From IMG/VR virus record IMGVR_UViG_3300033802_000281: 64,000 nt of DNA. The stretch is one strand, 5' to 3'. This DNA comes from a virus. The notes under the pieces were generated by a model. It ran no database searches and was not told the DNA's origin. It saw only the letters and a list, made by a program, of their open reading frames with translations. Made by a program: the position numbers and the translations under genes. How positions within the stretch are numbered: position 1 is the first letter of the stretch; each line of letters opens with the position of its first letter. Shown here piece after piece: positions 1 through 64,000 of the stretch.

Positions 1-9266: not shown

Positions 9267-9509
9267 GTGGAAAAAGAGAAACTATTCGATTTGATGGACA
9301 GCAATCCCGATATTGTGAGGGAATGGATTCGAAACAATCTATTCATGGCTGATGAAGCCAAAAATTTTACCGGACAATCCTTGTATGGATTTAGACAATC
9401 TGTTGTTTTGAAATTGGTAAAACCATTTGTTATTTTTGGAGATAAGAAACAGACGTATTTATATCTGAAAAAGGATTTGCTTGAATATAAGAAAAATAAG
9501 CGAGGATGA
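9267..9509 (+). CDS. putative small DNA-binding (excisionase/MerR-like HTH) protein
   Basis: LFMADEAKNFTG...LVKP...YLYLKKDL pattern. Confidence 0.5.
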   Translation: MEKEKLFDLMDSNPDIVREWIRNNLFMADEAKNFTGQSLYGFRQSVVLKLVKPFVIFGDKKQTYLYLKKDLLEYKKNKRG

Positions 9510-9513
9510 AATA

Positions 9514-9918
9514 ATGGATATAAGAGAGTGGTTTAATTTAAAAAATGGCAACGAGAATGAATTTGAAAAATATATCGAGGAACTTCTTAATTTGTACAAG
9601 AGAGCATTATTTAAGTACTTTAGTATCACAGATTCTTTTTATAATATTACAGAATTTCTTAGATACATTGGAGATAAGATGTTAAGCACTGATCAAGAAT
9701 TATTCTTTCAATGGTTTAATAGAATCGGGCTACCGACAATTCAAAATGTATTTAATGAAACTATCTCATTCGACATCGACTTGATTGCTGAATTTGAATA
9801 TGAAATATATTATATGTCTGAATCAATCAATTCGGATGCAGACGATATAAGATCTATGCTTATTAATGTTGTTGTAGATTTACCTGACAGAATTTCAAGA
9901 GTGACAAAAGTAAAATAA
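9514..9918 (+). CDS. hypothetical protein
   Basis: in track ORF 9481-9918; SD GAGGA before ATG 9514. Confidence 0.6.
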   Translation: MDIREWFNLKNGNENEFEKYIEELLNLYKRALFKYFSITDSFYNITEFLRYIGDKMLSTDQELFFQWFNRIGLPTIQNVFNETISFDIDLIAEFEYEIYYMSESINSDADDIRSMLINVVVDLPDRISRVTKVK

Positions 9919-9996
9919 AAAAAATACTTGACACACAGTTAAATATAGTATATCTTTATAGATAGGAAAAGAAAATTATAAAAAGGAGAAGTAATA

Positions 9997-11004
9997 ATGA
10001 GCGCGGAAACGATGACGCTTCGTGAAAGAATCGAGAAAGAACGTATTGTAAAATCTACTGCACAACCTCGGACGCTGAAACAACTGGCTAGAAATCCAAA
10101 ATCTATTAATACGTCTCTTGCAATTCAGCGTAATTTGAGATGGGAAGAAGATCAAAAATCTGCATTGATTGAATCTGTGTTGCTCGGATATCCTATCCCT
10201 GCCGTGTATTCGATCAAATCCGACGACAACGTTACGTGGATTCTCGATGGGAAGCAACGGCTGACAACTTTTATTTCTTATTTGAATAACGAATGGGCGC
10301 TCGAAGAAATTCCTCCAGTATTTGGTGTTGATATTTCTGGCAAGAAGTTCTCTGAATTGCCGGAAGAATTTCAAGAAATTCTTGAAGATCACAATATTGT
10401 GTTTTATCAATTCGAACGCTTGACAACAGATCAACGCGATCAACTGTTTAAACGTTTGAATAGCGGAACGCCGCTTTCGAATATTGAATTGACGCGGAGT
10501 ATTTTGGGTACGGAATTGCTTGATTGGATTAACAACGTGGTTGGAAAGCCGTTCTTCCATCTTGTGCCGTTCACGGAAAAGCAAGTTGATAAATATGTAC
10601 ATCAAGAAGTTGTTCTTCAAATGATTGGAGTGATTAAGGAAAAGTTTGATTCTCTCGGTGGTAAAAAGCTTCAGGAACTTGCACTTGATTTGCGAATTAA
10701 TAGTGTGCCTGAAGAGCTTAAACAAACTATTGAAGATATTACTGATTTTCTTGGACAAGCATTTAAAGAATACGAAGAAAAAGATAGGAAAAAGATTCTC
10801 AAAAAGAATGACATCGTTGGACTTGTTGGCGCAGCAAAATATGCAATTGAAAATGGTATTGACGCAACGCAATTTGGTGAACGTACCGGATCTCTTATTC
10901 TGAAGCCGAGCGGTGCGTATAAGGCAACAAAGGGTGCTGGTACGGCTGGTGCAGACAAAGTACGGAAACGTATTGAAGTACTGATTGAAACTTTAATTCA
11001 ATAA
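9997..11004 (+). CDS. DUF262 (ParB/GmrS-like) domain protein
   Basis: QRNLRW...SALIESVLLGYPIP...LDGKQRLTT...FKRLNSGTPL. Confidence 0.85.
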   Translation: MSAETMTLRERIEKERIVKSTAQPRTLKQLARNPKSINTSLAIQRNLRWEEDQKSALIESVLLGYPIPAVYSIKSDDNVTWILDGKQRLTTFISYLNNEWALEEIPPVFGVDISGKKFSELPEEFQEILEDHNIVFYQFERLTTDQRDQLFKRLNSGTPLSNIELTRSILGTELLDWINNVVGKPFFHLVPFTEKQVDKYVHQEVVLQMIGVIKEKFDSLGGKKLQELALDLRINSVPEELKQTIEDITDFLGQAFKEYEEKDRKKILKKNDIVGLVGAAKYAIENGIDATQFGERTGSLILKPSGAYKATKGAGTAGADKVRKRIEVLIETLIQ

Positions 11005-11022
11005 ACAAGGAAGGGATCAGCT

Positions 11023-11301
11023 ATGATGGAAGTGCAAAAAAACATTATTTCTCTGGAAGATCCGTCGGAAGAAGAAATTGAAGCAACAATCGGTATGTTG
11101 AATGATTGGCAAGAAGATATAATTAGCCAACAACAAAGGTTAATGTATGAATTGTCTATTCCATTTGAATTTGCTTGTGCAATTCTATATTTAAGAACAA
11201 GGAGTTATTGGAGTCAACAACTTGAAGAAAAGTTAATTCAGATGGGGAGAAATGGCGAAAAATTACCGGAAGGTTTTTACGGTGGAGATTGGAAAATTTA
11301 A
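11023..11301 (+). CDS. hypothetical protein
   Basis: ORF; SD AAGGAAGG. Confidence 0.7.
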   Translation: MMEVQKNIISLEDPSEEEIEATIGMLNDWQEDIISQQQRLMYELSIPFEFACAILYLRTRSYWSQQLEEKLIQMGRNGEKLPEGFYGGDWKI

Positions 11302-11315
11302 TGATTGATAAACAT

Positions 11316-11357
11316 GCTGTCGCATACTCGTGTCTTTAGATATGAGTATGCGACAGC
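11316..11357. other. 19-bp hairpin with TTTA loop, possibly an isolated IS200/IS605 end
   Basis: GCTGTCGCATACTC/GAGTATGCGACAGC perfect 14 bp plus 5 more pairs including G:T. Confidence 0.5.
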
Positions 11358-11547
11358 GCAAATACATATGTTATTGCAAATATACGTAAATTACCTTATA
11401 AATATTAACTTGTCTCTAATACATATGTTATATTTTATATAGGTGAAAAATATGGAAATTAAACTTAAGAGAATGGATTTGTCCTAATTGTGGAGAACAT
11501 CATCTCTTTTCAAAAAAATAAAAAATAAAAAGGTGGGAATTATAAAA

Positions 11548-11766
11548 ATGCTTCTTGAAACGCATAGATACATAAATGAAGAAAATAGAGAAGATTTGAC
11601 ATTTAAGTTTTATAGTGATAACACAATATCAATTTATGATAATAACAATGAAGAATATTTGCGTCCGAAAAATTTGTCTAAAATGGCGTATGCTTTTTAT
11701 GCGCTTAAAAGAATTGATTATATAAAGAATTATGTTTTGAAAATGAAAAATGATAAAACAGCTTAA
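11548..11766 (+). CDS. hypothetical protein
   Basis: in track ORF 11488-11766; SD AGGTGG. Confidence 0.6.
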   Translation: MLLETHRYINEENREDLTFKFYSDNTISIYDNNNEEYLRPKNLSKMAYAFYALKRIDYIKNYVLKMKNDKTA

Positions 11767-12220
11767 ACGTGTATAAAAAGTGAGTAACAATGAGAAAATA
11801 TCCTATTGATGCTATATGTGTCTTGCATCCGAAAAAAAGGATGTAGCAGAGGAATTTTTATTAAGGAAGTTAAAAAGCATGAAGTCGATAGGGTAATTGA
11901 GTATTTGAAGAAAGCTAGAGATCACAATCATGAACGTTTTAGCAGATTATAAGAAAGATCCAAAATTACATCCGTTAAAAATTCAAAAGAATTAATTTCT
12001 TCTAAAGTAAAATCAATAGTACTTTGGAAGCAGTCTCATCTTGATCCTAAAAGTATTGTTTGGTCTGATGATAATGGGGAAACGTGGAATGAACCGCCAT
12101 CGATGGATACAGGAAAATGGCGGCAAATAACTATTAAGGAAGATGGAAGTATATCAAATAAAACTCTTTTTATTAAAAACAAATTAGTCGAGTTAATAAC
12201 AAAGATAAGAGGTGTTATAC

Positions 12221-12589
12221 ATGGATCGAAAGAAAGTTACCCTTCCCCGCGAAGTGGCGGAGGCGTTGGAGAAAGAGAGGGGAGCGCTACCCGATAACGC
12301 CTATATCCTCTGGAAATCAAGCCGAGACGATGCAAAGGAGCGGAAGTATTTTTCAATCCTGCACGAATTCGTAAATCAAAAGGACAACATCTTCAAGCTT
12401 GCCGACGCCCTCCGCTACGGCTACGAGGTTGAGCCGGAGCCGATCACGGTCACCATCACGCCGGAGATGCAGAAACAAATCAGAACGTGGTATGAAGGGC
12501 ATCAAGAAGACGCTGACAGTCATTTTCGAATTGGTTTCGTGACCGCTCTCGGATTATGCAACATAAAAATCAGCGGGGTGAATGAGTGA
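12221..12589 (+). CDS. hypothetical phage protein (GC-richer)
   Basis: track ORF 12212-12589; SD GAGGTG. Confidence 0.7.
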   Translation: MDRKKVTLPREVAEALEKERGALPDNAYILWKSSRDDAKERKYFSILHEFVNQKDNIFKLADALRYGYEVEPEPITVTITPEMQKQIRTWYEGHQEDADSHFRIGFVTALGLCNIKISGVNE

Positions 12590-12903
12590 TAATAACACGA
12601 ACATTACAATGTAAATTATGAAGGAGTAAAAAAATGTTTAAAAAGATGTCCAATTGGTATAGAAAATTGACAATACATTGCATGTTCTTTAGAATTTTTA
12701 GCTCTGTTCCTTCTTTAGCAATTGAAACATGGATTTGGAAAAAATAATGGGAACATTTTTTTGCTGGTTATAACAATTACTTTCATTGCGATGATTTTAA
12801 GTATTATATTGTTTAAAGATATAAGAGAAAACTGATGGCCTACTGATTTTATAGTGCGTCATCTATATAATGATAGGATATATAAAAATATTCGCATACG
12901 AAA

Positions 12904-14325
12904 ATGGCGGTAGATCCTATGCTAACAGTAAGTGATGTTGCTAAGCAACTTAAGGTAACAGAACAATATGTAAGAACTTTATTACGCAAAGGCGAGTTAC
13001 AGGCCGAAATGGTCGGCAAACAATGGATTATACAGCCTGAGGCTGTCGAGAAATATATCAAAGACAATAATATCGTGATAGAGCCTGATGACCGTCCAAA
13101 TAAAAGCGGTAAATTGCCTGATATAATTGCCCTCAGCTTCTTTTCCGGGGCTATGGGTCTTGACATTGGTCTAAGAAAAGGTGGGATTGAGCCTATACTC
13201 GCCTGTGAAATCGAAAAGCACTGTCGTATGACTATATCAGCCAATAATCCCGATATAGCACTTATAGGCGATATAAACAAATACTCTGCAGATAAAATAC
13301 TTGAATTTGCTGGCATACCAAAAGGCAGAAAAGTTGATGTTATAGTTGGTGGACCACCTTGTCAGGCATTTTCATCTGCAGGCGCTCGTAGAGGACTGTA
13401 CGACGAAAGAGGAAACGTGTTTTTAACATTCATTGACCGTATAGTTGAAATACAACCTACATACGCAGTAATCGAAAACGTAAGGGGTCTGTTGTCGTCT
13501 GAATTCCCATACTCAGATGAATTAACTCTTGAAGAATGTATTGAGGCAGGAATTGAGCCGATAAAAGGCGGAGCACTACTTCACATCCTCAGACGACTTC
13601 GTGAAGTAGGTTACAGTATATCCTTTGAACTTTATAACGCCGCAAATTTTGGAACTCCTCAGATACGTGAGCGTCTCATAATGATTGCATATCATGGTGA
13701 TGAGAAAGTAGGATACCTTACACCTACCCACTCAGAAAATGGCGAATATGGACTGCCTAAGTGGAATACTTTAAGGTCGGCTCTAAATCAGCTACTTACA
13801 GATGTTGAGCATCATTACGTTGAGTTCCCGGAAAAACGGCTAAAATACTATCGTATGCTAACAGAAGGACAAAACTGGCGTGACTTGCCAGAGGATGTAC
13901 AAAAAGAAGCTATGGGCAAGTCCTACTACCTTGGTGGTGGAAAAACTGGCTTCTTACGTCGGCTTGCTTTTGATAAGCCATCACCTACACTTGTCACACA
14001 TCCTGCTATGCCTGCTACTGATTTATGCCATCCCGTAGAGGATAGACCGCTGAGCGTCGAAGAATATAAGGTCATTCAGGGATTTCCACTTGACTGGAAG
14101 ATATGTGGCTCAATACTTGAACAATACAAACAGATTGGTAATGCCGTGCCAATAAAACTGGGCGAAGCTATTGCTAAGAAAATATTAGACCATATGAACG
14201 GCAAACAGATAGAAATACCCGTAGGCTTTAGATTTTCAAGGTATATCAATACTGACGAGGTTTCATGGGAGAAAGAAACACGTAAAAGACTAACCCTTAA
14301 GTTAGAGCAGTTATCCTTAGTATAA
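12904..14325 (+). CDS. DNA (cytosine-5)-methyltransferase with N-terminal excisionase-like HTH domain
   Basis: motifs FFSGAMG, GGPPCQAFS, ENVRG, QIRER, QIGNAVP; N-term LTVSDVAKQLKVT HTH; no cognate endonuclease adjacent. Confidence 0.95.
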   Translation: MAVDPMLTVSDVAKQLKVTEQYVRTLLRKGELQAEMVGKQWIIQPEAVEKYIKDNNIVIEPDDRPNKSGKLPDIIALSFFSGAMGLDIGLRKGGIEPILACEIEKHCRMTISANNPDIALIGDINKYSADKILEFAGIPKGRKVDVIVGGPPCQAFSSAGARRGLYDERGNVFLTFIDRIVEIQPTYAVIENVRGLLSSEFPYSDELTLEECIEAGIEPIKGGALLHILRRLREVGYSISFELYNAANFGTPQIRERLIMIAYHGDEKVGYLTPTHSENGEYGLPKWNTLRSALNQLLTDVEHHYVEFPEKRLKYYRMLTEGQNWRDLPEDVQKEAMGKSYYLGGGKTGFLRRLAFDKPSPTLVTHPAMPATDLCHPVEDRPLSVEEYKVIQGFPLDWKICGSILEQYKQIGNAVPIKLGEAIAKKILDHMNGKQIEIPVGFRFSRYINTDEVSWEKETRKRLTLKLEQLSLV

Positions 14326-14329
14326 GACA

Positions 14330-14397
14330 AAAGATCACTGTTTTGATAGTAGAAGAATTTGGAGACTTACTTCTGTTTGGTATGATAGCAATCCTGT
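14330..14397 (+). pseudogene. 68-bp fragment paralogous to 24964-25031 of CDS 24805-25242
   Basis: 63/68 identical by manual alignment. Confidence 0.85.
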
Positions 14398-15213
14398 GCA
14401 ATTTTAAGGAGACATAGACAAATGAATAAGAAAATAGTAAAATATGCTATCAAATTAACTGATGGAAAATATGCATGGTGTTGTTATGATTATGGTGAAG
14501 CATATGCTGAGGTTTATTCAACTGATATATTGAAGAAGCTGACTTGTGGAATAATAAAGAAGAAATATATGAGGAATTTGAAACAATGAAAAAAGGTGTA
14601 AATGATAAACATAAATACAAGTATGATTTTAAAAATAGTGAGATTAGACCATTAAAAGTTGTATGTGTAAATATTGAGTATGAAGTGATAGAAGAATAAC
14701 TTTATAAAATCTGCATTTCATAAAGTGATAACAGAAGAAAAAGTTTTTAATTATTTTAATATTCTATCTTGCAGAGAAGAAGGTGAATGGTATGTTGGAG
14801 AAGCGATAAAGGTAGAAGTTGTAGTTAAATATCTTCAAGAAAGAAAATAAGAGTTTAAAAAATAATAGGAAGTGATTTAATGGGGAAATTATTTGTAATT
14901 GTTCTTATTCTGTGGATATATATACTTAATAAAATTTCAAAAACATTATCGAATAGAAATAAAGAATAATAGTAAAGAGAGGATTTAGGATTAAAGTTCA
15001 ATTAATGTATTAGACAAGTTTAGTAGACAATTTGAACTAAATTCTGATGAAAGAAGGGAGAAGACTTGTATATGAGTTAACTGATTCATTAGTTAATCAC
15101 ATTGCATGTATGGAGGTAAAACAGAATGGCTGAAACGATGGCTCCTCAACGGGTAAAAATGAAGAATCTAATTAAAGAGATTGCTAATAAATATCGATAA
15201 AGGAGTGTTGTAT

Positions 15214-15504
15214 ATGAGACAAATTTATAATTATCACGGTGTAAAATGTATAATTAAAAAAGATCGTTATGGTAATAACGGACGAACAGCGCTTATCCTC
15301 GAAGATGAAGACGGGCATATTGTAACAGTAGCAACGGTAAACGTGCCAGAAGAAAAACTTGCCGAAAACGAAGTGATTATAAAGGATTATTCAGAAAACA
15401 AGGGGATGCTTGATTGGCTTATCAAAAATGAGATTGTAGAATACACTGGACGGTATGTTACAACTGGTTTTGTAATGTGTCCAATTTGTGTGTTGAAAAT
15501 TTAA
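15214..15504 (+). CDS. hypothetical protein (DUF4313-like)
   Basis: GMLDWLIKNEIVEYTGRYVTTGF pattern; SD AAGGAG. Confidence 0.55.
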   Translation: MRQIYNYHGVKCIIKKDRYGNNGRTALILEDEDGHIVTVATVNVPEEKLAENEVIIKDYSENKGMLDWLIKNEIVEYTGRYVTTGFVMCPICVLKI

Positions 15505-15523
15505 TAAAGAGGGATTATGTGAA

Positions 15524-15844
15524 ATGAAGGCGGTTGATTTAACTCCATTTGGAAGATTTAATAGAAAGTTGCGTATTGACCACGATGAAAAATTGAAGGA
15601 GATGGCACAAAAACTTGGTGTAACAGCATCGTTTTTGTCGGCTGTTGAAATTGGGCATAGAAACATTCCCAAAAGTTGGGGCGAAAAAATATCAAAAATA
15701 TATGATTTAAATGACGAACAAAAACAAATATTGAATAATTCAATTCTTCGGTCAAAGAAGGTAATTAAAATAAACTTAAATGTTATTGAGGAAGAAGATA
15801 AGAATACAATTTTTAAAATTCTAAAGAAATACAATATGCAATGA
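15524..15844 (+). CDS. XRE-family HTH transcriptional regulator
   Basis: LKEMAQKLGVTASFLSAVEIGHRNIP. Confidence 0.85.
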   Translation: MKAVDLTPFGRFNRKLRIDHDEKLKEMAQKLGVTASFLSAVEIGHRNIPKSWGEKISKIYDLNDEQKQILNNSILRSKKVIKINLNVIEEEDKNTIFKILKKYNMQ

Positions 15845-15892
15845 AAGGATTTCTTTTATTTGATTCCAAAAAAAGAAAAAGGGATTGATCTT

Positions 15893-16300
15893 ATGGGGAG
15901 AAATAAATATACCAGAAGATATTTATTGATTTCCACAAAGGGCTTAAAAGAACAAATGGCCTCTTCCGAAAAAGAAGCAGTAGAGGTATTCAAACATACG
16001 TATCCAGATGCAAAAAAAGTTAAAGTTATTGCGTTTTATACAGGAAACGGTTGGTATTATAAAATGCCCTCTATGGCTAAGGACAAAATGTATAAGGAGG
16101 TTAAAACAGAAAAAGTATATTCTGCTTTTCAAGAAGGAATAAAAGGTTATTTGGATTTATGGCTAGAACAAAAGAAGCGAGATGAAATTCATGAATCAAG
16201 TAGCGATTATCTTATGCCTATAATTCCAAGTGCAGAAGAGTTAATTGAAATAGGATCGTCTTATTTTGAAGATGACGAAGATTATATTAGGATAAAATGA
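15893..16300 (+). CDS. hypothetical protein
   Basis: in track ORF 15860-16300. Confidence 0.6.
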   Translation: MGRNKYTRRYLLISTKGLKEQMASSEKEAVEVFKHTYPDAKKVKVIAFYTGNGWYYKMPSMAKDKMYKEVKTEKVYSAFQEGIKGYLDLWLEQKKRDEIHESSSDYLMPIIPSAEELIEIGSSYFEDDEDYIRIK

Positions 16301-16334
16301 ATATTTTAACAACATTCAAAGGGAGGAAATAAAA

Positions 16335-16541
16335 ATGAATTATGCTGAAATGAATCAATTGTTGATTGAGAAAAGGCCAATGGTAAAAGGAATCAAGGAT
16401 TTAAATAGTGGAAAATTTTATGACACAGGAGAAAATCCTTTCATGGATATGCAGATTGATAATTGCCTTTTATGGAGAAAAGAATACGGTAACAATTGGT
16501 TTGGTTTTATAAGAAGCAACTACGAATTAATAATGAAATAA
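16335..16541 (+). CDS. hypothetical protein
   Basis: SD GGGAGG. Confidence 0.7.
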   Translation: MNYAEMNQLLIEKRPMVKGIKDLNSGKFYDTGENPFMDMQIDNCLLWRKEYGNNWFGFIRSNYELIMK

Positions 16542-16712
16542 AAGGATTCTTTGATCGGAGGATAAAAAATTGGAACGATGGATGTTGGATGATAGTTCTT
16601 ATCGGGAGTTATCTGAAGAGTTAGAGAAGGCGAAAAATATTGAAGAAATTAAAGTTGTGATTCAGTCACTTTTGTCTAAGTTGAATTGCACATAACTATT
16701 TGATTTGAAAGA

Positions 16713-16967
16713 TTGAAAGACAATAAAAGAAGTAATTTATTGGATGAATGGAGGGCAAACATAATGCAAAGAGATGAACAAATCAGAATTATTAAAGATG
16801 TATATTGGGAAGATTGGGGGAGATATGTCAAAGTATTTGAAGCAGGAGAAATTATTAGAGCAAAAGTTTATTATGAAAACGGAGAAATTGAGTCGGCAAG
16901 TGCAAGATCGGAATTTTATGATGTTTCGGATATCATTTATCCTGAATATTTTGAGGTAATAAAATAA
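16713..16967 (+). CDS. hypothetical protein
   Basis: ORF; start uncertain (ATG 16763 has SD GGAGGG). Confidence 0.55.
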   Translation: MKDNKRSNLLDEWRANIMQRDEQIRIIKDVYWEDWGRYVKVFEAGEIIRAKVYYENGEIESASARSEFYDVSDIIYPEYFEVIK

Positions 16968-16998
16968 GTCTTTGATAAGGAAACAGAGGAATAAAAAA

Positions 16999-17262
16999 AT
17001 GTATGGTAAATGGGTTACAGTAAACCTAGGTGAAGGTATTGAATGCAAGGTGTTTGTTCTCTGCACTCCTACTACACCAGATGATGTATTGCAACGATTG
17101 GCAATTAATACTCTTAGAAGTCGTTTGCCAGAAAAGAAAACAGGATTAGCGGCAGGAATGGAAGCAATTAGTATTATCTCTGATTGGGAATGTTCGCAAG
17201 GTCGTGGAGCCAGATTTGAAGCTGAAAAAGAACTTGAACGTCTGATTGCAAAATTACAATAA
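16999..17262 (+). CDS. hypothetical protein
   Basis: SD GAGGA; in track ORF 16972-17262. Confidence 0.65.
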   Translation: MYGKWVTVNLGEGIECKVFVLCTPTTPDDVLQRLAINTLRSRLPEKKTGLAAGMEAISIISDWECSQGRGARFEAEKELERLIAKLQ

Positions 17263-17298
17263 AAAAGCAATTTCATTCTATAGCAGGAGGAAGGTAAA

Positions 17299-17496
17299 TT
17301 GTTTAAACCTAATGATGAAGTAATAAATAAATACACAAAAGAACGAGCAATTGTTAGTTATTTAAACGATGAAGAGATTATGACAGTAAGATTTAGAAAC
17401 AAAAAATTTACAAAAGGGAATCTTGAAGGATTTTATACTCAAGTGTTAATAAAGAATTTTGAATTATACCAATCAATAAAGGAAAAACTAACATGA
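17299..17496 (+). CDS. hypothetical protein
   Basis: TTG start; SD GGAGGAAGG. Confidence 0.65.
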   Translation: MFKPNDEVINKYTKERAIVSYLNDEEIMTVRFRNKKFTKGNLEGFYTQVLIKNFELYQSIKEKLT

Positions 17497-17771
17497 ATGA
17501 TCGAATTAATTATTTAAAATCAATTGTAAATAAAAATAAACGAAATTTAAAACACTATAAAAGTTATATAGAATTGCTAACATTGATAGATAGTGATTTT
17601 GATTTACAATCCGCATATGAACAAGTATTAACCGAATTGGCGGTTGCTCCATACGACAATTCATTAAATGATATTTCGATTGTAAAACAAGCATATCAAG
17701 AATTAGTTGAGCAAATAAAATATAAAAAGCAGATTTTATCTTCTGAAGGCAATAACAGTGAATTACCCTAA
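17493..17771 (+). CDS. hypothetical protein
   Basis: ATGA overlap with previous gene. Confidence 0.6.
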   Translation: MNDRINYLKSIVNKNKRNLKHYKSYIELLTLIDSDFDLQSAYEQVLTELAVAPYDNSLNDISIVKQAYQELVEQIKYKKQILSSEGNNSELP

Positions 17772-18085
17772 ATGCTTTCATTGTGGATCGCCAGTTGCAT
17801 TGGAATCAGAAGAAGATATTGAAGGTTTTAAACATGGCATTGTTCCAATGTGGAATTAGCATTTATAACAATAACAGCAACGAATATTGCCGGTGGATTT
17901 GTCAAAAGAAGCGTATGCTTTTTAATTAAAGCGAATCGAATATAATAAAAACAAGAAGGTGATTGCATGAAACAGGAATTGTTAGAACAAATTAAAGAGT
18001 GGTGTAGACAACAAGATATTCTTGAAGAAATGATTGAAGAAGCATACCGACGAATTGATGAATTAACGGAAGAAGATGTAGCGTA

Positions 18086-18355
18086 ATGGTGACTGTTAAA
18101 GATTTAAAAGAATACAATATGCGGAAGTTGATTAATCAAATAACTGAACGGTTTGCAATATTGGAAAATAACTTGAATCAGCCAGAAAAGAACCATTCGC
18201 GTTACGATAAAGAAAATCTATATAATTGGCTTTATGTACAATTGTCAAAAGACGCATTAAAGGAATGGGTAACACCGACACAATATAAAAAAGTAATGAA
18301 ACATTTGGGTTCTGTTTATAATAGTCATGTTGAAAAATTGCAGGATAATATTTAG
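18086..18355 (+). CDS. hypothetical protein
   Basis: ORF track. Confidence 0.55.
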   Translation: MVTVKDLKEYNMRKLINQITERFAILENNLNQPEKNHSRYDKENLYNWLYVQLSKDALKEWVTPTQYKKVMKHLGSVYNSHVEKLQDNI

Positions 18356-18395
18356 CCAACGAAATTTGTGTTTGATTGGAAAGGAGAATGAAAAA

Positions 18396-18839
18396 ATGTT
18401 TATAAATACATGGAGCGAAAGAAGTTCTTTTCTGGCGGATCTAATTATCGAAACAGTAAACAATTATACAACTAAAAACAATATTGAATACAATGCATTT
18501 TATACTTTTAGTGGATTCAATGATCGTGTTATAATTGCACCAACGCTAAAAGATTTGCCAGATTATTTTATGATAAGTTTTATTATAGGTTGGGCTTATG
18601 CTGATGCGGAATTAGCCGTTGTACATCGTTTTGATAATGACACACAATATGAATATGTGACAGATAAGTATTTGGAATTTGATAATACAACAGTAGAATT
18701 GCTAGATGGTCGTCAAACAGATTATCTATTAGAAAACAAAATAAAATATTATTCGTGTCCATTTGATGAAAAACATGAAGAAATCATTAAAGATATTTTA
18801 GAATGTATTGATAAATTACCTACTTTTAATTCTGTATAA
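18396..18839 (+). CDS. hypothetical protein
   Basis: SD AAGGAG; in track ORF 18327-18839. Confidence 0.65.
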   Translation: MFINTWSERSSFLADLIIETVNNYTTKNNIEYNAFYTFSGFNDRVIIAPTLKDLPDYFMISFIIGWAYADAELAVVHRFDNDTQYEYVTDKYLEFDNTTVELLDGRQTDYLLENKIKYYSCPFDEKHEEIIKDILECIDKLPTFNSV

Positions 18840-18874
18840 AACTCGTCTTTTATTACCAATTAAGGAGATTTTGT

Positions 18875-19159
18875 ATGAATATTAATGATCCAGAATTCTA
18901 TAAATTTCGGCAATACGTTGGAGTCTGGCAATGTTTAGATGGTTATAACCATATTGGAGTAAATCATAAAGTTTGTGGTGGAGAACCTACAATTATTGGT
19001 ACACGAATTAAACCCGAGAATATTTATAACTACGGAACTGTAAAAGAAATTATGGAGGATTTCGATTTAACTGAGGATGAAGTAAGGGAAGCTATCCTGT
19101 ACGTTGAGAGTAAACAAAATTCGTATTTGATTAGAAAAGGAGAATACAAAAATGAATGA
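18875..19159 (+). CDS. DUF433 domain protein
   Basis: VCGGEPTIIGTRI...IMEDFDLTEDEVREAILY. Confidence 0.75.
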   Translation: MNINDPEFYKFRQYVGVWQCLDGYNHIGVNHKVCGGEPTIIGTRIKPENIYNYGTVKEIMEDFDLTEDEVREAILYVESKQNSYLIRKGEYKNE

Positions 19160-19871
19160 ATTGATGAACAGAGGACTTCCTAAATGGCCTCAAATGATTG
19201 TTACTGGCAAACAAATCTCCGAAGATCTAGCGCTGGAGATTATTCGCAGGACAGATCGTTTTTTCATCTACCAAGGTGGGAACAATCATGATTTTATTGA
19301 AAAAGCCAAAGTAGCGCTTAGAATGCCCCTATCAAATGATTTTCGAGAACAATGGGATTTGGAACGCCAATATAGAAAAAAATGGGGTTATATTGAAACT
19401 GAATATGTAACTAATGAATGGATCAGTTGTAGTTGGATTGGCGGAACTCATGGTTGGTGTCATCCAAATGGAATAATTGAATTCTATGATAACGTAGGAA
19501 AGTGGCCTAGTATACAAGAAGTGTACGACGACTGGGTTAAAATCGCAGCCGCATTCCCATTCTTGGATATCGGAGTCACATTGATGAGTGGAGAGGCAAG
19601 CGAAGAAGAAACGAATCCCGTTGTTTCTATGAGGATTAGCAATGGTATTGTTGAATTGATAGATCCAACTCAAAAAGATGTTCACAAGGAGCATATCAAC
19701 AACTTCAAAAAAGATGGATACATTGAAAGATTAGTGCAAAACGGATTCCTTACAAATCAGTATTATACTTTCGATGGAAGAAGTAGAGAGAACGCAATTC
19801 CTCTTTCTACGTTGGAAGCATGGGGTAAGAAAATTTTTGGCGATGAGAATGTAAAATTCGTTTCTCAATGA
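19152..19871 (+). CDS. conserved hypothetical phage protein
   Basis: 239 aa ORF; SD AAGGAG. Confidence 0.75.
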   Translation: MNELMNRGLPKWPQMIVTGKQISEDLALEIIRRTDRFFIYQGGNNHDFIEKAKVALRMPLSNDFREQWDLERQYRKKWGYIETEYVTNEWISCSWIGGTHGWCHPNGIIEFYDNVGKWPSIQEVYDDWVKIAAAFPFLDIGVTLMSGEASEEETNPVVSMRISNGIVELIDPTQKDVHKEHINNFKKDGYIERLVQNGFLTNQYYTFDGRSRENAIPLSTLEAWGKKIFGDENVKFVSQ

Positions 19872-19898
19872 AATCCGCATTTAATTGGGAGTGGTAAT

Positions 19899-20162
19899 AT
19901 GATTCCAATTCCTCAAGGAGTAACAACTTGTTTATACTCAGGGATAAGTAGCAAGATTGAATTTATCAAGCGAGAGTTGGAAAGTCCAATGCCTTTAGAT
20001 AGATCTTATTTGCAAAAATATTATAAAGACGTTGTAGAAGCGGTTGAATTTTATAAAAAACATTGTGTGTTGTCTGCAAAATATCTTATTGATGCTTTAG
20101 ATGAAATCAGACCACATTTTGAAAATAATATTAAAAAGGCATCTCAAATCGAGATGCCGTAA
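19899..20162 (+). CDS. hypothetical protein
   Basis: ORF; SD GGGAG. Confidence 0.65.
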   Translation: MIPIPQGVTTCLYSGISSKIEFIKRELESPMPLDRSYLQKYYKDVVEAVEFYKKHCVLSAKYLIDALDEIRPHFENNIKKASQIEMP

Positions 20163-20166
20163 AGAT

Positions 20167-20400
20167 TCAAAATACGTCCATTTCAGTAACAACATCGGTC
20201 CAGCCTATTCGAACTCGTCTAGCTATAAGGGGGTATGACCGTCCGTCCCAAGTGCTAATCTCCCCATCCACTATAGAGATCGTGCGGCTACTTAGAGTGT
20301 TTCTGACTTGCTCTAAGGCTTGTTCTTTACATGGTGACATGACCGGGAAATAAACGGGTATTACAAGCGTTCCAGCTACGTACAATTTTTGATCCATCAT
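20167..20400 (-). CDS. small protein, paralog of 31098-31328, putatively LexA-regulated
   Basis: MMDQKLYVAGTLVIPV...; SD AAGAGGAG on minus strand. Confidence 0.7.
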   Translation of the reverse strand: MMDQKLYVAGTLVIPVYFPVMSPCKEQALEQVRNTLSSRTISIVDGEISTWDGRSYPLIARRVRIGWTDVVTEMDVF

Positions 20401-20478
20401 GTAACAACTCCTCTTTGTTAGTGGAGAAACATGGAAGATTAGCGGTAAAGAAATGATAACATGGATTGATAAGAAAAT

Positions 20479-20492
20479 CAAACATATGTTCG
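20479..20492. promoter_or_regulatory. putative LexA (SOS/Cheo) box CAAACATATGTTCG
   Basis: one mismatch to Bacillus consensus CGAACRNRYGTTCG. Confidence 0.7.
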
Positions 20493-20588
20493 TATAGTGT
20501 AAAGGAATAAAAGATACAAAAAAATATATAAAATTGATTAAATATTGACTTTACATGTGTAAATTTGGTAGAATGGAGGAAAGAAAGG

Positions 20589-20816
20589 ATGATTACTTTG
20601 GCAGAAAAACGAAAACGAACTTATCTAATTTCAGAAGAAGAAATGACAGAACGCAAACGATGGAGAATGAAACGTCTGGAAAAGGAAATAGAACTTCGAG
20701 AGATAGCACCACACCTTCAATGCTCGTATAATCTCTTGAGTATGTATGAACGTGGGAAAGCACCAATGGTAGCAGAAAAAATTAAGCTATATCGAGAGTA
20801 CATTGAGAAACATTAA
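20589..20816 (+). CDS. Cro/XRE-like HTH protein
   Basis: IELREIAPHLQCSYNLLSMYERGK; divergent from 20167-20400. Confidence 0.75.
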   Translation: MITLAEKRKRTYLISEEEMTERKRWRMKRLEKEIELREIAPHLQCSYNLLSMYERGKAPMVAEKIKLYREYIEKH

Positions 20817-21088
20817 TTCATGATCAAAATCTAATTTTATTGGAGGAATTTAAATGGCTGAGATGAAAATGTCTCAAATTCGCGATTGGTTGAATAATTA
20901 TCGTGATAACGGATTTAGAATAGTTTTTTTGGTCGTACCGGATACGACAAGATTGAGTTTGAAGCGAATCCAGAAAAGAAAAAAGTTATTGTCATGGGAA
21001 TGAACGAAACGGATTATGAAGCATTGAACACCGATCCGCTGATGGGAATGAAAGAGTATAACAACTAAGATATTGAAATTCAGATTTC

Positions 21089-21568
21089 GTGGGGAAAAGA
21101 GGGGCATCATTGAGACAAAACTTTAATGTTCAACTATTCGAACAATGGCTAAAGCGAAATTACGGAGAAGATATTGCCACCGCTCCTATAAACTCAATGA
21201 CACCTGTTGTTGGAGAGTTTCCAGATGGTAAACAGGAATATGTTTTCATTGTTAAGGCAGAGGAATGGCTTTATGAGCCACTCAAGGGTAAAACCATTGA
21301 TGATACTGTTCCTATGGCTGCGAAGGCTTATATGGAAGGTGACAAGTTGATTTGGGGGTTTAATGTAGATCCCGACATTAATCTAGAGTGTGAAATCCCT
21401 GCGAATAAAATCAAGAAGTTTTTGACTTTGCTAAAACAGCAGGATAAATTGACTGTGATTATCGTAAACCATATCACAATGAACATTGTATGGATGACAA
21501 ATAATTATCCATTTTGGAAGGTGCGAGATCAATTTAAACCGCTGTTTGATTATTTTGGAGTTAGGTAA
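21089..21568 (+). CDS. hypothetical protein
   Basis: 159 aa ORF; start uncertain. Confidence 0.65.
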   Translation: MGKRGASLRQNFNVQLFEQWLKRNYGEDIATAPINSMTPVVGEFPDGKQEYVFIVKAEEWLYEPLKGKTIDDTVPMAAKAYMEGDKLIWGFNVDPDINLECEIPANKIKKFLTLLKQQDKLTVIIVNHITMNIVWMTNNYPFWKVRDQFKPLFDYFGVR

Positions 21569-21800
21569 TAATTTCGATAAAAGACTCGTTTCATCCTAAT
21601 TGGAGGTATGGGCGTGAAACGTAAAGTAATCTATGACGTTGAAGAATTCGATGATATTAAAAAGTTAGTTTTATTACATTCAGATATACTTGAGACATCT
21701 GTTTCGTATGATGCCAAATCAGGGCATTATGTTGTTGAAATAACTGAGAGTTTTACCTTTGAGGAATTCAAATGAAATATTAGTTTTATCGGGATAGAGG

Positions 21801-22340
21801 GTGAATTTTCTGATAGAGTATATTGAAAAATTTGAAGGTATTATTGGTGCTTTATTAGGTGTTGTTGTAACATTAATCACTACACAATTATTGAAAAATA
21901 TTGGAAAAGTTAATTTTTATTTAGTAAAAGATGATTTTAAATTCACTAAGAATATCAAGGACGAGATAGGTCAAACGTATCCAGAAGAATGCAACAAGCA
22001 AGAATCTGATTGTTGTGTAGTTGACTTTGTAATTGAACTATATAATAATTCAGACACTAATAAAATATTAAGAGATATTAGAATAGGTTTTTATAATAAA
22101 AATAAGTTACAGTTATCGGTAATTCCATATGATAAAATCACAAAAAGAAGTAGCGCTCATTGGGTTACTTATGATGAATTATTGAATGTTAATATACCTG
22201 CAAAACAAATAATAAAGATAGAGATTTTAAAATACTTAAGAGATGATGACATTAGTTTAATAAAAAATTCGGATTCAGTGTTTTTGGAAATGAAAAACCA
22301 CAATGGGAAGAGATACAAATTTAAGGTTAAGTCTATATAA
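21801..22340 (+). CDS. hypothetical protein with N-terminal transmembrane helix
   Basis: GIIGALLGVVVTLITTQLL. Confidence 0.65.
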   Translation: MNFLIEYIEKFEGIIGALLGVVVTLITTQLLKNIGKVNFYLVKDDFKFTKNIKDEIGQTYPEECNKQESDCCVVDFVIELYNNSDTNKILRDIRIGFYNKNKLQLSVIPYDKITKRSSAHWVTYDELLNVNIPAKQIIKIEILKYLRDDDISLIKNSDSVFLEMKNHNGKRYKFKVKSI

Positions 22341-22369
22341 AACGGAATGATTTCAAGGAGTGATTAAAA

Positions 22370-22738
22370 ATGTTGATGTTGATTCAGAGTAAAGCTCGTA
22401 AGTCAGTATATATGACCTATCTCTACCATGGAATAGGAGATGATTGTCTATTTATTAAATTTGGAAACAACAGTAACCCGGTTATTACAGAGGCAAATTA
22501 TTTGGAGGTTAATCCTGATAATAACAAGACATTGAAAGAAAATTTAACTAGTCTTTTTGAGGTAGTGCTCAATGAAAATAAATATAGAACAGTATTTTTG
22601 TACGGTAATTTTCAAGTAAATGAAATTGATGATTTAAAAGAAGCTTATGATATTGTTGACAATAGAATTAATGTTATAGCTTCGATTCAAGATAATTCAA
22701 TTAAAAATGGAAGGTTGATAATTGATGAGTTTCAATAG
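22370..22738 (+). CDS. hypothetical protein
   Basis: SD AAGGAGTGA. Confidence 0.65.
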   Translation: MLMLIQSKARKSVYMTYLYHGIGDDCLFIKFGNNSNPVITEANYLEVNPDNNKTLKENLTSLFEVVLNENKYRTVFLYGNFQVNEIDDLKEAYDIVDNRINVIASIQDNSIKNGRLIIDEFQ

Positions 22739-23399
22739 GAGGTAATAAATGCATAAAAGAAATTAAACAAATAAAAAGAAACAACACATGAAATCCTGAT
22801 TTTATGCGAGGTTAAGAATATAAGTTGCTTCACAAATTATGAAAGGAGAATAAAGAAAGATGAGACAAGAACTACTCAAATAATGGATTTCAAATATGTT
22901 TCTCTTGATGAAATGAAAGAACATAAGGTGGAACTTAAAAATTGCAATTGGCAAGAAATTGAATGGGATGAAGAAAATCTAAAAGCTTCGTACAAGTTGA
23001 TCGAGGAATATGACACGGATAATTAATCAATTATTACAATTCTAACGATAGATTTGATCAAATTGAAAAACATCCTAAAGAATTTATTGAAGCTATTAAA
23101 CAAGGCATGAACGGATATCATATTGTTGTGTTGGGGATATGGCAGCAGTAAACATGTAAATACATTTAGTAAATCATTGTAAAAATGTAATAGTGACAAA
23201 ATCATACCACACAGATGATCCAAAAATGTATATCAAAATGCACTTAATATCATTGGTTGGAGGAATGATTCTAAACATTTGGAATATCGAAAGAAATTGT
23301 TATCAATTACTAAAGAAATGATTAAGTATGAAGAAGAAAAATAGAAAAATTAATTGTCTTGAAGAAGAATTGAGAAAAAATTGAAAGGAGTTATGTACT

Positions 23400-23666
23400 A
23401 TGCAGTATAAAATTTTAACTGTCGAAAAAGATGATTTTATTCCTAGATATAAAGAATTTGATATAGATAAATTAGAATTTAGTAATGGGTATTTTGAGTA
23501 TAAAGGAAATAGATACGAAGTAAATATCAATGGTGACGAGCGTAATTACATTACTAGATTTGATAAATCACAAGACTTCCCTGTATTATACATGAGGAAT
23601 GATGTATTTTCTCAAGACGGAGAATTTACATGGATGTTGGATGATATTGTATTGTATGAGATTTGA
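23400..23666 (+). CDS. hypothetical protein
   Basis: SD AAGGAG. Confidence 0.65.
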   Translation: MQYKILTVEKDDFIPRYKEFDIDKLEFSNGYFEYKGNRYEVNINGDERNYITRFDKSQDFPVLYMRNDVFSQDGEFTWMLDDIVLYEI

Positions 23667-24164
23667 CCATAAAACACGGATTTGAAGGAGAGTGAGAAAT
23701 TTGAATATTACTATTGGTAATATAATTGAATTTGTTTTAGAGGAAAATTGATTGACGGTAAATTAACTTATCCTAATGACAAGGTAATTTTAATTAGCGG
23801 ATGACAAATATCTATTACATTTTGTAAAAAATGCTTTGATAAGCTTAAAAAGTAAAGTTCGAATAACATTTGTATGAAAATAGGAGTGTTAAAATGACTC
23901 TATCAGATTCTAAAAAAGTATTACAAAATTAATCAAAGAGATAACTGGAATTATATTATTATTGATAACTATAATTTTAAGCGAATAAGAGATTAAGTAT
24001 AAATTTAAAATGTTATAAGATAGTGAGGTGGATTATCTTGATGCATCACGATGAAGAGTAATATAATTTCAAATTGATAATTTGTTTACTTTTTTTTATT
24101 GTACAGGTCTACTATAGAAGAGAATATATAAAGCTTTAAAGGAATAAAGGAGATGCAATAAAAG

Positions 24165-24413
24165 ATGAGGGGAATTAAGAACAAGATAGTTGAATTGTGT
24201 CAAGGTACAGATATTGATGTTGTCAAGGTTGATATTAAAAACATGTATATTAGTGTGCGTTTGCCGTATGATTCGAATATTATTACCATTGACCTTGAAG
24301 GTGAGACTCAAGAAGAAGTATTAGAATCATTCGTTGATGGTGTGAATAAAGAACTAGACGAAATGATAAATTATTTGGAAGATTGTAAATTATCAAAATC
24401 TCAAATAATTTAA
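24165..24413 (+). CDS. hypothetical protein
   Basis: ORF; SD AAGGAG. Confidence 0.6.
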   Translation: MRGIKNKIVELCQGTDIDVVKVDIKNMYISVRLPYDSNIITIDLEGETQEEVLESFVDGVNKELDEMINYLEDCKLSKSQII

Positions 24414-24436
24414 TATCTTATGAAAGAGTTATTATA

Positions 24437-24649
24437 ATGAAAACCATTTTTGAAATTTTAAGAGAAGCAACATCGAAAAATATTATATCAATTAAACAAT
24501 ACAATGATGGTGTTCCTGTATTCATTGTTTACCGTATTGTGTGGGAAACGAAAAATCATTATATTTTACAAATATGCTCAACTGAAGATCAAGCAAAAAA
24601 TTCTATTAAGGATAAGCCTTCTGAAGAGTTTTTTATCAAAAAGTATTGA
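24437..24649 (+). CDS. hypothetical protein
   Basis: ORF track. Confidence 0.5.
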   Translation: MKTIFEILREATSKNIISIKQYNDGVPVFIVYRIVWETKNHYILQICSTEDQAKNSIKDKPSEEFFIKKY

Positions 24650-24804
24650 TTCGTTAGTTATATTTTTATAGGAGAGTGATTATTATATGTTGAGAAATAA
24701 CTATAAACTTTATGAAGTTGCTGGTGAATATGGGTTGCAAGCTTTTTATGAAACTGAAATAAAACATTAATTAGATAATGAAATTTAATTAGGGAGATAG
24801 CTTT

Positions 24805-25242
24805 ATGAAACCAATAGAATTATATCGACGTCAACCAGAAAAAGTAACAAAAGAAATTGGATATCTTAAAGGATTTTACTATGACCATATCCCTGAGATT
24901 AATGAAGAATGGGAATGGGAATTGTGGAGACTAGATAATGAGAAAATAGAAATTAGATTTTATAAAGATCACTGTTTTGATGATAGAAGAATTTGGAGAC
25001 TTGCTTCTGTTTGGTTTGATGGCAATCCTGTAATGATCATTCAGAATGCAGGCAGAGAAGGAGACGATTATTCAAGAAGATTTATTACTGATAAAAATAA
25101 ATATATTGAAATGATTGATTACATTAAGTCATTGATTAGAACAGATAATGAAATAAAAGATCTTGTTGATCTTGAACAAGAATGTGGGGAACTTGTTACA
25201 TTTTATGGATATACTTTGGATGGAGATTTTAATACATTGTAA
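24805..25242 (+). CDS. conserved hypothetical phage protein
   Basis: SD GGGAG; paralogous fragment at 14330. Confidence 0.75.
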   Translation: MKPIELYRRQPEKVTKEIGYLKGFYYDHIPEINEEWEWELWRLDNEKIEIRFYKDHCFDDRRIWRLASVWFDGNPVMIIQNAGREGDDYSRRFITDKNKYIEMIDYIKSLIRTDNEIKDLVDLEQECGELVTFYGYTLDGDFNTL

Positions 25243-25277
25243 ATAAAATTCAGTATCTTATTAGGAGGAAATAAAAA

Positions 25278-25550
25278 ATGAGAAAAAATATTGCAATCAA
25301 AGAATTAGTATTAGGTTCAAAAAAGATTAAGGTTGAGTTGGTTGATAACAATAGAGCAGGATGGAAAGGAACTGTTTGCAGAATTTACGAACCGTGGTGG
25401 TTACCGTTTTTCAAATGGAAGAAAACTTATGAAACTGAAGTGGTCGGAATTAGAACTAATCTTGTATCAATTATTAAAGAAGCAGTATTTAGGTACTTAT
25501 ATGAAGAGGAAGTAAATAATAAGACGCTAAAAGAATTAAATACCATATGA
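25278..25550 (+). CDS. hypothetical protein
   Basis: SD AGGAGG. Confidence 0.7.
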   Translation: MRKNIAIKELVLGSKKIKVELVDNNRAGWKGTVCRIYEPWWLPFFKWKKTYETEVVGIRTNLVSIIKEAVFRYLYEEEVNNKTLKELNTI

Positions 25551-25785
25551 ACACTCTTGCGTATAGTATTCTAATTGAACATATAACACCAGATAAAGTT
25601 GCTAATTTTTTGCGATTTGAAGAATGTGTCTATGTAGAAGTTAAGCAAAATGAATTATAGAAAATCACCGAAAAATCTGTTTAAATGTAGCAGTTGCAGG
25701 GAGTATTGTAATGTATGATAGAATAAATAAAATGGCACAAAAGAACGTTGTATGAAATAATTTTAGAGGAAGGGAAATAAAATAG

Positions 25786-25968
25786 ATGATAAAAACTTGG
25801 AGAACTATATATAGACATCGTGATTATGATATTAAAATTCTTGATCCGGCAGAGATGGGTGATGATTTAGGATATAAAGTTGAAGAAATTTCTGACAAAT
25901 CTTTTCCAACATTAGTAGAAGCAATGAAGGCTATAGACGATCTTTATACAAGTTGGGGGTATGAATAA
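25786..25968 (+). CDS. hypothetical protein
   Basis: ORF; SD AAGGGA. Confidence 0.6.
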   Translation: MIKTWRTIYRHRDYDIKILDPAEMGDDLGYKVEEISDKSFPTLVEAMKAIDDLYTSWGYE

Positions 25969-25987
25969 ATAATAAGTAGGTGAAAAA

Positions 25988-26263
25988 ATGAAGTCATCCG
26001 AATTTTATAACAGAAAAAAGAACTTGGTGAAATATTTTTTGAATGAAGAAAAATGGTCAATTAACAAATATGGAGAATTTGAATATTATAAAGGGAAACG
26101 AAACTTAAGAGAATTACGGTTTATTCTAGATTTAGTTTTTGGAGATGAAATGAAGATATTATCAGAAATATATGAGAAAGATGACAAGGGAAAAATTATT
26201 GGCGGATCAATTATTGGAGAGATTTATAGCGATGGGCGTAAAACCCCTACGCCTTTAGGCTAG
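25988..26263 (+). CDS. hypothetical protein whose C-terminus was replaced by a MITE insertion
   Basis: removing 26228-26491 restores ...GEIY-KKEENIK* ending in an ATGA overlap with 26512. Confidence 0.75.
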   Translation: MKSSEFYNRKKNLVKYFLNEEKWSINKYGEFEYYKGKRNLRELRFILDLVFGDEMKILSEIYEKDDKGKIIGGSIIGEIYSDGRKTPTPLG

Positions 26264-26491
26264 GGGATGTAAGCCCTAATGACTTTGTTCTTGAATATAT
26301 TTTTGGATAATCTCTTTGCTTACATTTCCAATACTACAAGAAAAATATCCATCACTCCAAAAGGTTCGTTCTGTTTCGCAAGGAAGCCTTGCGATTAACC
26401 GTAGGGACTACGGGGATAGCCTAATCAATTAGAGTTCGATAGAACTTTGTACTTAGGAATCCACTATGGCTTTAGCCTAGTGGTAGTTCAA
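26228..26491 (+). mobile_element. 264-bp non-autonomous IS200/IS605-family MITE retaining an omegaRNA-like 3' end
   Basis: TTAT left of insertion; LE AAAA-CCCCTACGCCTTTAGGCTAGGGG hairpin; RE GAAT-CCACTATGGCTTTAGCCTAGTGG-TAGTTCAA; ACCGTAGGGACTACGGGGATAGCCT tnpB 3'-end-like tract. Confidence 0.85.
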
Positions 26492-26511
26492 AAAAAGGAG
26501 GAAAATATAAA

Positions 26512-26967
26512 ATGAAAATGAATATTCGTAGAAGTGTTTTTGAAACAAATTCAAGCTCTATGCATTCAGTATCTATTAGTGATGTTGACCATCTTGTTAC
26601 ATATAACGAACCTATTTTTGGCCGTTTTGGAGAATTCGGTTGGGGATATGAAGAACTTACTAGTGTTGAAGATAAGCTATCTTACGTTCTTACATCAATT
26701 CAATATTATGACAGTTCAGACGAATATACAATTGAAAATTCTCAATTTTATATTTGGCTCAATGAAATGGTAAAAGATTTTACCGGATTCGAAATTGATT
26801 TAAAAATTAATTACGGTGATTTTCATCCTATTGGCTATGTTGATCATCAAAGTATCAATATTCTTAATGAATATTGGGATGGAGATGAAATTAAGTTTAA
26901 AGAAAATATGAAAGAATTAATTTTTAATCAAAAATACAAAATTATTATTGACAACGACAACCACTAA
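26512..26967 (+). CDS. conserved hypothetical protein (IRRSVFETNSSS motif), partner of radical SAM gene
   Basis: N-terminal RRSVFETNSSSMHS; SD AAGGAGG. Confidence 0.75.
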   Translation: MKMNIRRSVFETNSSSMHSVSISDVDHLVTYNEPIFGRFGEFGWGYEELTSVEDKLSYVLTSIQYYDSSDEYTIENSQFYIWLNEMVKDFTGFEIDLKINYGDFHPIGYVDHQSINILNEYWDGDEIKFKENMKELIFNQKYKIIIDNDNH

Positions 26968-26978
26968 AAGGTGATAAA

Positions 26979-27860
26979 ATGAGCATTTTGTTGGAACGGT
27001 ATAGAAACGGAAATTATACTGTTGAGCTATATGATGACGGAACTAAAATCCGATATACTAATAATGATGAATTTATTTCGGAATTTCCTGAAAACATTGA
27101 TGTTAAAATAACAAACTATTGTGATGCTGGCTGTGCTTATTGTCATGAAAATTCGACTGTAGAAGGTCTTCATGGCGATCTTAACGCTAAGTTTTTTGAT
27201 ACACTCAGAACGGGTACGGAATTGGCTATAGGAGGCGGGAACCCGCTCTCACACCCGAAATTAGTCCCGTTTCTAAGGCGGATAAAAGATCAGGGTGTTA
27301 TTTCAAACTTGACAGTTAACCAGATACATTTTGAAAAGTCTCAAGAACTAATTGATATGCTTGTTACTGATGGGCTTATTAAAGGTTTGGGAATTTCTTT
27401 TATGAGATACAGTGATAAATTTATTCGTGCTGTGCAAAAATATGACAACGCAGTACTTCATGTTATTAATGGCGTTGTTAATCTAAAAGAACTCGAGAAA
27501 TTGTATAATAGTAATTTGAAACTTCTTATTTTAGGCTACAAGTATCTTCGCAGGGGAGAAAGCTATTATAGTCCAAAAGTAGAAGATAAAAAGCAAGAGA
27601 TTTATGATAACATTCATAAAATTATCAAAGGTTTTAAAGTAGTCAGCTTTGACAATTTGGCAATTGAACAACTTAATATTCGCAGACTTTTTACTAAAGA
27701 CGATTGGGAAAAGTTTTATATGGGCGATGACGGGAATTTTACTATGTATGTTGATGTTGTTAAAAAAGAGTTTGCGATTAGTTCGACTTCACTAAAAAGA
27801 TATAAGTTGATGGATCGTATTGATGATATGTTTAAGGTAGTAAAATCTCAAATCGCTTAA
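26979..27860 (+). CDS. radical SAM protein
   Basis: CDAGCAYC CX3CX2C; GGGNPL. Confidence 0.9.
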   Translation: MSILLERYRNGNYTVELYDDGTKIRYTNNDEFISEFPENIDVKITNYCDAGCAYCHENSTVEGLHGDLNAKFFDTLRTGTELAIGGGNPLSHPKLVPFLRRIKDQGVISNLTVNQIHFEKSQELIDMLVTDGLIKGLGISFMRYSDKFIRAVQKYDNAVLHVINGVVNLKELEKLYNSNLKLLILGYKYLRRGESYYSPKVEDKKQEIYDNIHKIIKGFKVVSFDNLAIEQLNIRRLFTKDDWEKFYMGDDGNFTMYVDVVKKEFAISSTSLKRYKLMDRIDDMFKVVKSQIA

Positions 27861-27870
27861 TGGTGATCAA

Positions 27871-28077
27871 ATGAAGAAAAAGAGAAGAACACAAAGAGAA
27901 ATTGGGTTTATTCAGGGAGTAGCGTATGCCACTTATCTTTTATGCGTATTTGACGAACCAACATATGCAAAAGGAATAATCAAAGAATCGGGAATCAATA
28001 TTGAAGATATTAGAAAATATGCATCAAAAGAAGATTTAGAGGTACTTGAAGAAAAGGTTTTTATAAGTTTTGAATAA
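27871..28077 (+). CDS. hypothetical protein
   Basis: ORF; SD GGTGA. Confidence 0.6.
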   Translation: MKKKRRTQREIGFIQGVAYATYLLCVFDEPTYAKGIIKESGINIEDIRKYASKEDLEVLEEKVFISFE

Positions 28078-28718
28078 ATTTAATTAGGTGTGAAAATATG
28101 AGCAATCAAAAATTTGCAATTCGTGACATTGGTGGATTTTCTATTATTTATTCTACAACAAACGAAACATTAATAGAAAAGAGATTTTTTGATCAAATAA
28201 ATAATTATAAGATAAATGTAACGGGTTAATTTGTGATATATATGTTAATCCCGTATTTATTGATATCGCAAAATCATTTATCGGGAAGAAAATTAAAGTT
28301 CATATAGGAGATATATCTAGAGAATCAAAAATATTGGCTGTAACGGATGGTAAAATTACAATACAATTTGAGAAAGATATTGGTGTGGAAAGTGATTTAT
28401 TTTGAAGGATCGAGTAATGGATATTTTTGAACAATTTGAATCAAATAAAAAAGAATAAAATGAGTCGCAAAAACTAGAGATCTACAAAAAGAAGAATTTT
28501 TAAAGATGTTGAACGAAATAGTAGACTATTTTATTTATATTCTTGGCGAAGAAAAAACAAAAGTTTCTTCATAGATGGTTTGAATGGCGATGGAAGTCAA
28601 TACAAAGATATTGAATATGTTACTAATGAAGTAAATAGTTTGCTAAAACAACTGATTACAATAAAAGAGAAGTCAGTTAATGTATCTGAAATTAAGGTGA
28701 AGAACAGAATAAAAGATA

Positions 28719-28970
28719 TTGATAAAGATCCACAATAAAAAAGTTATTTTATCTATAGGTCATATGAAACAAAAGAAATTTTCGACATTTATCGAAGCTG
28801 TTTCTTATTGTGAATCAAAAGGCAAAATGAAGTTTATTGGACGTATAGGGCAAAAATATGAATATGCTCTATATAATCTATATATAGAAAATCGGGTCTA
28901 CACATTAGAGATAAGAGAAGATGGGTTGTTACGGGTTAGAGACAAGAGATTAAAATTAGATAATGAATGA
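28719..28970 (+). CDS. hypothetical protein
   Basis: ORF track. Confidence 0.5.
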   Translation: MIKIHNKKVILSIGHMKQKKFSTFIEAVSYCESKGKMKFIGRIGQKYEYALYNLYIENRVYTLEIREDGLLRVRDKRLKLDNE

Positions 28971-28984
28971 AAGGAGAATGTAAA

Positions 28985-29158
28985 ATGAAAGTAAGTGAGA
29001 GAACTTTAATTGACAAAGTGTTTGAAGGTATTCAGCAAAATGGATGGACAATTTTAAACGGAATGGGAAGGGGAAGCTACAACACATCCGCAACTAATAA
29101 AACTATGGTTGCTCCATTGGTAGAATACTTGAAGAGTAAGGGAATTGAAGTGAAGTGA
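28985..29158 (+). CDS. hypothetical protein
   Basis: SD AAGGAG; in track ORF 28967-29158. Confidence 0.55.
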   Translation: MKVSERTLIDKVFEGIQQNGWTILNGMGRGSYNTSATNKTMVAPLVEYLKSKGIEVK

Positions 29159-29181
29159 AATGGTACGAGATACTGTAAAAG

Positions 29182-29565
29182 TTAAGGATTTAATTTTCGG
29201 CCACTTCTTGTTGAACGAAATTCAACATTTCCTTGGTCGTCAACAGTAGCAAGCACAGGAGTAGCTCCGCGTTTTGTAGCTGTTTGATTGAGACGTTGCA
29301 AATCTTTACCGCTCAAGCTTGTAGGAGCGTTGCTACCAGACTTAACTTGAACTTCCCATTTTCTTGAGCCAAAGTTGGCATGAAGATCAGCAGCGCCTCT
29401 GCTTCCGGGTGATTGCTCGACGCTTGCGCCAGCACGGCGGAGAATATTTACTACTTTATTTTCCGCCTGAATTCCTTTTTTGTAGTTATTATTTTTAGGC
29501 AGTGTGTAAGCCCCCTTAACATAAGATGTTAAACACAATATCTCGTACCTATCTAATTTTAACAT
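29182..29565 (-). CDS. PD-(D/E)xK nuclease of Holliday-junction-resolvase (Hjc-like) type
   Basis: GIQAENKVVNIL...SPGSRGAADL...EVQVKS; opposite strand; best SD AAGGGGG precedes an in-frame CTG at 29502. Confidence 0.7.
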   Translation of the reverse strand: MLKLDRYEILCLTSYVKGAYTLPKNNNYKKGIQAENKVVNILRRAGASVEQSPGSRGAADLHANFGSRKWEVQVKSGSNAPTSLSGKDLQRLNQTATKRGATPVLATVDDQGNVEFRSTRSGRKLNP

Positions 29566-29811
29566 ACAACATATGGTATTTCAAGAAATAATAAAGGAGG
29601 GCATTAGATGTTTATGTTAGTTGGTTAAATTATTGATGAGGTTACGAAAAAGGAAAAATTAATTGAGCATTTAGGGCATTTAGTCTGTCTTTCAGTAGAA
29701 AAAGGTGATTATGAAGAAGCTAAAAGGAACGCCGAATTTGTTCGAGATGAAAGATTAAAATTAAATTAGTTTAAGAATCAGCCAGCAAAGTAAACAAATT
29801 CTCTTGATGAA

Positions 29812-30000
29812 GTGCATGTAAATGACTGGCGTACAGTGATTAAAATGATTGGAACGTTTTCTCAGTATCAAGATTCTACTGTTAATCGACTTAGAGATTT
29901 GATATGGTTTGCAAACAGACTTGGATTTCATGATACTGCCGATTCAATTAAAGAACTGATAAAAACAATAATTGATAAAATGACGGTATATAGGATGTGA
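29812..30000 (+). CDS. hypothetical protein
   Basis: ORF track. Confidence 0.45.
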   Translation: MHVNDWRTVIKMIGTFSQYQDSTVNRLRDLIWFANRLGFHDTADSIKELIKTIIDKMTVYRM

Positions 30001-30007
30001 ATTTGTT

Positions 30008-30217
30008 TTGGTTGATAAAGTTGAAAACTATATAATTAACTATATTGAACGATGCACAGATAAAGATTTAGAAAGATATTTTATAGAATTATATTTAATG
30101 AAAAATAATAGTATCGGAAACCCTATTGAAATTAAGAAATTCATCGATCATATAAAAAATTCATTGGGTGTTTCGTATATATCATTATATAGAATATCGG
30201 AAGCAATTTTGTTTTGA
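30008..30217 (+). CDS. hypothetical protein
   Basis: ORF track. Confidence 0.45.
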   Translation: MVDKVENYIINYIERCTDKDLERYFIELYLMKNNSIGNPIEIKKFIDHIKNSLGVSYISLYRISEAILF

Positions 30218-30420
30218 AATTGCCAAAAGAAAGTATAGAGAAGATAGTATTAATATTTAAGAAAGGAGGCTAAAACAATGTATAAGGTAGTTACCAGAGA
30301 GGTTTGGAAAGGTAAGATTTTTATCTCAGAATACTATTTTGAAAATAGGCAACAACTGGACAAATTTATTGAAATTTGTGAGAACCAAATTCAAATTGAA
30401 TTTGTTGAAGTAGCATAAAA

Positions 30421-30434
30421 AGAACATATGTTTC
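30421..30434. promoter_or_regulatory. putative LexA box AGAACATATGTTTC upstream of mazF
   Basis: GAAC-N4-GTTT core. Confidence 0.55.
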
Positions 30435-30501
30435 GGTTGCAAAATATGAAAATTATAGTATTATATTAATTAAGAATAAAAAAATAATTGAGGTGATATT
30501 A

Positions 30502-30882
30502 ATGGAGTACTTTCCGAAAAGAGGTGATATTTATCTTGTCGATTTGTCTGGTGCTGTAGGTAGCGAACAGGCAGGAATACGGCCATGTATTATTGTTAGT
30601 AACGATATTGGAAATCGATATTCACCGCTTGTTCATACAGTACCTATCACATCGAAAGTAAAAAAAGAAATGCCTTTTCATGTAAAAATAAATAATTTAA
30701 GAGAACCAAGTATCGCTCTATGTGAACAAGTAGGAAGAATTGATAAAATGCGTCTTATTGAATATATAGGAACTGTCGGAGAGCGAGAAATGCAAAAAAT
30801 TGATCGTGCTTTGATGGTTATTTATGGTCTTTTTAATTATATTCCTTCTGGCGAAGGCAAACGAGAAACTATATTTTGTTAA
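30502..30882 (+). CDS. mazF: MazF/PemK family endoribonuclease, no adjacent antitoxin recognised
   Basis: KRGDIYLVDL...GSEQAGIRP..IVSNDIGNRYSP...PITS...CEQ..IDK.RL, closely resembling B. subtilis NdoA/MazF; catalytic R and T positions kept. Confidence 0.9.
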   Translation: MEYFPKRGDIYLVDLSGAVGSEQAGIRPCIIVSNDIGNRYSPLVHTVPITSKVKKEMPFHVKINNLREPSIALCEQVGRIDKMRLIEYIGTVGEREMQKIDRALMVIYGLFNYIPSGEGKRETIFC

Positions 30883-31062
30883 ATGGAGGAGAATTATAAC
30901 GTGTTTTTGATTGTCGGAAAAGGAGTGTTTGATGTAAATAACGTAGCCAAATTTCTTGAAACTCGTGGAATAGTTGATGTATATACAGAAATACAAAAAA
31001 TTAAGAAACATGGGTTTATGCAATATGGTCGATATAAAATACTTGCATTTAGATAATGAATA

Positions 31063-31090
31063 GGCCGCCTAAATTAATAAGTAGGCGGCC
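31063..31090. terminator. bidirectional terminator between convergent genes
   Basis: GGCCGCCTA/TAGGCGGCC stem. Confidence 0.7.
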
Positions 31091-31097
31091 ATTATGT

Positions 31098-31328
31098 TTA
31101 TAATTCTGTTGCTTCATGCCAATCGATTATTAGCTTATCGCATTTTAAATAATGAATTTTTCCATTTGTGGTATATAAGTCTGCATCAAAAAACGAAAAA
31201 TTTTTAGTGTTTAGAACAGAATTAGCGTATTGAATTGCATCGACCTCGTTTTTAGTAAATACATTAAGTTGAATAGGAAGTTTGACTATACCATGAACAA
31301 TAAAATGTTTCATTTCAGACATACACAT
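31098..31328 (-). CDS. small protein, paralog of 20167-20400, putatively LexA-regulated
   Basis: KHFIVHGIVKLPI...; SD GGAGGGAG on minus strand. Confidence 0.7.
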   Translation of the reverse strand: MCMSEMKHFIVHGIVKLPIQLNVFTKNEVDAIQYANSVLNTKNFSFFDADLYTTNGKIHYLKCDKLIIDWHEATEL

Positions 31329-31385
31329 TCTCCCTCCGTTTCCTTACCACTGTGAAATTATTCTAACATGACAACTCTAAAAAAG

Positions 31386-31399
31386 CAAACATATGTTCG
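31386..31399. promoter_or_regulatory. putative LexA box CAAACATATGTTCG
   Basis: identical to the 20479 copy; one mismatch to consensus. Confidence 0.7.
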
Positions 31400-31421
31400 T
31401 ATAAAATCTTATAAAAAATAC

Positions 31422-31450
31422 TTGACACACTTTATAAATGAATATATAAT
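31422..31450 (+). promoter_or_regulatory. consensus sigma-A promoter
   Basis: TTGACA-N17-TATAAT exact. Confidence 0.85.
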
Positions 31451-31472
31451 TTTAATAACGGAGGTGCTTTAA

Positions 31473-32021
31473 TTGATAACTTACAAACCTTTGCGTGATT
31501 ATTTGAGGTTAAAAAATATATCTTACTATAGGTTAAAAAAGGATGCGGATGTATCACAGACTGTTGTAGGGAAAATTTTGAATGATGAATATATAAATCT
31601 TCAAAGTATAGCGAAAATTTGCTTATATTTAAAAATCCCTATTGAAAAAGCGGTACAGTTAAAGTTTCAAAATATAAAAACTTTCGACAATGAGTGTTTA
31701 CAAGAAGTAGATAACCTACGTGAAGAGATGAAGAAACTAAAACAGGAACTTTGGAAATATCAAAATATGAATAGAGAAAGAAGAAAGAGAGGAAAGACAT
31801 ATTATATTAAAGATTTAAAAAAATATAGGTTAGATAAAAATTTATCATTAAGTGATATAGCAAAGCGGTTTGACCTTACTACACAAATGATTTATATTTG
31901 GGAGACGTATAAATCGGGCGTTTCTGAAAAGTATATTTCTGATTTAAAGGATCTTTTAAACATCAAAGATGAAGACATTGTTGAATGGAAAATTGCAAAA
32001 GAAAATAATTTGACAACTTAA
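31473..32021 (+). CDS. tandem Cro/C1-type HTH regulator
   Basis: N-term ITYKPL..L....ISYY.L.....VS..VV.KI..DE.I.L.SI..IC..L; second HTH LSLSDIAKRFDLTTQMIYIWE. Confidence 0.8.
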   Translation: MITYKPLRDYLRLKNISYYRLKKDADVSQTVVGKILNDEYINLQSIAKICLYLKIPIEKAVQLKFQNIKTFDNECLQEVDNLREEMKKLKQELWKYQNMNRERRKRGKTYYIKDLKKYRLDKNLSLSDIAKRFDLTTQMIYIWETYKSGVSEKYISDLKDLLNIKDEDIVEWKIAKENNLTT

Positions 32022-32150
32022 TGAATATTGAATATTTATATTTTAAATATACATAAATAGTACTAGAGCATTATGTGCTATTTGTGTATATTTTTTTTAA
32101 TATGTGTTATAATGCTTTTTAAAAGGCAATAACACAAAGGAGGAACATTT

Positions 32151-33473
32151 ATGAAGTCCCAAGTTAGCGAAGTATTGAATGATGTATTTGCTGAAATTGC
32201 AAAAAATCCTCATGTACAACGTAAAATAACTGAATTTCTTTATGAAAATCACAAAATCCCTCATGGTACGTTTCAAGAAATCGTGGTTAACAATGAACGA
32301 TTCTTTAATCTTTCTGAAATCGAGCAAGTTGTTGTGGTAAATGCGATTTACCAAATAACAAATTTTGACCAAATTGAACCAACAAAATTTTATACAAATA
32401 AAGAAATCAAAGCAACAGAAAATTATATATATGGTGCAGAAGATCGAATCGAGTTGCCTTACACATTTGAAGGTGTACTCAAAGCAGGGCCGTATGATTA
32501 CCTTACTGTTGTGAGTTACAAAGATTTGGCAAAGTTATGGAATAGCGGGATTTTAACCTACAACTTTCAAACTCAACGTCTTTCAAAGAAAAAAATCAAT
32601 TCTAAGGGCGAAGTTGTCGAACGTCCAGACGTTAATAAGAAGAGCGTAAAAAATATTGTTCGTTTGATGCGTGAAGGAAAATATAGTCCAAGTACTATAT
32701 TGTTGAATGTACTTGTGGATGGAAAAAGTCATATTGAGTATGAAGATGGGAACTTGACTATTGGAGAAGGTAGCACGGTAAACTTGATCGATGGTATGCA
32801 CCGTATTCAGGCGATTTTAGAGGTTATTGAGGAAGAACCTGAGTTTGAAGGTTATATGAATGTTGATATCAAACACTATCCTATCGAAAAAGCACAACAA
32901 CTTTTGGCTATAACGAACACCGTAAACAAATTCGATAAGACACTCGTTAAGCATTATATGGCCGAAAGTTACGGTGCCCAAATCGCTAAAGATTTGATGA
33001 ACATTCCAGAGTTGAAAAACAGAATTTCGATCAAAACAGCATTGGATAAAAAACTTAAGCTGTTGTTGACTAACTTTGCGATTTTGTCAGAATCGATTGA
33101 AGATATTTTTGAACCGAAAAATGCTAAAGACAGATTTGATCATTTTGAGGTTTTGAAAAAGTTTTATAGCTACTTTGTGACTGCATATCAAGAAAAACTT
33201 CTTGATAATAAAGACGAAGTATCGAAAACTAGCTGGTTCCCTCATCATAACCTGCACGTAGGGTTTATCGTAATTGCCAAAAAGCTTTACGATAAATACG
33301 GAAAAGATTTTCCGGTTGATGAGATTGTCCGCATCATTGACAATATTGACTTCAATAAAGAAACTTCGTATCTGACTGAAATAATGAGCGGACAAGGAAA
33401 AGTAAATAGCAATCGAGTAAAGAAGGAAATTAAAAAATACTTCGAAGAGAAAGTTGATGAATTACTAAAATAA
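32151..33473 (+). CDS. DndB-like (DGQHR-type) protein, SPbeta YopQ/SroE-like
   Basis: LIDGMHR motif, ParB-like fold; directly upstream of an integrase-fold gene as in SPbeta yopQ-yopR. Confidence 0.75.
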   Translation: MKSQVSEVLNDVFAEIAKNPHVQRKITEFLYENHKIPHGTFQEIVVNNERFFNLSEIEQVVVVNAIYQITNFDQIEPTKFYTNKEIKATENYIYGAEDRIELPYTFEGVLKAGPYDYLTVVSYKDLAKLWNSGILTYNFQTQRLSKKKINSKGEVVERPDVNKKSVKNIVRLMREGKYSPSTILLNVLVDGKSHIEYEDGNLTIGEGSTVNLIDGMHRIQAILEVIEEEPEFEGYMNVDIKHYPIEKAQQLLAITNTVNKFDKTLVKHYMAESYGAQIAKDLMNIPELKNRISIKTALDKKLKLLLTNFAILSESIEDIFEPKNAKDRFDHFEVLKKFYSYFVTAYQEKLLDNKDEVSKTSWFPHHNLHVGFIVIAKKLYDKYGKDFPVDEIVRIIDNIDFNKETSYLTEIMSGQGKVNSNRVKKEIKKYFEEKVDELLK

Positions 33474-33494
33474 TGAAGATTGGAGGGATTCAGA

Positions 33495-34481
33495 ATGTCA
33501 AATGTAATATACGAAGATAAATTTTATAACGAAGATATCAAGCTGAAGTTTATGGAGAATTACTCAGAAGGAACAAAAAAGATTTTAGAACGACTATTTA
33601 AAATTTCATATATACTTGAAGCTGAATATGAAAAAGATTTGTATAGTTTTAACCGAGAAGAATTAAGACGACTTGGGTATGAATATCGTCCAAAATCGAC
33701 CTATTCATCAAGAGTCTACATTGCGTGGCTCCAAAAATATATTGATTGGGCAATAGAAGAAGGATATCATAACGGCATTAACCCGTTAGAATTGGTATCC
33801 ACTGAATGGAAAGAGCAGTTTGTTGTTAAAGTGAAAAAATATTGGACGAAGTTTGAGATTGACAGCATATTTACCAAGCTTGAAAACTATCAAGATATTG
33901 TAATTGCCAGTCTCTTGTTTAATGGTGTTCGAGGTAAAGGGAATTCAGAAATTTTGAATTTAAAAAAACAGGATATTGATGCCGACAACAATCGTCTTCA
34001 TGTTGTCGATGAAGATGGAGGTGAAAGATGGGTATATGTTGACGATTCATGCATTCAATATTGCCTAAAGGCCTATAATGAAACTGAATATGAAAAGAAG
34101 AATGGAGATCCAGATCCAGAAATTAGGTCGCGGATGGGACAATTGGTTGAAAATGAATATATCGTTCGGTCGGTAAAGACTAGAACGACTCATTTTGATA
34201 AAGCCGAAAAAAATATTGTTCATCGAAGACTAAGTGCTATTGCAAAGCTGATAGACGAACCGAATTTTACACCGATCAACCTTTATCACTCTGGAATGTT
34301 GTATTTAGCAAGCGAATTGTATAAGACTACAGGTAAACTAGAAAAAGAAGAGTATGATTTAATTTTTAGTAAAGAAAGATATTATGAACCTTCAGAACAA
34401 ACAAGATATCAAATTAAGACAGAGTTTTTAAACGAAGAGGTGCTTTTTGAATTGTATCCAGAATTAAAAAAAATGAAGTAA
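33495..34481 (+). CDS. integrase-fold phage repressor, SPbeta YopR/SroF/MrpR-like
   Basis: SAM-like N-term (DLYSFNREEL), FNGVRG box I; box II reads INLYHSGM, lacking HxxR, so probably not catalytic. Confidence 0.75.
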   Translation: MSNVIYEDKFYNEDIKLKFMENYSEGTKKILERLFKISYILEAEYEKDLYSFNREELRRLGYEYRPKSTYSSRVYIAWLQKYIDWAIEEGYHNGINPLELVSTEWKEQFVVKVKKYWTKFEIDSIFTKLENYQDIVIASLLFNGVRGKGNSEILNLKKQDIDADNNRLHVVDEDGGERWVYVDDSCIQYCLKAYNETEYEKKNGDPDPEIRSRMGQLVENEYIVRSVKTRTTHFDKAEKNIVHRRLSAIAKLIDEPNFTPINLYHSGMLYLASELYKTTGKLEKEEYDLIFSKERYYEPSEQTRYQIKTEFLNEEVLFELYPELKKMK

Positions 34482-34520
34482 CAAAAAGGCATTGGATAAT
34501 AAATTCCAATGCCTTTTTGT
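34482..34520 (+). terminator. rho-independent terminator
   Basis: AAAAAGGCATTGGA/TCCAATGCCTTTTT. Confidence 0.85.
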
Positions 34521-34544
34521 TGAAAAATAAATTATGATAAATAC

Positions 34545-34573
34545 TTGAAAAACGGATGTAAAAGTGATATATT
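34545..34573 (+). promoter_or_regulatory. sigma-A promoter of agr-like cassette
   Basis: TTGAAA-N17-TATATT with extended -10 TG. Confidence 0.65.
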
Positions 34574-34588
34574 AAATACTGTGATAGT

Positions 34589-35134
34589 TTGAATTGGAGT
34601 GTGATCTTTATAAAAACAATAGATTACTTAGCAAATGAAATGCACAAGGCAAATCCTAAATATTTAAGAGAAGAATACAAATATGGATTGGATATTATAT
34701 TTAACACGTTAGGTACAGTAGTTTTAGTCATTGCGATTTCGTTGATTTTAGGACTTGTGAAAGAAGCGGTTATTGTACTCATTAGTTTCGGTGTGATAAG
34801 ATTTTTTAGCGGTGGCAAACATCTACATACTTCAATTGCCTGTATGTTAACTACAGCATTACTTATTTATTTAATTATATTTATTCATTTAAACATATAT
34901 TTCTCAGATGCTATGATTTACACACTAAACATCATTTCTTTAATTATTTTTTCCATATTTGCACCTTCTAATATTGAACAAGCTATAAAAATTAAGATTG
35001 ATTATAAGATTATGCTAAAAATTATTTCTATTGCTTTTGTTTTAATAAGTGTTGTTATTCATTCAGAACTATTGACATTAACAATTTTTGTTCAAGCATT
35101 AACAACCATTGAAATAAGGAATGGTGTGCATTGA
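34589..35134 (+). CDS. agrB: accessory gene regulator B (AgrB) family peptide-processing membrane protein
   Basis: KYGLDII...FGVIRFFSGGKHLHTSIAC (R-x-x-S-G-G-x-H...C catalytic motif), FAPS; multiple TM helices. Confidence 0.9.
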   Translation: MNWSVIFIKTIDYLANEMHKANPKYLREEYKYGLDIIFNTLGTVVLVIAISLILGLVKEAVIVLISFGVIRFFSGGKHLHTSIACMLTTALLIYLIIFIHLNIYFSDAMIYTLNIISLIIFSIFAPSNIEQAIKIKIDYKIMLKIISIAFVLISVVIHSELLTLTIFVQALTTIEIRNGVH

Positions 35135-35829
35135 CCTATTTTTCGTTCATTTTATTTTCAATTCTAGAGCAATTTTCATTATTACTCTTTGGTTTCTCTA
35201 TTTTTAGAATTCGTCTTTCCTTTAATAATTATTTAAAAATGATACTGTTAACTATTATTACATCTACAGCATCAATATTTATGACGTATTATTCTTTTTA
35301 TGAGGGAGCAAGGCCCATTGTTATTTTTGTTATAACTTTGTTGCTGATCAATAAAGTAAAAAAGATTGGTTTGAAAACTTCGTTAATTATTGTTCCTATT
35401 GCTTATATTATATTTATTGCAGTACAGACACTATTGTTTATTATAATGAATAAATATGATTTAATCCCCTTAGACATAGTGCCTTTTAGTTATGAGGGTT
35501 ATCTGTTACAGTTTATTACTTCAATATTTTTTATTATATTATCTATTGTACTTCGCTATTTTTTAAAAGAAGGATTCATGTTTGATCCAGAAAGCAATGG
35601 TAATAAAAAATTGAGATATTCAAACAAATTATTTCTAATTGTACTAACGCTTGCATTTGTTATAATCTCCGGTCTTTATTATGAAGCTATGCATTCAAGT
35701 TTAGCATATATTGTTTATGCAATCTCTATTATATCACTTCTGTTTTCAATCGGTCTGTTTTATCTATCTGTTAAAAGAGATCAAGAGGAAGCAGAATTAT
35801 ATTTTTCGACACTAAAAAAAAGGAGGTGA
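35131..35829 (+). CDS. polytopic membrane protein resembling an AgrC sensor domain without the kinase
   Basis: about 7 hydrophobic segments; no H-box or HATPase; located between agrB and agrD. Confidence 0.7.
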   Translation: MTYFSFILFSILEQFSLLLFGFSIFRIRLSFNNYLKMILLTIITSTASIFMTYYSFYEGARPIVIFVITLLLINKVKKIGLKTSLIIVPIAYIIFIAVQTLLFIIMNKYDLIPLDIVPFSYEGYLLQFITSIFFIILSIVLRYFLKEGFMFDPESNGNKKLRYSNKLFLIVLTLAFVIISGLYYEAMHSSLAYIVYAISIISLLFSIGLFYLSVKRDQEEAELYFSTLKKRR

Positions 35830-35837
35830 CAAACAGC

Positions 35838-35960
35838 ATGAAGAAAGTTATTAAAGGTTTCTCTGCTATTGTTGGATTGCTTTCTGTAGTTTTTGCAACA
35901 ACAGCATCTACTTTTTGGGTTTACAAACCAGTTGCGCCAAAATCATTACTAAATAAGTGA
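35838..35960 (+). CDS. agrD: AgrD-type cyclic lactone autoinducer peptide precursor (40 aa)
   Basis: translated by hand: MKKVIKGFSAIVGLLSVVFATTASTFWVYKPVAPKSLLNK; SD AGGAGGTG; amphipathic leader, S-x4 ring, KPxxPKSL tail. Confidence 0.85.
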   Translation: MKKVIKGFSAIVGLLSVVFATTASTFWVYKPVAPKSLLNK

Positions 35961-36024
35961 TTGTCAAATAGGGGGAGTATGGTTAATACTCCCCATCAAA
36001 AACAACTCATTGGAGGGTACAAAC

Positions 36025-36474
36025 TTGAATGAAGACTTTATTCGTGTTCGTAACTCCAAAGGAGGATTTGAATTACAAAATATTCGTGATATATTATCGA
36101 TAGATTATCGTCCAGATTTCTCCATTGTTAGAACTAGAGACGGGGAATATGAATTACCTATATCTAAAAAAGGTTTGATCGAAACTATAATCGATCAATT
36201 TGATTTCATTCAGAGTGATAGAGATTTGTTTGTAAATATAAAATTAGTAAAAAAATATCACTCTACATTAAATTATGTTTTCTTTGATAACATTGACTCG
36301 GTTAAAGAGGTAAAGGAAAAGAATTTGCCTTATATTTTTCTTCATCCACGATATGTTAAGCATTTTAGATCGTACTTCGGGATCGAAAATGATTTAGCAT
36401 ATAAGAAAATACACAGAAAAAACAAAATTAGCTATATACGGAATGTGATTGATGAAATATTAAACGCCGACTAA
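36025..36474 (+). CDS. stand-alone LytTR DNA-binding domain protein
   Basis: FIQSDRDLFVNIKLVKKY LytTR pattern; no receiver domain; TTG start with SD GGAGGG. Confidence 0.7.
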   Translation: MNEDFIRVRNSKGGFELQNIRDILSIDYRPDFSIVRTRDGEYELPISKKGLIETIIDQFDFIQSDRDLFVNIKLVKKYHSTLNYVFFDNIDSVKEVKEKNLPYIFLHPRYVKHFRSYFGIENDLAYKKIHRKNKISYIRNVIDEILNAD

Positions 36475-36494
36475 TCAGTTGGCGTTGTTTTTAT
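36462..36494 (+). terminator. rho-independent terminator ending agr cassette
   Basis: AACGCCGACT/AGTTGGCGTT stem followed by T tract. Confidence 0.7.
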
Positions 36495-36889
36495 TTGAAA
36501 AACAATTAATCTTAACATAAAACATGATATTTTGTCAAGCGCGATTTTTTTAAAAAAAGTGTTTGATTAATATTTTTTGATAATGGTAATATATGCTTAC
36601 TAAATGTGGAAGGTGGGGCTGAATATGAGTTCTATTGAAGAAATTATAATAAGGAGGGTTCATGATCAAGAAGATGAACTAACTATTGATTTAGATTTTT
36701 ATATTGAGCTTTGTAAGAAAATTATAAAGAAAAGACAATAGTATATGAAATACTATTGTCTCATCAATTCTCACAATTAAATAATACAGCCAATATAGTC
36801 AATTGAAAACATCAGTTCAAAAAGTTTAATGGTTATTGACATTTTATAGTCGGTTAGGTTATAATACATCACTTCCAAGGAGAGTCAAC

Positions 36890-37123
36890 ATGGATAGATA
36901 TAATTTTATTTTGGAGAAATGGGATACGGATATTGAATTATTTTTTGACTTTATCGAACATATTTGCGGATTTCAAGCGAATAGCAAAGTATATAATGTG
37001 CTAAAGAGAGAAATATACACTATGGAAGACTTGAAATATTGGATAGCTATTTTTGATGGTGACATTGACTCAATTGAGGAGACGACAGATACATTTATTA
37101 AATCAAAACGAATGATTGGTTGA
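36890..37123 (+). CDS. hypothetical protein
   Basis: SD AAGGAG; promoter TTGACA(36836)-N18-TATAAT. Confidence 0.65.
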   Translation: MDRYNFILEKWDTDIELFFDFIEHICGFQANSKVYNVLKREIYTMEDLKYWIAIFDGDIDSIEETTDTFIKSKRMIG

Positions 37124-37176
37124 TTTGGGCTAACGCCCATTATTTTTTTAAAATAAAAATAAAAAATAAAAAAGTA

Positions 37177-37206
37177 TTGACAATGTGTAATAGAATCTGA
37201 TATATT
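37177..37206 (+). promoter_or_regulatory. sigma-A promoter of tRNA operon with A-rich UP element
   Basis: TTGACA-N18-TATATT, extended -10. Confidence 0.7.
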
Positions 37207-37223
37207 GAACTAGCAAGAACAAC

Positions 37224-37300
37224 GGGCCTTTAGCTCAGTAGGTTAGAGCAGTCGGCTCATAACCGACCGGTCGTAGGTTCGAGTCCTACAAGGCCCACCA
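37224..37300 (+). tRNA. tRNA(CAU), most likely tRNA-Ile2 (lysidine type)
   Basis: canonical cloverleaf, CTCATAA loop, C4-G69/C5-G68, A73; near-identical to B. subtilis tRNA-Ile2 as I recall it. Confidence 0.85.
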
Positions 37301-37418
37301 AAATTAAAAAATAGGTGACAATAAATTAATTCCCTAAAGTGCTGTAGTTGTAGTCTTTAAATGGATAGATGAAATGCACAATCAGGATGTTTTGATTAGG
37401 CGGTAACTGTTCAGACAT

Positions 37419-37493
37419 CCCGATCTAGGTAAGTCTGCGGCAAGTGGCACAATCCCTTGTTGCGGTCGCGGGTTCGAGTTCCTGCAATCGGGG
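37419..37493 (+). pseudogene. degenerate tRNA-like sequence
   Basis: CCCGATC/AATCGGG acceptor-like stem, GGTC + GCGGG-TTCGAGTT-CCTGC T arm; anticodon arm and D arm disrupted. Confidence 0.5.
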
Positions 37494-37536
37494 TAAGGGA
37501 TCGGGGTTATCCCAGTCGCCGTCCAGATGGACGGAT

Positions 37537-38185
37537 GGGATGCGGTGGCGGAAAAGGTTAAAGGTGATAGCATTGGCAGTTAAAAAAGAACATATTTTCA
37601 TTGATGGTAAAGAAATGAAAGAATGCTCTAGATGCAAGATAATTAAAGAGTTATCCATGTTTAGGAAAGATAAAGGAAAATGGGATGGATTATATCCATA
37701 TTGCAAAGAATGTGCTTCTGCGAAGGATAAGGAAGTTTATAGAAAAAACCCTTCAAAGAAAAAGCTATTGTAAAACAATATATGATACGAACAGGGAAAA
37801 TAAGAGAATACAAACCTTATAATCCAAAGTATTATTCTTCTGTGAAATCGAGATTAAAAAAGAGATCGAGGCATCTAAAGAGAAGGGTTTTAAAGAAAAA
37901 TGCTGATCTGGAATTTGTTGTTTCACACGAAACGATCAAAAAAATTATAGATAAGTACAACGGCAAATGTGCATATTGCAACAAAGACTGTTCTGATAAT
38001 TTTCACATAGATCATAAAGTACCGCTTTCAAAAGGCGGTGGAAACGAATTTAAAAATTTAGCCCTATCTTGTCCAAGATGCAATTTTAGTAAGAAAGACA
38101 AAACAGATGTAGAATTTGTAGGTCGTAAAGTATAATGGTAAACTTGAGACGACCATGCAAGGTGCAAATCCCTGCCCGCATCCCA
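37537..38185 (+). ncRNA. tRNA-like scaffold split around an HNH gene
   Basis: 5' GGGATGCGG-TG-GCGGAAAAGG; 3' GGTCGT/ACGACC stem, GCAAGG-TGCAAAT-CCCTGC T arm, CCGCATCCCA; 9 bp end-to-end complementarity. Confidence 0.6.
37573..38135 (+). CDS. HNH homing endonuclease split by a -1 frameshift (37573-37773 + 37782-38135)
   Basis: N-term KECSRC...CKEC zinc finger; C-term CAYC...HIDHKVPLSKGGGN...NLALSCPRCNFSK. Confidence 0.85.
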
Positions 38186-38217
38186 ATTACATAATTACAA
38201 TTAATATCTTATTGTTT

Positions 38218-38293
38218 ACCGTCTTAGCTCAGTGGTTAGAACACTTGCCTTGTAAACAAGGTGTCGGCGGTTCAATTCTGTCAAGCGGCGCTA
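38218..38293 (+). pseudogene. degenerate tRNA-Thr(UGU)
   Basis: TAGCTCAGTGGTTAGA D arm, CTTGTAA loop, T arm intact; 2 acceptor and 1 anticodon-stem mismatches; ends GCTA. Confidence 0.7.
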
Positions 38294-38338
38294 ACTAATT
38301 AAAAACAAAAAATAGTGTTTAGTTAAGGAGGAAATTTT

Positions 38339-38926
38339 ATGAGTGAACAACGTAAAATGACTATCGCTCGTGCCCTTACACGTCTTAAAACAATTAAGGC
38401 GCAACTTCAGAAAATCAATAATGACATTGGTAATTACGGAGCAATTAGTAGCAAATCACGTTCGCCACTCGGTGATCCTAAAGCTTCTTTGGATAAAAAT
38501 CATAATCAGGCTATTGAACATATTAGATCTTTGTATCAACAATTTGAGGATCTTACAAAAGAATATATTAAGATTAAGACTGCAATTGATAAGGCAAATA
38601 TGCAAACTATAATTATGGTTGCTAATAAAACCATGACTATTCAAGAAGCACTTGTATATCGTCGTGATATTTCTAAATTTGTACAAGAATTGCTTGGTAA
38701 ATATGGTCAAGCAGTAAATCGCGCAACGGACGAAGTTTACAGACATAATGCATCAATTAAGACGGATGGTATGGATGAAGCTGCTGTGAAGGTAGTTTTA
38801 TCTGAAGTTCTTTATCTAGTGCCAAAAGAGAAAATTCATGAATCTGAAAATTTCCTTACAACCTTTTTGACTGAATTAGATGGCACCCTTAATGAAGTTA
38901 ATGCAATAACTGAAATTGAAATTTGA
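38339..38926 (+). CDS. helical coiled-coil protein, resembling the DIP1984-like family
   Basis: N-term MTIARALTRLKTI, C-term ELDGTLNEVNAITEIEI; SD AAGGAGG. Confidence 0.65.
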   Translation: MSEQRKMTIARALTRLKTIKAQLQKINNDIGNYGAISSKSRSPLGDPKASLDKNHNQAIEHIRSLYQQFEDLTKEYIKIKTAIDKANMQTIIMVANKTMTIQEALVYRRDISKFVQELLGKYGQAVNRATDEVYRHNASIKTDGMDEAAVKVVLSEVLYLVPKEKIHESENFLTTFLTELDGTLNEVNAITEIEI

Positions 38927-38936
38927 TAAAATAAAA

Positions 38937-39171
38937 TATGCTTGCATGACGTAGTAAACCCTAAATATGACCAACAAACTATGAAAAACTATTTTTGGTA
39001 AATCAAAAATAAGTGTTAAGTGTTGAGTGGTTAGTGTTTAGTCATAAGTTTTATCAGTGGTTAGTATTAAGTTATAAGTGTTTGACAAAATCCTGTTTCC
39101 AACTTTATTTCCCTGTCGGGATACCCGAATGGTCATCGGTGGGTGGGAGGAATAGGCTGTCTTGTAAGCAT
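38937..39171 (+). ncRNA. structured RNA with internal array of ten 7-nt repeats (NAGTNNT)
   Basis: closing helix ATGCTTGCATGAC/GTCTTGTAAGCAT; repeats at 39011-39082; AAACCC and ACAAAATCC flank the array; no ORF. Confidence 0.7.
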
Positions 39172-39189
39172 AATGACAATCATTAACCG

Positions 39190-39260
39190 ATCTGCCTGAA
39201 TGTATCTACGGATTTTCAGGTAAAGTGTACCCGAGATTACCTACGGGTGCTCGGGTACAG
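39190..39260 (+). ncRNA. two hairpins each capped by a cUACGg tetraloop
   Basis: CCTGAA..ATC-TACG-GAT..TTCAGG and TGTACCCGAG..ACC-TACG-GGT..CTCGGGTACA. Confidence 0.6.
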
Positions 39261-39270
39261 ATAATTATAT

Positions 39271-39357
39271 GCGGATATGGCGGAACAGGCAGACGCAGCG
39301 GACTTAAAATCCGCTTCCCATAAGGGAGTAAGGGTTCGAATCCCTTTATCCGCACCA
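39271..39357 (+). tRNA. tRNA-Leu(UAA)
   Basis: class II cloverleaf, CTTAAAA loop, TCCC/GGGA variable arm, CCA. Confidence 0.95.
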
Positions 39358-39387
39358 AAATATAAAATATTAAGAAGGGAGTATTTT

Positions 39388-40569
39388 ATGGCAGAGGAAA
39401 AGACTCTAGTGAAAGTTAACAAAAAGCATGGCGGAAAGGAATTTTCGTCTTTTTTTCGTTTCGTCGGCTTAGTAAAACCAGTTAGAAAATTTAACAATGA
39501 TACTGGTGGATGGGAAGAACAGCCTATTTTTCAAGAAACAATTACAAGAACACAAAAACCTCGTCGCATACTACAATTTAATGTAGAAACAGCGCCTAGT
39601 AATGAACTTAAAGTTGAATTTTCTGCAATGGAGCAAGAATATGTTTTTGCGTATAGTAGCACACATAAAAAAACTGCAAAAATTAAGTGGGAAAATCGAT
39701 TCGATAAATCAAGATGGAAAGACGAAAATGAACAAGTAACAATTGATAATACATATCACTTAATTACATCTGATTGGGACAAGATACTTGAACTTGCTGA
39801 AAAAGTTGATGATAAAAAGATTAACGAAGGTCTTTGGGTTGAAGTAACTGGTGTTTATGAACCAAATGAATTCCCCGATAGCGATGGAAATAATCGCATT
39901 GTATTTAAGCGTATAATTAACAATATTCGACCCATTGTTAACGGGAAAGTATTAGGCGATGATGGGAAAGAACGTCCGATTAAAATCAACGGAAATGAAA
40001 TTAATTATATAACAGACTTTAATTCACCAGACTTTGTAGAAGTAAATTATTTTTTGATGCAAATTGGAATTCGTTCCACATATCAAGATGAAAATACAAA
40101 AGATACAAAAGTTAATGCTGTGTATCTTACATATGGGAAAGAAAGATCGACACCGTATGATATTGAATTAACAGTTCCATATCGAGAGCCATCTGAAGGT
40201 AAGAAAGCACTTGCTGATGCATTTTCTACATTGCAATATGGCGATTTTATCGAAGTAACAGGAACTGATAACAACCGTGTAGAATTTGCAGAAATTGAAG
40301 TGGATGAAAATTTTGATCCTGATGATCCATTTAATGATGCGGAAGGGAAGACAGTTCGTAAAAGACGAGTAGTATCAGGAGATAAAAAAGGTTTAGAAGT
40401 ATTAGGATTTGTTGCTGGTACACGGATGAAAAATTTCTTAACGGAAGAAGAAATTACTAAAGAAAATAATAATAGTGAAAATCCATTTGCAAATAATAAT
40501 CAAGAGTACGATCCATTTAGCGATAATAGTAAACCACTTGATTTGTCTGAAGACGATTTATCATTTTAA
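39388..40569 (+). CDS. putative phage single-stranded DNA-binding protein (SPbeta YorF-like position)
   Basis: beta-rich; acidic tail ...DPFSDNSKPLDLSEDDLSF; upstream of AAA ATPase; track ORF start lies inside tRNA-Leu. Confidence 0.65.
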   Translation: MAEEKTLVKVNKKHGGKEFSSFFRFVGLVKPVRKFNNDTGGWEEQPIFQETITRTQKPRRILQFNVETAPSNELKVEFSAMEQEYVFAYSSTHKKTAKIKWENRFDKSRWKDENEQVTIDNTYHLITSDWDKILELAEKVDDKKINEGLWVEVTGVYEPNEFPDSDGNNRIVFKRIINNIRPIVNGKVLGDDGKERPIKINGNEINYITDFNSPDFVEVNYFLMQIGIRSTYQDENTKDTKVNAVYLTYGKERSTPYDIELTVPYREPSEGKKALADAFSTLQYGDFIEVTGTDNNRVEFAEIEVDENFDPDDPFNDAEGKTVRKRRVVSGDKKGLEVLGFVAGTRMKNFLTEEEITKENNNSENPFANNNQEYDPFSDNSKPLDLSEDDLSF

Positions 40570-40595
40570 AAATAAAAAATGAAGGTGATATATGA

Positions 40596-41765
40596 ATGGG
40601 TTTTAGAGATAAACTGATTAAGAATACACCGAAAGTTGCATTAGAACTTATTAAATCATTAATTGTTGGTACATATAAAAGTGGTAAAACTCGACTCTGG
40701 AAAGAAGTTACCGAATTACACTATCAAAATCCAGCGGAAGAAACATTGTTGCTAGCGTGGGAAAAAGGATATGAAACATGGGAATTAGAAAACGTTTTGC
40801 CAATTTGCGAAGAAGGCGACGAAGTAGCACAATGGGAGTTTTTCAGGGGTGTTGTAGTTAAAGGTCTTGTCGAAGAAGCAAAGACAGGGCGTAAAATTAA
40901 GCTCATTGGATGGGATACCGTTGATCGTGCTGTCGATGCTTGTACAGCATGGGTCATTCAAGATGCAAATAGAAGGTATGGAAAAAAGTTTTCATCATTG
41001 CAAGATATAACAGAAAGTACCCACGAAAATGGCTGGACACTATTATACGATGAACTGAAACGGCAAGTTGATGCTCTCGATAATGCTAAGTACGGGCAAA
41101 TGTTCTTAGCATGGACAAAAGAAAAAGAGACGACGCTTTATAACGGTTTAAAGTATAACTCACTCGAATTAATGTTAAATTCAACAGCAAAAAAAGTTTT
41201 TGAATCACAAGCTAGTCTTATTTGTTGTCTATTTAATGAAGTAAAGGTTTTAGATAGAGAAGGTAATGAGTTAGACGAAAATCTAAAAAATAAAAGAGGA
41301 AAAGAGTTAGCATCAAACTTTCATGAAACAAGGGTTGTAATGAAGTTTAGGCCAGATGAATACGTTTCAATTGCTGGAGGAAGGTTTACAAATCTTCCTA
41401 ATGAACCTGTAAAATATAGTGCAGAAAACTTCCTAAAAGTATTTGAAGAAGCAGTTGAAGGACAACTAAAGAAAACAACTAAGACAGTTGAAGAATTAAA
41501 AGAAGAACAGGGAGAAAGTGCAGATCGACAAGCAAAGCAATATGCAGAAAAAGTAGAACGCGAGGAAAAGGCGCAAGATATTATTGATAAAATTTCAAGT
41601 GAAGTCAATCGTTTATCTAGTGACGCGAATACAAAAGAATTGATCATAAAGAATGTAGTGCCAAAATTTAAAGAGATCTTCAAAACAACAGCCGATTATA
41701 AAAATATTTCAGACGTTGATAAGCTAAATGAAGCGTTAAGATACATAGAAAACTTAGGGAAGTAA
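40596..41765 (+). CDS. AAA_24-type ATPase / Sak4-like recombination protein (YorG-like)
   Basis: Walker A GTYKSGKT; Walker B-like IGWDTVD. Confidence 0.75.
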   Translation: MGFRDKLIKNTPKVALELIKSLIVGTYKSGKTRLWKEVTELHYQNPAEETLLLAWEKGYETWELENVLPICEEGDEVAQWEFFRGVVVKGLVEEAKTGRKIKLIGWDTVDRAVDACTAWVIQDANRRYGKKFSSLQDITESTHENGWTLLYDELKRQVDALDNAKYGQMFLAWTKEKETTLYNGLKYNSLELMLNSTAKKVFESQASLICCLFNEVKVLDREGNELDENLKNKRGKELASNFHETRVVMKFRPDEYVSIAGGRFTNLPNEPVKYSAENFLKVFEEAVEGQLKKTTKTVEELKEEQGESADRQAKQYAEKVEREEKAQDIIDKISSEVNRLSSDANTKELIIKNVVPKFKEIFKTTADYKNISDVDKLNEALRYIENLGK

Positions 41766-41907
41766 AATACATAAATGAACAGAGACAGCACAGATTTATC
41801 AGAAAACACAGCTATAAGATATCCTTGTCAACGATAATATATGGAATAATTGAATGAAATTTAAGTAGAAACTTTAAATCCGTCTGATGCCACAAATATA
41901 AAATATG

Positions 41908-41940
41908 AATCTGTAGCCTGTTTTATTCAGGCTACAGATT
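41908..41940. terminator. terminator hairpin
   Basis: AATCTGTAGCCTG/CAGGCTACAGATT 13 bp. Confidence 0.7.
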
Positions 41941-41958
41941 CATAATAAATTGGAGGTT

Positions 41959-42654
41959 ATGATGAAAAGGTTTATCAAGCCCCTGGTCACATCCGTCATA
42001 TTTTGTTCGTTTTTAATTTCGTCGCCAAATTCCTTGACAGGGGAGAGATACCAAGACGATTATATCGTTCTTGAGAAACCTACTGATCCAATTATTCAAA
42101 TTCAGCAGAAAAAATTTAATGAAATTGAAAATTCATCGGAAGTGGATGAAATAGTGGAAAATATTGTCGAAGATGGAGTAACAAGACCATTAATTGATAA
42201 TATCCCACTTGATGATGAACTTCTTGATTATATCTATAATCTTAGTGAAGAAAATGAAATTGCGTACACATATTTACTTGCAATAATGAAAGTAGAGAGC
42301 GATTACGATCATACAGTCCTGAGTCGTACAAATGATATGGGACTTTTTCAAATAAACAAATCGAACATTAAATCTTTTAGTAAAATGGCAGGAATTAGTG
42401 ATCCTGATCCGTATAATCCATATCACAATGTTGCAATGGCAGTTGCATATATCTCTTATTTGAATGAATACTGGTCACAGTTTGATTATTCAGAAGAAGA
42501 TAAATTTTATCTTGTCACATTGAGTTATAATCGTGGCATTGCAGGAGCGAAAAGATATATTCAAAAGCACGGATGGAATAATTCATATGTTAATAAGGTT
42601 TTAAAAGTAAAAGAAGAGATTGAGGAGCGACATGGTGATGGAGAATACGTTTAA
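41959..42654 (+). CDS. lytic transglycosylase (SLT domain) with N-terminal signal/anchor
   Basis: AIMKVES...DMGLFQIN...YNRG. Confidence 0.85.
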   Translation: MMKRFIKPLVTSVIFCSFLISSPNSLTGERYQDDYIVLEKPTDPIIQIQQKKFNEIENSSEVDEIVENIVEDGVTRPLIDNIPLDDELLDYIYNLSEENEIAYTYLLAIMKVESDYDHTVLSRTNDMGLFQINKSNIKSFSKMAGISDPDPYNPYHNVAMAVAYISYLNEYWSQFDYSEEDKFYLVTLSYNRGIAGAKRYIQKHGWNNSYVNKVLKVKEEIEERHGDGEYV

Positions 42655-42946
42655 TTATTATATAGATAATATTTGTAATGAAGTCAAAGAACTGCTTAAG
42701 AAAAAAAATGCCGACTATGATTCTAGTTTTAGTAAATTATACAAAAAGTACGGAACATTAAGCAGTTTAATTAGGTTAGAAGATAAAATAAATAGATTGG
42801 AAAATTTGTGTAATGGTCATAATCCACAGATTAATGAAAGTATAGATGATACACTAATGGACATTATTGGCTACTGCATTTTGACGCTAGTAGAGAGGAA
42901 GAAAGAGAAAAATGAAGAATCGTTTGATTTTAGTGTCGGGATGTAG
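42638..42946 (+). CDS. nucleotide modification associated domain 1 (DUF1599) protein
   Basis: KKNADYDSSF...IRLEDKINRL...ESIDDTLMDIIGYCIL. Confidence 0.8.
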   Translation: MENTFNYYIDNICNEVKELLKKKNADYDSSFSKLYKKYGTLSSLIRLEDKINRLENLCNGHNPQINESIDDTLMDIIGYCILTLVERKKEKNEESFDFSVGM

Positions 42947-43478
42947 TGGAAGTGGGAAAACTACGATAATGCGAAGTGTTATGAATAATGAGATTATAAG
43001 TTTTACAACAAGAAGTCCAAGACAAGGGGAAGTTAACGGTAAAGATTATATTTTTATTTCTGAAGAACAATTTCAAGATTATCTTAATAAAAATGAACTA
43101 ATAGAATATACATATTACGGTGGAAATTATTATGGAATGATTAAGTCAGAGATAGATTACAAGCTTAGTTTAGGTGATGCTTTTGCGATTGTTGATTATC
43201 ATGGTATGAAACAACTGAAAAAACTATATGAAAATACACTAACAATATTTATCTATATTGATAAAGAACAGGCCATTCATAATATGCGAAGTCGCGGTGA
43301 TTCGGAAGAATATATCAAGAAACGTATGGAAACATATGACGAAGAAGTGACAAACTTAGTATTTTATGATGAAGTAGTGACAAATTATCCTAATGAGTTA
43401 CAACAAGCAATTGAAGATGTAAGAAATATTTTATATTTCATGGAGGAAATAAATGAAAAAGAAACGTATCGGAATTGA
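42912..43478 (+). CDS. gmk: guanylate kinase-like nucleotide kinase
   Basis: GCSGSGKT; TTRSPRQGEVNGKDYIF; YYG. Confidence 0.85.
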   Translation: MKNRLILVSGCSGSGKTTIMRSVMNNEIISFTTRSPRQGEVNGKDYIFISEEQFQDYLNKNELIEYTYYGGNYYGMIKSEIDYKLSLGDAFAIVDYHGMKQLKKLYENTLTIFIYIDKEQAIHNMRSRGDSEEYIKKRMETYDEEVTNLVFYDEVVTNYPNELQQAIEDVRNILYFMEEINEKETYRN

Positions 43479-44037
43479 TATGGATCAAGTGATTGCGGAT
43501 ATTATGAGTGAATGGCTTAGAAGATATAATAACGATTATAATGATAATCTTTCTCCAAAAGATATTACAGAATGGAATTTTCATAATATTGTAAAACCAG
43601 AGTGTGGAAAAAAGATCTACACTTATTTAGATGATCCTGATTTATTTAGAAACTTGCCTGTAATTGATGAAAGTCAAGATGCAGTTTATGAATTGTCAAA
43701 AAATTATGAAATATTTATAATTACAGCCCCATTCAATCCAAACAATATCCTTCCTAAATATGATTGGTTAAAAAAGAATTTTAATTTTATATCTGAAAAA
43801 AATTACGTTTTTACTAGAAATAAATCAATCGCTAATACAAATTGGTTGATTGATGATAATCCAGATAATTTTATAGGATATTCAGGCGAACCTCTTCTTT
43901 ATAATGCACCGCACAACAAGTCATATCAAGGCGATATACTAAGATTTGATAATTGGCAGGAGATTGTATTTTATTTTGATTGGATTCAAAATGTTCAGGA
44001 GGAGCTTCTTAGTGAGAGACAAAAACAAGTGGGATAA
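43453..44037 (+). CDS. 5'(3')-deoxyribonucleotidase (NT5C, HAD)
   Basis: IGIDMDQVIAD; KYDWL; WLIDDNP; PHN. Confidence 0.9.
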   Translation: MKKKRIGIDMDQVIADIMSEWLRRYNNDYNDNLSPKDITEWNFHNIVKPECGKKIYTYLDDPDLFRNLPVIDESQDAVYELSKNYEIFIITAPFNPNNILPKYDWLKKNFNFISEKNYVFTRNKSIANTNWLIDDNPDNFIGYSGEPLLYNAPHNKSYQGDILRFDNWQEIVFYFDWIQNVQEELLSERQKQVG

Positions 44038-44273
44038 AAATGATGATAAGAAACAGAATAAACCGAGTAAAGTTAAAAAACAAAAAATTAAATTACTACG
44101 AGAAAAGGAATATGATGAAGAAGTCAATTACTATTTAAATGGGCTTAAATTTATGAATGAACGAACATGGGGTGATTATGAATGAATATTTGTGAGATTA
44201 TGCAAGGTGTAAAATCTTTTAGAGAAAATCAACTCAACAGTGATTATTCTATAAGGTGTGAAGAAATATCGGA

Positions 44274-44771
44274 ATGAACAAAGGTATAGGTGGACATCAT
44301 TCACCAAGAATGAAAAACGATGAGTGGTTAACACCACCTGAACTGATTAAAAAATTAGGAACTTTTGATTTAGATCCTTGTGCACCAATATACAGACCAT
44401 GGGATACAGCCAAGTTTCACTATACAATTATTGAGGATGGTTTATCTAAAGAATGGTTTGGTCGTGTATGGCTAAATCCTCCCTATGGGAAAGAAACGGG
44501 AAAATGGCTAAATAAATTAGTGAAGCATGGTAACGGCATCGCATTAGTTTTTGCTAGAACTGAAACAGAAATGTTTTTTGATTATATATGGAGCAGGGCA
44601 GATGGACTATTGTTTCTCAAAGGGAGACTCTACTTTTATCATGTGAATGGAGAAAAAGCTAAGAGTAATTCTGGAGCACCATCTGTCCTTGTTGCATATG
44701 GACAAAATAATGTAAATGCATTGAAAAGAGTTTCAGATTTAGGACAATTAGTGTTACTAAAAAACCAATAA
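44274..44771 (+). CDS. phage DNA N6-adenine methyltransferase (Dam-like, PF05869 type)
   Basis: NDEWLTPP, DLDPCA, WLNPPYG. Confidence 0.85.
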   Translation: MNKGIGGHHSPRMKNDEWLTPPELIKKLGTFDLDPCAPIYRPWDTAKFHYTIIEDGLSKEWFGRVWLNPPYGKETGKWLNKLVKHGNGIALVFARTETEMFFDYIWSRADGLLFLKGRLYFYHVNGEKAKSNSGAPSVLVAYGQNNVNALKRVSDLGQLVLLKNQ

Positions 44772-44978
44772 AATTGGAGTTTTATTGGGGATGAGTTGAT
44801 ATGGAGAAATGAAAATGATTCAATACTGATAATGAATTTGAAGAAAGATATCCATACGGTTACAAAAAAGGATTTTATAATGTAGGTAATTATGAATTCA
44901 ATGACGAAGATGATTTTGATCGTCATATTTTCGATCCCAATTATGACTAAAAATTTTTAGAAAGGATAGGTATATCGT

Positions 44979-45239
44979 ATGGGCGCTGATCCTATTGCAA
45001 TGTGCGGTAATTGCAGAGAAATTGTCGCAGGATTTCATCTTTCAAAATGTGTAGATTGTATTAACGAAAGATATAGTATTGATATTAATGATAAAAGAGA
45101 TAGAGTGCTGACTAATGATTTGAAGGTGAATAAAGAATGGCGACCACACTGTTACGACGACATTTTATGTGAAGGCTTAGAGGATCTTGAAAAATGTATT
45201 AAGCAAGGGCATAAAGTATTAATTGATCCTAGCTGGTGA
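44979..45239 (+). CDS. hypothetical protein
   Basis: ORF with Cys pairs; SD AGGT. Confidence 0.55.
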   Translation: MGADPIAMCGNCREIVAGFHLSKCVDCINERYSIDINDKRDRVLTNDLKVNKEWRPHCYDDILCEGLEDLEKCIKQGHKVLIDPSW

Positions 45240-45739
45240 TTCAAATGAAAAAAGATGTTCATACGTGGTTTGGTTTATCATATGCAAGTTATCTAGTTCT
45301 ACCTAGAAGTGTTCTCCAATCAATGCCTGAAAAATGACAACATCAATTTGTTAATCTTCTTGATGAATTAGATTGATCTTATGCCGGAAGATGTCGGTTA
45401 TTATGATGTAAGATTGCGTAATAAAAAAGGAAGATTATACATGATCCTTTAAATAATTATGATCGTGGACGACGAAATGTATTTGATGAGTTAGACAAGA
45501 AGAATGGATTAAAAATTCAAAATAAAAAAATACGAAAGTGGTAATTTTATGTTTAAAAAGAGAAGAGAAAAACAAAAAATTGAAATTGATTTATCTGACA
45601 ATGAAATTGCTGATAAACTCACTCCGAAAGGAAAATATTTTTTGCAATTAGCAAAAAAATATACAGATGCTTCATTTGAAGAAATAATGAGTATGGTTAA
45701 TGCAGTATTTAAATAATAATTTAAATAGGTGGTGATTTA

Positions 45740-45913
45740 TTGGGAGAAAAATTTATAGGTAGTCTCGAAATTAATAGAATTTACCAATTGGATACACTTG
45801 AAGGTAATATGCGTGCTGACTTTGATGATTGGATTATTACTGGTGTAAATGGGGAAATGTATCCTTGTAAACCTAATGTGTTCGAAAAGACTTATGAACC
45901 TATTGAAGAATAA
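45740..45913 (+). pseudogene. chimeric 57-aa ORF: methyltransferase N-terminus fused to an unrelated C-terminus
   Basis: MGEKFIGSLEINRIYQLDTLEG + NMRADFDDWIITGVNGEMYPCKPNVFEKTYE. Confidence 0.75.
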
Positions 45914-46191
45914 AAGAGAATAATATTAATGATTACGTTTGAAGAATTTATTTGTAACCGAGAAATAACAAAGAACAATTAGCGATAAATAATTTTGAAC
46001 AATTATAAATTATTAAATGAGGTGCTAATATGAAAAAAAATCGATAAGAATTACATGAGTTTTATTGATGGATTTACGGTAAATCGTGGAGAAGCTCCCG
46101 ATGGATTTAAAGAAGTAGATTGGAAGCGAGTTAAAGAATTTATAGAAGAAAATAAAAATAAACTTTTAACGGAAAAGGAGACAAGGAAATT

Positions 46192-46497
46192 TTGAAAATT
46201 GAAGATAAAAATATTACAGGATTTACGGTACGTTCAACAAAAGAGAAAATAATTATCGAAATGCCTATTAGCAATCTGATTAGGGGATTTAATGCAAGTC
46301 CCAACAACTATAGTGGATGTAAAATTAAAAGAGGTCATAGAGAAGAGTTTGCAAAATGGTTAATTGAAAACTTGCTTGATGATGCTGATTCCGAATCTGG
46401 CGATAACTATATTGTAAAGATGCTTGATGAGGTGTATGAGAGGGCATTTGAAGATTATTTGGAATTTGTTAAATATCCAGAAGACGAAGAAGAATAA
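46192..46497 (+). CDS. hypothetical protein
   Basis: TTG start; SD AAGGA. Confidence 0.65.
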   Translation: MKIEDKNITGFTVRSTKEKIIIEMPISNLIRGFNASPNNYSGCKIKRGHREEFAKWLIENLLDDADSESGDNYIVKMLDEVYERAFEDYLEFVKYPEDEEE

Positions 46498-46869
46498 TCG
46501 TATTAAATGGAAAATTGATTTGGCTATGAAAATATTTATACGCTGCCTAAAACAGCATTAATACTATAGAATGGAGGTAAGAGGTGTTTGGATTTGGATA
46601 TTATTTATAAGACTAATATAGAAAATCCGTCTGATCGTGTTTTAGAGATTGCTGAAGCCTTCGGTGTAGGTATTGACGAATCACATAAACACGTAATTGT
46701 TGAAAATCTTACGATTCCGCAATTCGATATACTTTATCTGACTGGAATGAGTGGTAGATAAAGAATTAGAGGAATGATCTAGTGTAGTAAAATAGTATAG
46801 GTATTGGCTATAAGAAGTAAATAATATAAGTATTGTAGATATAAAAAATAAAAAATGGAGAGTGATTGA

Positions 46870-47661
46870 TTGAGTAAGAAACTACTTGGAAGCCTTCAAC
46901 TAAACCGTATTTATCAAATGGATTGTTTAGAAGGTATGAAACTGATTCCTGATAAAAGTATTGATATGATTTTGTGCGATTTACCTTATGGCACAAGTGC
47001 TTGTAGTTGGGATACTGTAATCCCATTTGAACCACTTTGGGAGCAATACAAACGCATCATTAAAGATTTTGGAGCAATCGTTCTTACAGCAAGTCAGCCC
47101 TTCACGACATTATTGATTAACAGTAATTTCGAGTGGTTTAAGTATTGCTGGGTTTGGGAGAAATCAGTTTGTGGCGATGTTTTTAATGCTAAAAATAAAC
47201 CTTTAAAGAAGCACGAAGATATTGTTGTGTTCTCTAACGGAACAACCGCAAATGGCTCCAAAAAGAAAATGCCCTACTTCCCACAAGGGCTTGTTGAAAT
47301 CAATAAAACCGTAAAAAACATTGAAACGACAAGAGCATTTTTCGCTCCAAGACCTTCACATAAAGAATCATATACTCAAAAATTCACCAACTATCCTACA
47401 AGCATTCTTAAATATGATAATGATAAAGGGTATCACCCAACACAAAAGCTTGTTGCACTTTTTGAATACCTTATTCGTACATATACAAAAGAAAATGAAA
47501 TTGTCCTCGATAACTGTATGGGTTCAGGGACTACCGCCGTTGCCGCAACATTAACAAAGCGTAACTGGATTGGCTTTGAGACGGAGGCTAAATACATAGA
47601 AATAGCCAACAAACGTCTGGATCAGATTCAACTTGAAGATGATTTAGCAAAGTACGATTAA
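46870..47661 (+). CDS. N6/N4 DNA methyltransferase (beta class), paralog 1
   Basis: CDLPYG, HPTQK, LDNCMGSGTT. Confidence 0.95.
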   Translation: MSKKLLGSLQLNRIYQMDCLEGMKLIPDKSIDMILCDLPYGTSACSWDTVIPFEPLWEQYKRIIKDFGAIVLTASQPFTTLLINSNFEWFKYCWVWEKSVCGDVFNAKNKPLKKHEDIVVFSNGTTANGSKKKMPYFPQGLVEINKTVKNIETTRAFFAPRPSHKESYTQKFTNYPTSILKYDNDKGYHPTQKLVALFEYLIRTYTKENEIVLDNCMGSGTTAVAATLTKRNWIGFETEAKYIEIANKRLDQIQLEDDLAKYD

Positions 47662-47853
47662 CAACCACAGGATGTTTTTGCAAACCCCAAGATGTGTCAT
47701 GGCGATGTGCTAATTGAACTTGTCGAAAGATATTGTTTCGATTAAGTAAAATTTTTATTATGCGGAGATGAATAAAAAATGAGCAAATGGACAAATGAAG
47801 ATATAGCAATTAAAACACAGTCAGAAGGTCTTGGCTATATGATTCAACATTAC

Positions 47854-49170
47854 AAATCCACCACAAGAAAGCCCCTGCCTTTAGGCATGGGGATGAATTG
47901 TGGTGGGATAAGTTGGTAAAAACTTGATTTTCATAACTAAAATATGATATATTTATTACAAGAAAAAAAGAACGGAGGTGACATTTGTGCAATCTATCAC
48001 CGTAAAAATAAGATTTTTTCCTGATAACCCAAAGGTCATTAAAGAAGCATCACAAGAATACATCAATATTGTCAATAGACTATCACAACAGGCAGTTGAA
48101 AATCAATCGTTTCCTAAAATCACAACAAAAGATATTTCAACTTTTCTTCCATCTGCTGTTTGCAATCAAGCGATCAGAGACACAAAATCTGTATATACCA
48201 AATATAAAAAGACCAAAAAAATATCTGTTCTCAAGAAGCCAGTATATTATATTAATAATCAAAATTATACCATCCTTGATAATACAATTGCATTTCCTAT
48301 ATCTATTAATGGAAAAACGAAAAAGACATTTTTTAAAGCCATTCCAACAGATAGAGATATGGAATTAATCAAAAAATCCAAACTTGGTCTTATGCGTATT
48401 GTTGAAAAATCAGGAAAATGGTATGCTCAAGTGTCCATTCAAATTCCAGAAGAAAAAACGAATGGCGAAAATATCATGGGTATTGATCTTGGCTTAAAAG
48501 TTCCTGCTGTTGCTGTAACATCAACAGGTAAAACCAGATTCTTTGGCAATGGTAGACAAATCAAATATGTTAGACGCAAATATCAGTCTCACAGAAGGAA
48601 ATTAGGTAAACTTAAAAAACTTTCGGCTATCAAGAAACTAAGCGATAAAGAAAGCAGATGGATAAAAGACCAAAATCATAAAATCAGTAGACAGATTGTG
48701 AATTATGCGATTCAAGAAAATGTATCTCTAATCAAATTGGAAAGATTAGAAAATATCCGTAAGACGACAAGAACAAGTCGTAAAAACGCAAAGAATCTGC
48801 ATAACTGGTCGTTCTATCAACTGCAACAGTTTATCACATATAAGGTTAACTTGGCAGGAATCAAAGTTATAGAAGTTAATCCTGCATACACAAGTCAAAT
48901 ATGCCCTTGTTGTGGTAAACGAAATAAAGCAGATGATAGACAATATGAATGTTCATGCGGATTCAAAACACACAGAGATCGGGTTGGAGCGATTAATATT
49001 ATGCGTCAACCTGTGGCAGATGGTAACAGTCTGCCAGCCTAAGAACCTATATGGTCTGTCTTAGGATGGGCTGATGGCACAGCCCCTAACTTGGAGATTG
49101 CATGAAGCAGAAATGCATGAGTGCGTGAATCATCCAAGAATCCCCCGGATTTATCCGTGGGGAGTGTCAA
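47854..49170 (+). mobile_element. IS200/IS605-family element (IS608-like ends, tnpB only)
   Basis: TTAC target at left; LE AAAG-CCCCTGCCTTTAGGCATGGGG; RE GAAT-CCCCCGGATTTATCCGTGGGG-AGTGTCAA; no tnpA. Confidence 0.92.
47987..49042 (+). CDS. tnpB: TnpB RNA-guided endonuclease
   Basis: RuvC GIDLG / LERLEN / HRDRVGAINI; CPCC...CSCG zinc finger. Confidence 0.95.
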   Translation: MQSITVKIRFFPDNPKVIKEASQEYINIVNRLSQQAVENQSFPKITTKDISTFLPSAVCNQAIRDTKSVYTKYKKTKKISVLKKPVYYINNQNYTILDNTIAFPISINGKTKKTFFKAIPTDRDMELIKKSKLGLMRIVEKSGKWYAQVSIQIPEEKTNGENIMGIDLGLKVPAVAVTSTGKTRFFGNGRQIKYVRRKYQSHRRKLGKLKKLSAIKKLSDKESRWIKDQNHKISRQIVNYAIQENVSLIKLERLENIRKTTRTSRKNAKNLHNWSFYQLQQFITYKVNLAGIKVIEVNPAYTSQICPCCGKRNKADDRQYECSCGFKTHRDRVGAINIMRQPVADGNSLPA

Positions 49171-49190
49171 TTATCGGCAGATGATATTGA
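49010..49190 (+). ncRNA. predicted omegaRNA (scaffold to 49170, guide from flank 49171-~49190)
   Basis: known TnpB biology; 5' boundary approximate. Confidence 0.6.
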
Positions 49191-49332
49191 AGATCGATGA
49201 CTTGCTAATAAATGGAGACAATGCGAATCGCTCTTAAATGAAATTCAAGGTTATCTTGATCAATATTGCAATGATGATGAATGGTAAAAATAAATTAAAG
49301 CGATACTTTATAAAGAAAAGAGATGAATTATC

Positions 49333-49614
49333 ATGAGTAAAGTTAATATTATCAACTATAAAAGAAAATCTATAGCAAACATACAAGGAAAGCATCACGG
49401 TGTGCCGATTTTTTATTCAGTCGATCCTTGCCATGATGATATCTATATGCTTATACGTGATCTAGGTGATACAAAAAACATATACAAAAAAATATCATTA
49501 TCAAACGGACACGTTCAAACTAGCGAATATTTTAATTCAGTTGATGATTTTTTTGAAAAGTACAAGGATAAAGCAAGATTTTATGATATTGAAATAACAG
49601 CAAATGAAATTTAA
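49333..49614 (+). CDS. hypothetical protein
   Basis: ORF track. Confidence 0.55.
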   Translation: MSKVNIINYKRKSIANIQGKHHGVPIFYSVDPCHDDIYMLIRDLGDTKNIYKKISLSNGHVQTSEYFNSVDDFFEKYKDKARFYDIEITANEI

Positions 49615-49629
49615 AAGGATATGATTTAA

Positions 49630-49695
49630 GGTTTTAATTACGTAGGATTTGAATTAGAAGAAGAATACATAAATATTACAAATAAAAGATTATAG
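49630..49695 (+). pseudogene. orphan C-terminal methyltransferase fragment
   Basis: GFNYVGFELEEEYINITNKRL* matches the end of 49995-51197. Confidence 0.75.
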
Positions 49696-49696
49696 G

Positions 49697-49972
49697 GTGA
49701 ATAATATGATTCATGTATTTGAAGTTCAATACAATGTAAGTGATCCAAGTTACTTCCAATCAAGAATAATAACAGTAGAAGATTGGAATACATATGTAAA
49801 CAATGTGATAAATTATCGTAGGCATAATAATAATCATCACAGTACTGTGCCAAGAAATTTAACCCTTTACAGTTTCCTTGATTTAAATGGTTACTTAGAA
49901 TTTTATTGTATTACTCCCTTGAAGGGCGAACTTAGACAGTATAAATCGTGGATAGTTCAAATAAAAGATTGA
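49697..49972 (+). CDS. hypothetical protein
   Basis: ORF track. Confidence 0.55.
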   Translation: MNNMIHVFEVQYNVSDPSYFQSRIITVEDWNTYVNNVINYRRHNNNHHSTVPRNLTLYSFLDLNGYLEFYCITPLKGELRQYKSWIVQIKD

Positions 49973-49994
49973 TTTTATGATGTTGTAAAAAGGG

Positions 49995-51197
49995 GTGATA
50001 AACATAGAAATAAATAATATTTATCATGGTAATTGCATTGAATTATTAAGAGAGTTAGAAGATAATTCAATTGATTCTATTGTCACAGATCCCCCATATG
50101 AATTAGGTTTTATGGGTAAAAAATGGGATTCAACGGGAATCGCTTATAATGTTGAAATGTGGAAAGAATGCTTGCGTGTTCTTAAGCCCGGAGGACATTT
50201 ATTAAGTTTCGGTGGTTCACGGACATATCATAGAATGGCTTGTACTATTGAAGACGCAGGATTTGAAATTCGAGATCAAATTATGTGGATATATGGGAGC
50301 GGTTTTCCAAAATCATATGATATAAGTAAAGGAATTGATAAAAAATTTGGGGCAAAAAGAGAAGTAGTGGGAAAACGAGTACATCCCACGTTAAAAAATA
50401 AACCTAATATTAAATCAAGAGCATACCATGTTGAAACTCTAAACAGTAATGAAAATATGGAATCGTGGGATATTACTGCTCCAGCTACAAATGAAGCAAA
50501 ACAATGGTCTGGATGGGGGACAGCACTAAAACCTGCTCATGAACCTATTGTTGTGGCACGAAAACCGTTGAGCGAAAAAAATGTTGTAGATAATGTGCTT
50601 AAATGGGGTACTGGTGGAATTAATATTGATGCGTGTAGGATTGAAACAAATGAGGATTTAACAAGAAATTGCATGGGATTAGCAAGTTCCAGTAACGAAG
50701 GATGGAAAAGACCGTGGCATGAAAAAGCTATAAAACAAGTGTTTGAATCAACTAACGGAAGATTTCCTGCAAATATCATTTTTGATGAAGAAGCAAAAAG
50801 ATTATTAGATGAGCAAAGTGGAATTACAAGAAGTACAAAGGTAAAAAATAAAAAAAAGTCATATGATGGAGAATCTTTTACAGGAATGTTGAGAGGTATT
50901 TCAACACCTGACATTCAATACAATGATGTTGGAGGAGCAAGTCGGTTTTTCTACTGCGCTAAAGCATCGAGAAAAGAACGTGGAGAAGGGAATAATCATC
51001 CAACAGTAAAACCAATTGCTCTTATGAAATATTTAATTAAACTTGTAATGCCACCCAATGGAATAGTTCTCGATCCGTTTGCTGGTAGTGGTACAACTTT
51101 AGTTGCTGCTAAAAAATTAGGATTTAACTACATAGGATTTGAAATAGAAGAACAATACATAGAAATAATAAATAAAAGATTATCGACAATACCATAA
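49995..51197 (+). CDS. N6/N4 DNA methyltransferase (long phage type)
   Basis: TDPPY, HPTVKP, LDPFAGSGTT. Confidence 0.95.
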   Translation: MINIEINNIYHGNCIELLRELEDNSIDSIVTDPPYELGFMGKKWDSTGIAYNVEMWKECLRVLKPGGHLLSFGGSRTYHRMACTIEDAGFEIRDQIMWIYGSGFPKSYDISKGIDKKFGAKREVVGKRVHPTLKNKPNIKSRAYHVETLNSNENMESWDITAPATNEAKQWSGWGTALKPAHEPIVVARKPLSEKNVVDNVLKWGTGGINIDACRIETNEDLTRNCMGLASSSNEGWKRPWHEKAIKQVFESTNGRFPANIIFDEEAKRLLDEQSGITRSTKVKNKKKSYDGESFTGMLRGISTPDIQYNDVGGASRFFYCAKASRKERGEGNNHPTVKPIALMKYLIKLVMPPNGIVLDPFAGSGTTLVAAKKLGFNYIGFEIEEQYIEIINKRLSTIP

Positions 51198-51224
51198 AAT
51201 ATATGTTTGATTGGGTGGAATAAG

Positions 51225-51911
51225 ATGTCTGAGACAAATTACTTATTGAATATGCCCACTGATATTGTCAATCAATATGGATTGGCAAAGACATTATTAA
51301 CAAGACGCGAAACAATTTACTTAAAGCACATACTAAAGAACTTGTTTATTTATGGATCAGAAGAAGAGCTAAATAAAAAGATAAATGATTTACAATTCAA
51401 ATCCTTGTTTGATTATATGTCCTTTATCACAAATAAATTAAGAAGCATCTATAAGTTGCCAAGAAGTTATAAAACAGAAAATGCTGATGCTTTGGTGAAA
51501 GAAAAAAGAGATGATTTAATTGGGATGCTTAAAATTTACAAACAACTGAATCCAATTATTATCTTAGATTTTGATCAAACAATTACAAATGCAAACTTCC
51601 ATAAGTTTTATCAGTATTTGTCTAAAGATGAATATAAAATAATAATTAATAGTGCCAACCCACAAGAAGATGTCATAAGAAATTATTTGGTTAAATATAA
51701 ATTGAACCTTCCGAATATTATTTATTCGAACAAAGGCAAGCAAAAGAAGATAGTAAAATTAAAGGATATTGTATTAAAGAATAGATACAAAACAATTTTC
51801 TATATTGATGATGAGGAAGAATATTTAGATTATGGGTGTTTGTTAGGCATGTATTGTTATCGTTTTGATAAGCAAGGTAAACTACATAACTATACTATTT
51901 TTAAAAAATAA
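51225..51911 (+). CDS. HAD-superfamily domain protein
   Basis: IILDFDQTIT motif I; YIDD motif IV. Confidence 0.7.
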   Translation: MSETNYLLNMPTDIVNQYGLAKTLLTRRETIYLKHILKNLFIYGSEEELNKKINDLQFKSLFDYMSFITNKLRSIYKLPRSYKTENADALVKEKRDDLIGMLKIYKQLNPIIILDFDQTITNANFHKFYQYLSKDEYKIIINSANPQEDVIRNYLVKYKLNLPNIIYSNKGKQKKIVKLKDIVLKNRYKTIFYIDDEEEYLDYGCLLGMYCYRFDKQGKLHNYTIFKK

Positions 51912-51936
51912 AAAGCAATTTTGTAAGGAGGAAAAT

Positions 51937-52107
51937 ATGAGAGAGTTTATTTACCAAAGCCTAGCATCATTAGCCACTGGTTTAATCACAGGTTTCATCT
52001 TTGCTTCTGTCCGACTTCCTATTCCTGCACCTCCAGTAGTTCCAGCAGTTTTTGGGATTCTTGGAATTACTCTTGGGTACATAATTTTCAAGAAATTTTT
52101 TGGGTGA
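51937..52107 (+). CDS. XapX (DUF1427) domain small membrane protein
   Basis: GLITGFIFASVRLPIPAPPVVPAVFGILGITLGY. Confidence 0.85.
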   Translation: MREFIYQSLASLATGLITGFIFASVRLPIPAPPVVPAVFGILGITLGYIIFKKFFG

Positions 52108-52116
52108 TTAGATAAA

Positions 52117-52239
52117 ATGAGTCCATTCAAAAAACTACTTGAATCTGCGAAAACAGAAGATGAAAGAGAAGTGTTTTTAAAAATGATTCAAATGATGTTG
52201 TGCTTGAGGAAACATGAGAGTTTAAAGAAATTGAGGTGA
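52117..52239 (+). CDS. 40-aa protein, tandem paralog 1
   Basis: MSPFKKLLESAKTEDEREVFLKMIQMMLCLRKHE. Confidence 0.55.
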   Translation: MSPFKKLLESAKTEDEREVFLKMIQMMLCLRKHESLKKLR

Positions 52240-52389
52240 GTAAATGGATCACATCAAACATCTTTTATGGTTGATTAAACAAATGATTGTTCTTCTGTTC
52301 AAAGGAGATCTTAAAGGAAGCATAGAAGCGTGGTACTGGTTTAGATTTCATTTCACGTATAAATCAAAGAAGATTGGACAAGAGATAAA

Positions 52390-52521
52390 ATGAGTCCATT
52401 TAAGAAATTACTTGGATTAGCAAAATCTAAAGAAGAAAAAGAAGGATTCTTAAAAATGATTTCGATGATGCTTTGTCTAAAAAAACATGAAAGGATCAGG
52501 GATCAATGGAGGAACAGGTAA
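52390..52521 (+). CDS. 43-aa protein, tandem paralog 2
   Basis: MSPFKKLLGLAKSKEEKEGFLKMISMMLCLKKHE. Confidence 0.55.
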   Translation: MSPFKKLLGLAKSKEEKEGFLKMISMMLCLKKHERIRDQWRNR

Positions 52522-52745
52522 AACAGATTGAGCGTGATTTAGTTCTTCTTGGATTAATTGCTGAATATATTGGTGTATTTAAAAAAACATTAAAAGATTA
52601 TATTTTAGATTATGATGGCAACAAAGTATCTCAATTAGGAGACAAATATATTAAAAGCGATAATCAGCTTAATGATATTTTTAAACAAATGGCACGTGAA
52701 GCATACGATAGATTACGCAGCAGGTTTTATGAGGGAAGTGAGTAA
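52506..52745 (+). CDS. hypothetical protein
   Basis: ORF track. Confidence 0.55.
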   Translation: MEEQVKQIERDLVLLGLIAEYIGVFKKTLKDYILDYDGNKVSQLGDKYIKSDNQLNDIFKQMAREAYDRLRSRFYEGSE

Positions 52746-52918
52746 ATGGCTGTAAATCATTACTTAATGACCAATGAAGAATTGATTAATCGTTTTAGGA
52801 CTGTAATTGAAAATAATGTTGAAGTTGAAGATAGATATAATGAATATAGTCTAAATTTCAATGCACTTAAGTGTCGAGAATATTGGGATATACATAGAGA
52901 GATATTGAGGCGAATGGA

Positions 52919-53287
52919 GTGATGGCAAAGGTTATTGTAGCAGGAACAAGAACGTTCAATGATTATGATTTTCTTAAAGTAACATTAGATAATTTATTAG
53001 CAGGATTACAAAACATAGAAATTGTATCAGGCGGAGCAAGAGGTGCAGATTCTTTAGGAGAACTTTATGCAATGGAAAAAGGATATAAAATCACACGATT
53101 TCCCGCTGATTGGAATAGATATGGGAAGAGTGCTGGATACATACGAAATGAAGAGATGGCAAAGTATGCTGATAAATGTGTTGTCTTTTGGGATGGAGAG
53201 AGTAGAGGGAGTTTGCATATGATTAATTTGGCTCAAAAATATAATCTTGATTTATATGTAATAAGATATAAGGAGATGAAGAAATGA
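52919..53287 (+). CDS. SLOG family protein (DUF2493/YspA-like)
   Basis: VIVAGTRTFNDY...IVSGGARGADSLGE...FWDGESRGS. Confidence 0.85.
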   Translation: MMAKVIVAGTRTFNDYDFLKVTLDNLLAGLQNIEIVSGGARGADSLGELYAMEKGYKITRFPADWNRYGKSAGYIRNEEMAKYADKCVVFWDGESRGSLHMINLAQKYNLDLYVIRYKEMKK

Positions 53288-53326
53288 ACAACGAAGTGCT
53301 AATTTCAGAAAAGGTATGGTGAATAT

Positions 53327-53509
53327 ATGAAACTAAAAGTTATGAGACGATGTTCATGTGGTTGTGGAGAAAGAGTGTTTTTCAGTTTCATTAGTAAACT
53401 ATTTCAAATCAGATGGTTTATGGATGATGGCTTTTGGTTCATCTATGTTCACATTGGAAAGCGATATTGGAGATTCAGTAACGCAGGATATTTAAGTGGA
53501 AAGAGTTAA
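53327..53509 (+). CDS. hypothetical protein
   Basis: SD AAGGT. Confidence 0.5.
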   Translation: MKLKVMRRCSCGCGERVFFSFISKLFQIRWFMDDGFWFIYVHIGKRYWRFSNAGYLSGKS

Positions 53510-53549
53510 TAAAACGATTATTTCATGGTACAAGGGGGATATAAAAAAT

Positions 53550-53894
53550 ATGAGCTACGTTCAAGTTGGATCATGCCCTCAGTGTGGAGCGCCAATCTAT
53601 CAACCGTCTACATGGATGGGAATTCTCCCTCCACCTAGTACACATTCATGCAATTGTCAACCAAGACAACAATCATATACGAACAATAAAATTTATGTAT
53701 ATGATGATATTCCAGAACCTTCAAAAGTGAAAACTTTTAATACCAAAAACCCAAAAATTGAAATTATTAAAGCACTAAAGAAATATAAAAAAGATACAAC
53801 CACAAAGGCAGAGGAAGCTGCATTCGAAGCTGTTATTGAGTGGTTTATCAATTGCACACCTGATTATCAAGGTGATGAAAATAAAAATACTTGA
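53550..53894 (+). CDS. hypothetical protein with N-terminal CxxC
   Basis: SD AAGGGGG. Confidence 0.6.
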   Translation: MSYVQVGSCPQCGAPIYQPSTWMGILPPPSTHSCNCQPRQQSYTNNKIYVYDDIPEPSKVKTFNTKNPKIEIIKALKKYKKDTTTKAEEAAFEAVIEWFINCTPDYQGDENKNT

Positions 53895-54129
53895 ATGCTC
53901 AATGAAATGCTAATTGGCTAAATATTATTTCTGGGTTCGTCTAGACAAACTTTCAGAATATGTAGAAGTGCCAGATGAATTATTAGAATGCTTAGATGAA
54001 AAGCAAAAGGAAAAAGTTCTGTTCCAAGAACATAATAAGTGGTGCAGAAAGCAGTATTGCGGTGATTGGGAATTAGTAAAATCACGATAAAATACGGGTT
54101 TCATGGTAATAAGAAAGGAGATAAAGTGT

Positions 54130-54912
54130 TTGGGAAAAGAATTGTTGGGAAGCCTAGAGTTAAATAGGATTTATCAAATGGACTGTTTGGAAGGTATGAA
54201 ACTGATTCCCAATAAATCAATTGATATGATTTTATGTGATTTACCTTATGGTACAACTGCTTGTAAATGGGATACCATTGTTTCATTAGATAAGCTCTGG
54301 GAACAATACGAAAGGATAATTAAAGATAATGGTGCAATAGTTCTTACTGCTCAAACACCTTTTGATAAAGTCTTAGGAGCAAGTAATTTAAAATTATTGC
54401 GCTATGAGTGGTTATGGATTAAAGAACAAGGAACAGGAAATCTAAATGCTAATAAAATGCCATTAAAGCAACACGAAAATATTCTCGTATTTTATAAACA
54501 ACTGCCAACTTACAATCCACAAATGACTGAAGGAAAGCCATATAAAATTAAACGTAATAAAAATAACAATGAAATTTTTGGGAAAACTGGAACGAGAGAT
54601 GGTTATATAACTGAAAACGAAGGAATGAGATATCCCACAAGTACGCTTTATTTTAGAAGGGAATTGAAACCGAGATATCATCCGACACAAAAACCAGTAG
54701 CATTGTTTGAATACTTGATTAAAACATATACAAATCAATGCGAAATAGTTTTAGATAATTGTATGGGTTCAGGCACTACAGCGGTAGCAGCATTAAAGTG
54801 TAATCGTAAATTCATAGGATTTGAAACTGAACCCAAATACATAGAAATTGCAAATAAAAGAATTGAAAGCATGTATAATGAATTAGAAGATCAGAAATTA
54901 AATATCCTATAA
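54130..54912 (+). CDS. N6/N4 DNA methyltransferase (beta class), paralog 2
   Basis: CDLPYG, HPTQKP, LDNCMGSGTT; TTG start with SD AAGGAG. Confidence 0.95.
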   Translation: MGKELLGSLELNRIYQMDCLEGMKLIPNKSIDMILCDLPYGTTACKWDTIVSLDKLWEQYERIIKDNGAIVLTAQTPFDKVLGASNLKLLRYEWLWIKEQGTGNLNANKMPLKQHENILVFYKQLPTYNPQMTEGKPYKIKRNKNNNEIFGKTGTRDGYITENEGMRYPTSTLYFRRELKPRYHPTQKPVALFEYLIKTYTNQCEIVLDNCMGSGTTAVAALKCNRKFIGFETEPKYIEIANKRIESMYNELEDQKLNIL

Positions 54913-55292
54913 AAGACGGATTTTATCAGGAAAGGAGATAGAGAGTGGACGACTGGGAGTATACATACGATGACCTTCTAAAGAGTGGACACAAAAAATT
55001 CAAACTGACTAAGAAGTAGCATAACGATCTGTTTCCCAAACGCAAACGACATTGGGCGGCAAGGTATGAATATTACTACAACGAACATTATGTTTTGATT
55101 CATCAGTTTACAAATTGGATGGGAATTACGATTTCCACAATTCTATTTCCGGTTTATGTTTTCATGTATGGTATCAAAGAGAATTCAAAAGGCTTTATCG
55201 AGAAAAGGAAACCGGAAGTTTTGTATCCGATCACGTATCAAGCGGAACAATGAAGTATAAAGAAATTATGAAGATAATCAGGGGAGATCAAT

Positions 55293-55502
55293 ATGAAACC
55301 TAATAGAGTATATGTAATTAACTACAATATTCAATTAGAAAAAGTGCAGGAGAACAGAACGCTGTACTACAGTTTTGATGAGCGGCAACAATTTATTCAG
55401 GAATATGCTCGATTAAGTCAACAATGGTACATAAGCGAACTGAAGGCTTATTACGCCGAATTACAAGAAGTAAATGTTCAACAAATGATTGAAGCGATTT
55501 GA
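55293..55502 (+). CDS. hypothetical protein
   Basis: SD GGGGAG. Confidence 0.6.
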   Translation: MKPNRVYVINYNIQLEKVQENRTLYYSFDERQQFIQEYARLSQQWYISELKAYYAELQEVNVQQMIEAI

Positions 55503-55518
55503 ACGAAAGAGGGTTTTT

Positions 55519-55806
55519 ATGCAAAAAACAAGAGTCGTTAATAAACATCATAAAGTTCCATATGATGTTTATATAGGTCGAGGATCAAAATGGGGAAACC
55601 CATTCTCACATATGGACGGTACAAAAGCAAAATATAAAGTTGAAACCAGAGAAGAAGCAATTGAAAAATATCGTGAATGGATTATGCAGCAACCAGAATT
55701 ATTGAACAGTCTACACGAATTAAAAGGCAAGACACTATGTTGCTTCTGTAAACCGAAACCGTGCCACGGAGATATACTTGCGGAATTAGCGGATAATTTA
55801 CCATAA
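55519..55806 (+). CDS. DUF4326 domain protein
   Basis: VYIGRGSKWGNPF...ELKGKTLCCFCKPKPCHGDIL. Confidence 0.85.
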   Translation: MQKTRVVNKHHKVPYDVYIGRGSKWGNPFSHMDGTKAKYKVETREEAIEKYREWIMQQPELLNSLHELKGKTLCCFCKPKPCHGDILAELADNLP

Positions 55807-55833
55807 AAGATTGCTTTTATGAGGTGTTAACTT

Positions 55834-56031
55834 GTGAATTACATTGAAGAAAGATATATTATAAATTTTTTAGAAGAATCAAAAAAATGTACTTTAGGAA
55901 TGCTTACCAAAAATGAAACTATAGAACGGGTCAATATTTTAGGCAATAGAAAAGATGTGCAAAATATTAAAATTTATAGAATTTTACCTTCAGGTAAAAA
56001 AGAAGATGCAACCGAAGAATTTTTGAAATAA
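55834..56031 (+). CDS. hypothetical protein
   Basis: SD GAGGTG. Confidence 0.6.
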   Translation: MNYIEERYIINFLEESKKCTLGMLTKNETIERVNILGNRKDVQNIKIYRILPSGKKEDATEEFLK

Positions 56032-56611
56032 ATCTTTTAATTTATAGATATGAGACAATGGAATGTCCGTACTGTAATGAAAAATTAATTTACAGAGTTT
56101 ATTGTGGCAAGTTAAAAAGATCGGAACATTATTGGATTTATCCCTCGTCATGGATTGAAAGAGAGAGATTTTTCGATGTGAAAATGAATATTGTGATATG
56201 TATGGAGAATGGTTTTATACTGATAAGTTTGGTGATTTAAATGAAGAAACCAAAATGAGTACGATTTAAGACACAGCAAGAGATACAACAACGAAATCGA
56301 CTAATAAGAAGCTTAGTGTTTAAACTATTTGAAAACAGCAATTTGGGAAATGATGCAATATGGCTGGAGGATATATAAATAACGATGAAGATTTAGAAAA
56401 GGTTTACACATATCATTCATATGCAGAAAATCGAATTTTAAGAATAAGGCTTCAAAAACAAAATAAAAAAAATGGATATGTAAAAATTGCAATAATATTA
56501 TCCCTGTAGGGTCTGGTTTGGTTTATTATTCGGGTTTGTCATGGGACAAGTTTTATACTTATCACTTATGTATGGAGTGTTATGATGAAATGAAAGTGAG
56601 TGGTTATATAA

Positions 56612-56833
56612 ATGTCTGACTTTAATCAAAACAAATATTGTTCTAAAGATTGTCAGGATTTAAATTCACCAATCGGTATTTGTGATCATTGTAAATTTTA
56701 TGACTTTAATGGCGATGAAGATGGCGCTTATACAGGCGATGGGTATTGTAGATTACATGATATGCCATCTGATCCGCATGATGGATGCGAAGACTTTGTA
56801 TGTTTTAGGGTAGATGGAGGAGTATCCAATTAA
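56612..56833 (+). CDS. small Cys-rich protein
   Basis: CSKDC, CDHC, further Cys; ORF track. Confidence 0.55.
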   Translation: MSDFNQNKYCSKDCQDLNSPIGICDHCKFYDFNGDEDGAYTGDGYCRLHDMPSDPHDGCEDFVCFRVDGGVSN

Positions 56834-57041
56834 ATTATTCTTTCATAGAGGTTAATTTAAATGAATGGCAAAGAAGCTTTTAAAAGAATGAAGAAATTGA
56901 AGATACGCTTTGGCATTTGGAAAAACTAATTAAAAGTACGAGTAAGTATCAATTTGAGAATAAAATTATGATTACTTTATATGAAAAGTTAGAGAAAGAA
57001 AAAAATCAAATTGAGGGAGCATTGCTTCAAATTCAGATCCA

Positions 57042-57299
57042 ATGAAATCTGTATTTAAAGGGGGACAAAAATTGACCTACAAACAAAAATGTCTTGATGA
57101 ATTTAAACAATATTTAGATAAACACTTGAATTTAGATAAGGCATTTAAAGATTTTGCACTAGAAATATTTTCAATAGCATTTGATTACGGTTCTTTAAAT
57201 GGTGCAAGCGAAGAAATTCAAAATTATGCTATACAAAATATTAATCCAAAAAGAAAAGATATTAAAGAACTAATTCAGCAAATTAGAATAAAACCATGA
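57042..57299 (+). CDS. hypothetical protein
   Basis: start probably TTG 57072 after SD AAGGGGG. Confidence 0.55.
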   Translation: MKSVFKGGQKLTYKQKCLDEFKQYLDKHLNLDKAFKDFALEIFSIAFDYGSLNGASEEIQNYAIQNINPKRKDIKELIQQIRIKP

Positions 57300-57507
57300 A
57301 TTTATCGGGAGAGGAGACATTAGAGATGAAACCAGATTATAAGTTAGGACAGCAAATAACAGATATTTACGGAAACACAGGAAAAATTGTCGAAGTCTTT
57401 TACGACTATGTAAGATTAGATAATGGCAAGCACGTTTATAAGTTAGCAATATCGTGCAATTAATGACATTATTCCAATAAAATAAAACTTTGATTAGGAG
57501 ATTGAAA

Positions 57508-57714
57508 ATGAAAAATCATATTAAAAAACATTGGTTCTGGTATCTGATACTTTTATTCTTTATAATTGGATTCCCACTTGGGGCAAGTGGTGTTGAAGTT
57601 AACTTTAATGGTGCTCTTGGGTGGGCTGTGTTTTTACTGTATGGATTTATTGTGCTTTGTCTTTTCTATGTCTTGATCTTTGGAGGAATATCAAGTTTCG
57701 TTCCGTTCTGGTAA
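57508..57714 (+). CDS. small membrane protein
   Basis: two hydrophobic segments; SD AGGAG. Confidence 0.6.
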   Translation: MKNHIKKHWFWYLILLFFIIGFPLGASGVEVNFNGALGWAVFLLYGFIVLCLFYVLIFGGISSFVPFW

Positions 57715-57825
57715 AAAGCGAATAATGAGCGAAGAACAGAAGCAAAAAGCAACAGAGCGTATGAAAAATCTTCATAAGAATAAAAGACAATAAGTTGATA
57801 GTTTTATTGGAAAGAGGAAGAATAA

Positions 57826-58335
57826 ATGAATATAAAAACATTGTATCTTTGCGAAAACTGCAACAAAGAGTTTTCTACAAAATCAGAATGTGAGCATCAT
57901 GAAGTTTATTGTGCCAATCTCTTTCATAAATACGAAGAGAATGTTAAAACTGCAATCTCTAGAATTAAGTCTGAGTATGGTAGTTTGATTTCTCATTGTG
58001 AATACAGTGTTGAAGATGAGAGTAGATTTTGTGGGGACGGAGATTTTTACGCCATTTATCATTTTAATATTGAAATCAAATTGTCAAACGGAAATGTTGT
58101 AAATATTTATGACGGAATGGATAGTGAACTCTGGTTAGGGAATTATTTAGACGCAGATAAAATTTATGCTTCTGCAAAGCGTGAGATAGAAAATAGAATG
58201 TCAACATCGTATGAAGGAGTTATTGATTGGCAATATGTCGATGGATGGAGAGAAAATTATTTAGGAGACATCAAATTGGATGACATCGTTGATCGCCTTC
58301 GTGGAAAAAAAGTAAAAATCGAAGTAATCGAATAA
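57826..58335 (+). CDS. hypothetical protein with N-terminal C2H2-like motif
   Basis: CENC...CEHH; SD GAGGA. Confidence 0.7.
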   Translation: MNIKTLYLCENCNKEFSTKSECEHHEVYCANLFHKYEENVKTAISRIKSEYGSLISHCEYSVEDESRFCGDGDFYAIYHFNIEIKLSNGNVVNIYDGMDSELWLGNYLDADKIYASAKREIENRMSTSYEGVIDWQYVDGWRENYLGDIKLDDIVDRLRGKKVKIEVIE

Positions 58336-58372
58336 ATGAGACTTTTATTTGTAATTTATGTGGTGATGAAAA

Positions 58373-58696
58373 ATGTATAATTTAGACGAAATTGTTAAGT
58401 TTATTGAAAAGAAAAATAATATAAAACTTTTTGAATATCAAAAGAAAATGTTGCAATACATAATTGAAGGTAAAACGTTTTTTGTCCCTAGACATTCGGG
58501 TAGATCAACAGTAGTAAAAGGTTTTGTTGATTATATTAATGAAGTTCATGGGAAACATATTACTCATGGAATGGATGAACATATTGGTATATCAGAAGTA
58601 ATAAGTGAGAATAGTGAGATTATGAATAGATACTTTTTAAATGATGAACCAGAATTTAAATTTTTATGTGAATTTGAATGTGAATGGGTTAAGTAA
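58373..58696 (+). CDS. hypothetical protein (helicase/terminase N-terminal-like fragment)
   Basis: LFEYQKKML...PRHSGRST. Confidence 0.5.
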   Translation: MYNLDEIVKFIEKKNNIKLFEYQKKMLQYIIEGKTFFVPRHSGRSTVVKGFVDYINEVHGKHITHGMDEHIGISEVISENSEIMNRYFLNDEPEFKFLCEFECEWVK

Positions 58697-58749
58697 TCAA
58701 ACAAAATTAAAAAATAATTTAAAATTGTAATTTTATTAGGAAAGAAGGT

Positions 58750-59655
58750 TTGAATATTATGGAGGTAAATAAAATATATAATACAGATTGTATAGAAGGA
58801 ATGAAATCTTTAGATCCAAATTCAATTGCTTGTTGTATAACTGATCCTCCTTATAATTATGAATTTGTCGGTAAGGATTGGAACATTGAAGAAATTAAAA
58901 GAAGAACTAAAAGAGTTAAAAATTCTAATACACTTGTTAAAAATATACCTTATGGTAGTGGATTATCAGGAGGTATTAGAAATAAAAGATGGTATGAAAA
59001 GAATAGAGAGAATATTTTAAATTACGAAAAATGGGTTGAAAAATGGGGCGATGAATTATTTCGGATATTAAAACCCGGTGGTTTTGTATTTGTTTTTAAT
59101 AGTACAAGAACTATCGCACATGTCCAAGTAGCTCTCGAAAATGTGGGATTTTATGCAAGAGATATTATAGTATGGATGAGAAATAGTGGAATACCAAAGG
59201 GATTAAATATGACTGTAAAATTAAAAAAAATGGGAGTTGAAAATCCTGAACAATGGAAAGGTTGGCATAGTGCTTTAAGGAATGAATGGGAAGCAATATG
59301 TGTCTTACAAAAACCATTAAAGAATAATTATTATGAAACTATTGTTAATTATAATATTGGTTTATTAAATGTAAAAGATGAATATGGTTTTAAATCAAAT
59401 ATTATTAAAAATATCAAACAAGAAAAGAAAGATGATTTTAACACTCATTGTACCATAAAACCAAAGGAATTAATAAAATACTTGATCAACCTTTCAGTTC
59501 CAAAGCATATTGAAAATATAGTAATTGATCCATTTATGGGTAGTGGTACTTTAGCAGTAGCCTGTAAAGAACTGGGTGTAAATTACATAGGATATGAAAT
59601 TAATAAAGAATATATAGAAATAGCGGAAAAAAGATTAAAAAATGTAATCCGATAA
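58750..59655 (+). CDS. N6/N4 DNA methyltransferase
   Basis: TDPPYN, HCTIKP, IDPFMGSGT. Confidence 0.93.
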   Translation: MNIMEVNKIYNTDCIEGMKSLDPNSIACCITDPPYNYEFVGKDWNIEEIKRRTKRVKNSNTLVKNIPYGSGLSGGIRNKRWYEKNRENILNYEKWVEKWGDELFRILKPGGFVFVFNSTRTIAHVQVALENVGFYARDIIVWMRNSGIPKGLNMTVKLKKMGVENPEQWKGWHSALRNEWEAICVLQKPLKNNYYETIVNYNIGLLNVKDEYGFKSNIIKNIKQEKKDDFNTHCTIKPKELIKYLINLSVPKHIENIVIDPFMGSGTLAVACKELGVNYIGYEINKEYIEIAEKRLKNVIR

Positions 59656-59690
59656 AATGAGAATTTTATTGAATTATGGAGGGTAGTTTA

Positions 59691-64000: not shown

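Follow-up and report, generated by a model that had tools for sequence, protein, structure and literature searches.

A mazF–orf51 gene pair behind a LexA-type box, a probable SOS-repressed toxin-first module of SPbeta-like phages

The 64,000-nucleotide stretch of viral DNA analyzed here (the window; 32% G+C) comes from a metagenomic SPbeta-like phage and carries a mazF gene that is followed at once by a small gene for a basic protein, orf51, and preceded by a LexA-type box (Table 1). Box, promoter, mazF, orf51 and terminator would together make up a self-contained operon. The reading we favor, and consider probable, is that mazF and orf51 are an SOS-repressed toxin-first pair in which orf51 is a new MazF partner and probable inhibitor, and that the pair is a conserved accessory module of SPbeta-like phages. 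Both genes are conserved, they strictly co-occur, the box keeps its position, and a MazE-like gene was not found with them in the loci that we searched.

Table 1. Features of the mazF–orf51 region (window coordinates) and the mazF boxes of six related loci
Feature	Coordinates	Strand	Basis or remarks
Acidic 46-aa ORF upstream of mazF, closing the preceding operon, outside the module	30278–30418	+	conservation
LexA-type (Cheo/SOS) box AGAACATATGTTTC	30421–30434		core GAAC-N4-GTTT
Sigma-A-type promoter of mazF–orf51, TTGCAA-16-TATTAT	30437–30464	+	consensus scan, 9/12 positions
mazF, 126-aa PemK/MazF endoribonuclease homologue	30502–30882	+	Pfam, PDB and PHROG matches
orf51, 51-aa basic protein, GTG start, RBS GGAGGAG	30901–31056	+	conservation, dN/dS, AF2
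GC-rich hairpin, 9-bp stem, ends the mazF–orf51 operon	31063–31090		−17.8 kcal/mol, z −3.7
orf76, small convergent gene under the second box	31098–31328	-	53–58% identical in L006
Second LexA-type box CAAACATATGTTCG	31386–31399		overlaps the −35 (TTGCTT) of the orf76 promoter
mazF box, L006			AGAACATTTGTTCG
mazF box, L017			AGAACGTGTGTTCG
mazF box, L018			AGAACATTTGTTCC
mazF box, L073			AGAACATACGTTCC
mazF box, L093			GGAACAAACGTTCC
mazF box, L027			AAACAAATGTTCG

Members of the orf51 family occur at seven distinct loci, namely the window, L006, L017, L018, L027, L073 and L093. At every one of them orf51 lies behind mazF, with a spacing of −8 to 45 nt (the genes overlap by 8 nt in L093) and a GGAG-type ribosome-binding site (RBS) of its own. 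The sequence-only reading had called this MazF an orphan, which is wrong given a conserved partner gene in 7/7 loci. A search of virus contigs and 401 Paenibacillaceae genomes with an orf51 profile led to L017 and L018; the latter and L019, a prophage of genome G110, are one and the same DNA. In the reverse search, the ORFs downstream of the best 80 MazF loci of the virus collection were scored with the orf51 profile; this recovered L017 and added L027 (E 6e-13), a Paenibacillus cremeus prophage contig, as well as L093 (E 2e-19) and L073 (E 1.4e-4). The searches from orf51 and from MazF thus converge on seven loci, and no orf51 homologue lacking mazF was found in protein, virus-contig or Paenibacillaceae genome searches. 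The MazFs of this subfamily are 44–74% identical, with those of L017 and L018 at 45–48%. L006, a metagenome contig, is syntenic with the window across the whole region, in the order 46-aa ORF, mazF, orf51, convergent small gene, HTH, yopQ-like, mrpR-like and agrB, and its proteins are 41% to 85% identical to those of the window. A small, presumably co-transcribed downstream gene that always co-occurs with mazF is the arrangement of a toxin-first pair, and mazF–orf51 appears from its sequence to be one.

The product of mazF matches PF02452 (E 4e-31; 107.8 bits against a cut-off of 23.1) over profile positions 1–108 of 109, and it matches phrog_1936, "MazF-like growth inhibitor" (E 4e-35). Its best PDB matches are EndoA-type proteins (4HKE, 7BXY and B. 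subtilis 4MDX/1NE8; E about 1e-24), of which the B. subtilis EndoA chains 4MDX/1NE8 align over ~108 residues at ~45% identity (E 6e-24). The phage protein keeps Arg27 (in GIRP) and Thr50 (in PITS), equivalent to Arg25 and Thr48 of EndoA, where EndoA-type proteins have GVRP and AITA. It also keeps the NDIGN and EQ motifs. The description of an NdoA-like MazF with its catalytic positions kept is therefore borne out. Across the seven-member subfamily the RNA-groove motifs are invariant, and the catalytic Arg is present in six proteins and the Thr/Ser in all seven. The gene is preceded by the RBS GAGGTG, and its dN/dS between the window and L006 is 0.16, with synonymous sites saturated. We infer from these features an intact EndoA-type, sequence-specific endoribonuclease with RNase activity and toxicity.

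The phage MazF ends in a 14-aa C-terminal extension with Cys as its last residue. An extension past the EndoA fold (30840–30879 in the window) is common to the MazFs of the window, L006 and L027 and consists of G-L-F-N-Y-I-P, about eight variable residues and a Cys at or next to the C-terminus. We note that the MazF of L017 (L017:4597-4986) has a Lys and a one-residue insertion (GSNKP) at the site of the catalytic Arg, where the others have G-x-RP, together with a 12-aa N-terminal extension; the locus still has orf51 and a LexA-type box. Judged by these residues, the L017 protein may be an attenuated or inactive nuclease.

The sequence-only reading had also looked to depletion of the cleavage motif in phage genes. 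With UACAU, the motif of BsMazF, as the motif, such depletion is absent: the 64-kb window holds 90 copies against 80–102 expected, and there is no consistent depletion in the repressor operon or in the other operons examined. No UACAU lies between mazF and orf51, and an unbiased scan for depleted 5-mers in the window yielded no candidate MazF motif. UACAU depletion as a mark of self-protection was accordingly dropped.

Translation of the orf51 frame from the ATG at 30883, directly next to the mazF stop, would give 57 aa; comparison with the related locus L006 identifies the conserved product as the 51-aa protein begun at the GTG at 30901, behind GGAGGAG. The L006 protein is 65–67% identical, and a dN/dS of 0.12 (dS saturated) indicates that orf51 is a real, constrained protein gene. 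Its product has a pI of 9.9 in the window and of 9.4–9.9 in the four copies computed, and its GGAGG-type RBS, as read from the sequences, is nearer to consensus than that of mazF consistently across loci. The orf51 profile, searched against 1.84 billion representative proteins, returned just two clusters, its own and one other, both of 51 aa. Neither a Pfam nor a PHROG family matched, profile searches of Pfam and the PDB were empty, and the ESM Atlas gave no usable match. The AF2 model (pLDDT 92.5) is compact and runs hairpin, two helices, hairpin. Foldseek against the PDB returned nothing for it at E 0.001 or better, and a wide VIA-align search gave a best Z of 4.4, with weak matches to small winged-helix-like DNA binders.

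MazE, AimX and YosL bind MazF through a Met-x3-Tyr-x-Glu-Met helix (PMC10769878). This M-x3-Y-x-E-M helix is absent from orf51 and from the upstream 46-aa ORF; an AimX/YosL-type helix was rejected as a feature of the window, where its one match is a chance one inside a 204-aa ORF and the flanking ORFs have none. The orf51 sequence has no similarity to MazE, AimX or YosL, and hhalign found no relation between the orf51 family and MazE (probability 0.06%). Nevertheless, orf51 is a new MazF partner, and a probable inhibitor, from an undescribed family. We propose inhibition because the co-occurrence with mazF is obligate, the toxin-first operon is tight, the RBS of orf51 is the stronger one and a catalytically selected nuclease needs buffering. 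This is a case from genetic logic, made without resemblance to known inhibitors. The MazF inhibitors known to occupy the RNA groove are acidic proteins. Against inhibition count the basic character of orf51, its unlikeness to MazE and its lack of the MazF-binding motif. The earlier suggestion of a novel small antitoxin thus gains from the constant co-occurrence and the purifying selection, and loses from a candidate protein that is basic and unlike MazE.

The core of the mazF box, GAACATATGTTT at 30422–30433, lies 69 nt before the ATG and 2–3 nt before the −35 element. A LexA-like box had been placed about 70 bp upstream of mazF, and its position proves to be conserved in 7/7 loci. The Bacillales LexA consensus is CGAAC-N4-GTTCG. 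The window box has 7/8 core positions of GAAC-N4-GTTC (its right half being GTTT) and three mismatches to the 14-mer CGAAC-N4-GTTCG. The core is complete (8/8) in L006, L017, L018, L073 and L093 and stands at 7/8 in L027; the strict form GAAC-N4-GTT[CT] occurs in six of the seven boxes, L027 having one mismatch. At all seven loci the box ends 1–3 nt before the TTG of the mazF −35, itself conserved in four loci, while the remaining leader has diverged. The 200 nt upstream of mazF contain no strict box in any of the 75 viral mazF loci that lack orf51. A single GAAC-N4-GTTY word in 64 kb is within chance, and it is the conserved position of the box that we regard as decisive for a candidate LexA site, one that on this pattern LexA would be predicted to bind. 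The 10-mer AACATATGTT has three copies in the window, against about 0.3 expected by our own estimate from base composition. Each copy (20479, 30421 and 31386) is found a short way before the start of a gene; two are in promoter regions between genes, and that of mazF is 3 nt past the stop of the upstream ORF.

A TTGAC(A/T) word is present 10–22 nt upstream of the box in L018 (4530–4545), L027, L073 and L093, but no matching −10 is suitably spaced from it. Such a word might belong to a second promoter, or another protein might use it as its operator.

The 46-aa ORF on the other side of mazF ends 84 nt before it, with the promoter in between. Its only counterpart, in L006, is 41% identical (dN/dS 0.26), and it matches no Pfam or PHROG family. 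It is absent before mazF in L017, L018, L027, L073 and L093, and because it is missing from these five more distant loci we do not count it in the module; as an antitoxin it was ruled out, not being conserved with mazF beyond L006. Small flanking ORFs of 46 and 51 aa had been noted before. They are present and neither is MazE-like, but the 51-aa one is the conserved partner of mazF. A phmmer --max search with a canonical MazE (from L016), run on all ORFs of 25 aa or more from the window, L006, L017 and L018, returned nothing below E 0.9, and an EndoAI-like ORF upstream of mazF was found at 0 of 80 viral loci. The canonical mazEF toxin–antitoxin (TA) arrangement was ruled out, as no MazE-type (RHH or AbrB) gene abuts mazF upstream. 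At the other end of the operon the hairpin at 31063–31090 is shared with the convergent orf76, and hairpins lie 3′ of orf51 in all three loci that were folded (window, L006 and L017). No terminator was found in the window between the preceding operon and mazF, so that read-through could express mazF independently of LexA, maybe in lytic growth.

In phi3T, host MazF blocks lytic development unless AimX or YosL neutralizes it (PMC10769878). For the phage MazF described here, the box is so placed that the gene should be silent in the lysogen and expressed on SOS induction. Host LexA, sitting on a box that abuts the −35, would keep the operon off in the lysogen; DNA damage would remove LexA, and MazF and orf51 would be made together with the products of the phage's other LexA-box genes. 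MazF would then cut mRNAs in the first phase of induction, and its effect might be host shut-off or a checkpoint on the commitment to lysis, which would give the module a part in the choice between lysis and lysogeny. Translated from its near-consensus RBS, orf51 would bind and restrain MazF and so be the antitoxin, from a new family, of a toxin-first type II system, guarding the cell from leaky expression and setting the duration of MazF activity. A bolder version, which we put forward as speculative and rather unlikely, is that this subgroup has internalized the MazF checkpoint for which phi3T relies on its host: phage MazF released by LexA on DNA damage would degrade transcripts and delay induction, orf51, as a MazF inhibitor of a new kind unlike MazE, would take the role of AimX/YosL and decide whether or not lysis follows, and control would be host-portable and arbitrium-independent.

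Several other explanations have to be set against the proposed toxin-first pair. The basic pI of orf51 and its weak winged-helix matches (Z ≤ 4.4) mean that it could be a regulator and not an inhibitor. On that account, which we think unlikely, orf51 would be a nucleic-acid-binding regulator, acting on its own operon or on some other promoter of the phage, or a cofactor that alters MazF targeting, and MazF would be restrained only by LexA and/or host MazE. The two-hairpin, two-helix model weakly matches only small DNA-binding winged-helix domains, and the chromosomal mazE–mazF of the lysogen host G110 could supply MazE. The fold matches are, however, in the noise range, and a partner that is adjacent in 7/7 loci, closely spaced and served by the stronger RBS is what characterizes toxin-first type II TA pairs such as higBA, hicAB and mqsRA. 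Because the downstream antitoxins of such systems bind DNA, regulator and inhibitor are not exclusive roles, and neutralization by host MazE is uncertain because the phage MazF is only ~45% identical to EndoA-type proteins. MazE also figures in the idea that the phage MazF is a decoy, not itself a nuclease, that titrates host MazE and so frees host MazF. For this there is a precedent in phi3T_93, which binds MazE, frees MazF and promotes lysogeny (PMC10769878), and one member of the subfamily, that of L017, has Lys for the catalytic Arg. Yet the Arg in 6/7 proteins, the Thr/Ser in 7/7 and the invariant RNA-groove motifs argue for selection on nuclease function, and a decoy would have no use for a partner gene of its own; we give this idea very little credence.

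The pair might instead serve the prophage as a defense or addiction module, acting in abortive infection or superinfection exclusion, with the SOS box providing stress coupling only and the phage's own choice between lysis and lysogeny left unaffected. MazF-like "growth inhibitor" genes are common moron-type cargo of temperate phages (phrog_1936), MazEF defends against phi3T when the phage antitoxins are missing, and mrpR lies anywhere between 2.6 and 25 kb away. A defense module, however, is expected to be on in the lysogen, whereas with a box abutting the −35 the operon should stay silent until DNA is damaged, at induction; moreover, the LexA-type box is specific to this SPbeta-like subfamily, a group in which MazF steers the life cycle. 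A defense role therefore seems doubtful to us. That the palindrome is an operator of a phage regulator, for example of the HTH proteins encoded beside the other two copies, and not a LexA site, is more doubtful still. Its three best copies (20479, 30421 and 31386) are all within the phage and two of them face HTH genes, but its conserved core coincides exactly with GAAC-N4-GTTC, the LexA consensus of Bacillales, and it is kept in phages with different hosts and strongly diverged repressor-region proteins. LexA control of SPbeta-like early genes has been experimentally demonstrated, and the MrpR/SroF operators are non-palindromic, 15–24 bp long and present in many copies (PMC10516654; 10.1101/2025.11.27.690993).

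Compared with B. subtilis MazEF (EndoAI/EndoA, ydcD-ydcE; 4ME7, 4MDX), the toxin we propose is of the same family, with the same Arg/Thr, NDIGN and EQ. The phage pair has no upstream RHH MazE; its partner lies downstream, is 51 aa long, basic and unrelated in sequence and predicted fold, and its promoter has a LexA-type box in place of TA autoregulation. With higBA, hicAB and mqsRA it shares the toxin-then-antitoxin order, the tight two-gene operon, the small downstream partner and possibly, in orf51, DNA binding. Their toxins are of the RelE, HicA and MqsR types and not MazF, and orf51 has no sequence relation or clear fold relation to HigA, HicB or MqsA. To our knowledge, mazF–orf51 would be the first toxin-first MazF pair if orf51 inhibits MazF. 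The chromosomal toxin genes of E. coli tisB/istR, symE/symR and dinB-yafNOP are under LexA, as we propose for the phage gene, although toxin classes and hosts differ; we know of none among them that is a phage-borne MazF. AimX and YosL of phi3T are likewise small proteins of an SPbeta-like phage that control MazF around lysis–lysogeny and SOS induction. In phi3T the host supplies the MazF and the inhibitors imitate MazE, whereas the window has the phage's own MazF and a partner without M-x3-Y-x-E-M; phi3T has arbitrium and the window an agr-like cassette. The premise of the sequence-only reading that SPbeta arbitrium acts through host MazE–MazF holds for phi3T (PMC10769878) and is weaker for SPbeta itself, whose lysogenization is independent of MazF according to a preprint (10.1101/2023.04.27.537455).

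The small antirepressor Sar of phi3T and SPbeta is under the control of LexA boxes, as found experimentally, and such boxes are reported near sar, beside SroE/SroF (YopQ/MrpR), in all SPbeta-like phages analyzed (bioRxiv 10.1101/2025.11.27.690993). The operon of Sar (YopT / phi3T_99 in the same preprint) and the mazF operon have in common that a LexA-type box directly precedes a small phage operon near SroE/SroF and would couple it to DNA damage; Sar is an acidic DNA-mimic antirepressor, whereas the cargo in the window is a MazF nuclease and the basic orf51. A phage MazF under a LexA-type box would join two threads, host MazF as the effector by which arbitrium steers lysis versus lysogeny in phi3T and small LexA-controlled proteins that trigger induction in SPbeta-like phages. 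In the literature we found no description of the 51-aa family, of a phage mazF under LexA control or of a MazF pair with the toxin gene first. If orf51 inhibits MazF, it represents a new antitoxin family without the MazE-type acidic helix; if it does not, an unneutralized nuclease switched on at induction would be a new form of RNA shut-off directed by a phage. In both cases the module distinguishes one subgroup among the large temperate Bacillales phages, and mazF–orf51 is a compact, testable system.

All six relatives with virus records have an MrpR_C_cat gene above the curated cut-off, and we therefore assign the module to SPbeta-like phages (records of 127–217 kb). An mrpR-like gene lies 2.6 kb downstream in both the window and L006, which for the window agrees with the earlier placement of mazF just upstream of the lysogeny module. 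Across loci the distance from the module to mrpR runs from 2.6 to about 25 kb (8–25 kb in the other relatives), and adjacency to lysogeny genes is particular to the lineage of the window. Phage-borne MazF genes are common, with more than 100 phage records annotated. The lysogen G110 has a canonical chromosomal mazE–mazF besides its prophage mazF–orf51; cross-talk with host MazE is possible and is required by no observation, and the earlier suggestions that the phage MazF depends on host MazE or titrates it gain no support from the loci studied. Directly after the mrpR-like gene the window encodes an AgrB homologue (PF04647, E 8e-24) and then a 232-aa protein without a family and with a weak LytTR match. 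This region (34589–36474) is an agr-like peptide-signaling cassette where SPbeta phages have arbitrium.

The second box belongs to orf76, whose minus-strand promoter, read by eye, has an extended −10, TGTTAGAAT. A 21-nt block at the 31386 box is invariant in L006, and the identical 14-mer CAAACATATGTTCG recurs at 20479–20492. We observe here a divergent unit in two copies (window 20167–20816 and 31098–32021), each with a minus-strand gene of ~76 aa, CAAACATATGTTCG overlapping the −35 of that gene (by eye) and a facing HTH gene. The two small proteins align almost without gaps at 23% identity (MAFFT), and BLASTP of orf76 against this putative paralogue gave no match. The AF2 model of orf76 (pLDDT 78) reached a best Z of 2.5, and YopT (PDB 2DLB) was absent from the Foldseek and VIA-align lists, so that homology of orf76 to YopT/Sar gained no structural support. 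As the model did not match YopT, the analogy to Sar is one of position, and by position orf76 and its paralogue are candidate SOS-induced, Sar-like antirepressors.

Psychrobacillus phage Perkons was considered and set aside: its MazF is 42–43% identical, but mazF is followed by a 56-aa ORF with no relation to orf51, and no LexA box was seen upstream. In this isolated SPbeta-like phage (L001 3266–3823) the 56-aa ORF lies 24 nt behind mazF, and it may represent a second, independent downstream-partner solution.

Two word counts in the window are also worth recording. CAGGT is depleted on the plus strand only (11 copies against 34 expected). CCWGG is nearly missing from the plus strand, with no CCAGG and one CCTGG against about 14 and 11 expected, a scarcity that points to a restriction or Dcm-type site of the host being avoided.

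Follow-up and report, generated by a model that had tools for sequence, protein, structure and literature searches.

A kinase-free agr-type cassette beside an SroE/SroF repressor module in a temperate phage: a possible alternative to arbitrium

Arbitrium is the best-studied way in which phages talk to one another about the choice between lysis and lysogeny. Its signal is a linear hexapeptide that is imported and meets a cytoplasmic TPR receptor. Both phi3T and SPbeta couple their sro operon to a peptide signal (bioRxiv 10.1101/2025.11.27.690993). The window analyzed here, a 64,000-nucleotide stretch of viral DNA (IMG/VR record IMGVR_UViG_3300033802_000281), carries an SroE/SroF module followed by genes that resemble an agr system, and a first-pass annotation made from the letters alone had suggested that these might form an arbitrium alternative. 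The locus raises the question of whether a cyclic peptide, sensed without a phosphorelay, could feed into the same lysis-lysogeny switch.

A repressor operon and an agr-type operon side by side

The plus strand between 31422 and 36494 is made up of two operons with seven genes (Table 1). The succession of HTH, DndB-like and integrase-fold genes and a terminator, as described in the first-pass annotation, was confirmed by profile matches and by the stem of the terminator. The double-HTH protein has its second HTH at residues 114-164 and also matches phrog_3, "transcriptional repressor." The DndB-like protein aligns over its full length with YopQ of phi3T (29% identity, E 7e-52), and the only PDB matches of the third protein are MrpR/YopR/SroF structures (9RD5, 8A0A, and 8BJV; E 1e-33 to 1e-37). 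The SroE/YopQ-like gene lies directly upstream of the SroF/MrpR-like gene, as in the SPbeta repressor module. From the promoter at 31422 to the terminator at 34480 there are only three genes, however, rather than the six of the sroA-F layout, and the YopP-like integrase, for which phi3T and Perkons have a gene, is missing from the operon.

Table 1. Features of the two operons and their control elements, in window coordinates
Feature	Coordinates	Strand	Evidence or remark
Putative SOS-box-like palindrome CAAACATATGTTCG	31386..31399	.	Between divergent 76-aa gene and repressor-operon promoter
Sigma-A type promoter, repressor operon, TTGACA-17-TATAAT	31422..31450	+	12/12 matches
Double-HTH (Cro/C1-type) protein, repressor operon gene 1	31473..32021	+	HTH_26 5e-13, HTH_3 4.5e-11
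DndB-like protein, SroE/YopQ homologue	32151..33473	+	PF14072 5.6e-15; phrog_5732 3e-82
MrpR/SroF/YopR-type integrase-fold repressor	33480..34481	+	PF22822 3e-24; PF22823 3e-21
Bidirectional intrinsic terminator, end of repressor operon	34480..34521	.	17-bp stem
agr-operon promoter, TTGAAA-17-TG-TATATT, extended -10	34545..34573	+	Kept in L001
AgrB peptidase	34589..35134	+	PF04647 7.7e-24
7-helix membrane protein, 232 aa	35131..35829	+	AF2 model pLDDT 93, 7 helices
AgrD propeptide, 40 aa	35838..35960	+	TIGR04223 32.8 bits vs cut-off 19
GC-rich hairpin between agrD and lytTR, without U tract	35972..35994	+	-20.2 kcal/mol, z -4.28
Stand-alone LytTR-type DNA-binding protein, alternative start 36010	36025..36474	+	PF04397 7.8e-4, under gathering score
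Intrinsic terminator, end of agr operon	36463..36486	+	Hairpin; compensatory stem changes in L001

The control elements could be compared with those of L001, a phage contig of the same synteny and 68% identity. The -35 element and RBS of the repressor operon are kept in L001, and compensatory changes preserve the stem of its terminator, near which RNA contigs stop (34440-34490). The SOS-box-like palindrome is also kept, and has a near-twin at 20478. Matches of this kind number eight in the window against 1.9 expected, a count that none of 100 shuffles reached, and the palindrome beside the repressor promoter may be a LexA site.

The agr operon has its own promoter, as the first-pass annotation had proposed for agrB, and its own terminator, with its genes in the order agrB, 7-helix membrane protein, agrD and lytTR. 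Profile searches, which that annotation had recommended, found AgrB, AgrD and LytTR and no HATPase. The catalytic-type His78 and Cys85 of AgrB are intact in the motif GGKH78LHTSIAC85; in S. aureus AgrB, the corresponding role falls to the pair His77/Cys84. The small agrD gene picked out in the first-pass annotation matches the AgrD profile well above its cutoff, and its product has the predicted five-residue Ser-lactone ring S-T-F-W-V followed by YKPVAPKSLL. The ring Ser and the P-x-x-P tail are common to eight related cassettes. Since AgrB and AgrD are both intact, a five-residue serine-lactone autoinducing peptide is to be expected. The stem of the hairpin between agrD and lytTR is kept in L001.

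RNA contigs from four metatranscriptomes cover the repressor operon. The agrB/membrane-protein stretch is uncovered in three of the runs and nearly so in the fourth, and of the agr operon only agrD and the start of lytTR were seen, in one run, although holes between contigs prove little.

The membrane protein and the LytTR protein

The description of the second agr-operon product as a protein of about seven transmembrane segments without a kinase domain held up: the AF2 model has seven helices, the chain stops just past the last of them, and profile searches gave neither a family match nor a HATPase match. Its gene lies between agrB and agrD, with a start that overlaps the agrB stop. All 38 relatives found in a representative library have lengths of 109 to 293 aa. 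An HMM of this family matches residues ~10-220 of HATPase_c kinases of 456 to 477 aa (E 1e-30 to 1e-39), and these kinases adjoin AgrB and a receiver-domain regulator in agr-type loci. In the tree, the kinase-fused sensors nest inside the membrane-protein family (support 97/94). The homology covers the sensor half only, and the fusion to a DHp and ATPase core that would make the protein an AgrC is absent. Judged by these profiles, the membrane protein is an agr-type histidine-kinase sensor module without the kinase. The same HMM gave no match at eight HATPase_c_5 kinase loci of one surveyed genome (G001); the sensor is therefore not common to every kinase with a HATPase_c_5-type ATPase.

Structure searches returned no relative of the sensor model. 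The Foldseek runs, over AFDB Swiss-Prot, ESM Atlas and PDB, did not exceed TM 0.43 by query, and the VIA-align matches were all generic helical ones with Z no higher than 8.8, so that the sensor homology is a matter of sequence profiles and not of fold. We also considered a CPBP/MroQ-like protease identity for the membrane protein and rejected it, as there was no family match and no conserved His.

The last gene encodes a LytTR protein without a receiver, as the first-pass annotation had read it, with a revised start. The protein (149-154 aa) has no Response_reg match, and the receiver-plus-LytTR layout of AgrA is not found in it. Five of nine aligned members of its family match LytTR (best 8e-10), as do 99 of its 100 language-model (Atlas feature) neighbors. 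TTG 36025 is more likely to be the start than 36010, because it is preceded by the RBS GGAGGG, is the start used in the 149-aa gene call P0004 and corresponds in the alignment to the start in L001.

With neither a DHp/ATPase domain in the sensor nor a receiver domain in the regulator, a phosphorelay is impossible. Cofolding of the sensor with the LytTR protein scored 0.39 against 0.01 for the best control, which we grade as weak support for contact: 58 of 80 solved complexes and 2 of 110 mismatched pairs passed the mark, but those that passed with a score of 0.60 or under were just 7 of the 80 solved complexes and both of the mismatches. Contacts agreed between runs at ≥90%, and partner pLDDT was ≥76. 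The single-sequence AF2 model of the LytTR protein was poor (pLDDT 53) and was left unused.

Recurrence beside MrpR and the search for AimR

The synteny of the SroE/SroF module with the agr cassette, a comparison proposed at the outset, recurs not only in L001 but also in phage contig L016 and in prophages of five bacterial genomes (G001, G141, G177, G143, and G093), on contigs ranging from 34 kb (G141) to 2.9 Mb. The prophage MrpR proteins of G177 and G141 are 51-53% identical to that of the phage. We surveyed 201 genomes of one bacterial order, probably Paenibacillales. MrpR was present in 20 of them, and a kinase-free agr cassette directly adjoined 7 of the 18 full-length MrpR loci, in three gene arrangements; by a rough estimate, chance would account for ~0.05 loci. 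The MrpR-adjacent cassettes fall at at least three positions in the tree and, on this phylogeny, are of independent origin.

Kinase-free cassettes are themselves common in host genomes of the order, occurring in 140 of the 201, from one to many in each; G001, for example, has two chromosomal copies besides its prophage copy. The first-pass annotation had named an identical cassette in the guise of an ordinary host locus as a finding that would speak against its reading, and this was not what the survey showed. Host cassettes do exist, but the AgrB-first cassettes group apart from the chromosomal ones, and all 8 of the 11 AgrB-first cassettes whose upstream context is known are MrpR linked.

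No AimR (PF22871) was found among window ORFs of at least 266 aa, in agreement with the first-pass annotation, which saw no aimR or aimP there; ~84 kb of the phage genome lies outside the window. Nor was AimR found in three whole lysogen genomes with related MrpR-plus-agr prophages (G001, G141, and G177), and none of the 201 genomes had a match over the Pfam cutoff. The search controls, phi3T and B. subtilis, were positive.

The published MrpR phages Sundance, KKP_3916, E3 and Perkons lack AgrB as well as AimR. A set of 50,697 phage records gave no match to the region by blastn or to the sensor by tblastn, and scans of viral contigs with the sensor and with the LytTR protein gave no relatives. 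Full-text literature searches on phage agr and kinase-free agr systems turned up neither a kinase-free agr cassette nor a link of one to MrpR. One review makes a loose remark on agr homologues in "SPbeta-like phages," with no specific source given.

Known systems and the role of the cassette

The cassette shares with S. aureus agrBDCA the His/Cys pair of AgrB, a five-residue ring with a Pro-containing tail, a multihelix sensor and a LytTR output. It differs in that its sensor is without DHp and ATPase, its regulator is without a receiver, Ser (lactone) is the predicted ring nucleophile, its genes run agrB-sensor-agrD-lytTR, and it is borne by a phage beside a repressor.

The likeness to kinase-free LytTR regulatory systems drawn in the first-pass annotation is apt. 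In HdrRM and BrsRM of Streptococcus mutans, a receiver-less LytTR regulator is likewise paired with a membrane protein without a kinase, and the membrane protein is proposed to hold the regulator (PMC6193735). Those membrane inhibitors, however, are of other families, and no peptide ligand is known for them, whereas the phage cassette has an agr-type sensor and a peptide of its own. In their operons, moreover, the regulator gene comes first, and direct repeats precede the -35 element. A search between the genes of the window and of L001 gave no LytTR-type direct repeats (8-of-9, 18-24 bp spacing), and at the agr promoter just 23 bp separate the terminator from the -35 element.

As with arbitrium and sroA-F in SPbeta and phi3T, a peptide module stands beside SroE/SroF (YopQ/YopR) in a large temperate siphovirus, with an SOS-type box and a MazF connection nearby. 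Here, however, the module lies downstream of sroF rather than upstream, AimR of the aimR-aimP-aimX system was not found, and the proposed signal is a cyclic lactone that a membrane protein would detect at the cell exterior.

Two other phage-borne systems invite comparison. The agr3 locus of C. difficile phage phiCDHM1 also has agrB, agrD and a sensor, but the sensor is a true AgrC kinase, and there is neither a regulator nor a link to an MrpR-type repressor (PMC3901668). The Paenibacillus larvae phages Harrison and Paisley carry a cassette of a membrane protein, AgrB, a 42-aa ORF and a 118-aa protein, without a kinase; their membrane protein falls within the sensor family described above (HMM 8.7e-27), and the 118-aa protein can be aligned to the LytTR family. 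These phages, however, are 44 kb in size and have no MrpR; their cassette begins with the sensor gene and lies in a moron-like region, and its small peptide is without the conserved Ser ring position.

The most likely role of the cassette appears to be that of a phosphorelay-free peptide signal into the lysis-lysogeny switch. We give a probability of about one-half to the reading that this is a self-contained agr-type operon of an SPbeta-type temperate phage, placed downstream of the HTH-SroE-SroF(MrpR) operon and biasing that decision. As infected or lysogenic cells become more numerous, the peptide would build up and dock on the sensor from the cell exterior, and the sensor would then keep or free the LytTR protein through direct contact, as in LytTR regulatory systems. 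Freed or sequestered, the LytTR protein would alter transcription of a phage target and so bias the SroF-based switch, a step that would fill the role of AimR/AimP in SPbeta and phi3T. The suggestion of an arbitrium alternative has strong comparative support, from the absence of AimR matches and the 7/18 adjacency, and the first-pass interpretation as a whole is supported in part.

The linkage recurs in related prophages without arbitrium, and the cassette therefore probably represents a second form of peptide communication in phages. More tentatively, we suggest that SPbeta-type phages of this order, probably Paenibacillales, have a second, independently recruited phage-to-phage system in which a kinase-less sensor gates a bare LytTR protein, captured beside the repressor at least three times. 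In arbitrium, a linear peptide is imported and read by a receptor in the cytoplasm; in this order, where AimR was not found, the SroE/SroF module is repeatedly joined to genes for what would be a secreted cyclic lactone and a membrane sensor, without phosphorylation. If the cassette controls the decision, peptide communication of temperate phages has evolved more than once around one switch, and the locus offers a tractable example of agr-type sensor signaling without a kinase, a question that extends to the many chromosomal copies.

A less probable account is lysogenic conversion or interference, in which the prophage peptide and regulator cross-activate or jam kinase-free agr circuits of the host, or control host genes, and the cassette sits beside the repressor merely because this region is expressed in lysogens. 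Interference is in itself equally feasible, because host genomes of the order carry kinase-free cassettes of their own. The related cassette of Harrison and Paisley lies in its moron-like region near a toxin gene, and phiCDHM1 has been discussed in similar terms (PMC3901668). Expression context alone, however, is hard to fit with adjacency to MrpR at several tree positions and in different arrangements; the AgrB-first, MrpR-linked cassettes make up a separate deep lineage, unlike the copies of their hosts; and the RNA contigs, from presumed lysogens, show the repressor operon and hardly any of the agr operon.

It is improbable that the membrane protein is a maturation or export helper or an immunity protein instead of a receptor, with the LytTR protein as a constitutive regulator unrelated to the peptide. 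The position of its gene would suit a helper, and AIP maturation in S. aureus is aided by a distinct membrane protease, MroQ. Against this, the HMM that spans the whole family protein picks out the sensor half of agr-locus kinases, no peptidase family, CPBP/Abi included, was matched, and the cofold with the LytTR protein passes its controls, if weakly.

That the cassette is hitchhiking or decaying DNA of the host, without a function at present, is very improbable, and nothing specific speaks for it beyond the subthreshold LytTR match: all four frames are open, and the catalytic and ring residues are conserved, across relatives of 20-70% identity, and in L001 the promoter is kept and the terminators are maintained through compensatory changes.

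Two operons at the repressor locus

Positions 31422-36494 hold two operons, both on the + strand. The first encodes three products, a double-HTH protein, a DndB-like protein and an MrpR-family protein, the last being an integrase-fold repressor of the SroF/YopR type. The DndB-like protein gave a full-length alignment with phi3T YopQ/SroE (29% identity, E 7e-52) and matched phrog_5732 (3e-82). The MrpR-family protein matched PF22822 and PF22823, its only PDB relatives being SPbeta MrpR/YopR and the phi3T SroF-DNA complex, and was 51-53% identical to MrpR of the bacterial genomes G177 and G141.

The four products of the second operon are AgrB, a 232-aa membrane protein (the sensor), a 40-aa AgrD and a LytTR-type protein of 149-154 aa. 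In L001, a related 55-kb contig, the promoter elements were kept, and the stem sequences of both terminators differed from those of the window with pairing preserved.

Features of the repressor and agr operons and of the rest of the window
Feature	Position	Strand	Remark
Hjc/Mrr-like nuclease gene	29182-29565	minus	127 aa
PemK/MazF-type toxin gene	30493-30882		PF02452, 4.7e-31
Divergent gene	31098-31328	minus	76 aa
SOS-box-like palindrome	31386-31399		CAAACATATGTTCG
Near-twin of the palindrome	20478-20492
Operon 1 promoter	31422-31450	+	12/12 matches
Operon 1 terminator	34480-34521	bidirectional	17-bp stem
Operon 2 promoter	34545-34573	+	extended -10
Sensor gene	35131-35829	+
Hairpin between agrD and lytTR	35972-35994		z -4.28
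Operon 2 terminator	36463-36486	+
Conserved 26-nt block	36541-36567		CGATTTTTTTAAAAAAAGTGTTTGAT
HNH endonuclease ORF	37782-38135
N6/N4 DNA methylase paralogues	46855-47656, 54115-54901, 59676-60459		66-83% DNA identity
TnpB	47978-49042

AgrB matched PF04647 (7.7e-24) and has its His78 and Cys85 spaced as usual (GG.H......C); the start of the sensor gene overlaps the agrB stop. AgrD scored 32.8 bits with TIGR04223, whose cut-off is 19, and the profile searches thus confirmed both identities proposed in the first-pass annotation. The window and seven related cassettes share a Ser five residues before the end of the hydrophobic ring, which is followed by x-K/S/Q-P/Q-x-A/V-P-x-S/E-L. The rings read STFWV (window and L001), SAWWV, SALWI, SVLFV, SAWFI and SAGLS, and analogy with characterised AgrD peptides predicts a Ser-lactone ring.

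Taken alone, the window LytTR protein matched its domain at 7.8e-4, under the Pfam gathering score. It aligned with eight cassette partners, however, five of which matched LytTR themselves (best 8e-10), and 99 of its 100 language-model neighbours were LytTR clusters. No receiver domain was detected in it, and its initial description as a receiver-less LytTR protein therefore stands.

Two noncoding elements lie near this gene. Between agrD and lytTR is a GC-rich hairpin without a U tract, its stem kept in L001, which may set the agrD:lytTR ratio, either through partial termination or by stabilising the RNA. Past the agr terminator, directly 5' of the next promoter, a 26-nt block unique in the window is identical in L001 amid an otherwise diverged spacer and may be an operator.

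The membrane sensor and its kinase relatives

The AlphaFold2 model of the sensor, built from a 32-sequence alignment, was confident (pLDDT 93) and contained seven helices. When 1.84 billion representatives were searched exhaustively with phmmer, 38 relatives were found, all of 109-293 aa. We then found the family by profile search in 140 of 201 genomes from the order holding prophage L013, mostly in frames of 215-260 aa. Several matches, though, lay N-terminally in 456-477-aa frames (profile positions 2-220 of 224, E 1e-30 to 1e-39) whose C-terminal halves were HATPase_c or HATPase_c_5, and which adjoined AgrB and a receiver-domain regulator. The phage membrane protein is therefore the peptide-sensor half of histidine kinases of these agr-type loci, ending where the kinase would start. 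A conserved K-R-D-x-E-E follows helix 7. In the sensor tree, kinase-fused sensors were nested within the kinase-less family (97/94). Structure searches found no known fold for the sensor, and its homology to the kinases therefore rests on profiles. The ~7-TM, kinase-free protein predicted at first reading is accordingly upheld by the seven modeled helices and by homology limited to the sensor half of kinases.

The phage sensor module is shared by one to three tandem histidine kinases at each of three chromosomal agr loci (L043, L044 and L045, in genomes G013, G043 and G029). These kinases adjoin AgrB and a regulator of ~200 aa with a receiver domain and no detectable LytTR domain.

Recurrence of the linkage and comparison with known systems

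The order DndB-MrpR-AgrB-sensor-AgrD-LytTR was found in L001 (sensor 68% identical), in the 61-kb contig L016, in a prophage within a 467-kb contig of G001 ("Paenibacillaceae bacterium") and in prophages of G141, G177, G143 and G093. We scored every MrpR locus of the 201-genome sample with profiles built in this analysis. MrpR_C_cat occurred in 20 of the 201 genomes, and the cassette directly adjoined 7 of 18 full-length MrpR loci, so that the synteny seen in the window recurs. Five of the linked loci had the order DndB-MrpR-AgrB-sensor-LytTR and one (G064) DndB-MrpR-sensor-AgrB-LytTR; in the remaining one (G013), sensor-AgrB-LytTR lay ~1 kb upstream of MrpR. Since a ~6-Mb genome holds roughly two to four cassettes, chance adjacency would be expected at only ~0.05 loci, as a rough estimate.

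AgrB-first cassettes formed one deep group in the sensor tree (94/89), and all 8 of its 11 members with known upstream context were MrpR-linked. The G064 and G013 cassettes sat outside this group, that of G013 as sister to kinase-fused sensors, and repressor adjacency thus arose at least three times. The sensor gene came first in host-chromosomal cassettes, namely one of Brevibacillus reuszeri between hfq and hflX/glnA and two further copies in G001. A cassette of this family, again with the sensor gene first, is also present in Paenibacillus larvae phages Harrison and Paisley, but without MrpR.

Searches for the arbitrium receptor AimR (PF22871) were positive for the controls (phi3T AimR, 1e-116; the phi3T record; B. 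subtilis). No AimR was found in genomes G001, G141 and G177 or among window ORFs of at least 266 aa, and to the latter extent the first-pass statement that no aimR is visible in the window holds. None of the 201 genomes had a match over the cut-off, the hits being just weak partial matches in 592-aa proteins far from MrpR loci. Phages Sundance, KKP_3916, E3 and Perkons have MrpR, and neither AimR nor AgrB was found in them. By these search outcomes, MrpR-type phages fall into those with arbitrium (Bacillus subtilis phages), those with a kinase-free agr cassette and those with neither detectable. Psychrobacillus phage Perkons (L006 7789-9211, ORF69-70) encodes, ~0.8 kb downstream of its MrpR homologue, a 395-aa protein with no AimR or other Pfam match, followed by a 52-aa ORF; the two are possibly a further receptor-peptide pair occupying the equivalent position.

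At the level of sequence, then, the locus combines agr-type peptide-making parts, a kinase-less agr-type sensor and a receiver-less LytTR domain with separate transcription signals and repeated linkage to the repressor. The sensor would control the LytTR protein through direct contact, and the LytTR protein would act on the phage switch. Co-folding of the two scored 0.39, against 0.01 for the best control, and weakly supports such contact: 58 of 80 solved complexes attained the mark, as did 2 of 110 mismatched pairs, but scores from the mark up to 0.60 took in only 7 of the 80 together with both passing mismatches. Runs shared at least 90% of contacts, with partner pLDDT of at least 76.

The cassette resembles agr at its signal-making end and the LytTR regulatory system (PMC6193735) at its output end. 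It differs from agr in both AgrC and AgrA and, LytTR-type direct repeats having been searched for and none found, from the LytTR regulatory system in its autoregulatory repeats; nor, with no AimR found among the large window ORFs or over the cut-off in the genomes searched, does it fit arbitrium. A full-text literature search found no description of the kinase-free cassette or its MrpR link. The cassette is of high interest in making a second phage communication system testable.

Expression and surroundings of the switch

Contigs from four metatranscriptomes of different studies tiled 31465-34490 at 99% identity or more, ending at the terminator. Three runs lacked any contig across the agrB/sensor stretch (34678-35680), and the fourth had hardly any there; agrD and the 5' part of lytTR (35829-36225) were spanned by a contig in one run. 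RNA contigs over 29066-29542 reached a depth of 70-190 in all four, versus 2-8 for the repressor operon, and such very uneven coverage counts against plain DNA carry-over. The pattern fits a lysogen with the repressor operon on and the agr operon low, although contigs give no ranking of expression and nothing can be concluded from their gaps. The Hjc/Mrr-like nuclease gene, which lies under the deeply covered stretch, is among the few minus-strand genes and may be expressed in lysogens for defence or exclusion.

An SOS-box-like palindrome lies between the divergent 76-aa gene and the repressor promoter and has a near-twin elsewhere; the window holds 8 such palindromes, against 1.9 expected. 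About 0.6 kb 5' of the repressor operon is a PemK/MazF-type toxin gene, kept in L001, with no obvious antitoxin beside it. In phi3T and SPbeta, the arbitrium-gated decision involves MazF as well as Sar, a small antirepressor under LexA control (bioRxiv 10.1101/2025.11.27.690993; PMC10769878), phi3T arbitrium working via host MazF (PMC10769878). By analogy, the 76-aa gene may encode an antirepressor of the Sar kind under LexA control, though placed differently, and we regard both parallels as leads.

The window looks like part of a large tailed phage from its gene content: one strand carries nearly every ORF, there are six tRNAs, and several DNA methylases, an AAA_24 protein, TnpB and an HNH endonuclease are encoded. 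A 148-kb contig bears proteins identical to those of the window, and the same DNA is present in phyllosphere, compost, bioreactor and mixed-culture metagenomes. An RNA contig from one metatranscriptome run (X16) connects 37558 with 38154, leaving out 595 nt in which the HNH endonuclease ORF lies; this is consistent with an intron that encodes a homing endonuclease.

What the first reader, a model, noticed from the sequence alone, without database searches (positions are those of the whole stretch)
38339..39260. Coiled-coil protein gene followed by a structured ncRNA with a 10 x 7-nt repeat array, inside a tRNA operon
Seen: 10 nt after the stop of a 195-aa helical protein, a ~235-nt non-coding segment is closed by a terminal helix (38937-38949 with 39159-39171). 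It contains ten near-tandem heptamers of consensus NAGTNNT (AAGTGTT, AAGTGTT, GAGTGGT, TAGTGTT, TAGTCAT, AAGTTTT, [AT], CAGTGGT, TAGTATT, AAGTTAT, AAGTGTT; 39011-39082), bracketed by AAACCC and ACAAAATCC. Two cUACGg-capped hairpins and tRNA-Leu follow. Inference: the protein resembles the DIP1984-like family, and I recall similar short-repeat RNAs downstream of such genes without a described function. This looks like a protein-RNA system, e.g. an oligomeric RNP where each repeat binds a subunit, a toxin-antitoxin-like RNA decoy, or an anti-defence sponge. It is not CRISPR, since there are no unique spacers.
Basis: partly seen in the sequence, partly recalled or inferred. Interest (0 to 1): 0.85.

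Follow-up and report, generated by a model that had tools for sequence, protein, structure and literature searches.

The report
Phage protein with dedicated heptad-repeat RNA
Inside a phage tRNA operon, a small helical protein gene is always followed by an abundant, knotted 234-base RNA carrying ten evenly spaced 7-base units; the pair recurs from Bacillus phages to phage T5, matches no catalogued RNA family, and is most likely an undescribed protein-RNA particle.

Summary
ORF 38339-38926 (195 aa) is followed by a 234-nt RNA (38938-39171). The RNA is closed by a 14-bp helix and carries ten UNAGUGN heptads (39010-39082), six plus four with a 2-nt insert.

The same RNA follows all 24 distinct homologues I collected. 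Four helices covary, and two of them cross, which makes a pseudoknot. In four metatranscriptome runs, contigs confined to the element have 3 to 50 times the word depth of contigs on the coding sequence.

Rfam 15 has no match. The protein has the fold of PDB 3KDQ (DIP1984/DUF6847, function unknown).

Relatives occur in Bacillus phage Sophrita and Cronobacter phage vB_CsaP_009. A distant protein relative in phage T5 (T5.085, mislabelled "tail fiber") is followed by an architecturally similar, unannotated RNA. Chromosomal DUF6847 genes carry their own, different heptad RNAs. In phages the pair usually sits among tRNA genes.

Best reading, at confidence about 0.6: several copies of the protein dock on the heptad rail and form a defined particle. 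Binding and biological role are untested.

Earlier follow-ups in this scan found the same module on other DNA. I found no paper describing it.

The parts
37177..37206 (+). sigma-70-like promoter (TTGACA-18-TATATT with TG) that probably drives the tRNA / protein / RNA operon
   Evidence: 11 of 12 matches. It lies just after a terminator-like site at 37126-37139 and just before tRNA-Met. This is a consensus match only.
37224..37300 (+). tRNA-Met(CAU), first gene of the operon
   Evidence: 74 bits.
38218..38291 (+). tRNA-Thr(UGU), 47 nt upstream of the protein gene
38339..38926 (+). Gene for a 195-aa helical-bundle protein with a small beta-sheet head; a distant DIP1984/DUF6847 (PDB 3KDQ) fold member
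   Evidence: The AF2 model has pLDDT 93. 3kdq gives Z 10.4 and Foldseek probability 1.0. 30 close homologues. 2741 clusters at 50% identity match the profile at E<=1e-3.
38938..39171 (+). Whole structured RNA (234 nt), bounded by closing helix P1
   Evidence: Present after every homologue. Covariation. RNA-run contigs lie at 38947-39192, 38948-39157, 38952-39170 and 38829-39219.
38938..38951 (+). P1 5' strand; pairs with 39158-39171
   Evidence: helix 1 has 93.9% of cells paired, and 6 of its 11 counted pairs have changes on both sides. Self-versus-cross duplex test: -18.1 against -10.5 kcal/mol, p 5e-5.
38950..38957 (+). Conserved junction CGNNGUAA (C, G, G, A, A invariant in 24 sequences)
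   Evidence: invariant columns.
38958..38961 (+). P2a 5' strand (ACCC); pairs with GGGU at 39141-39144. The helix is 5-8 bp in other clades. It crosses P2, which makes a pseudoknot.
   Evidence: self -8.5 against cross -5.5 kcal/mol, p 5e-5. Variants seen: ACUGC/GCAGU, AAGCUAC/GUAGCUU, AAUCAC/GUGAUU, AAACUCAU/AUGGGUUU; helix 2 is 81.5% paired, with 4 pairs changed on both sides.
38968..38973 (+). 5' strand (UGACCA) of a loop-strand tertiary pairing with the P4 loop UGGUCA at 39130-39135
   Evidence: self -3.8 against cross -2.3 kcal/mol, p 8e-4. Variants seen: AACUG/CAGUU, UACCA/UGGUA, CAGUCA/UGACUG, AAGUCA/UGACUU; helix 3 is only 66% paired, because the MAFFT alignment is imperfect there.
38990..39011 (+). 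Variable hairpin just before the array; other clades have one to three larger hairpins here
   Evidence: -4.7 kcal/mol, z -4.9. One search shows the region is variable in length.
39010..39082 (+). Heptad array: ten units U-N-A-G-U-G-N, six plus four, with a 2-nt insert after unit 6
   Evidence: Across 17 clade representatives U1 is 96%, U5 91%, G6 60%, and N2 and N7 are free. A and G are invariant columns.
39092..39099 (+). P2 5' strand (CCUGUUUC); pairs with 39149-39156 (GGAAUAGG)
   Evidence: self -9.0 against cross -5.0 kcal/mol, p 5e-5; helix 4 is 89% paired, with 3 of 5 pairs changed on both sides (CCUGU/AUAGG, CCCGU/ACGGG, CCUAA/UUAGG, CCCGA/UCGGG).
39110..39121 (+). P3 hairpin (UCCC-UGUC-GGGA); UUCG- or GAAA-capped in relatives
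   Evidence: Read directly from the alignments. No separate statistical test was made.
39125..39139 (+). P4 hairpin (CCGA-AUGGUCA-UCGG), whose loop makes the tertiary pairing
   Evidence: In one search helix 5 is only 54% paired on the MAFFT alignment because of 1-nt register shifts.
39155..39159 (+). Invariant GGCUG between P2 and P1; also seen in the phage T5 and Cronobacter phage versions
39194..39259 (+). Two C(UACG)G-capped hairpins between the RNA and tRNA-Leu, with no U-tract. Probable processing or stability elements. Conserved only in close relatives (L001, L030).
   Evidence: More distant relatives have an intrinsic terminator here instead.
39271..39357 (+). tRNA-Leu(UAA), 99 nt after the RNA

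Best explanation
The 195-aa protein and the 234-nt RNA are made from one operon, driven by a promoter upstream of tRNA-Met and lying between tRNA-Thr and tRNA-Leu.

The RNA is released from the transcript and accumulates as a discrete stable species. Its ends and core form a compact pseudoknotted scaffold: P1, the crossing helices P2a and P2, hairpins P3 and P4, and a pairing between the P4 loop and a 5' strand. This scaffold holds out a 73-nt rail of ten phased UNAGU sites.

I infer that each site is read by one copy of the neighbouring protein, through the conserved basic head formed by its N-terminal strand and helix, its beta-hairpin and its C-terminal strand. The RNA would then set the number and arrangement of subunits (6 + 4) in a defined ribonucleoprotein particle.

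Shown here: the RNA is real, structured and expressed, and it is tied to the gene. Inferred: binding, stoichiometry and purpose. The repeated placement among phage tRNA genes suggests either shared tRNA-type processing or a role in tRNA or RNA metabolism.
For: 1. Linkage. The RNA follows all 24 distinct homologues, from 97% down to 39% protein identity: metagenomic phages, a 137-kb Paenibacillus replicon, and bacterial genome contigs of Cytobacillus, Lysinibacillus, Ureibacillus and Bacillus. A covariance model of the 3' core finds it after the homologue in Bacillus phage Sophrita, which was not in the training set (52 bits, E 1e-13).
2. Structure. 80.4% of cells are paired against 68.9% in shuffles (0 of 500 reach it). 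The covariation score is 0.364 against 0.170 (0 of 500). Slid controls give 32-51% paired. 19 pairs change on both sides. Self-versus-cross duplex tests give p 5e-5 for P1, P2 and P2a, and p 8e-4 for the loop pairing. Invariant G-U pairs exist only at the RNA level.
3. Expression. In four metatranscriptome runs, contigs confined to 38947-39192 have word depths of 196, 55, 44 and 11.6. Contigs on the coding sequence in three of those runs have depths of 3.7, 2.4 and 3.4; the fourth run had no contig confined to the coding sequence.
4. The array looks like a read-out site. U1, A3, G4 and U5 are fixed at strict 7-nt phase while N2 and N7 are free. The 6+2nt+4 layout is kept across clades. No covarying helix lies inside the array.
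5. Heptad sequence changes with the protein clade: UNAGU here, AAAG after the T5-type and L004 proteins, UNACC after the chromosomal Bacillaceae paralogues, GUAC-type after core DUF6847 genes. This is what cognate protein-RNA pairs would show.
6. The protein has a strongly conserved basic N-terminus (R5, R11, R15, K17) and conserved helix and strand ends (KIKxAIDKAN, LNEVNAxTEI). I place these at one pole of the bundle from the secondary-structure layout of the model, not from coordinates.
Against:
- Single-sequence thermodynamic folding does not predict the array to be less paired than the rest of the RNA (mean 0.66 against 0.66). An exposed single strand is therefore not shown.
- Contigs cannot give RNA ends, strand or true abundance. 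The four runs come from one habitat (phyllosphere).
- The protein fold has no known nucleic-acid-binding precedent, and 3KDQ has no assigned function.
- Unit numbers differ between clades (about 6 to 12), so a closed ring of fixed symmetry is unlikely.
- Gene neighbours of chromosomal family members are heterogeneous, so context gives no function.
Confidence: 0.6

Rival explanations
1. Sequestration module with toxin-antitoxin type III or CsrB-type logic. The protein acts elsewhere, on other RNAs or on the cell. The ten-site RNA is its co-encoded antagonist and keeps it inert until the RNA is degraded or out-titrated.
For: Tandem short motifs next to the protein gene. Presence on mobile elements: phages, bacterial genome contigs and a 137-kb replicon. 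The RNA appears far more abundant than the mRNA. Heptads are clade-specific.
Against: The protein has no nuclease or toxin fold. The repeats are 7 nt, not the roughly 36-nt pseudoknot units of ToxI, and lie downstream of the gene rather than upstream. The elaborate conserved pseudoknot core is not needed for a sponge. There are no toxicity data.
Confidence: 0.15
2. Cis-acting 3'-UTR element. The structure and heptads regulate stability or translation of the upstream mRNA, as autoregulation, and do not form a free particle.
For: The RNA starts 11 nt after the stop codon and is co-transcribed. It always follows the gene.
Against: RNA-run contigs are confined to the element and have much higher depth than the coding sequence. 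In L017 a 280-nt insert separates the gene from the RNA without loss of either. A 234-nt covarying pseudoknot with ten sites is far more than known 3'-UTR stabilisers need.
Confidence: 0.1
3. Decoy for a host RNA-binding protein that reads NAG at 7-nt spacing, such as HutP of Bacillales, whose site is UAG-N4-UAG-N4-UAG.
For: The array is (U-N-A-G-U-G-N)x10, the same spacing and core as the HutP site and its model RNA (UUUAGUU)3 (PMC2425495). Hosts of this clade are Bacillales.
Against: HutP (PF09021) was found in only 2 of 4 bacterial genomes that carry this RNA clade. Related modules use other heptads and occur in hosts without HutP, for example E. coli phage T5. The RNA never occurs without its own protein gene.
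Confidence: 0.05
4. DNA-level element: iterons of a replication origin or a recombination site beside the replication and recombination genes.
For: Short direct repeats lie next to genes for an AAA_24 (Sak4-like) ATPase and other DNA-metabolism proteins.
Against: Compensatory changes keep RNA helices, including invariant G-U pairs that are mismatches in DNA. The orientation relative to the gene is fixed. The element is transcribed and accumulates. A 7-bp period is out of phase with the DNA helix.
Confidence: 0.02

Closest known systems
HutP with the hut terminator RNA of Bacillus subtilis (PMC2425495)
   Same: Sites are NAG triplets separated by four free bases, so the period is 7. Several sites are read at once by an oligomer. 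The site is arranged as two blocks.
   Different: HutP is an alpha/beta hexamer that binds 3+3 sites in a cis-regulatory leader and needs histidine and Mg2+. Here the protein is a helical bundle of the 3KDQ fold. There are 6+4 sites, held by a pseudoknotted stand-alone RNA that accumulates. HutP is missing from half of the host genomes checked.
TRAP with the trp leader (11 G/UAG triplets around an 11-subunit ring; from my own knowledge)
   Same: About ten phased (N)AG sites are read one per subunit. This is the clearest precedent for an RNA rail wrapped on a homo-oligomer.
   Different: TRAP spacers are 2-3 nt, its fold is a beta-sandwich ring, and it works by attenuation in cis. Unit numbers in this family vary between clades, and the RNA has its own folded core.
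CsrA/RsmE with the CsrB/RsmZ sponge RNAs (from my own knowledge)
   Same: A stable RNA with many copies of a short motif binds many copies of one small protein.
   Different: Csr motifs (GGA) sit in hairpin loops. The genes are unlinked. CsrA has known mRNA targets. Here the motifs form a strict tandem array and the RNA is co-transcribed with the protein.
Type III toxin-antitoxin systems (ToxIN, CptIN, TenpIN; from my own knowledge)
   Same: A protein gene is paired with a tandem-repeat RNA on mobile elements, and the RNA binds its own protein.
   Different: ToxI repeats are about 34-36 nt, precede the toxin gene and are cut by it. ToxN is an endoribonuclease fold. None of these features is present here.
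Ro60 (Rsr) with Y RNAs, and the stable RNAs of unknown role in phage tRNA clusters (T4 species 1 and 2, from my own knowledge; T5 rnaX, annotated in NC_005859)
   Same: A dedicated stable non-coding RNA is partnered with, or lies beside, RNA-metabolism or tRNA genes. Function is unknown or concerns RNA quality control.
   Different: There is no sequence, fold or motif resemblance. Y RNAs and the T4 and T5 stable RNAs lack heptad arrays. Rfam searches gave no match.

Membership tests
DIP1984 / DUF6847 protein family (NF038048, PF20935; structure 3KDQ) | Sequence match to the family HMM above the curated cut-off | tested here: not met
   PF20935: E 9.5e-4, 19.6 bits against a cut-off of 27. NF038048: 19.1 bits against a cut-off of 70. 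Four members all hit the same region weakly, with E from 1.6e-3 to 4.9e-6. The profile of this clade does not reach 3KDQ by sequence.
DIP1984 / DUF6847 protein family (NF038048, PF20935; structure 3KDQ) | Same three-dimensional fold as 3KDQ | tested here: met
   Model pLDDT is 93. 3kdq is the top hit in two searches: Foldseek probability 1.0, TM 0.49-0.61, and VIA-align Z 10.4 with 152 of 152 residues aligned, the next hit being Z 8.1. AFDB clusters of 'septicolysin'/DUF6847-type proteins match at probability 1.0.
DIP1984 / DUF6847 protein family (NF038048, PF20935; structure 3KDQ) | Followed by a structured RNA with a 7-nt periodic tract (a feature seen in this scan, not in the literature) | tested here: met
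   True DUF6847 genes over the cut-off in Bacillota genomes (15 of 301) are followed by conserved RNA. Several carry GUAC-type heptads and most end in a GUGAGGGUGGGA motif. The paralogues L043-L045 carry UNACC heptads.
Any Rfam 15 family | Covariance-model match at the gathering score, or any suggestive E-value | tested here: not met
   Nothing at 38927-39270 at gathering threshold or at E<=10. Nothing in seven related loci at E<=0.1 apart from tRNAs and two weak sub-threshold hits outside the element.
Type III toxin-antitoxin (ToxIN-like) | ToxN/AbiQ-type endoribonuclease, preceded by repeats of about 34-36 nt | tested here: not met
   The protein is a helical bundle with no nuclease-fold hit. 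The repeats are 7 nt and lie downstream. PADLOC models were not scanned.
HutP or TRAP regulatory sites | Cognate HutP or TRAP protein present, and the site located in a leader or terminator of a regulated operon | tested here: not met
   HutP was found in 2 of 4 host genomes. The element is a stand-alone 3' RNA, not a leader. The NAG-N4 spacing alone is shared.
CRISPR array | Repeats of 24-48 nt separated by unique spacers | tested here: not met
   Units are 7 nt and contiguous, with no spacers.

The most novel reading that the evidence does not exclude
DUF6847-fold proteins and their heptad-rail RNAs are an undescribed, ancient class of ribonucleoprotein particle. A pseudoknotted RNA acts as ruler and scaffold for about 6-12 protein subunits. 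Phages such as T5, the Tsamsa-like Bacillus phages and this one build it into their tRNA operons, because the particle acts on tRNA or broken RNA, in surveillance, protection or counter-defence against tRNA-cutting host systems.
Probability: 0.3. Interest if true: 0.9.

Novelty: categorically new. Interest (0 to 1): 0.8.

Why it matters
If the pair is a particle, it adds a new kind of RNA-protein machine. It is widespread: 2741 clusters at 50% identity match this long-form protein alone. It is present in model phage T5 and in culturable Bacillus and Cronobacter phages, and it has been overlooked because the protein is mislabelled "tail fiber" or "septicolysin" and the RNA is unannotated.

It would give a function to DUF6847 and to a solved but unexplained structure (3KDQ). 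It would also show an RNA that fixes the copy number of a protein assembly. And it may explain part of why phages keep elaborate stable-RNA operons.

It is directly testable in T5 and E. coli.

Tried and rejected
- Rfam at gathering and permissive thresholds on the window and seven related loci: no family.
- DNA similarity to GenBank phages: only the tRNAs match.
- Literature: no paper mentions DIP1984, DUF6847 or 3KDQ. 'Septicolysin' papers only repeat an annotation that appears to have no experimental basis for this protein family, since true septicolysin is a cholesterol-dependent cytolysin. A T5 search gave nothing on this locus.
- Peptide coding: the 57-aa ORF at 39013-39186 lies in the array, whose 7-nt period and indels cannot keep a reading frame. 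Rejected.
- Fold-back of array units 3-6 on units 7-10: the free N2 positions are not complementary. Rejected by inspection.
- 'The array is single-stranded': base-pair probabilities do not support this, so I do not claim it.
- HutP sponge: weakened by HutP being absent from 2 of 4 hosts.
- Conserved functional neighbour: the genes upstream of chromosomal DUF6847 genes are heterogeneous (DpaA-like, GNAT, an RNA-type metallo-beta-lactamase, B3/4). No common partner emerged.
- Covariance model of the 3' core: it did not reach the T5-type or core DUF6847 RNAs. Their kinship to this RNA rests on architecture and the GGCUG motif only.
- No whole genome is held for the window.

Full report
**What is in the window.** The region reads as one operon. 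A strong sigma-70-like promoter lies at 37177-37206, just after a terminator-like site. It is followed by tRNA-Met (37224-37300), an HNH endonuclease gene flanked by tRNA-like pieces, and tRNA-Thr (38218-38291). Next comes a 195-aa ORF (38339-38926) with a good RBS, then a 344-nt ORF-free stretch, then tRNA-Leu(UAA) at 39271-39357. The window is phage or prophage DNA. It holds an HNH endonuclease, an AAA_24 ATPase, an integrase-like gene, a transposase and six DNA methyltransferase paralogues. It has no close relative among GenBank phages.

- Tandem Repeats Finder gives 39010-39082, period 7, 10.1 copies, consensus TAAGTGT.
- A phased four-unit pattern matches only there in 64 kb, with none expected in shuffles.
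- The closing helix is 38938-38951 with 39158-39171.
- The two C(UACG)G hairpins fold strongly.

**The RNA is conserved with the gene.** Protein searches gave 30 close homologues. They also gave loci from viral contigs, metagenomes and bacterial genomes of Cytobacillus, Lysinibacillus, Ureibacillus and Bacillus, plus a 137-kb Paenibacillus replicon. Every locus with enough downstream sequence carries the same element. That makes 24 distinct copies, at protein identities from 97% down to 39%.

Invariant features of the RNA are CGNNGUAA near the 5' end, the A and G of each heptad, ACUU after helix P2, and GGCUG before the 3' strand of P1.

**Structure.** Comparative analysis gives these elements:
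- P1, the closing helix.
- P2a, which pairs AAACCAC-type sequence right after GUAA with GUGGUUU-type sequence before GGAGGA.
- P2, CCUGU..UCC with GGA..AUAGG.
- Two small hairpins, P3 and P4.
- A pairing between a 5' GACCA and the P4 loop UGGUC.

P2a and P2 cross, so the core is a pseudoknot. The array lies in the long loop between the two 5' strands.

On the MAFFT alignment, 80.4% of cells are paired against 68.9% in shuffles. The covariation score is 0.364 against 0.170 (0 of 500 shuffles reach either). Slid controls fall to 32-51% paired. 19 pairs change on both sides.

I also ran a partner-swap test on 13 clade representatives, which does not depend on the alignment. It gives p 5e-5 for P1, P2 and P2a, and p 8e-4 for the loop pairing. 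Invariant G-U pairs and the fixed strand show that selection acts on RNA, not DNA.

**The array.** In 17 representatives the unit is U1 (96%), N2, A3, G4, U5 (91%), G6 (60%), N7. Most copies have ten units spaced 7,7,7,7,7,9,7,7,7. The array is C-poor, and no covarying helix lies inside it. However, single-sequence base-pair probabilities do not make it less paired than the rest of the RNA, so I do not claim that an exposed strand is demonstrated.

**Expression.** Four phyllosphere metatranscriptome runs hold contigs identical to the window and confined to the element:

| Run | Element contig | Word depth | Depth of a contig on the coding sequence |
|---|---|---|---|
| X8 | 38952-39170 | 196 | 3.7 |
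| X10 | 38947-39192 | 55 | 2.4 |
| X12 | 38948-39157 | 44 | 3.4 |
| X15 | 38829-39219 | 11.6 | none |

Contigs cannot give ends, strand or true level, and the runs share a habitat. Even so, the pattern is what a discrete stable RNA of about 220-245 nt would leave.

**The protein.** The AlphaFold model is confident (pLDDT 93). It shows four long helices, plus a small sheet formed by the N-terminal strand, a beta-hairpin and the C-terminal strand. The best structural match in two independent searches is 3KDQ, an uncharacterised Corynebacterium diphtheriae protein. It scores Foldseek probability 1.0 and VIA-align Z 10.4 over all 152 residues. By sequence the clade is below the DUF6847 and DIP1984 cut-offs. 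A chromosomal paralogue does reach 3KDQ by sequence (E 6e-5). The strongest conservation is in the basic N-terminus (R5, R11, R15, K17) and in the helix and strand ends. I place these at one pole of the bundle from the secondary-structure layout, which makes that pole a plausible RNA-reading head. The labels 'tail fiber protein' (phrog_1491 and RefSeq) and 'septicolysin' appear to have no experimental basis for this family.

**Breadth.**
- A profile of this clade finds 2741 clusters at 50% identity.
- Phage T5 is a carrier. T5.085 matches at E 4e-19 and is followed by an unannotated 363-nt gap that holds a closing helix, AAAG-type heptads and GGCUG.
- Bacillus phage Sophrita is a carrier. gp228 lies directly after four tRNAs, and its RNA is recognised by my covariance model at 52 bits.
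- Cronobacter phage vB_CsaP_009 is a carrier. A polynucleotide kinase-phosphatase gene lies 750 nt downstream, and the model hit is marginal.
- True DUF6847 genes in Bacillota, and a second paralogue in the same Bacillaceae genomes, carry their own downstream RNAs with different heptads: GUAC-type and UNACC.
- Heptad sequence therefore tracks the protein clade, as cognate pairs would.

**tRNA context.** In about 13 of 18 distinct phage loci, tRNA genes lie on the same strand within roughly 1.5 kb. Up to 19 follow directly in L012. Several of these loci are syntenic, so independent lineages number about six. This may reflect shared processing, since RNase P and RNase Z cuts at the flanking tRNAs would free the unit. 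It may instead reflect a functional link to tRNA or RNA repair. Weak hints of such a link are the B3/4-domain gene, the RNA-type metallo-beta-lactamase and the Pnkp gene as neighbours. Chromosomal neighbours are otherwise heterogeneous.

**Interpretation.** The most economical reading is a dedicated ribonucleoprotein. A knotted RNA scaffold presents ten phased sites, each bound by one copy of the co-encoded protein. HutP (UAG-N4 repeats; PMC2425495) and TRAP show that this mode of reading exists, but every membership test for those systems fails. A HutP decoy role is unlikely to be general, because HutP is absent from half of the hosts checked. Sequestration logic, cis-regulation and a DNA element are weaker alternatives, listed with their tests. 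Binding, stoichiometry and biological role remain to be shown.

**Relation to earlier notes of this scan.** Other follow-ups reported the same gene-plus-heptad-RNA module in several bacterial phyla, DPANN archaea, candidate-phyla bacteria, T5 and Bacillus phages. I re-derived the T5 and Bacillus phage cases and the HutP comparison myself. The claimed link to rtc RNA-repair operons I did not test. New here:
- the crossing P2a/P2 pseudoknot for this clade;
- the strict 6+2+4 layout;
- the metatranscriptome evidence;
- the tRNA-operon statistics;
- the HutP presence test.

Noticed in passing
window 37300-38217: Between tRNA-Met and tRNA-Thr, an HNH endonuclease ORF (37782-38135) sits between short stretches (37496-37558 and 38152-38187). 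These stretches match RNA-run contigs of other organisms at 90-95%. One contig joins 37558 to 38152 with 61 other letters in place of 593. Rfam finds nothing there.
   Followed up: partly
L017 3592-3876: In one relative a 280-nt structured insert separates the protein gene from its RNA. It ends in GCTAGGTGCAAATCCTAGCC, which resembles window 38160-38185 (GCAAGGTGCAAATCCCTGCC), the 3' piece of the split tRNA-like element. It may be the same mobile or tRNA-derived element.
   Followed up: no
L074 (phage T5, NC_005859 43142-44143): T5.085 is annotated 'tail fiber protein' but is a DIP1984-fold homologue (E 4e-19). The 363 nt downstream are unannotated and hold a closing helix, AAAG heptads and GGCUG. 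The PHROG label (phrog_1491) and the RefSeq labels for this family look wrong.
   Followed up: partly
L043 771-1472 and L044 783-1472: In Lysinibacillus and Ureibacillus, a stand-alone B3/4-domain protein (the domain of the Phe-tRNA synthetase beta subunit) is encoded 13 nt upstream of a chromosomal DUF6847 gene. That gene has its own UNACC heptad RNA. In L055 the upstream gene is a metallo-beta-lactamase with the RNA-specificity domain.
   Followed up: partly
window 46870-60476: Five paralogous DNA methyltransferase genes (phrog_67 type) at 46870-47661, 49995-51197, 54103-54912, 58750-59655 and 59676-60476, plus another methyltransferase at 12904-14325 and a transposase at 47978-49042.
   Followed up: no
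L012 3913-5460: A related 110-kb phage contig carries about 19 tRNA genes immediately after the heptad RNA. L033 and L027 carry 8-10 tRNAs immediately before the protein gene.
   Followed up: partly
L078 2587-3000: In a T5-type relative, the stretch between the protein gene and the heptad array contains a T-arm-like piece (GTGGGTTCGAATCCCAC). This suggests a tRNA remnant or tRNA-like domain inside or beside the RNA.
   Followed up: no
window 39430-39449: A terminator-like hairpin with a U-tract lies just inside the start of the next ORF (39388-40569, phrog_2367). It could be an attenuator or the true end of the tRNA/RNA operon.
   Followed up: no
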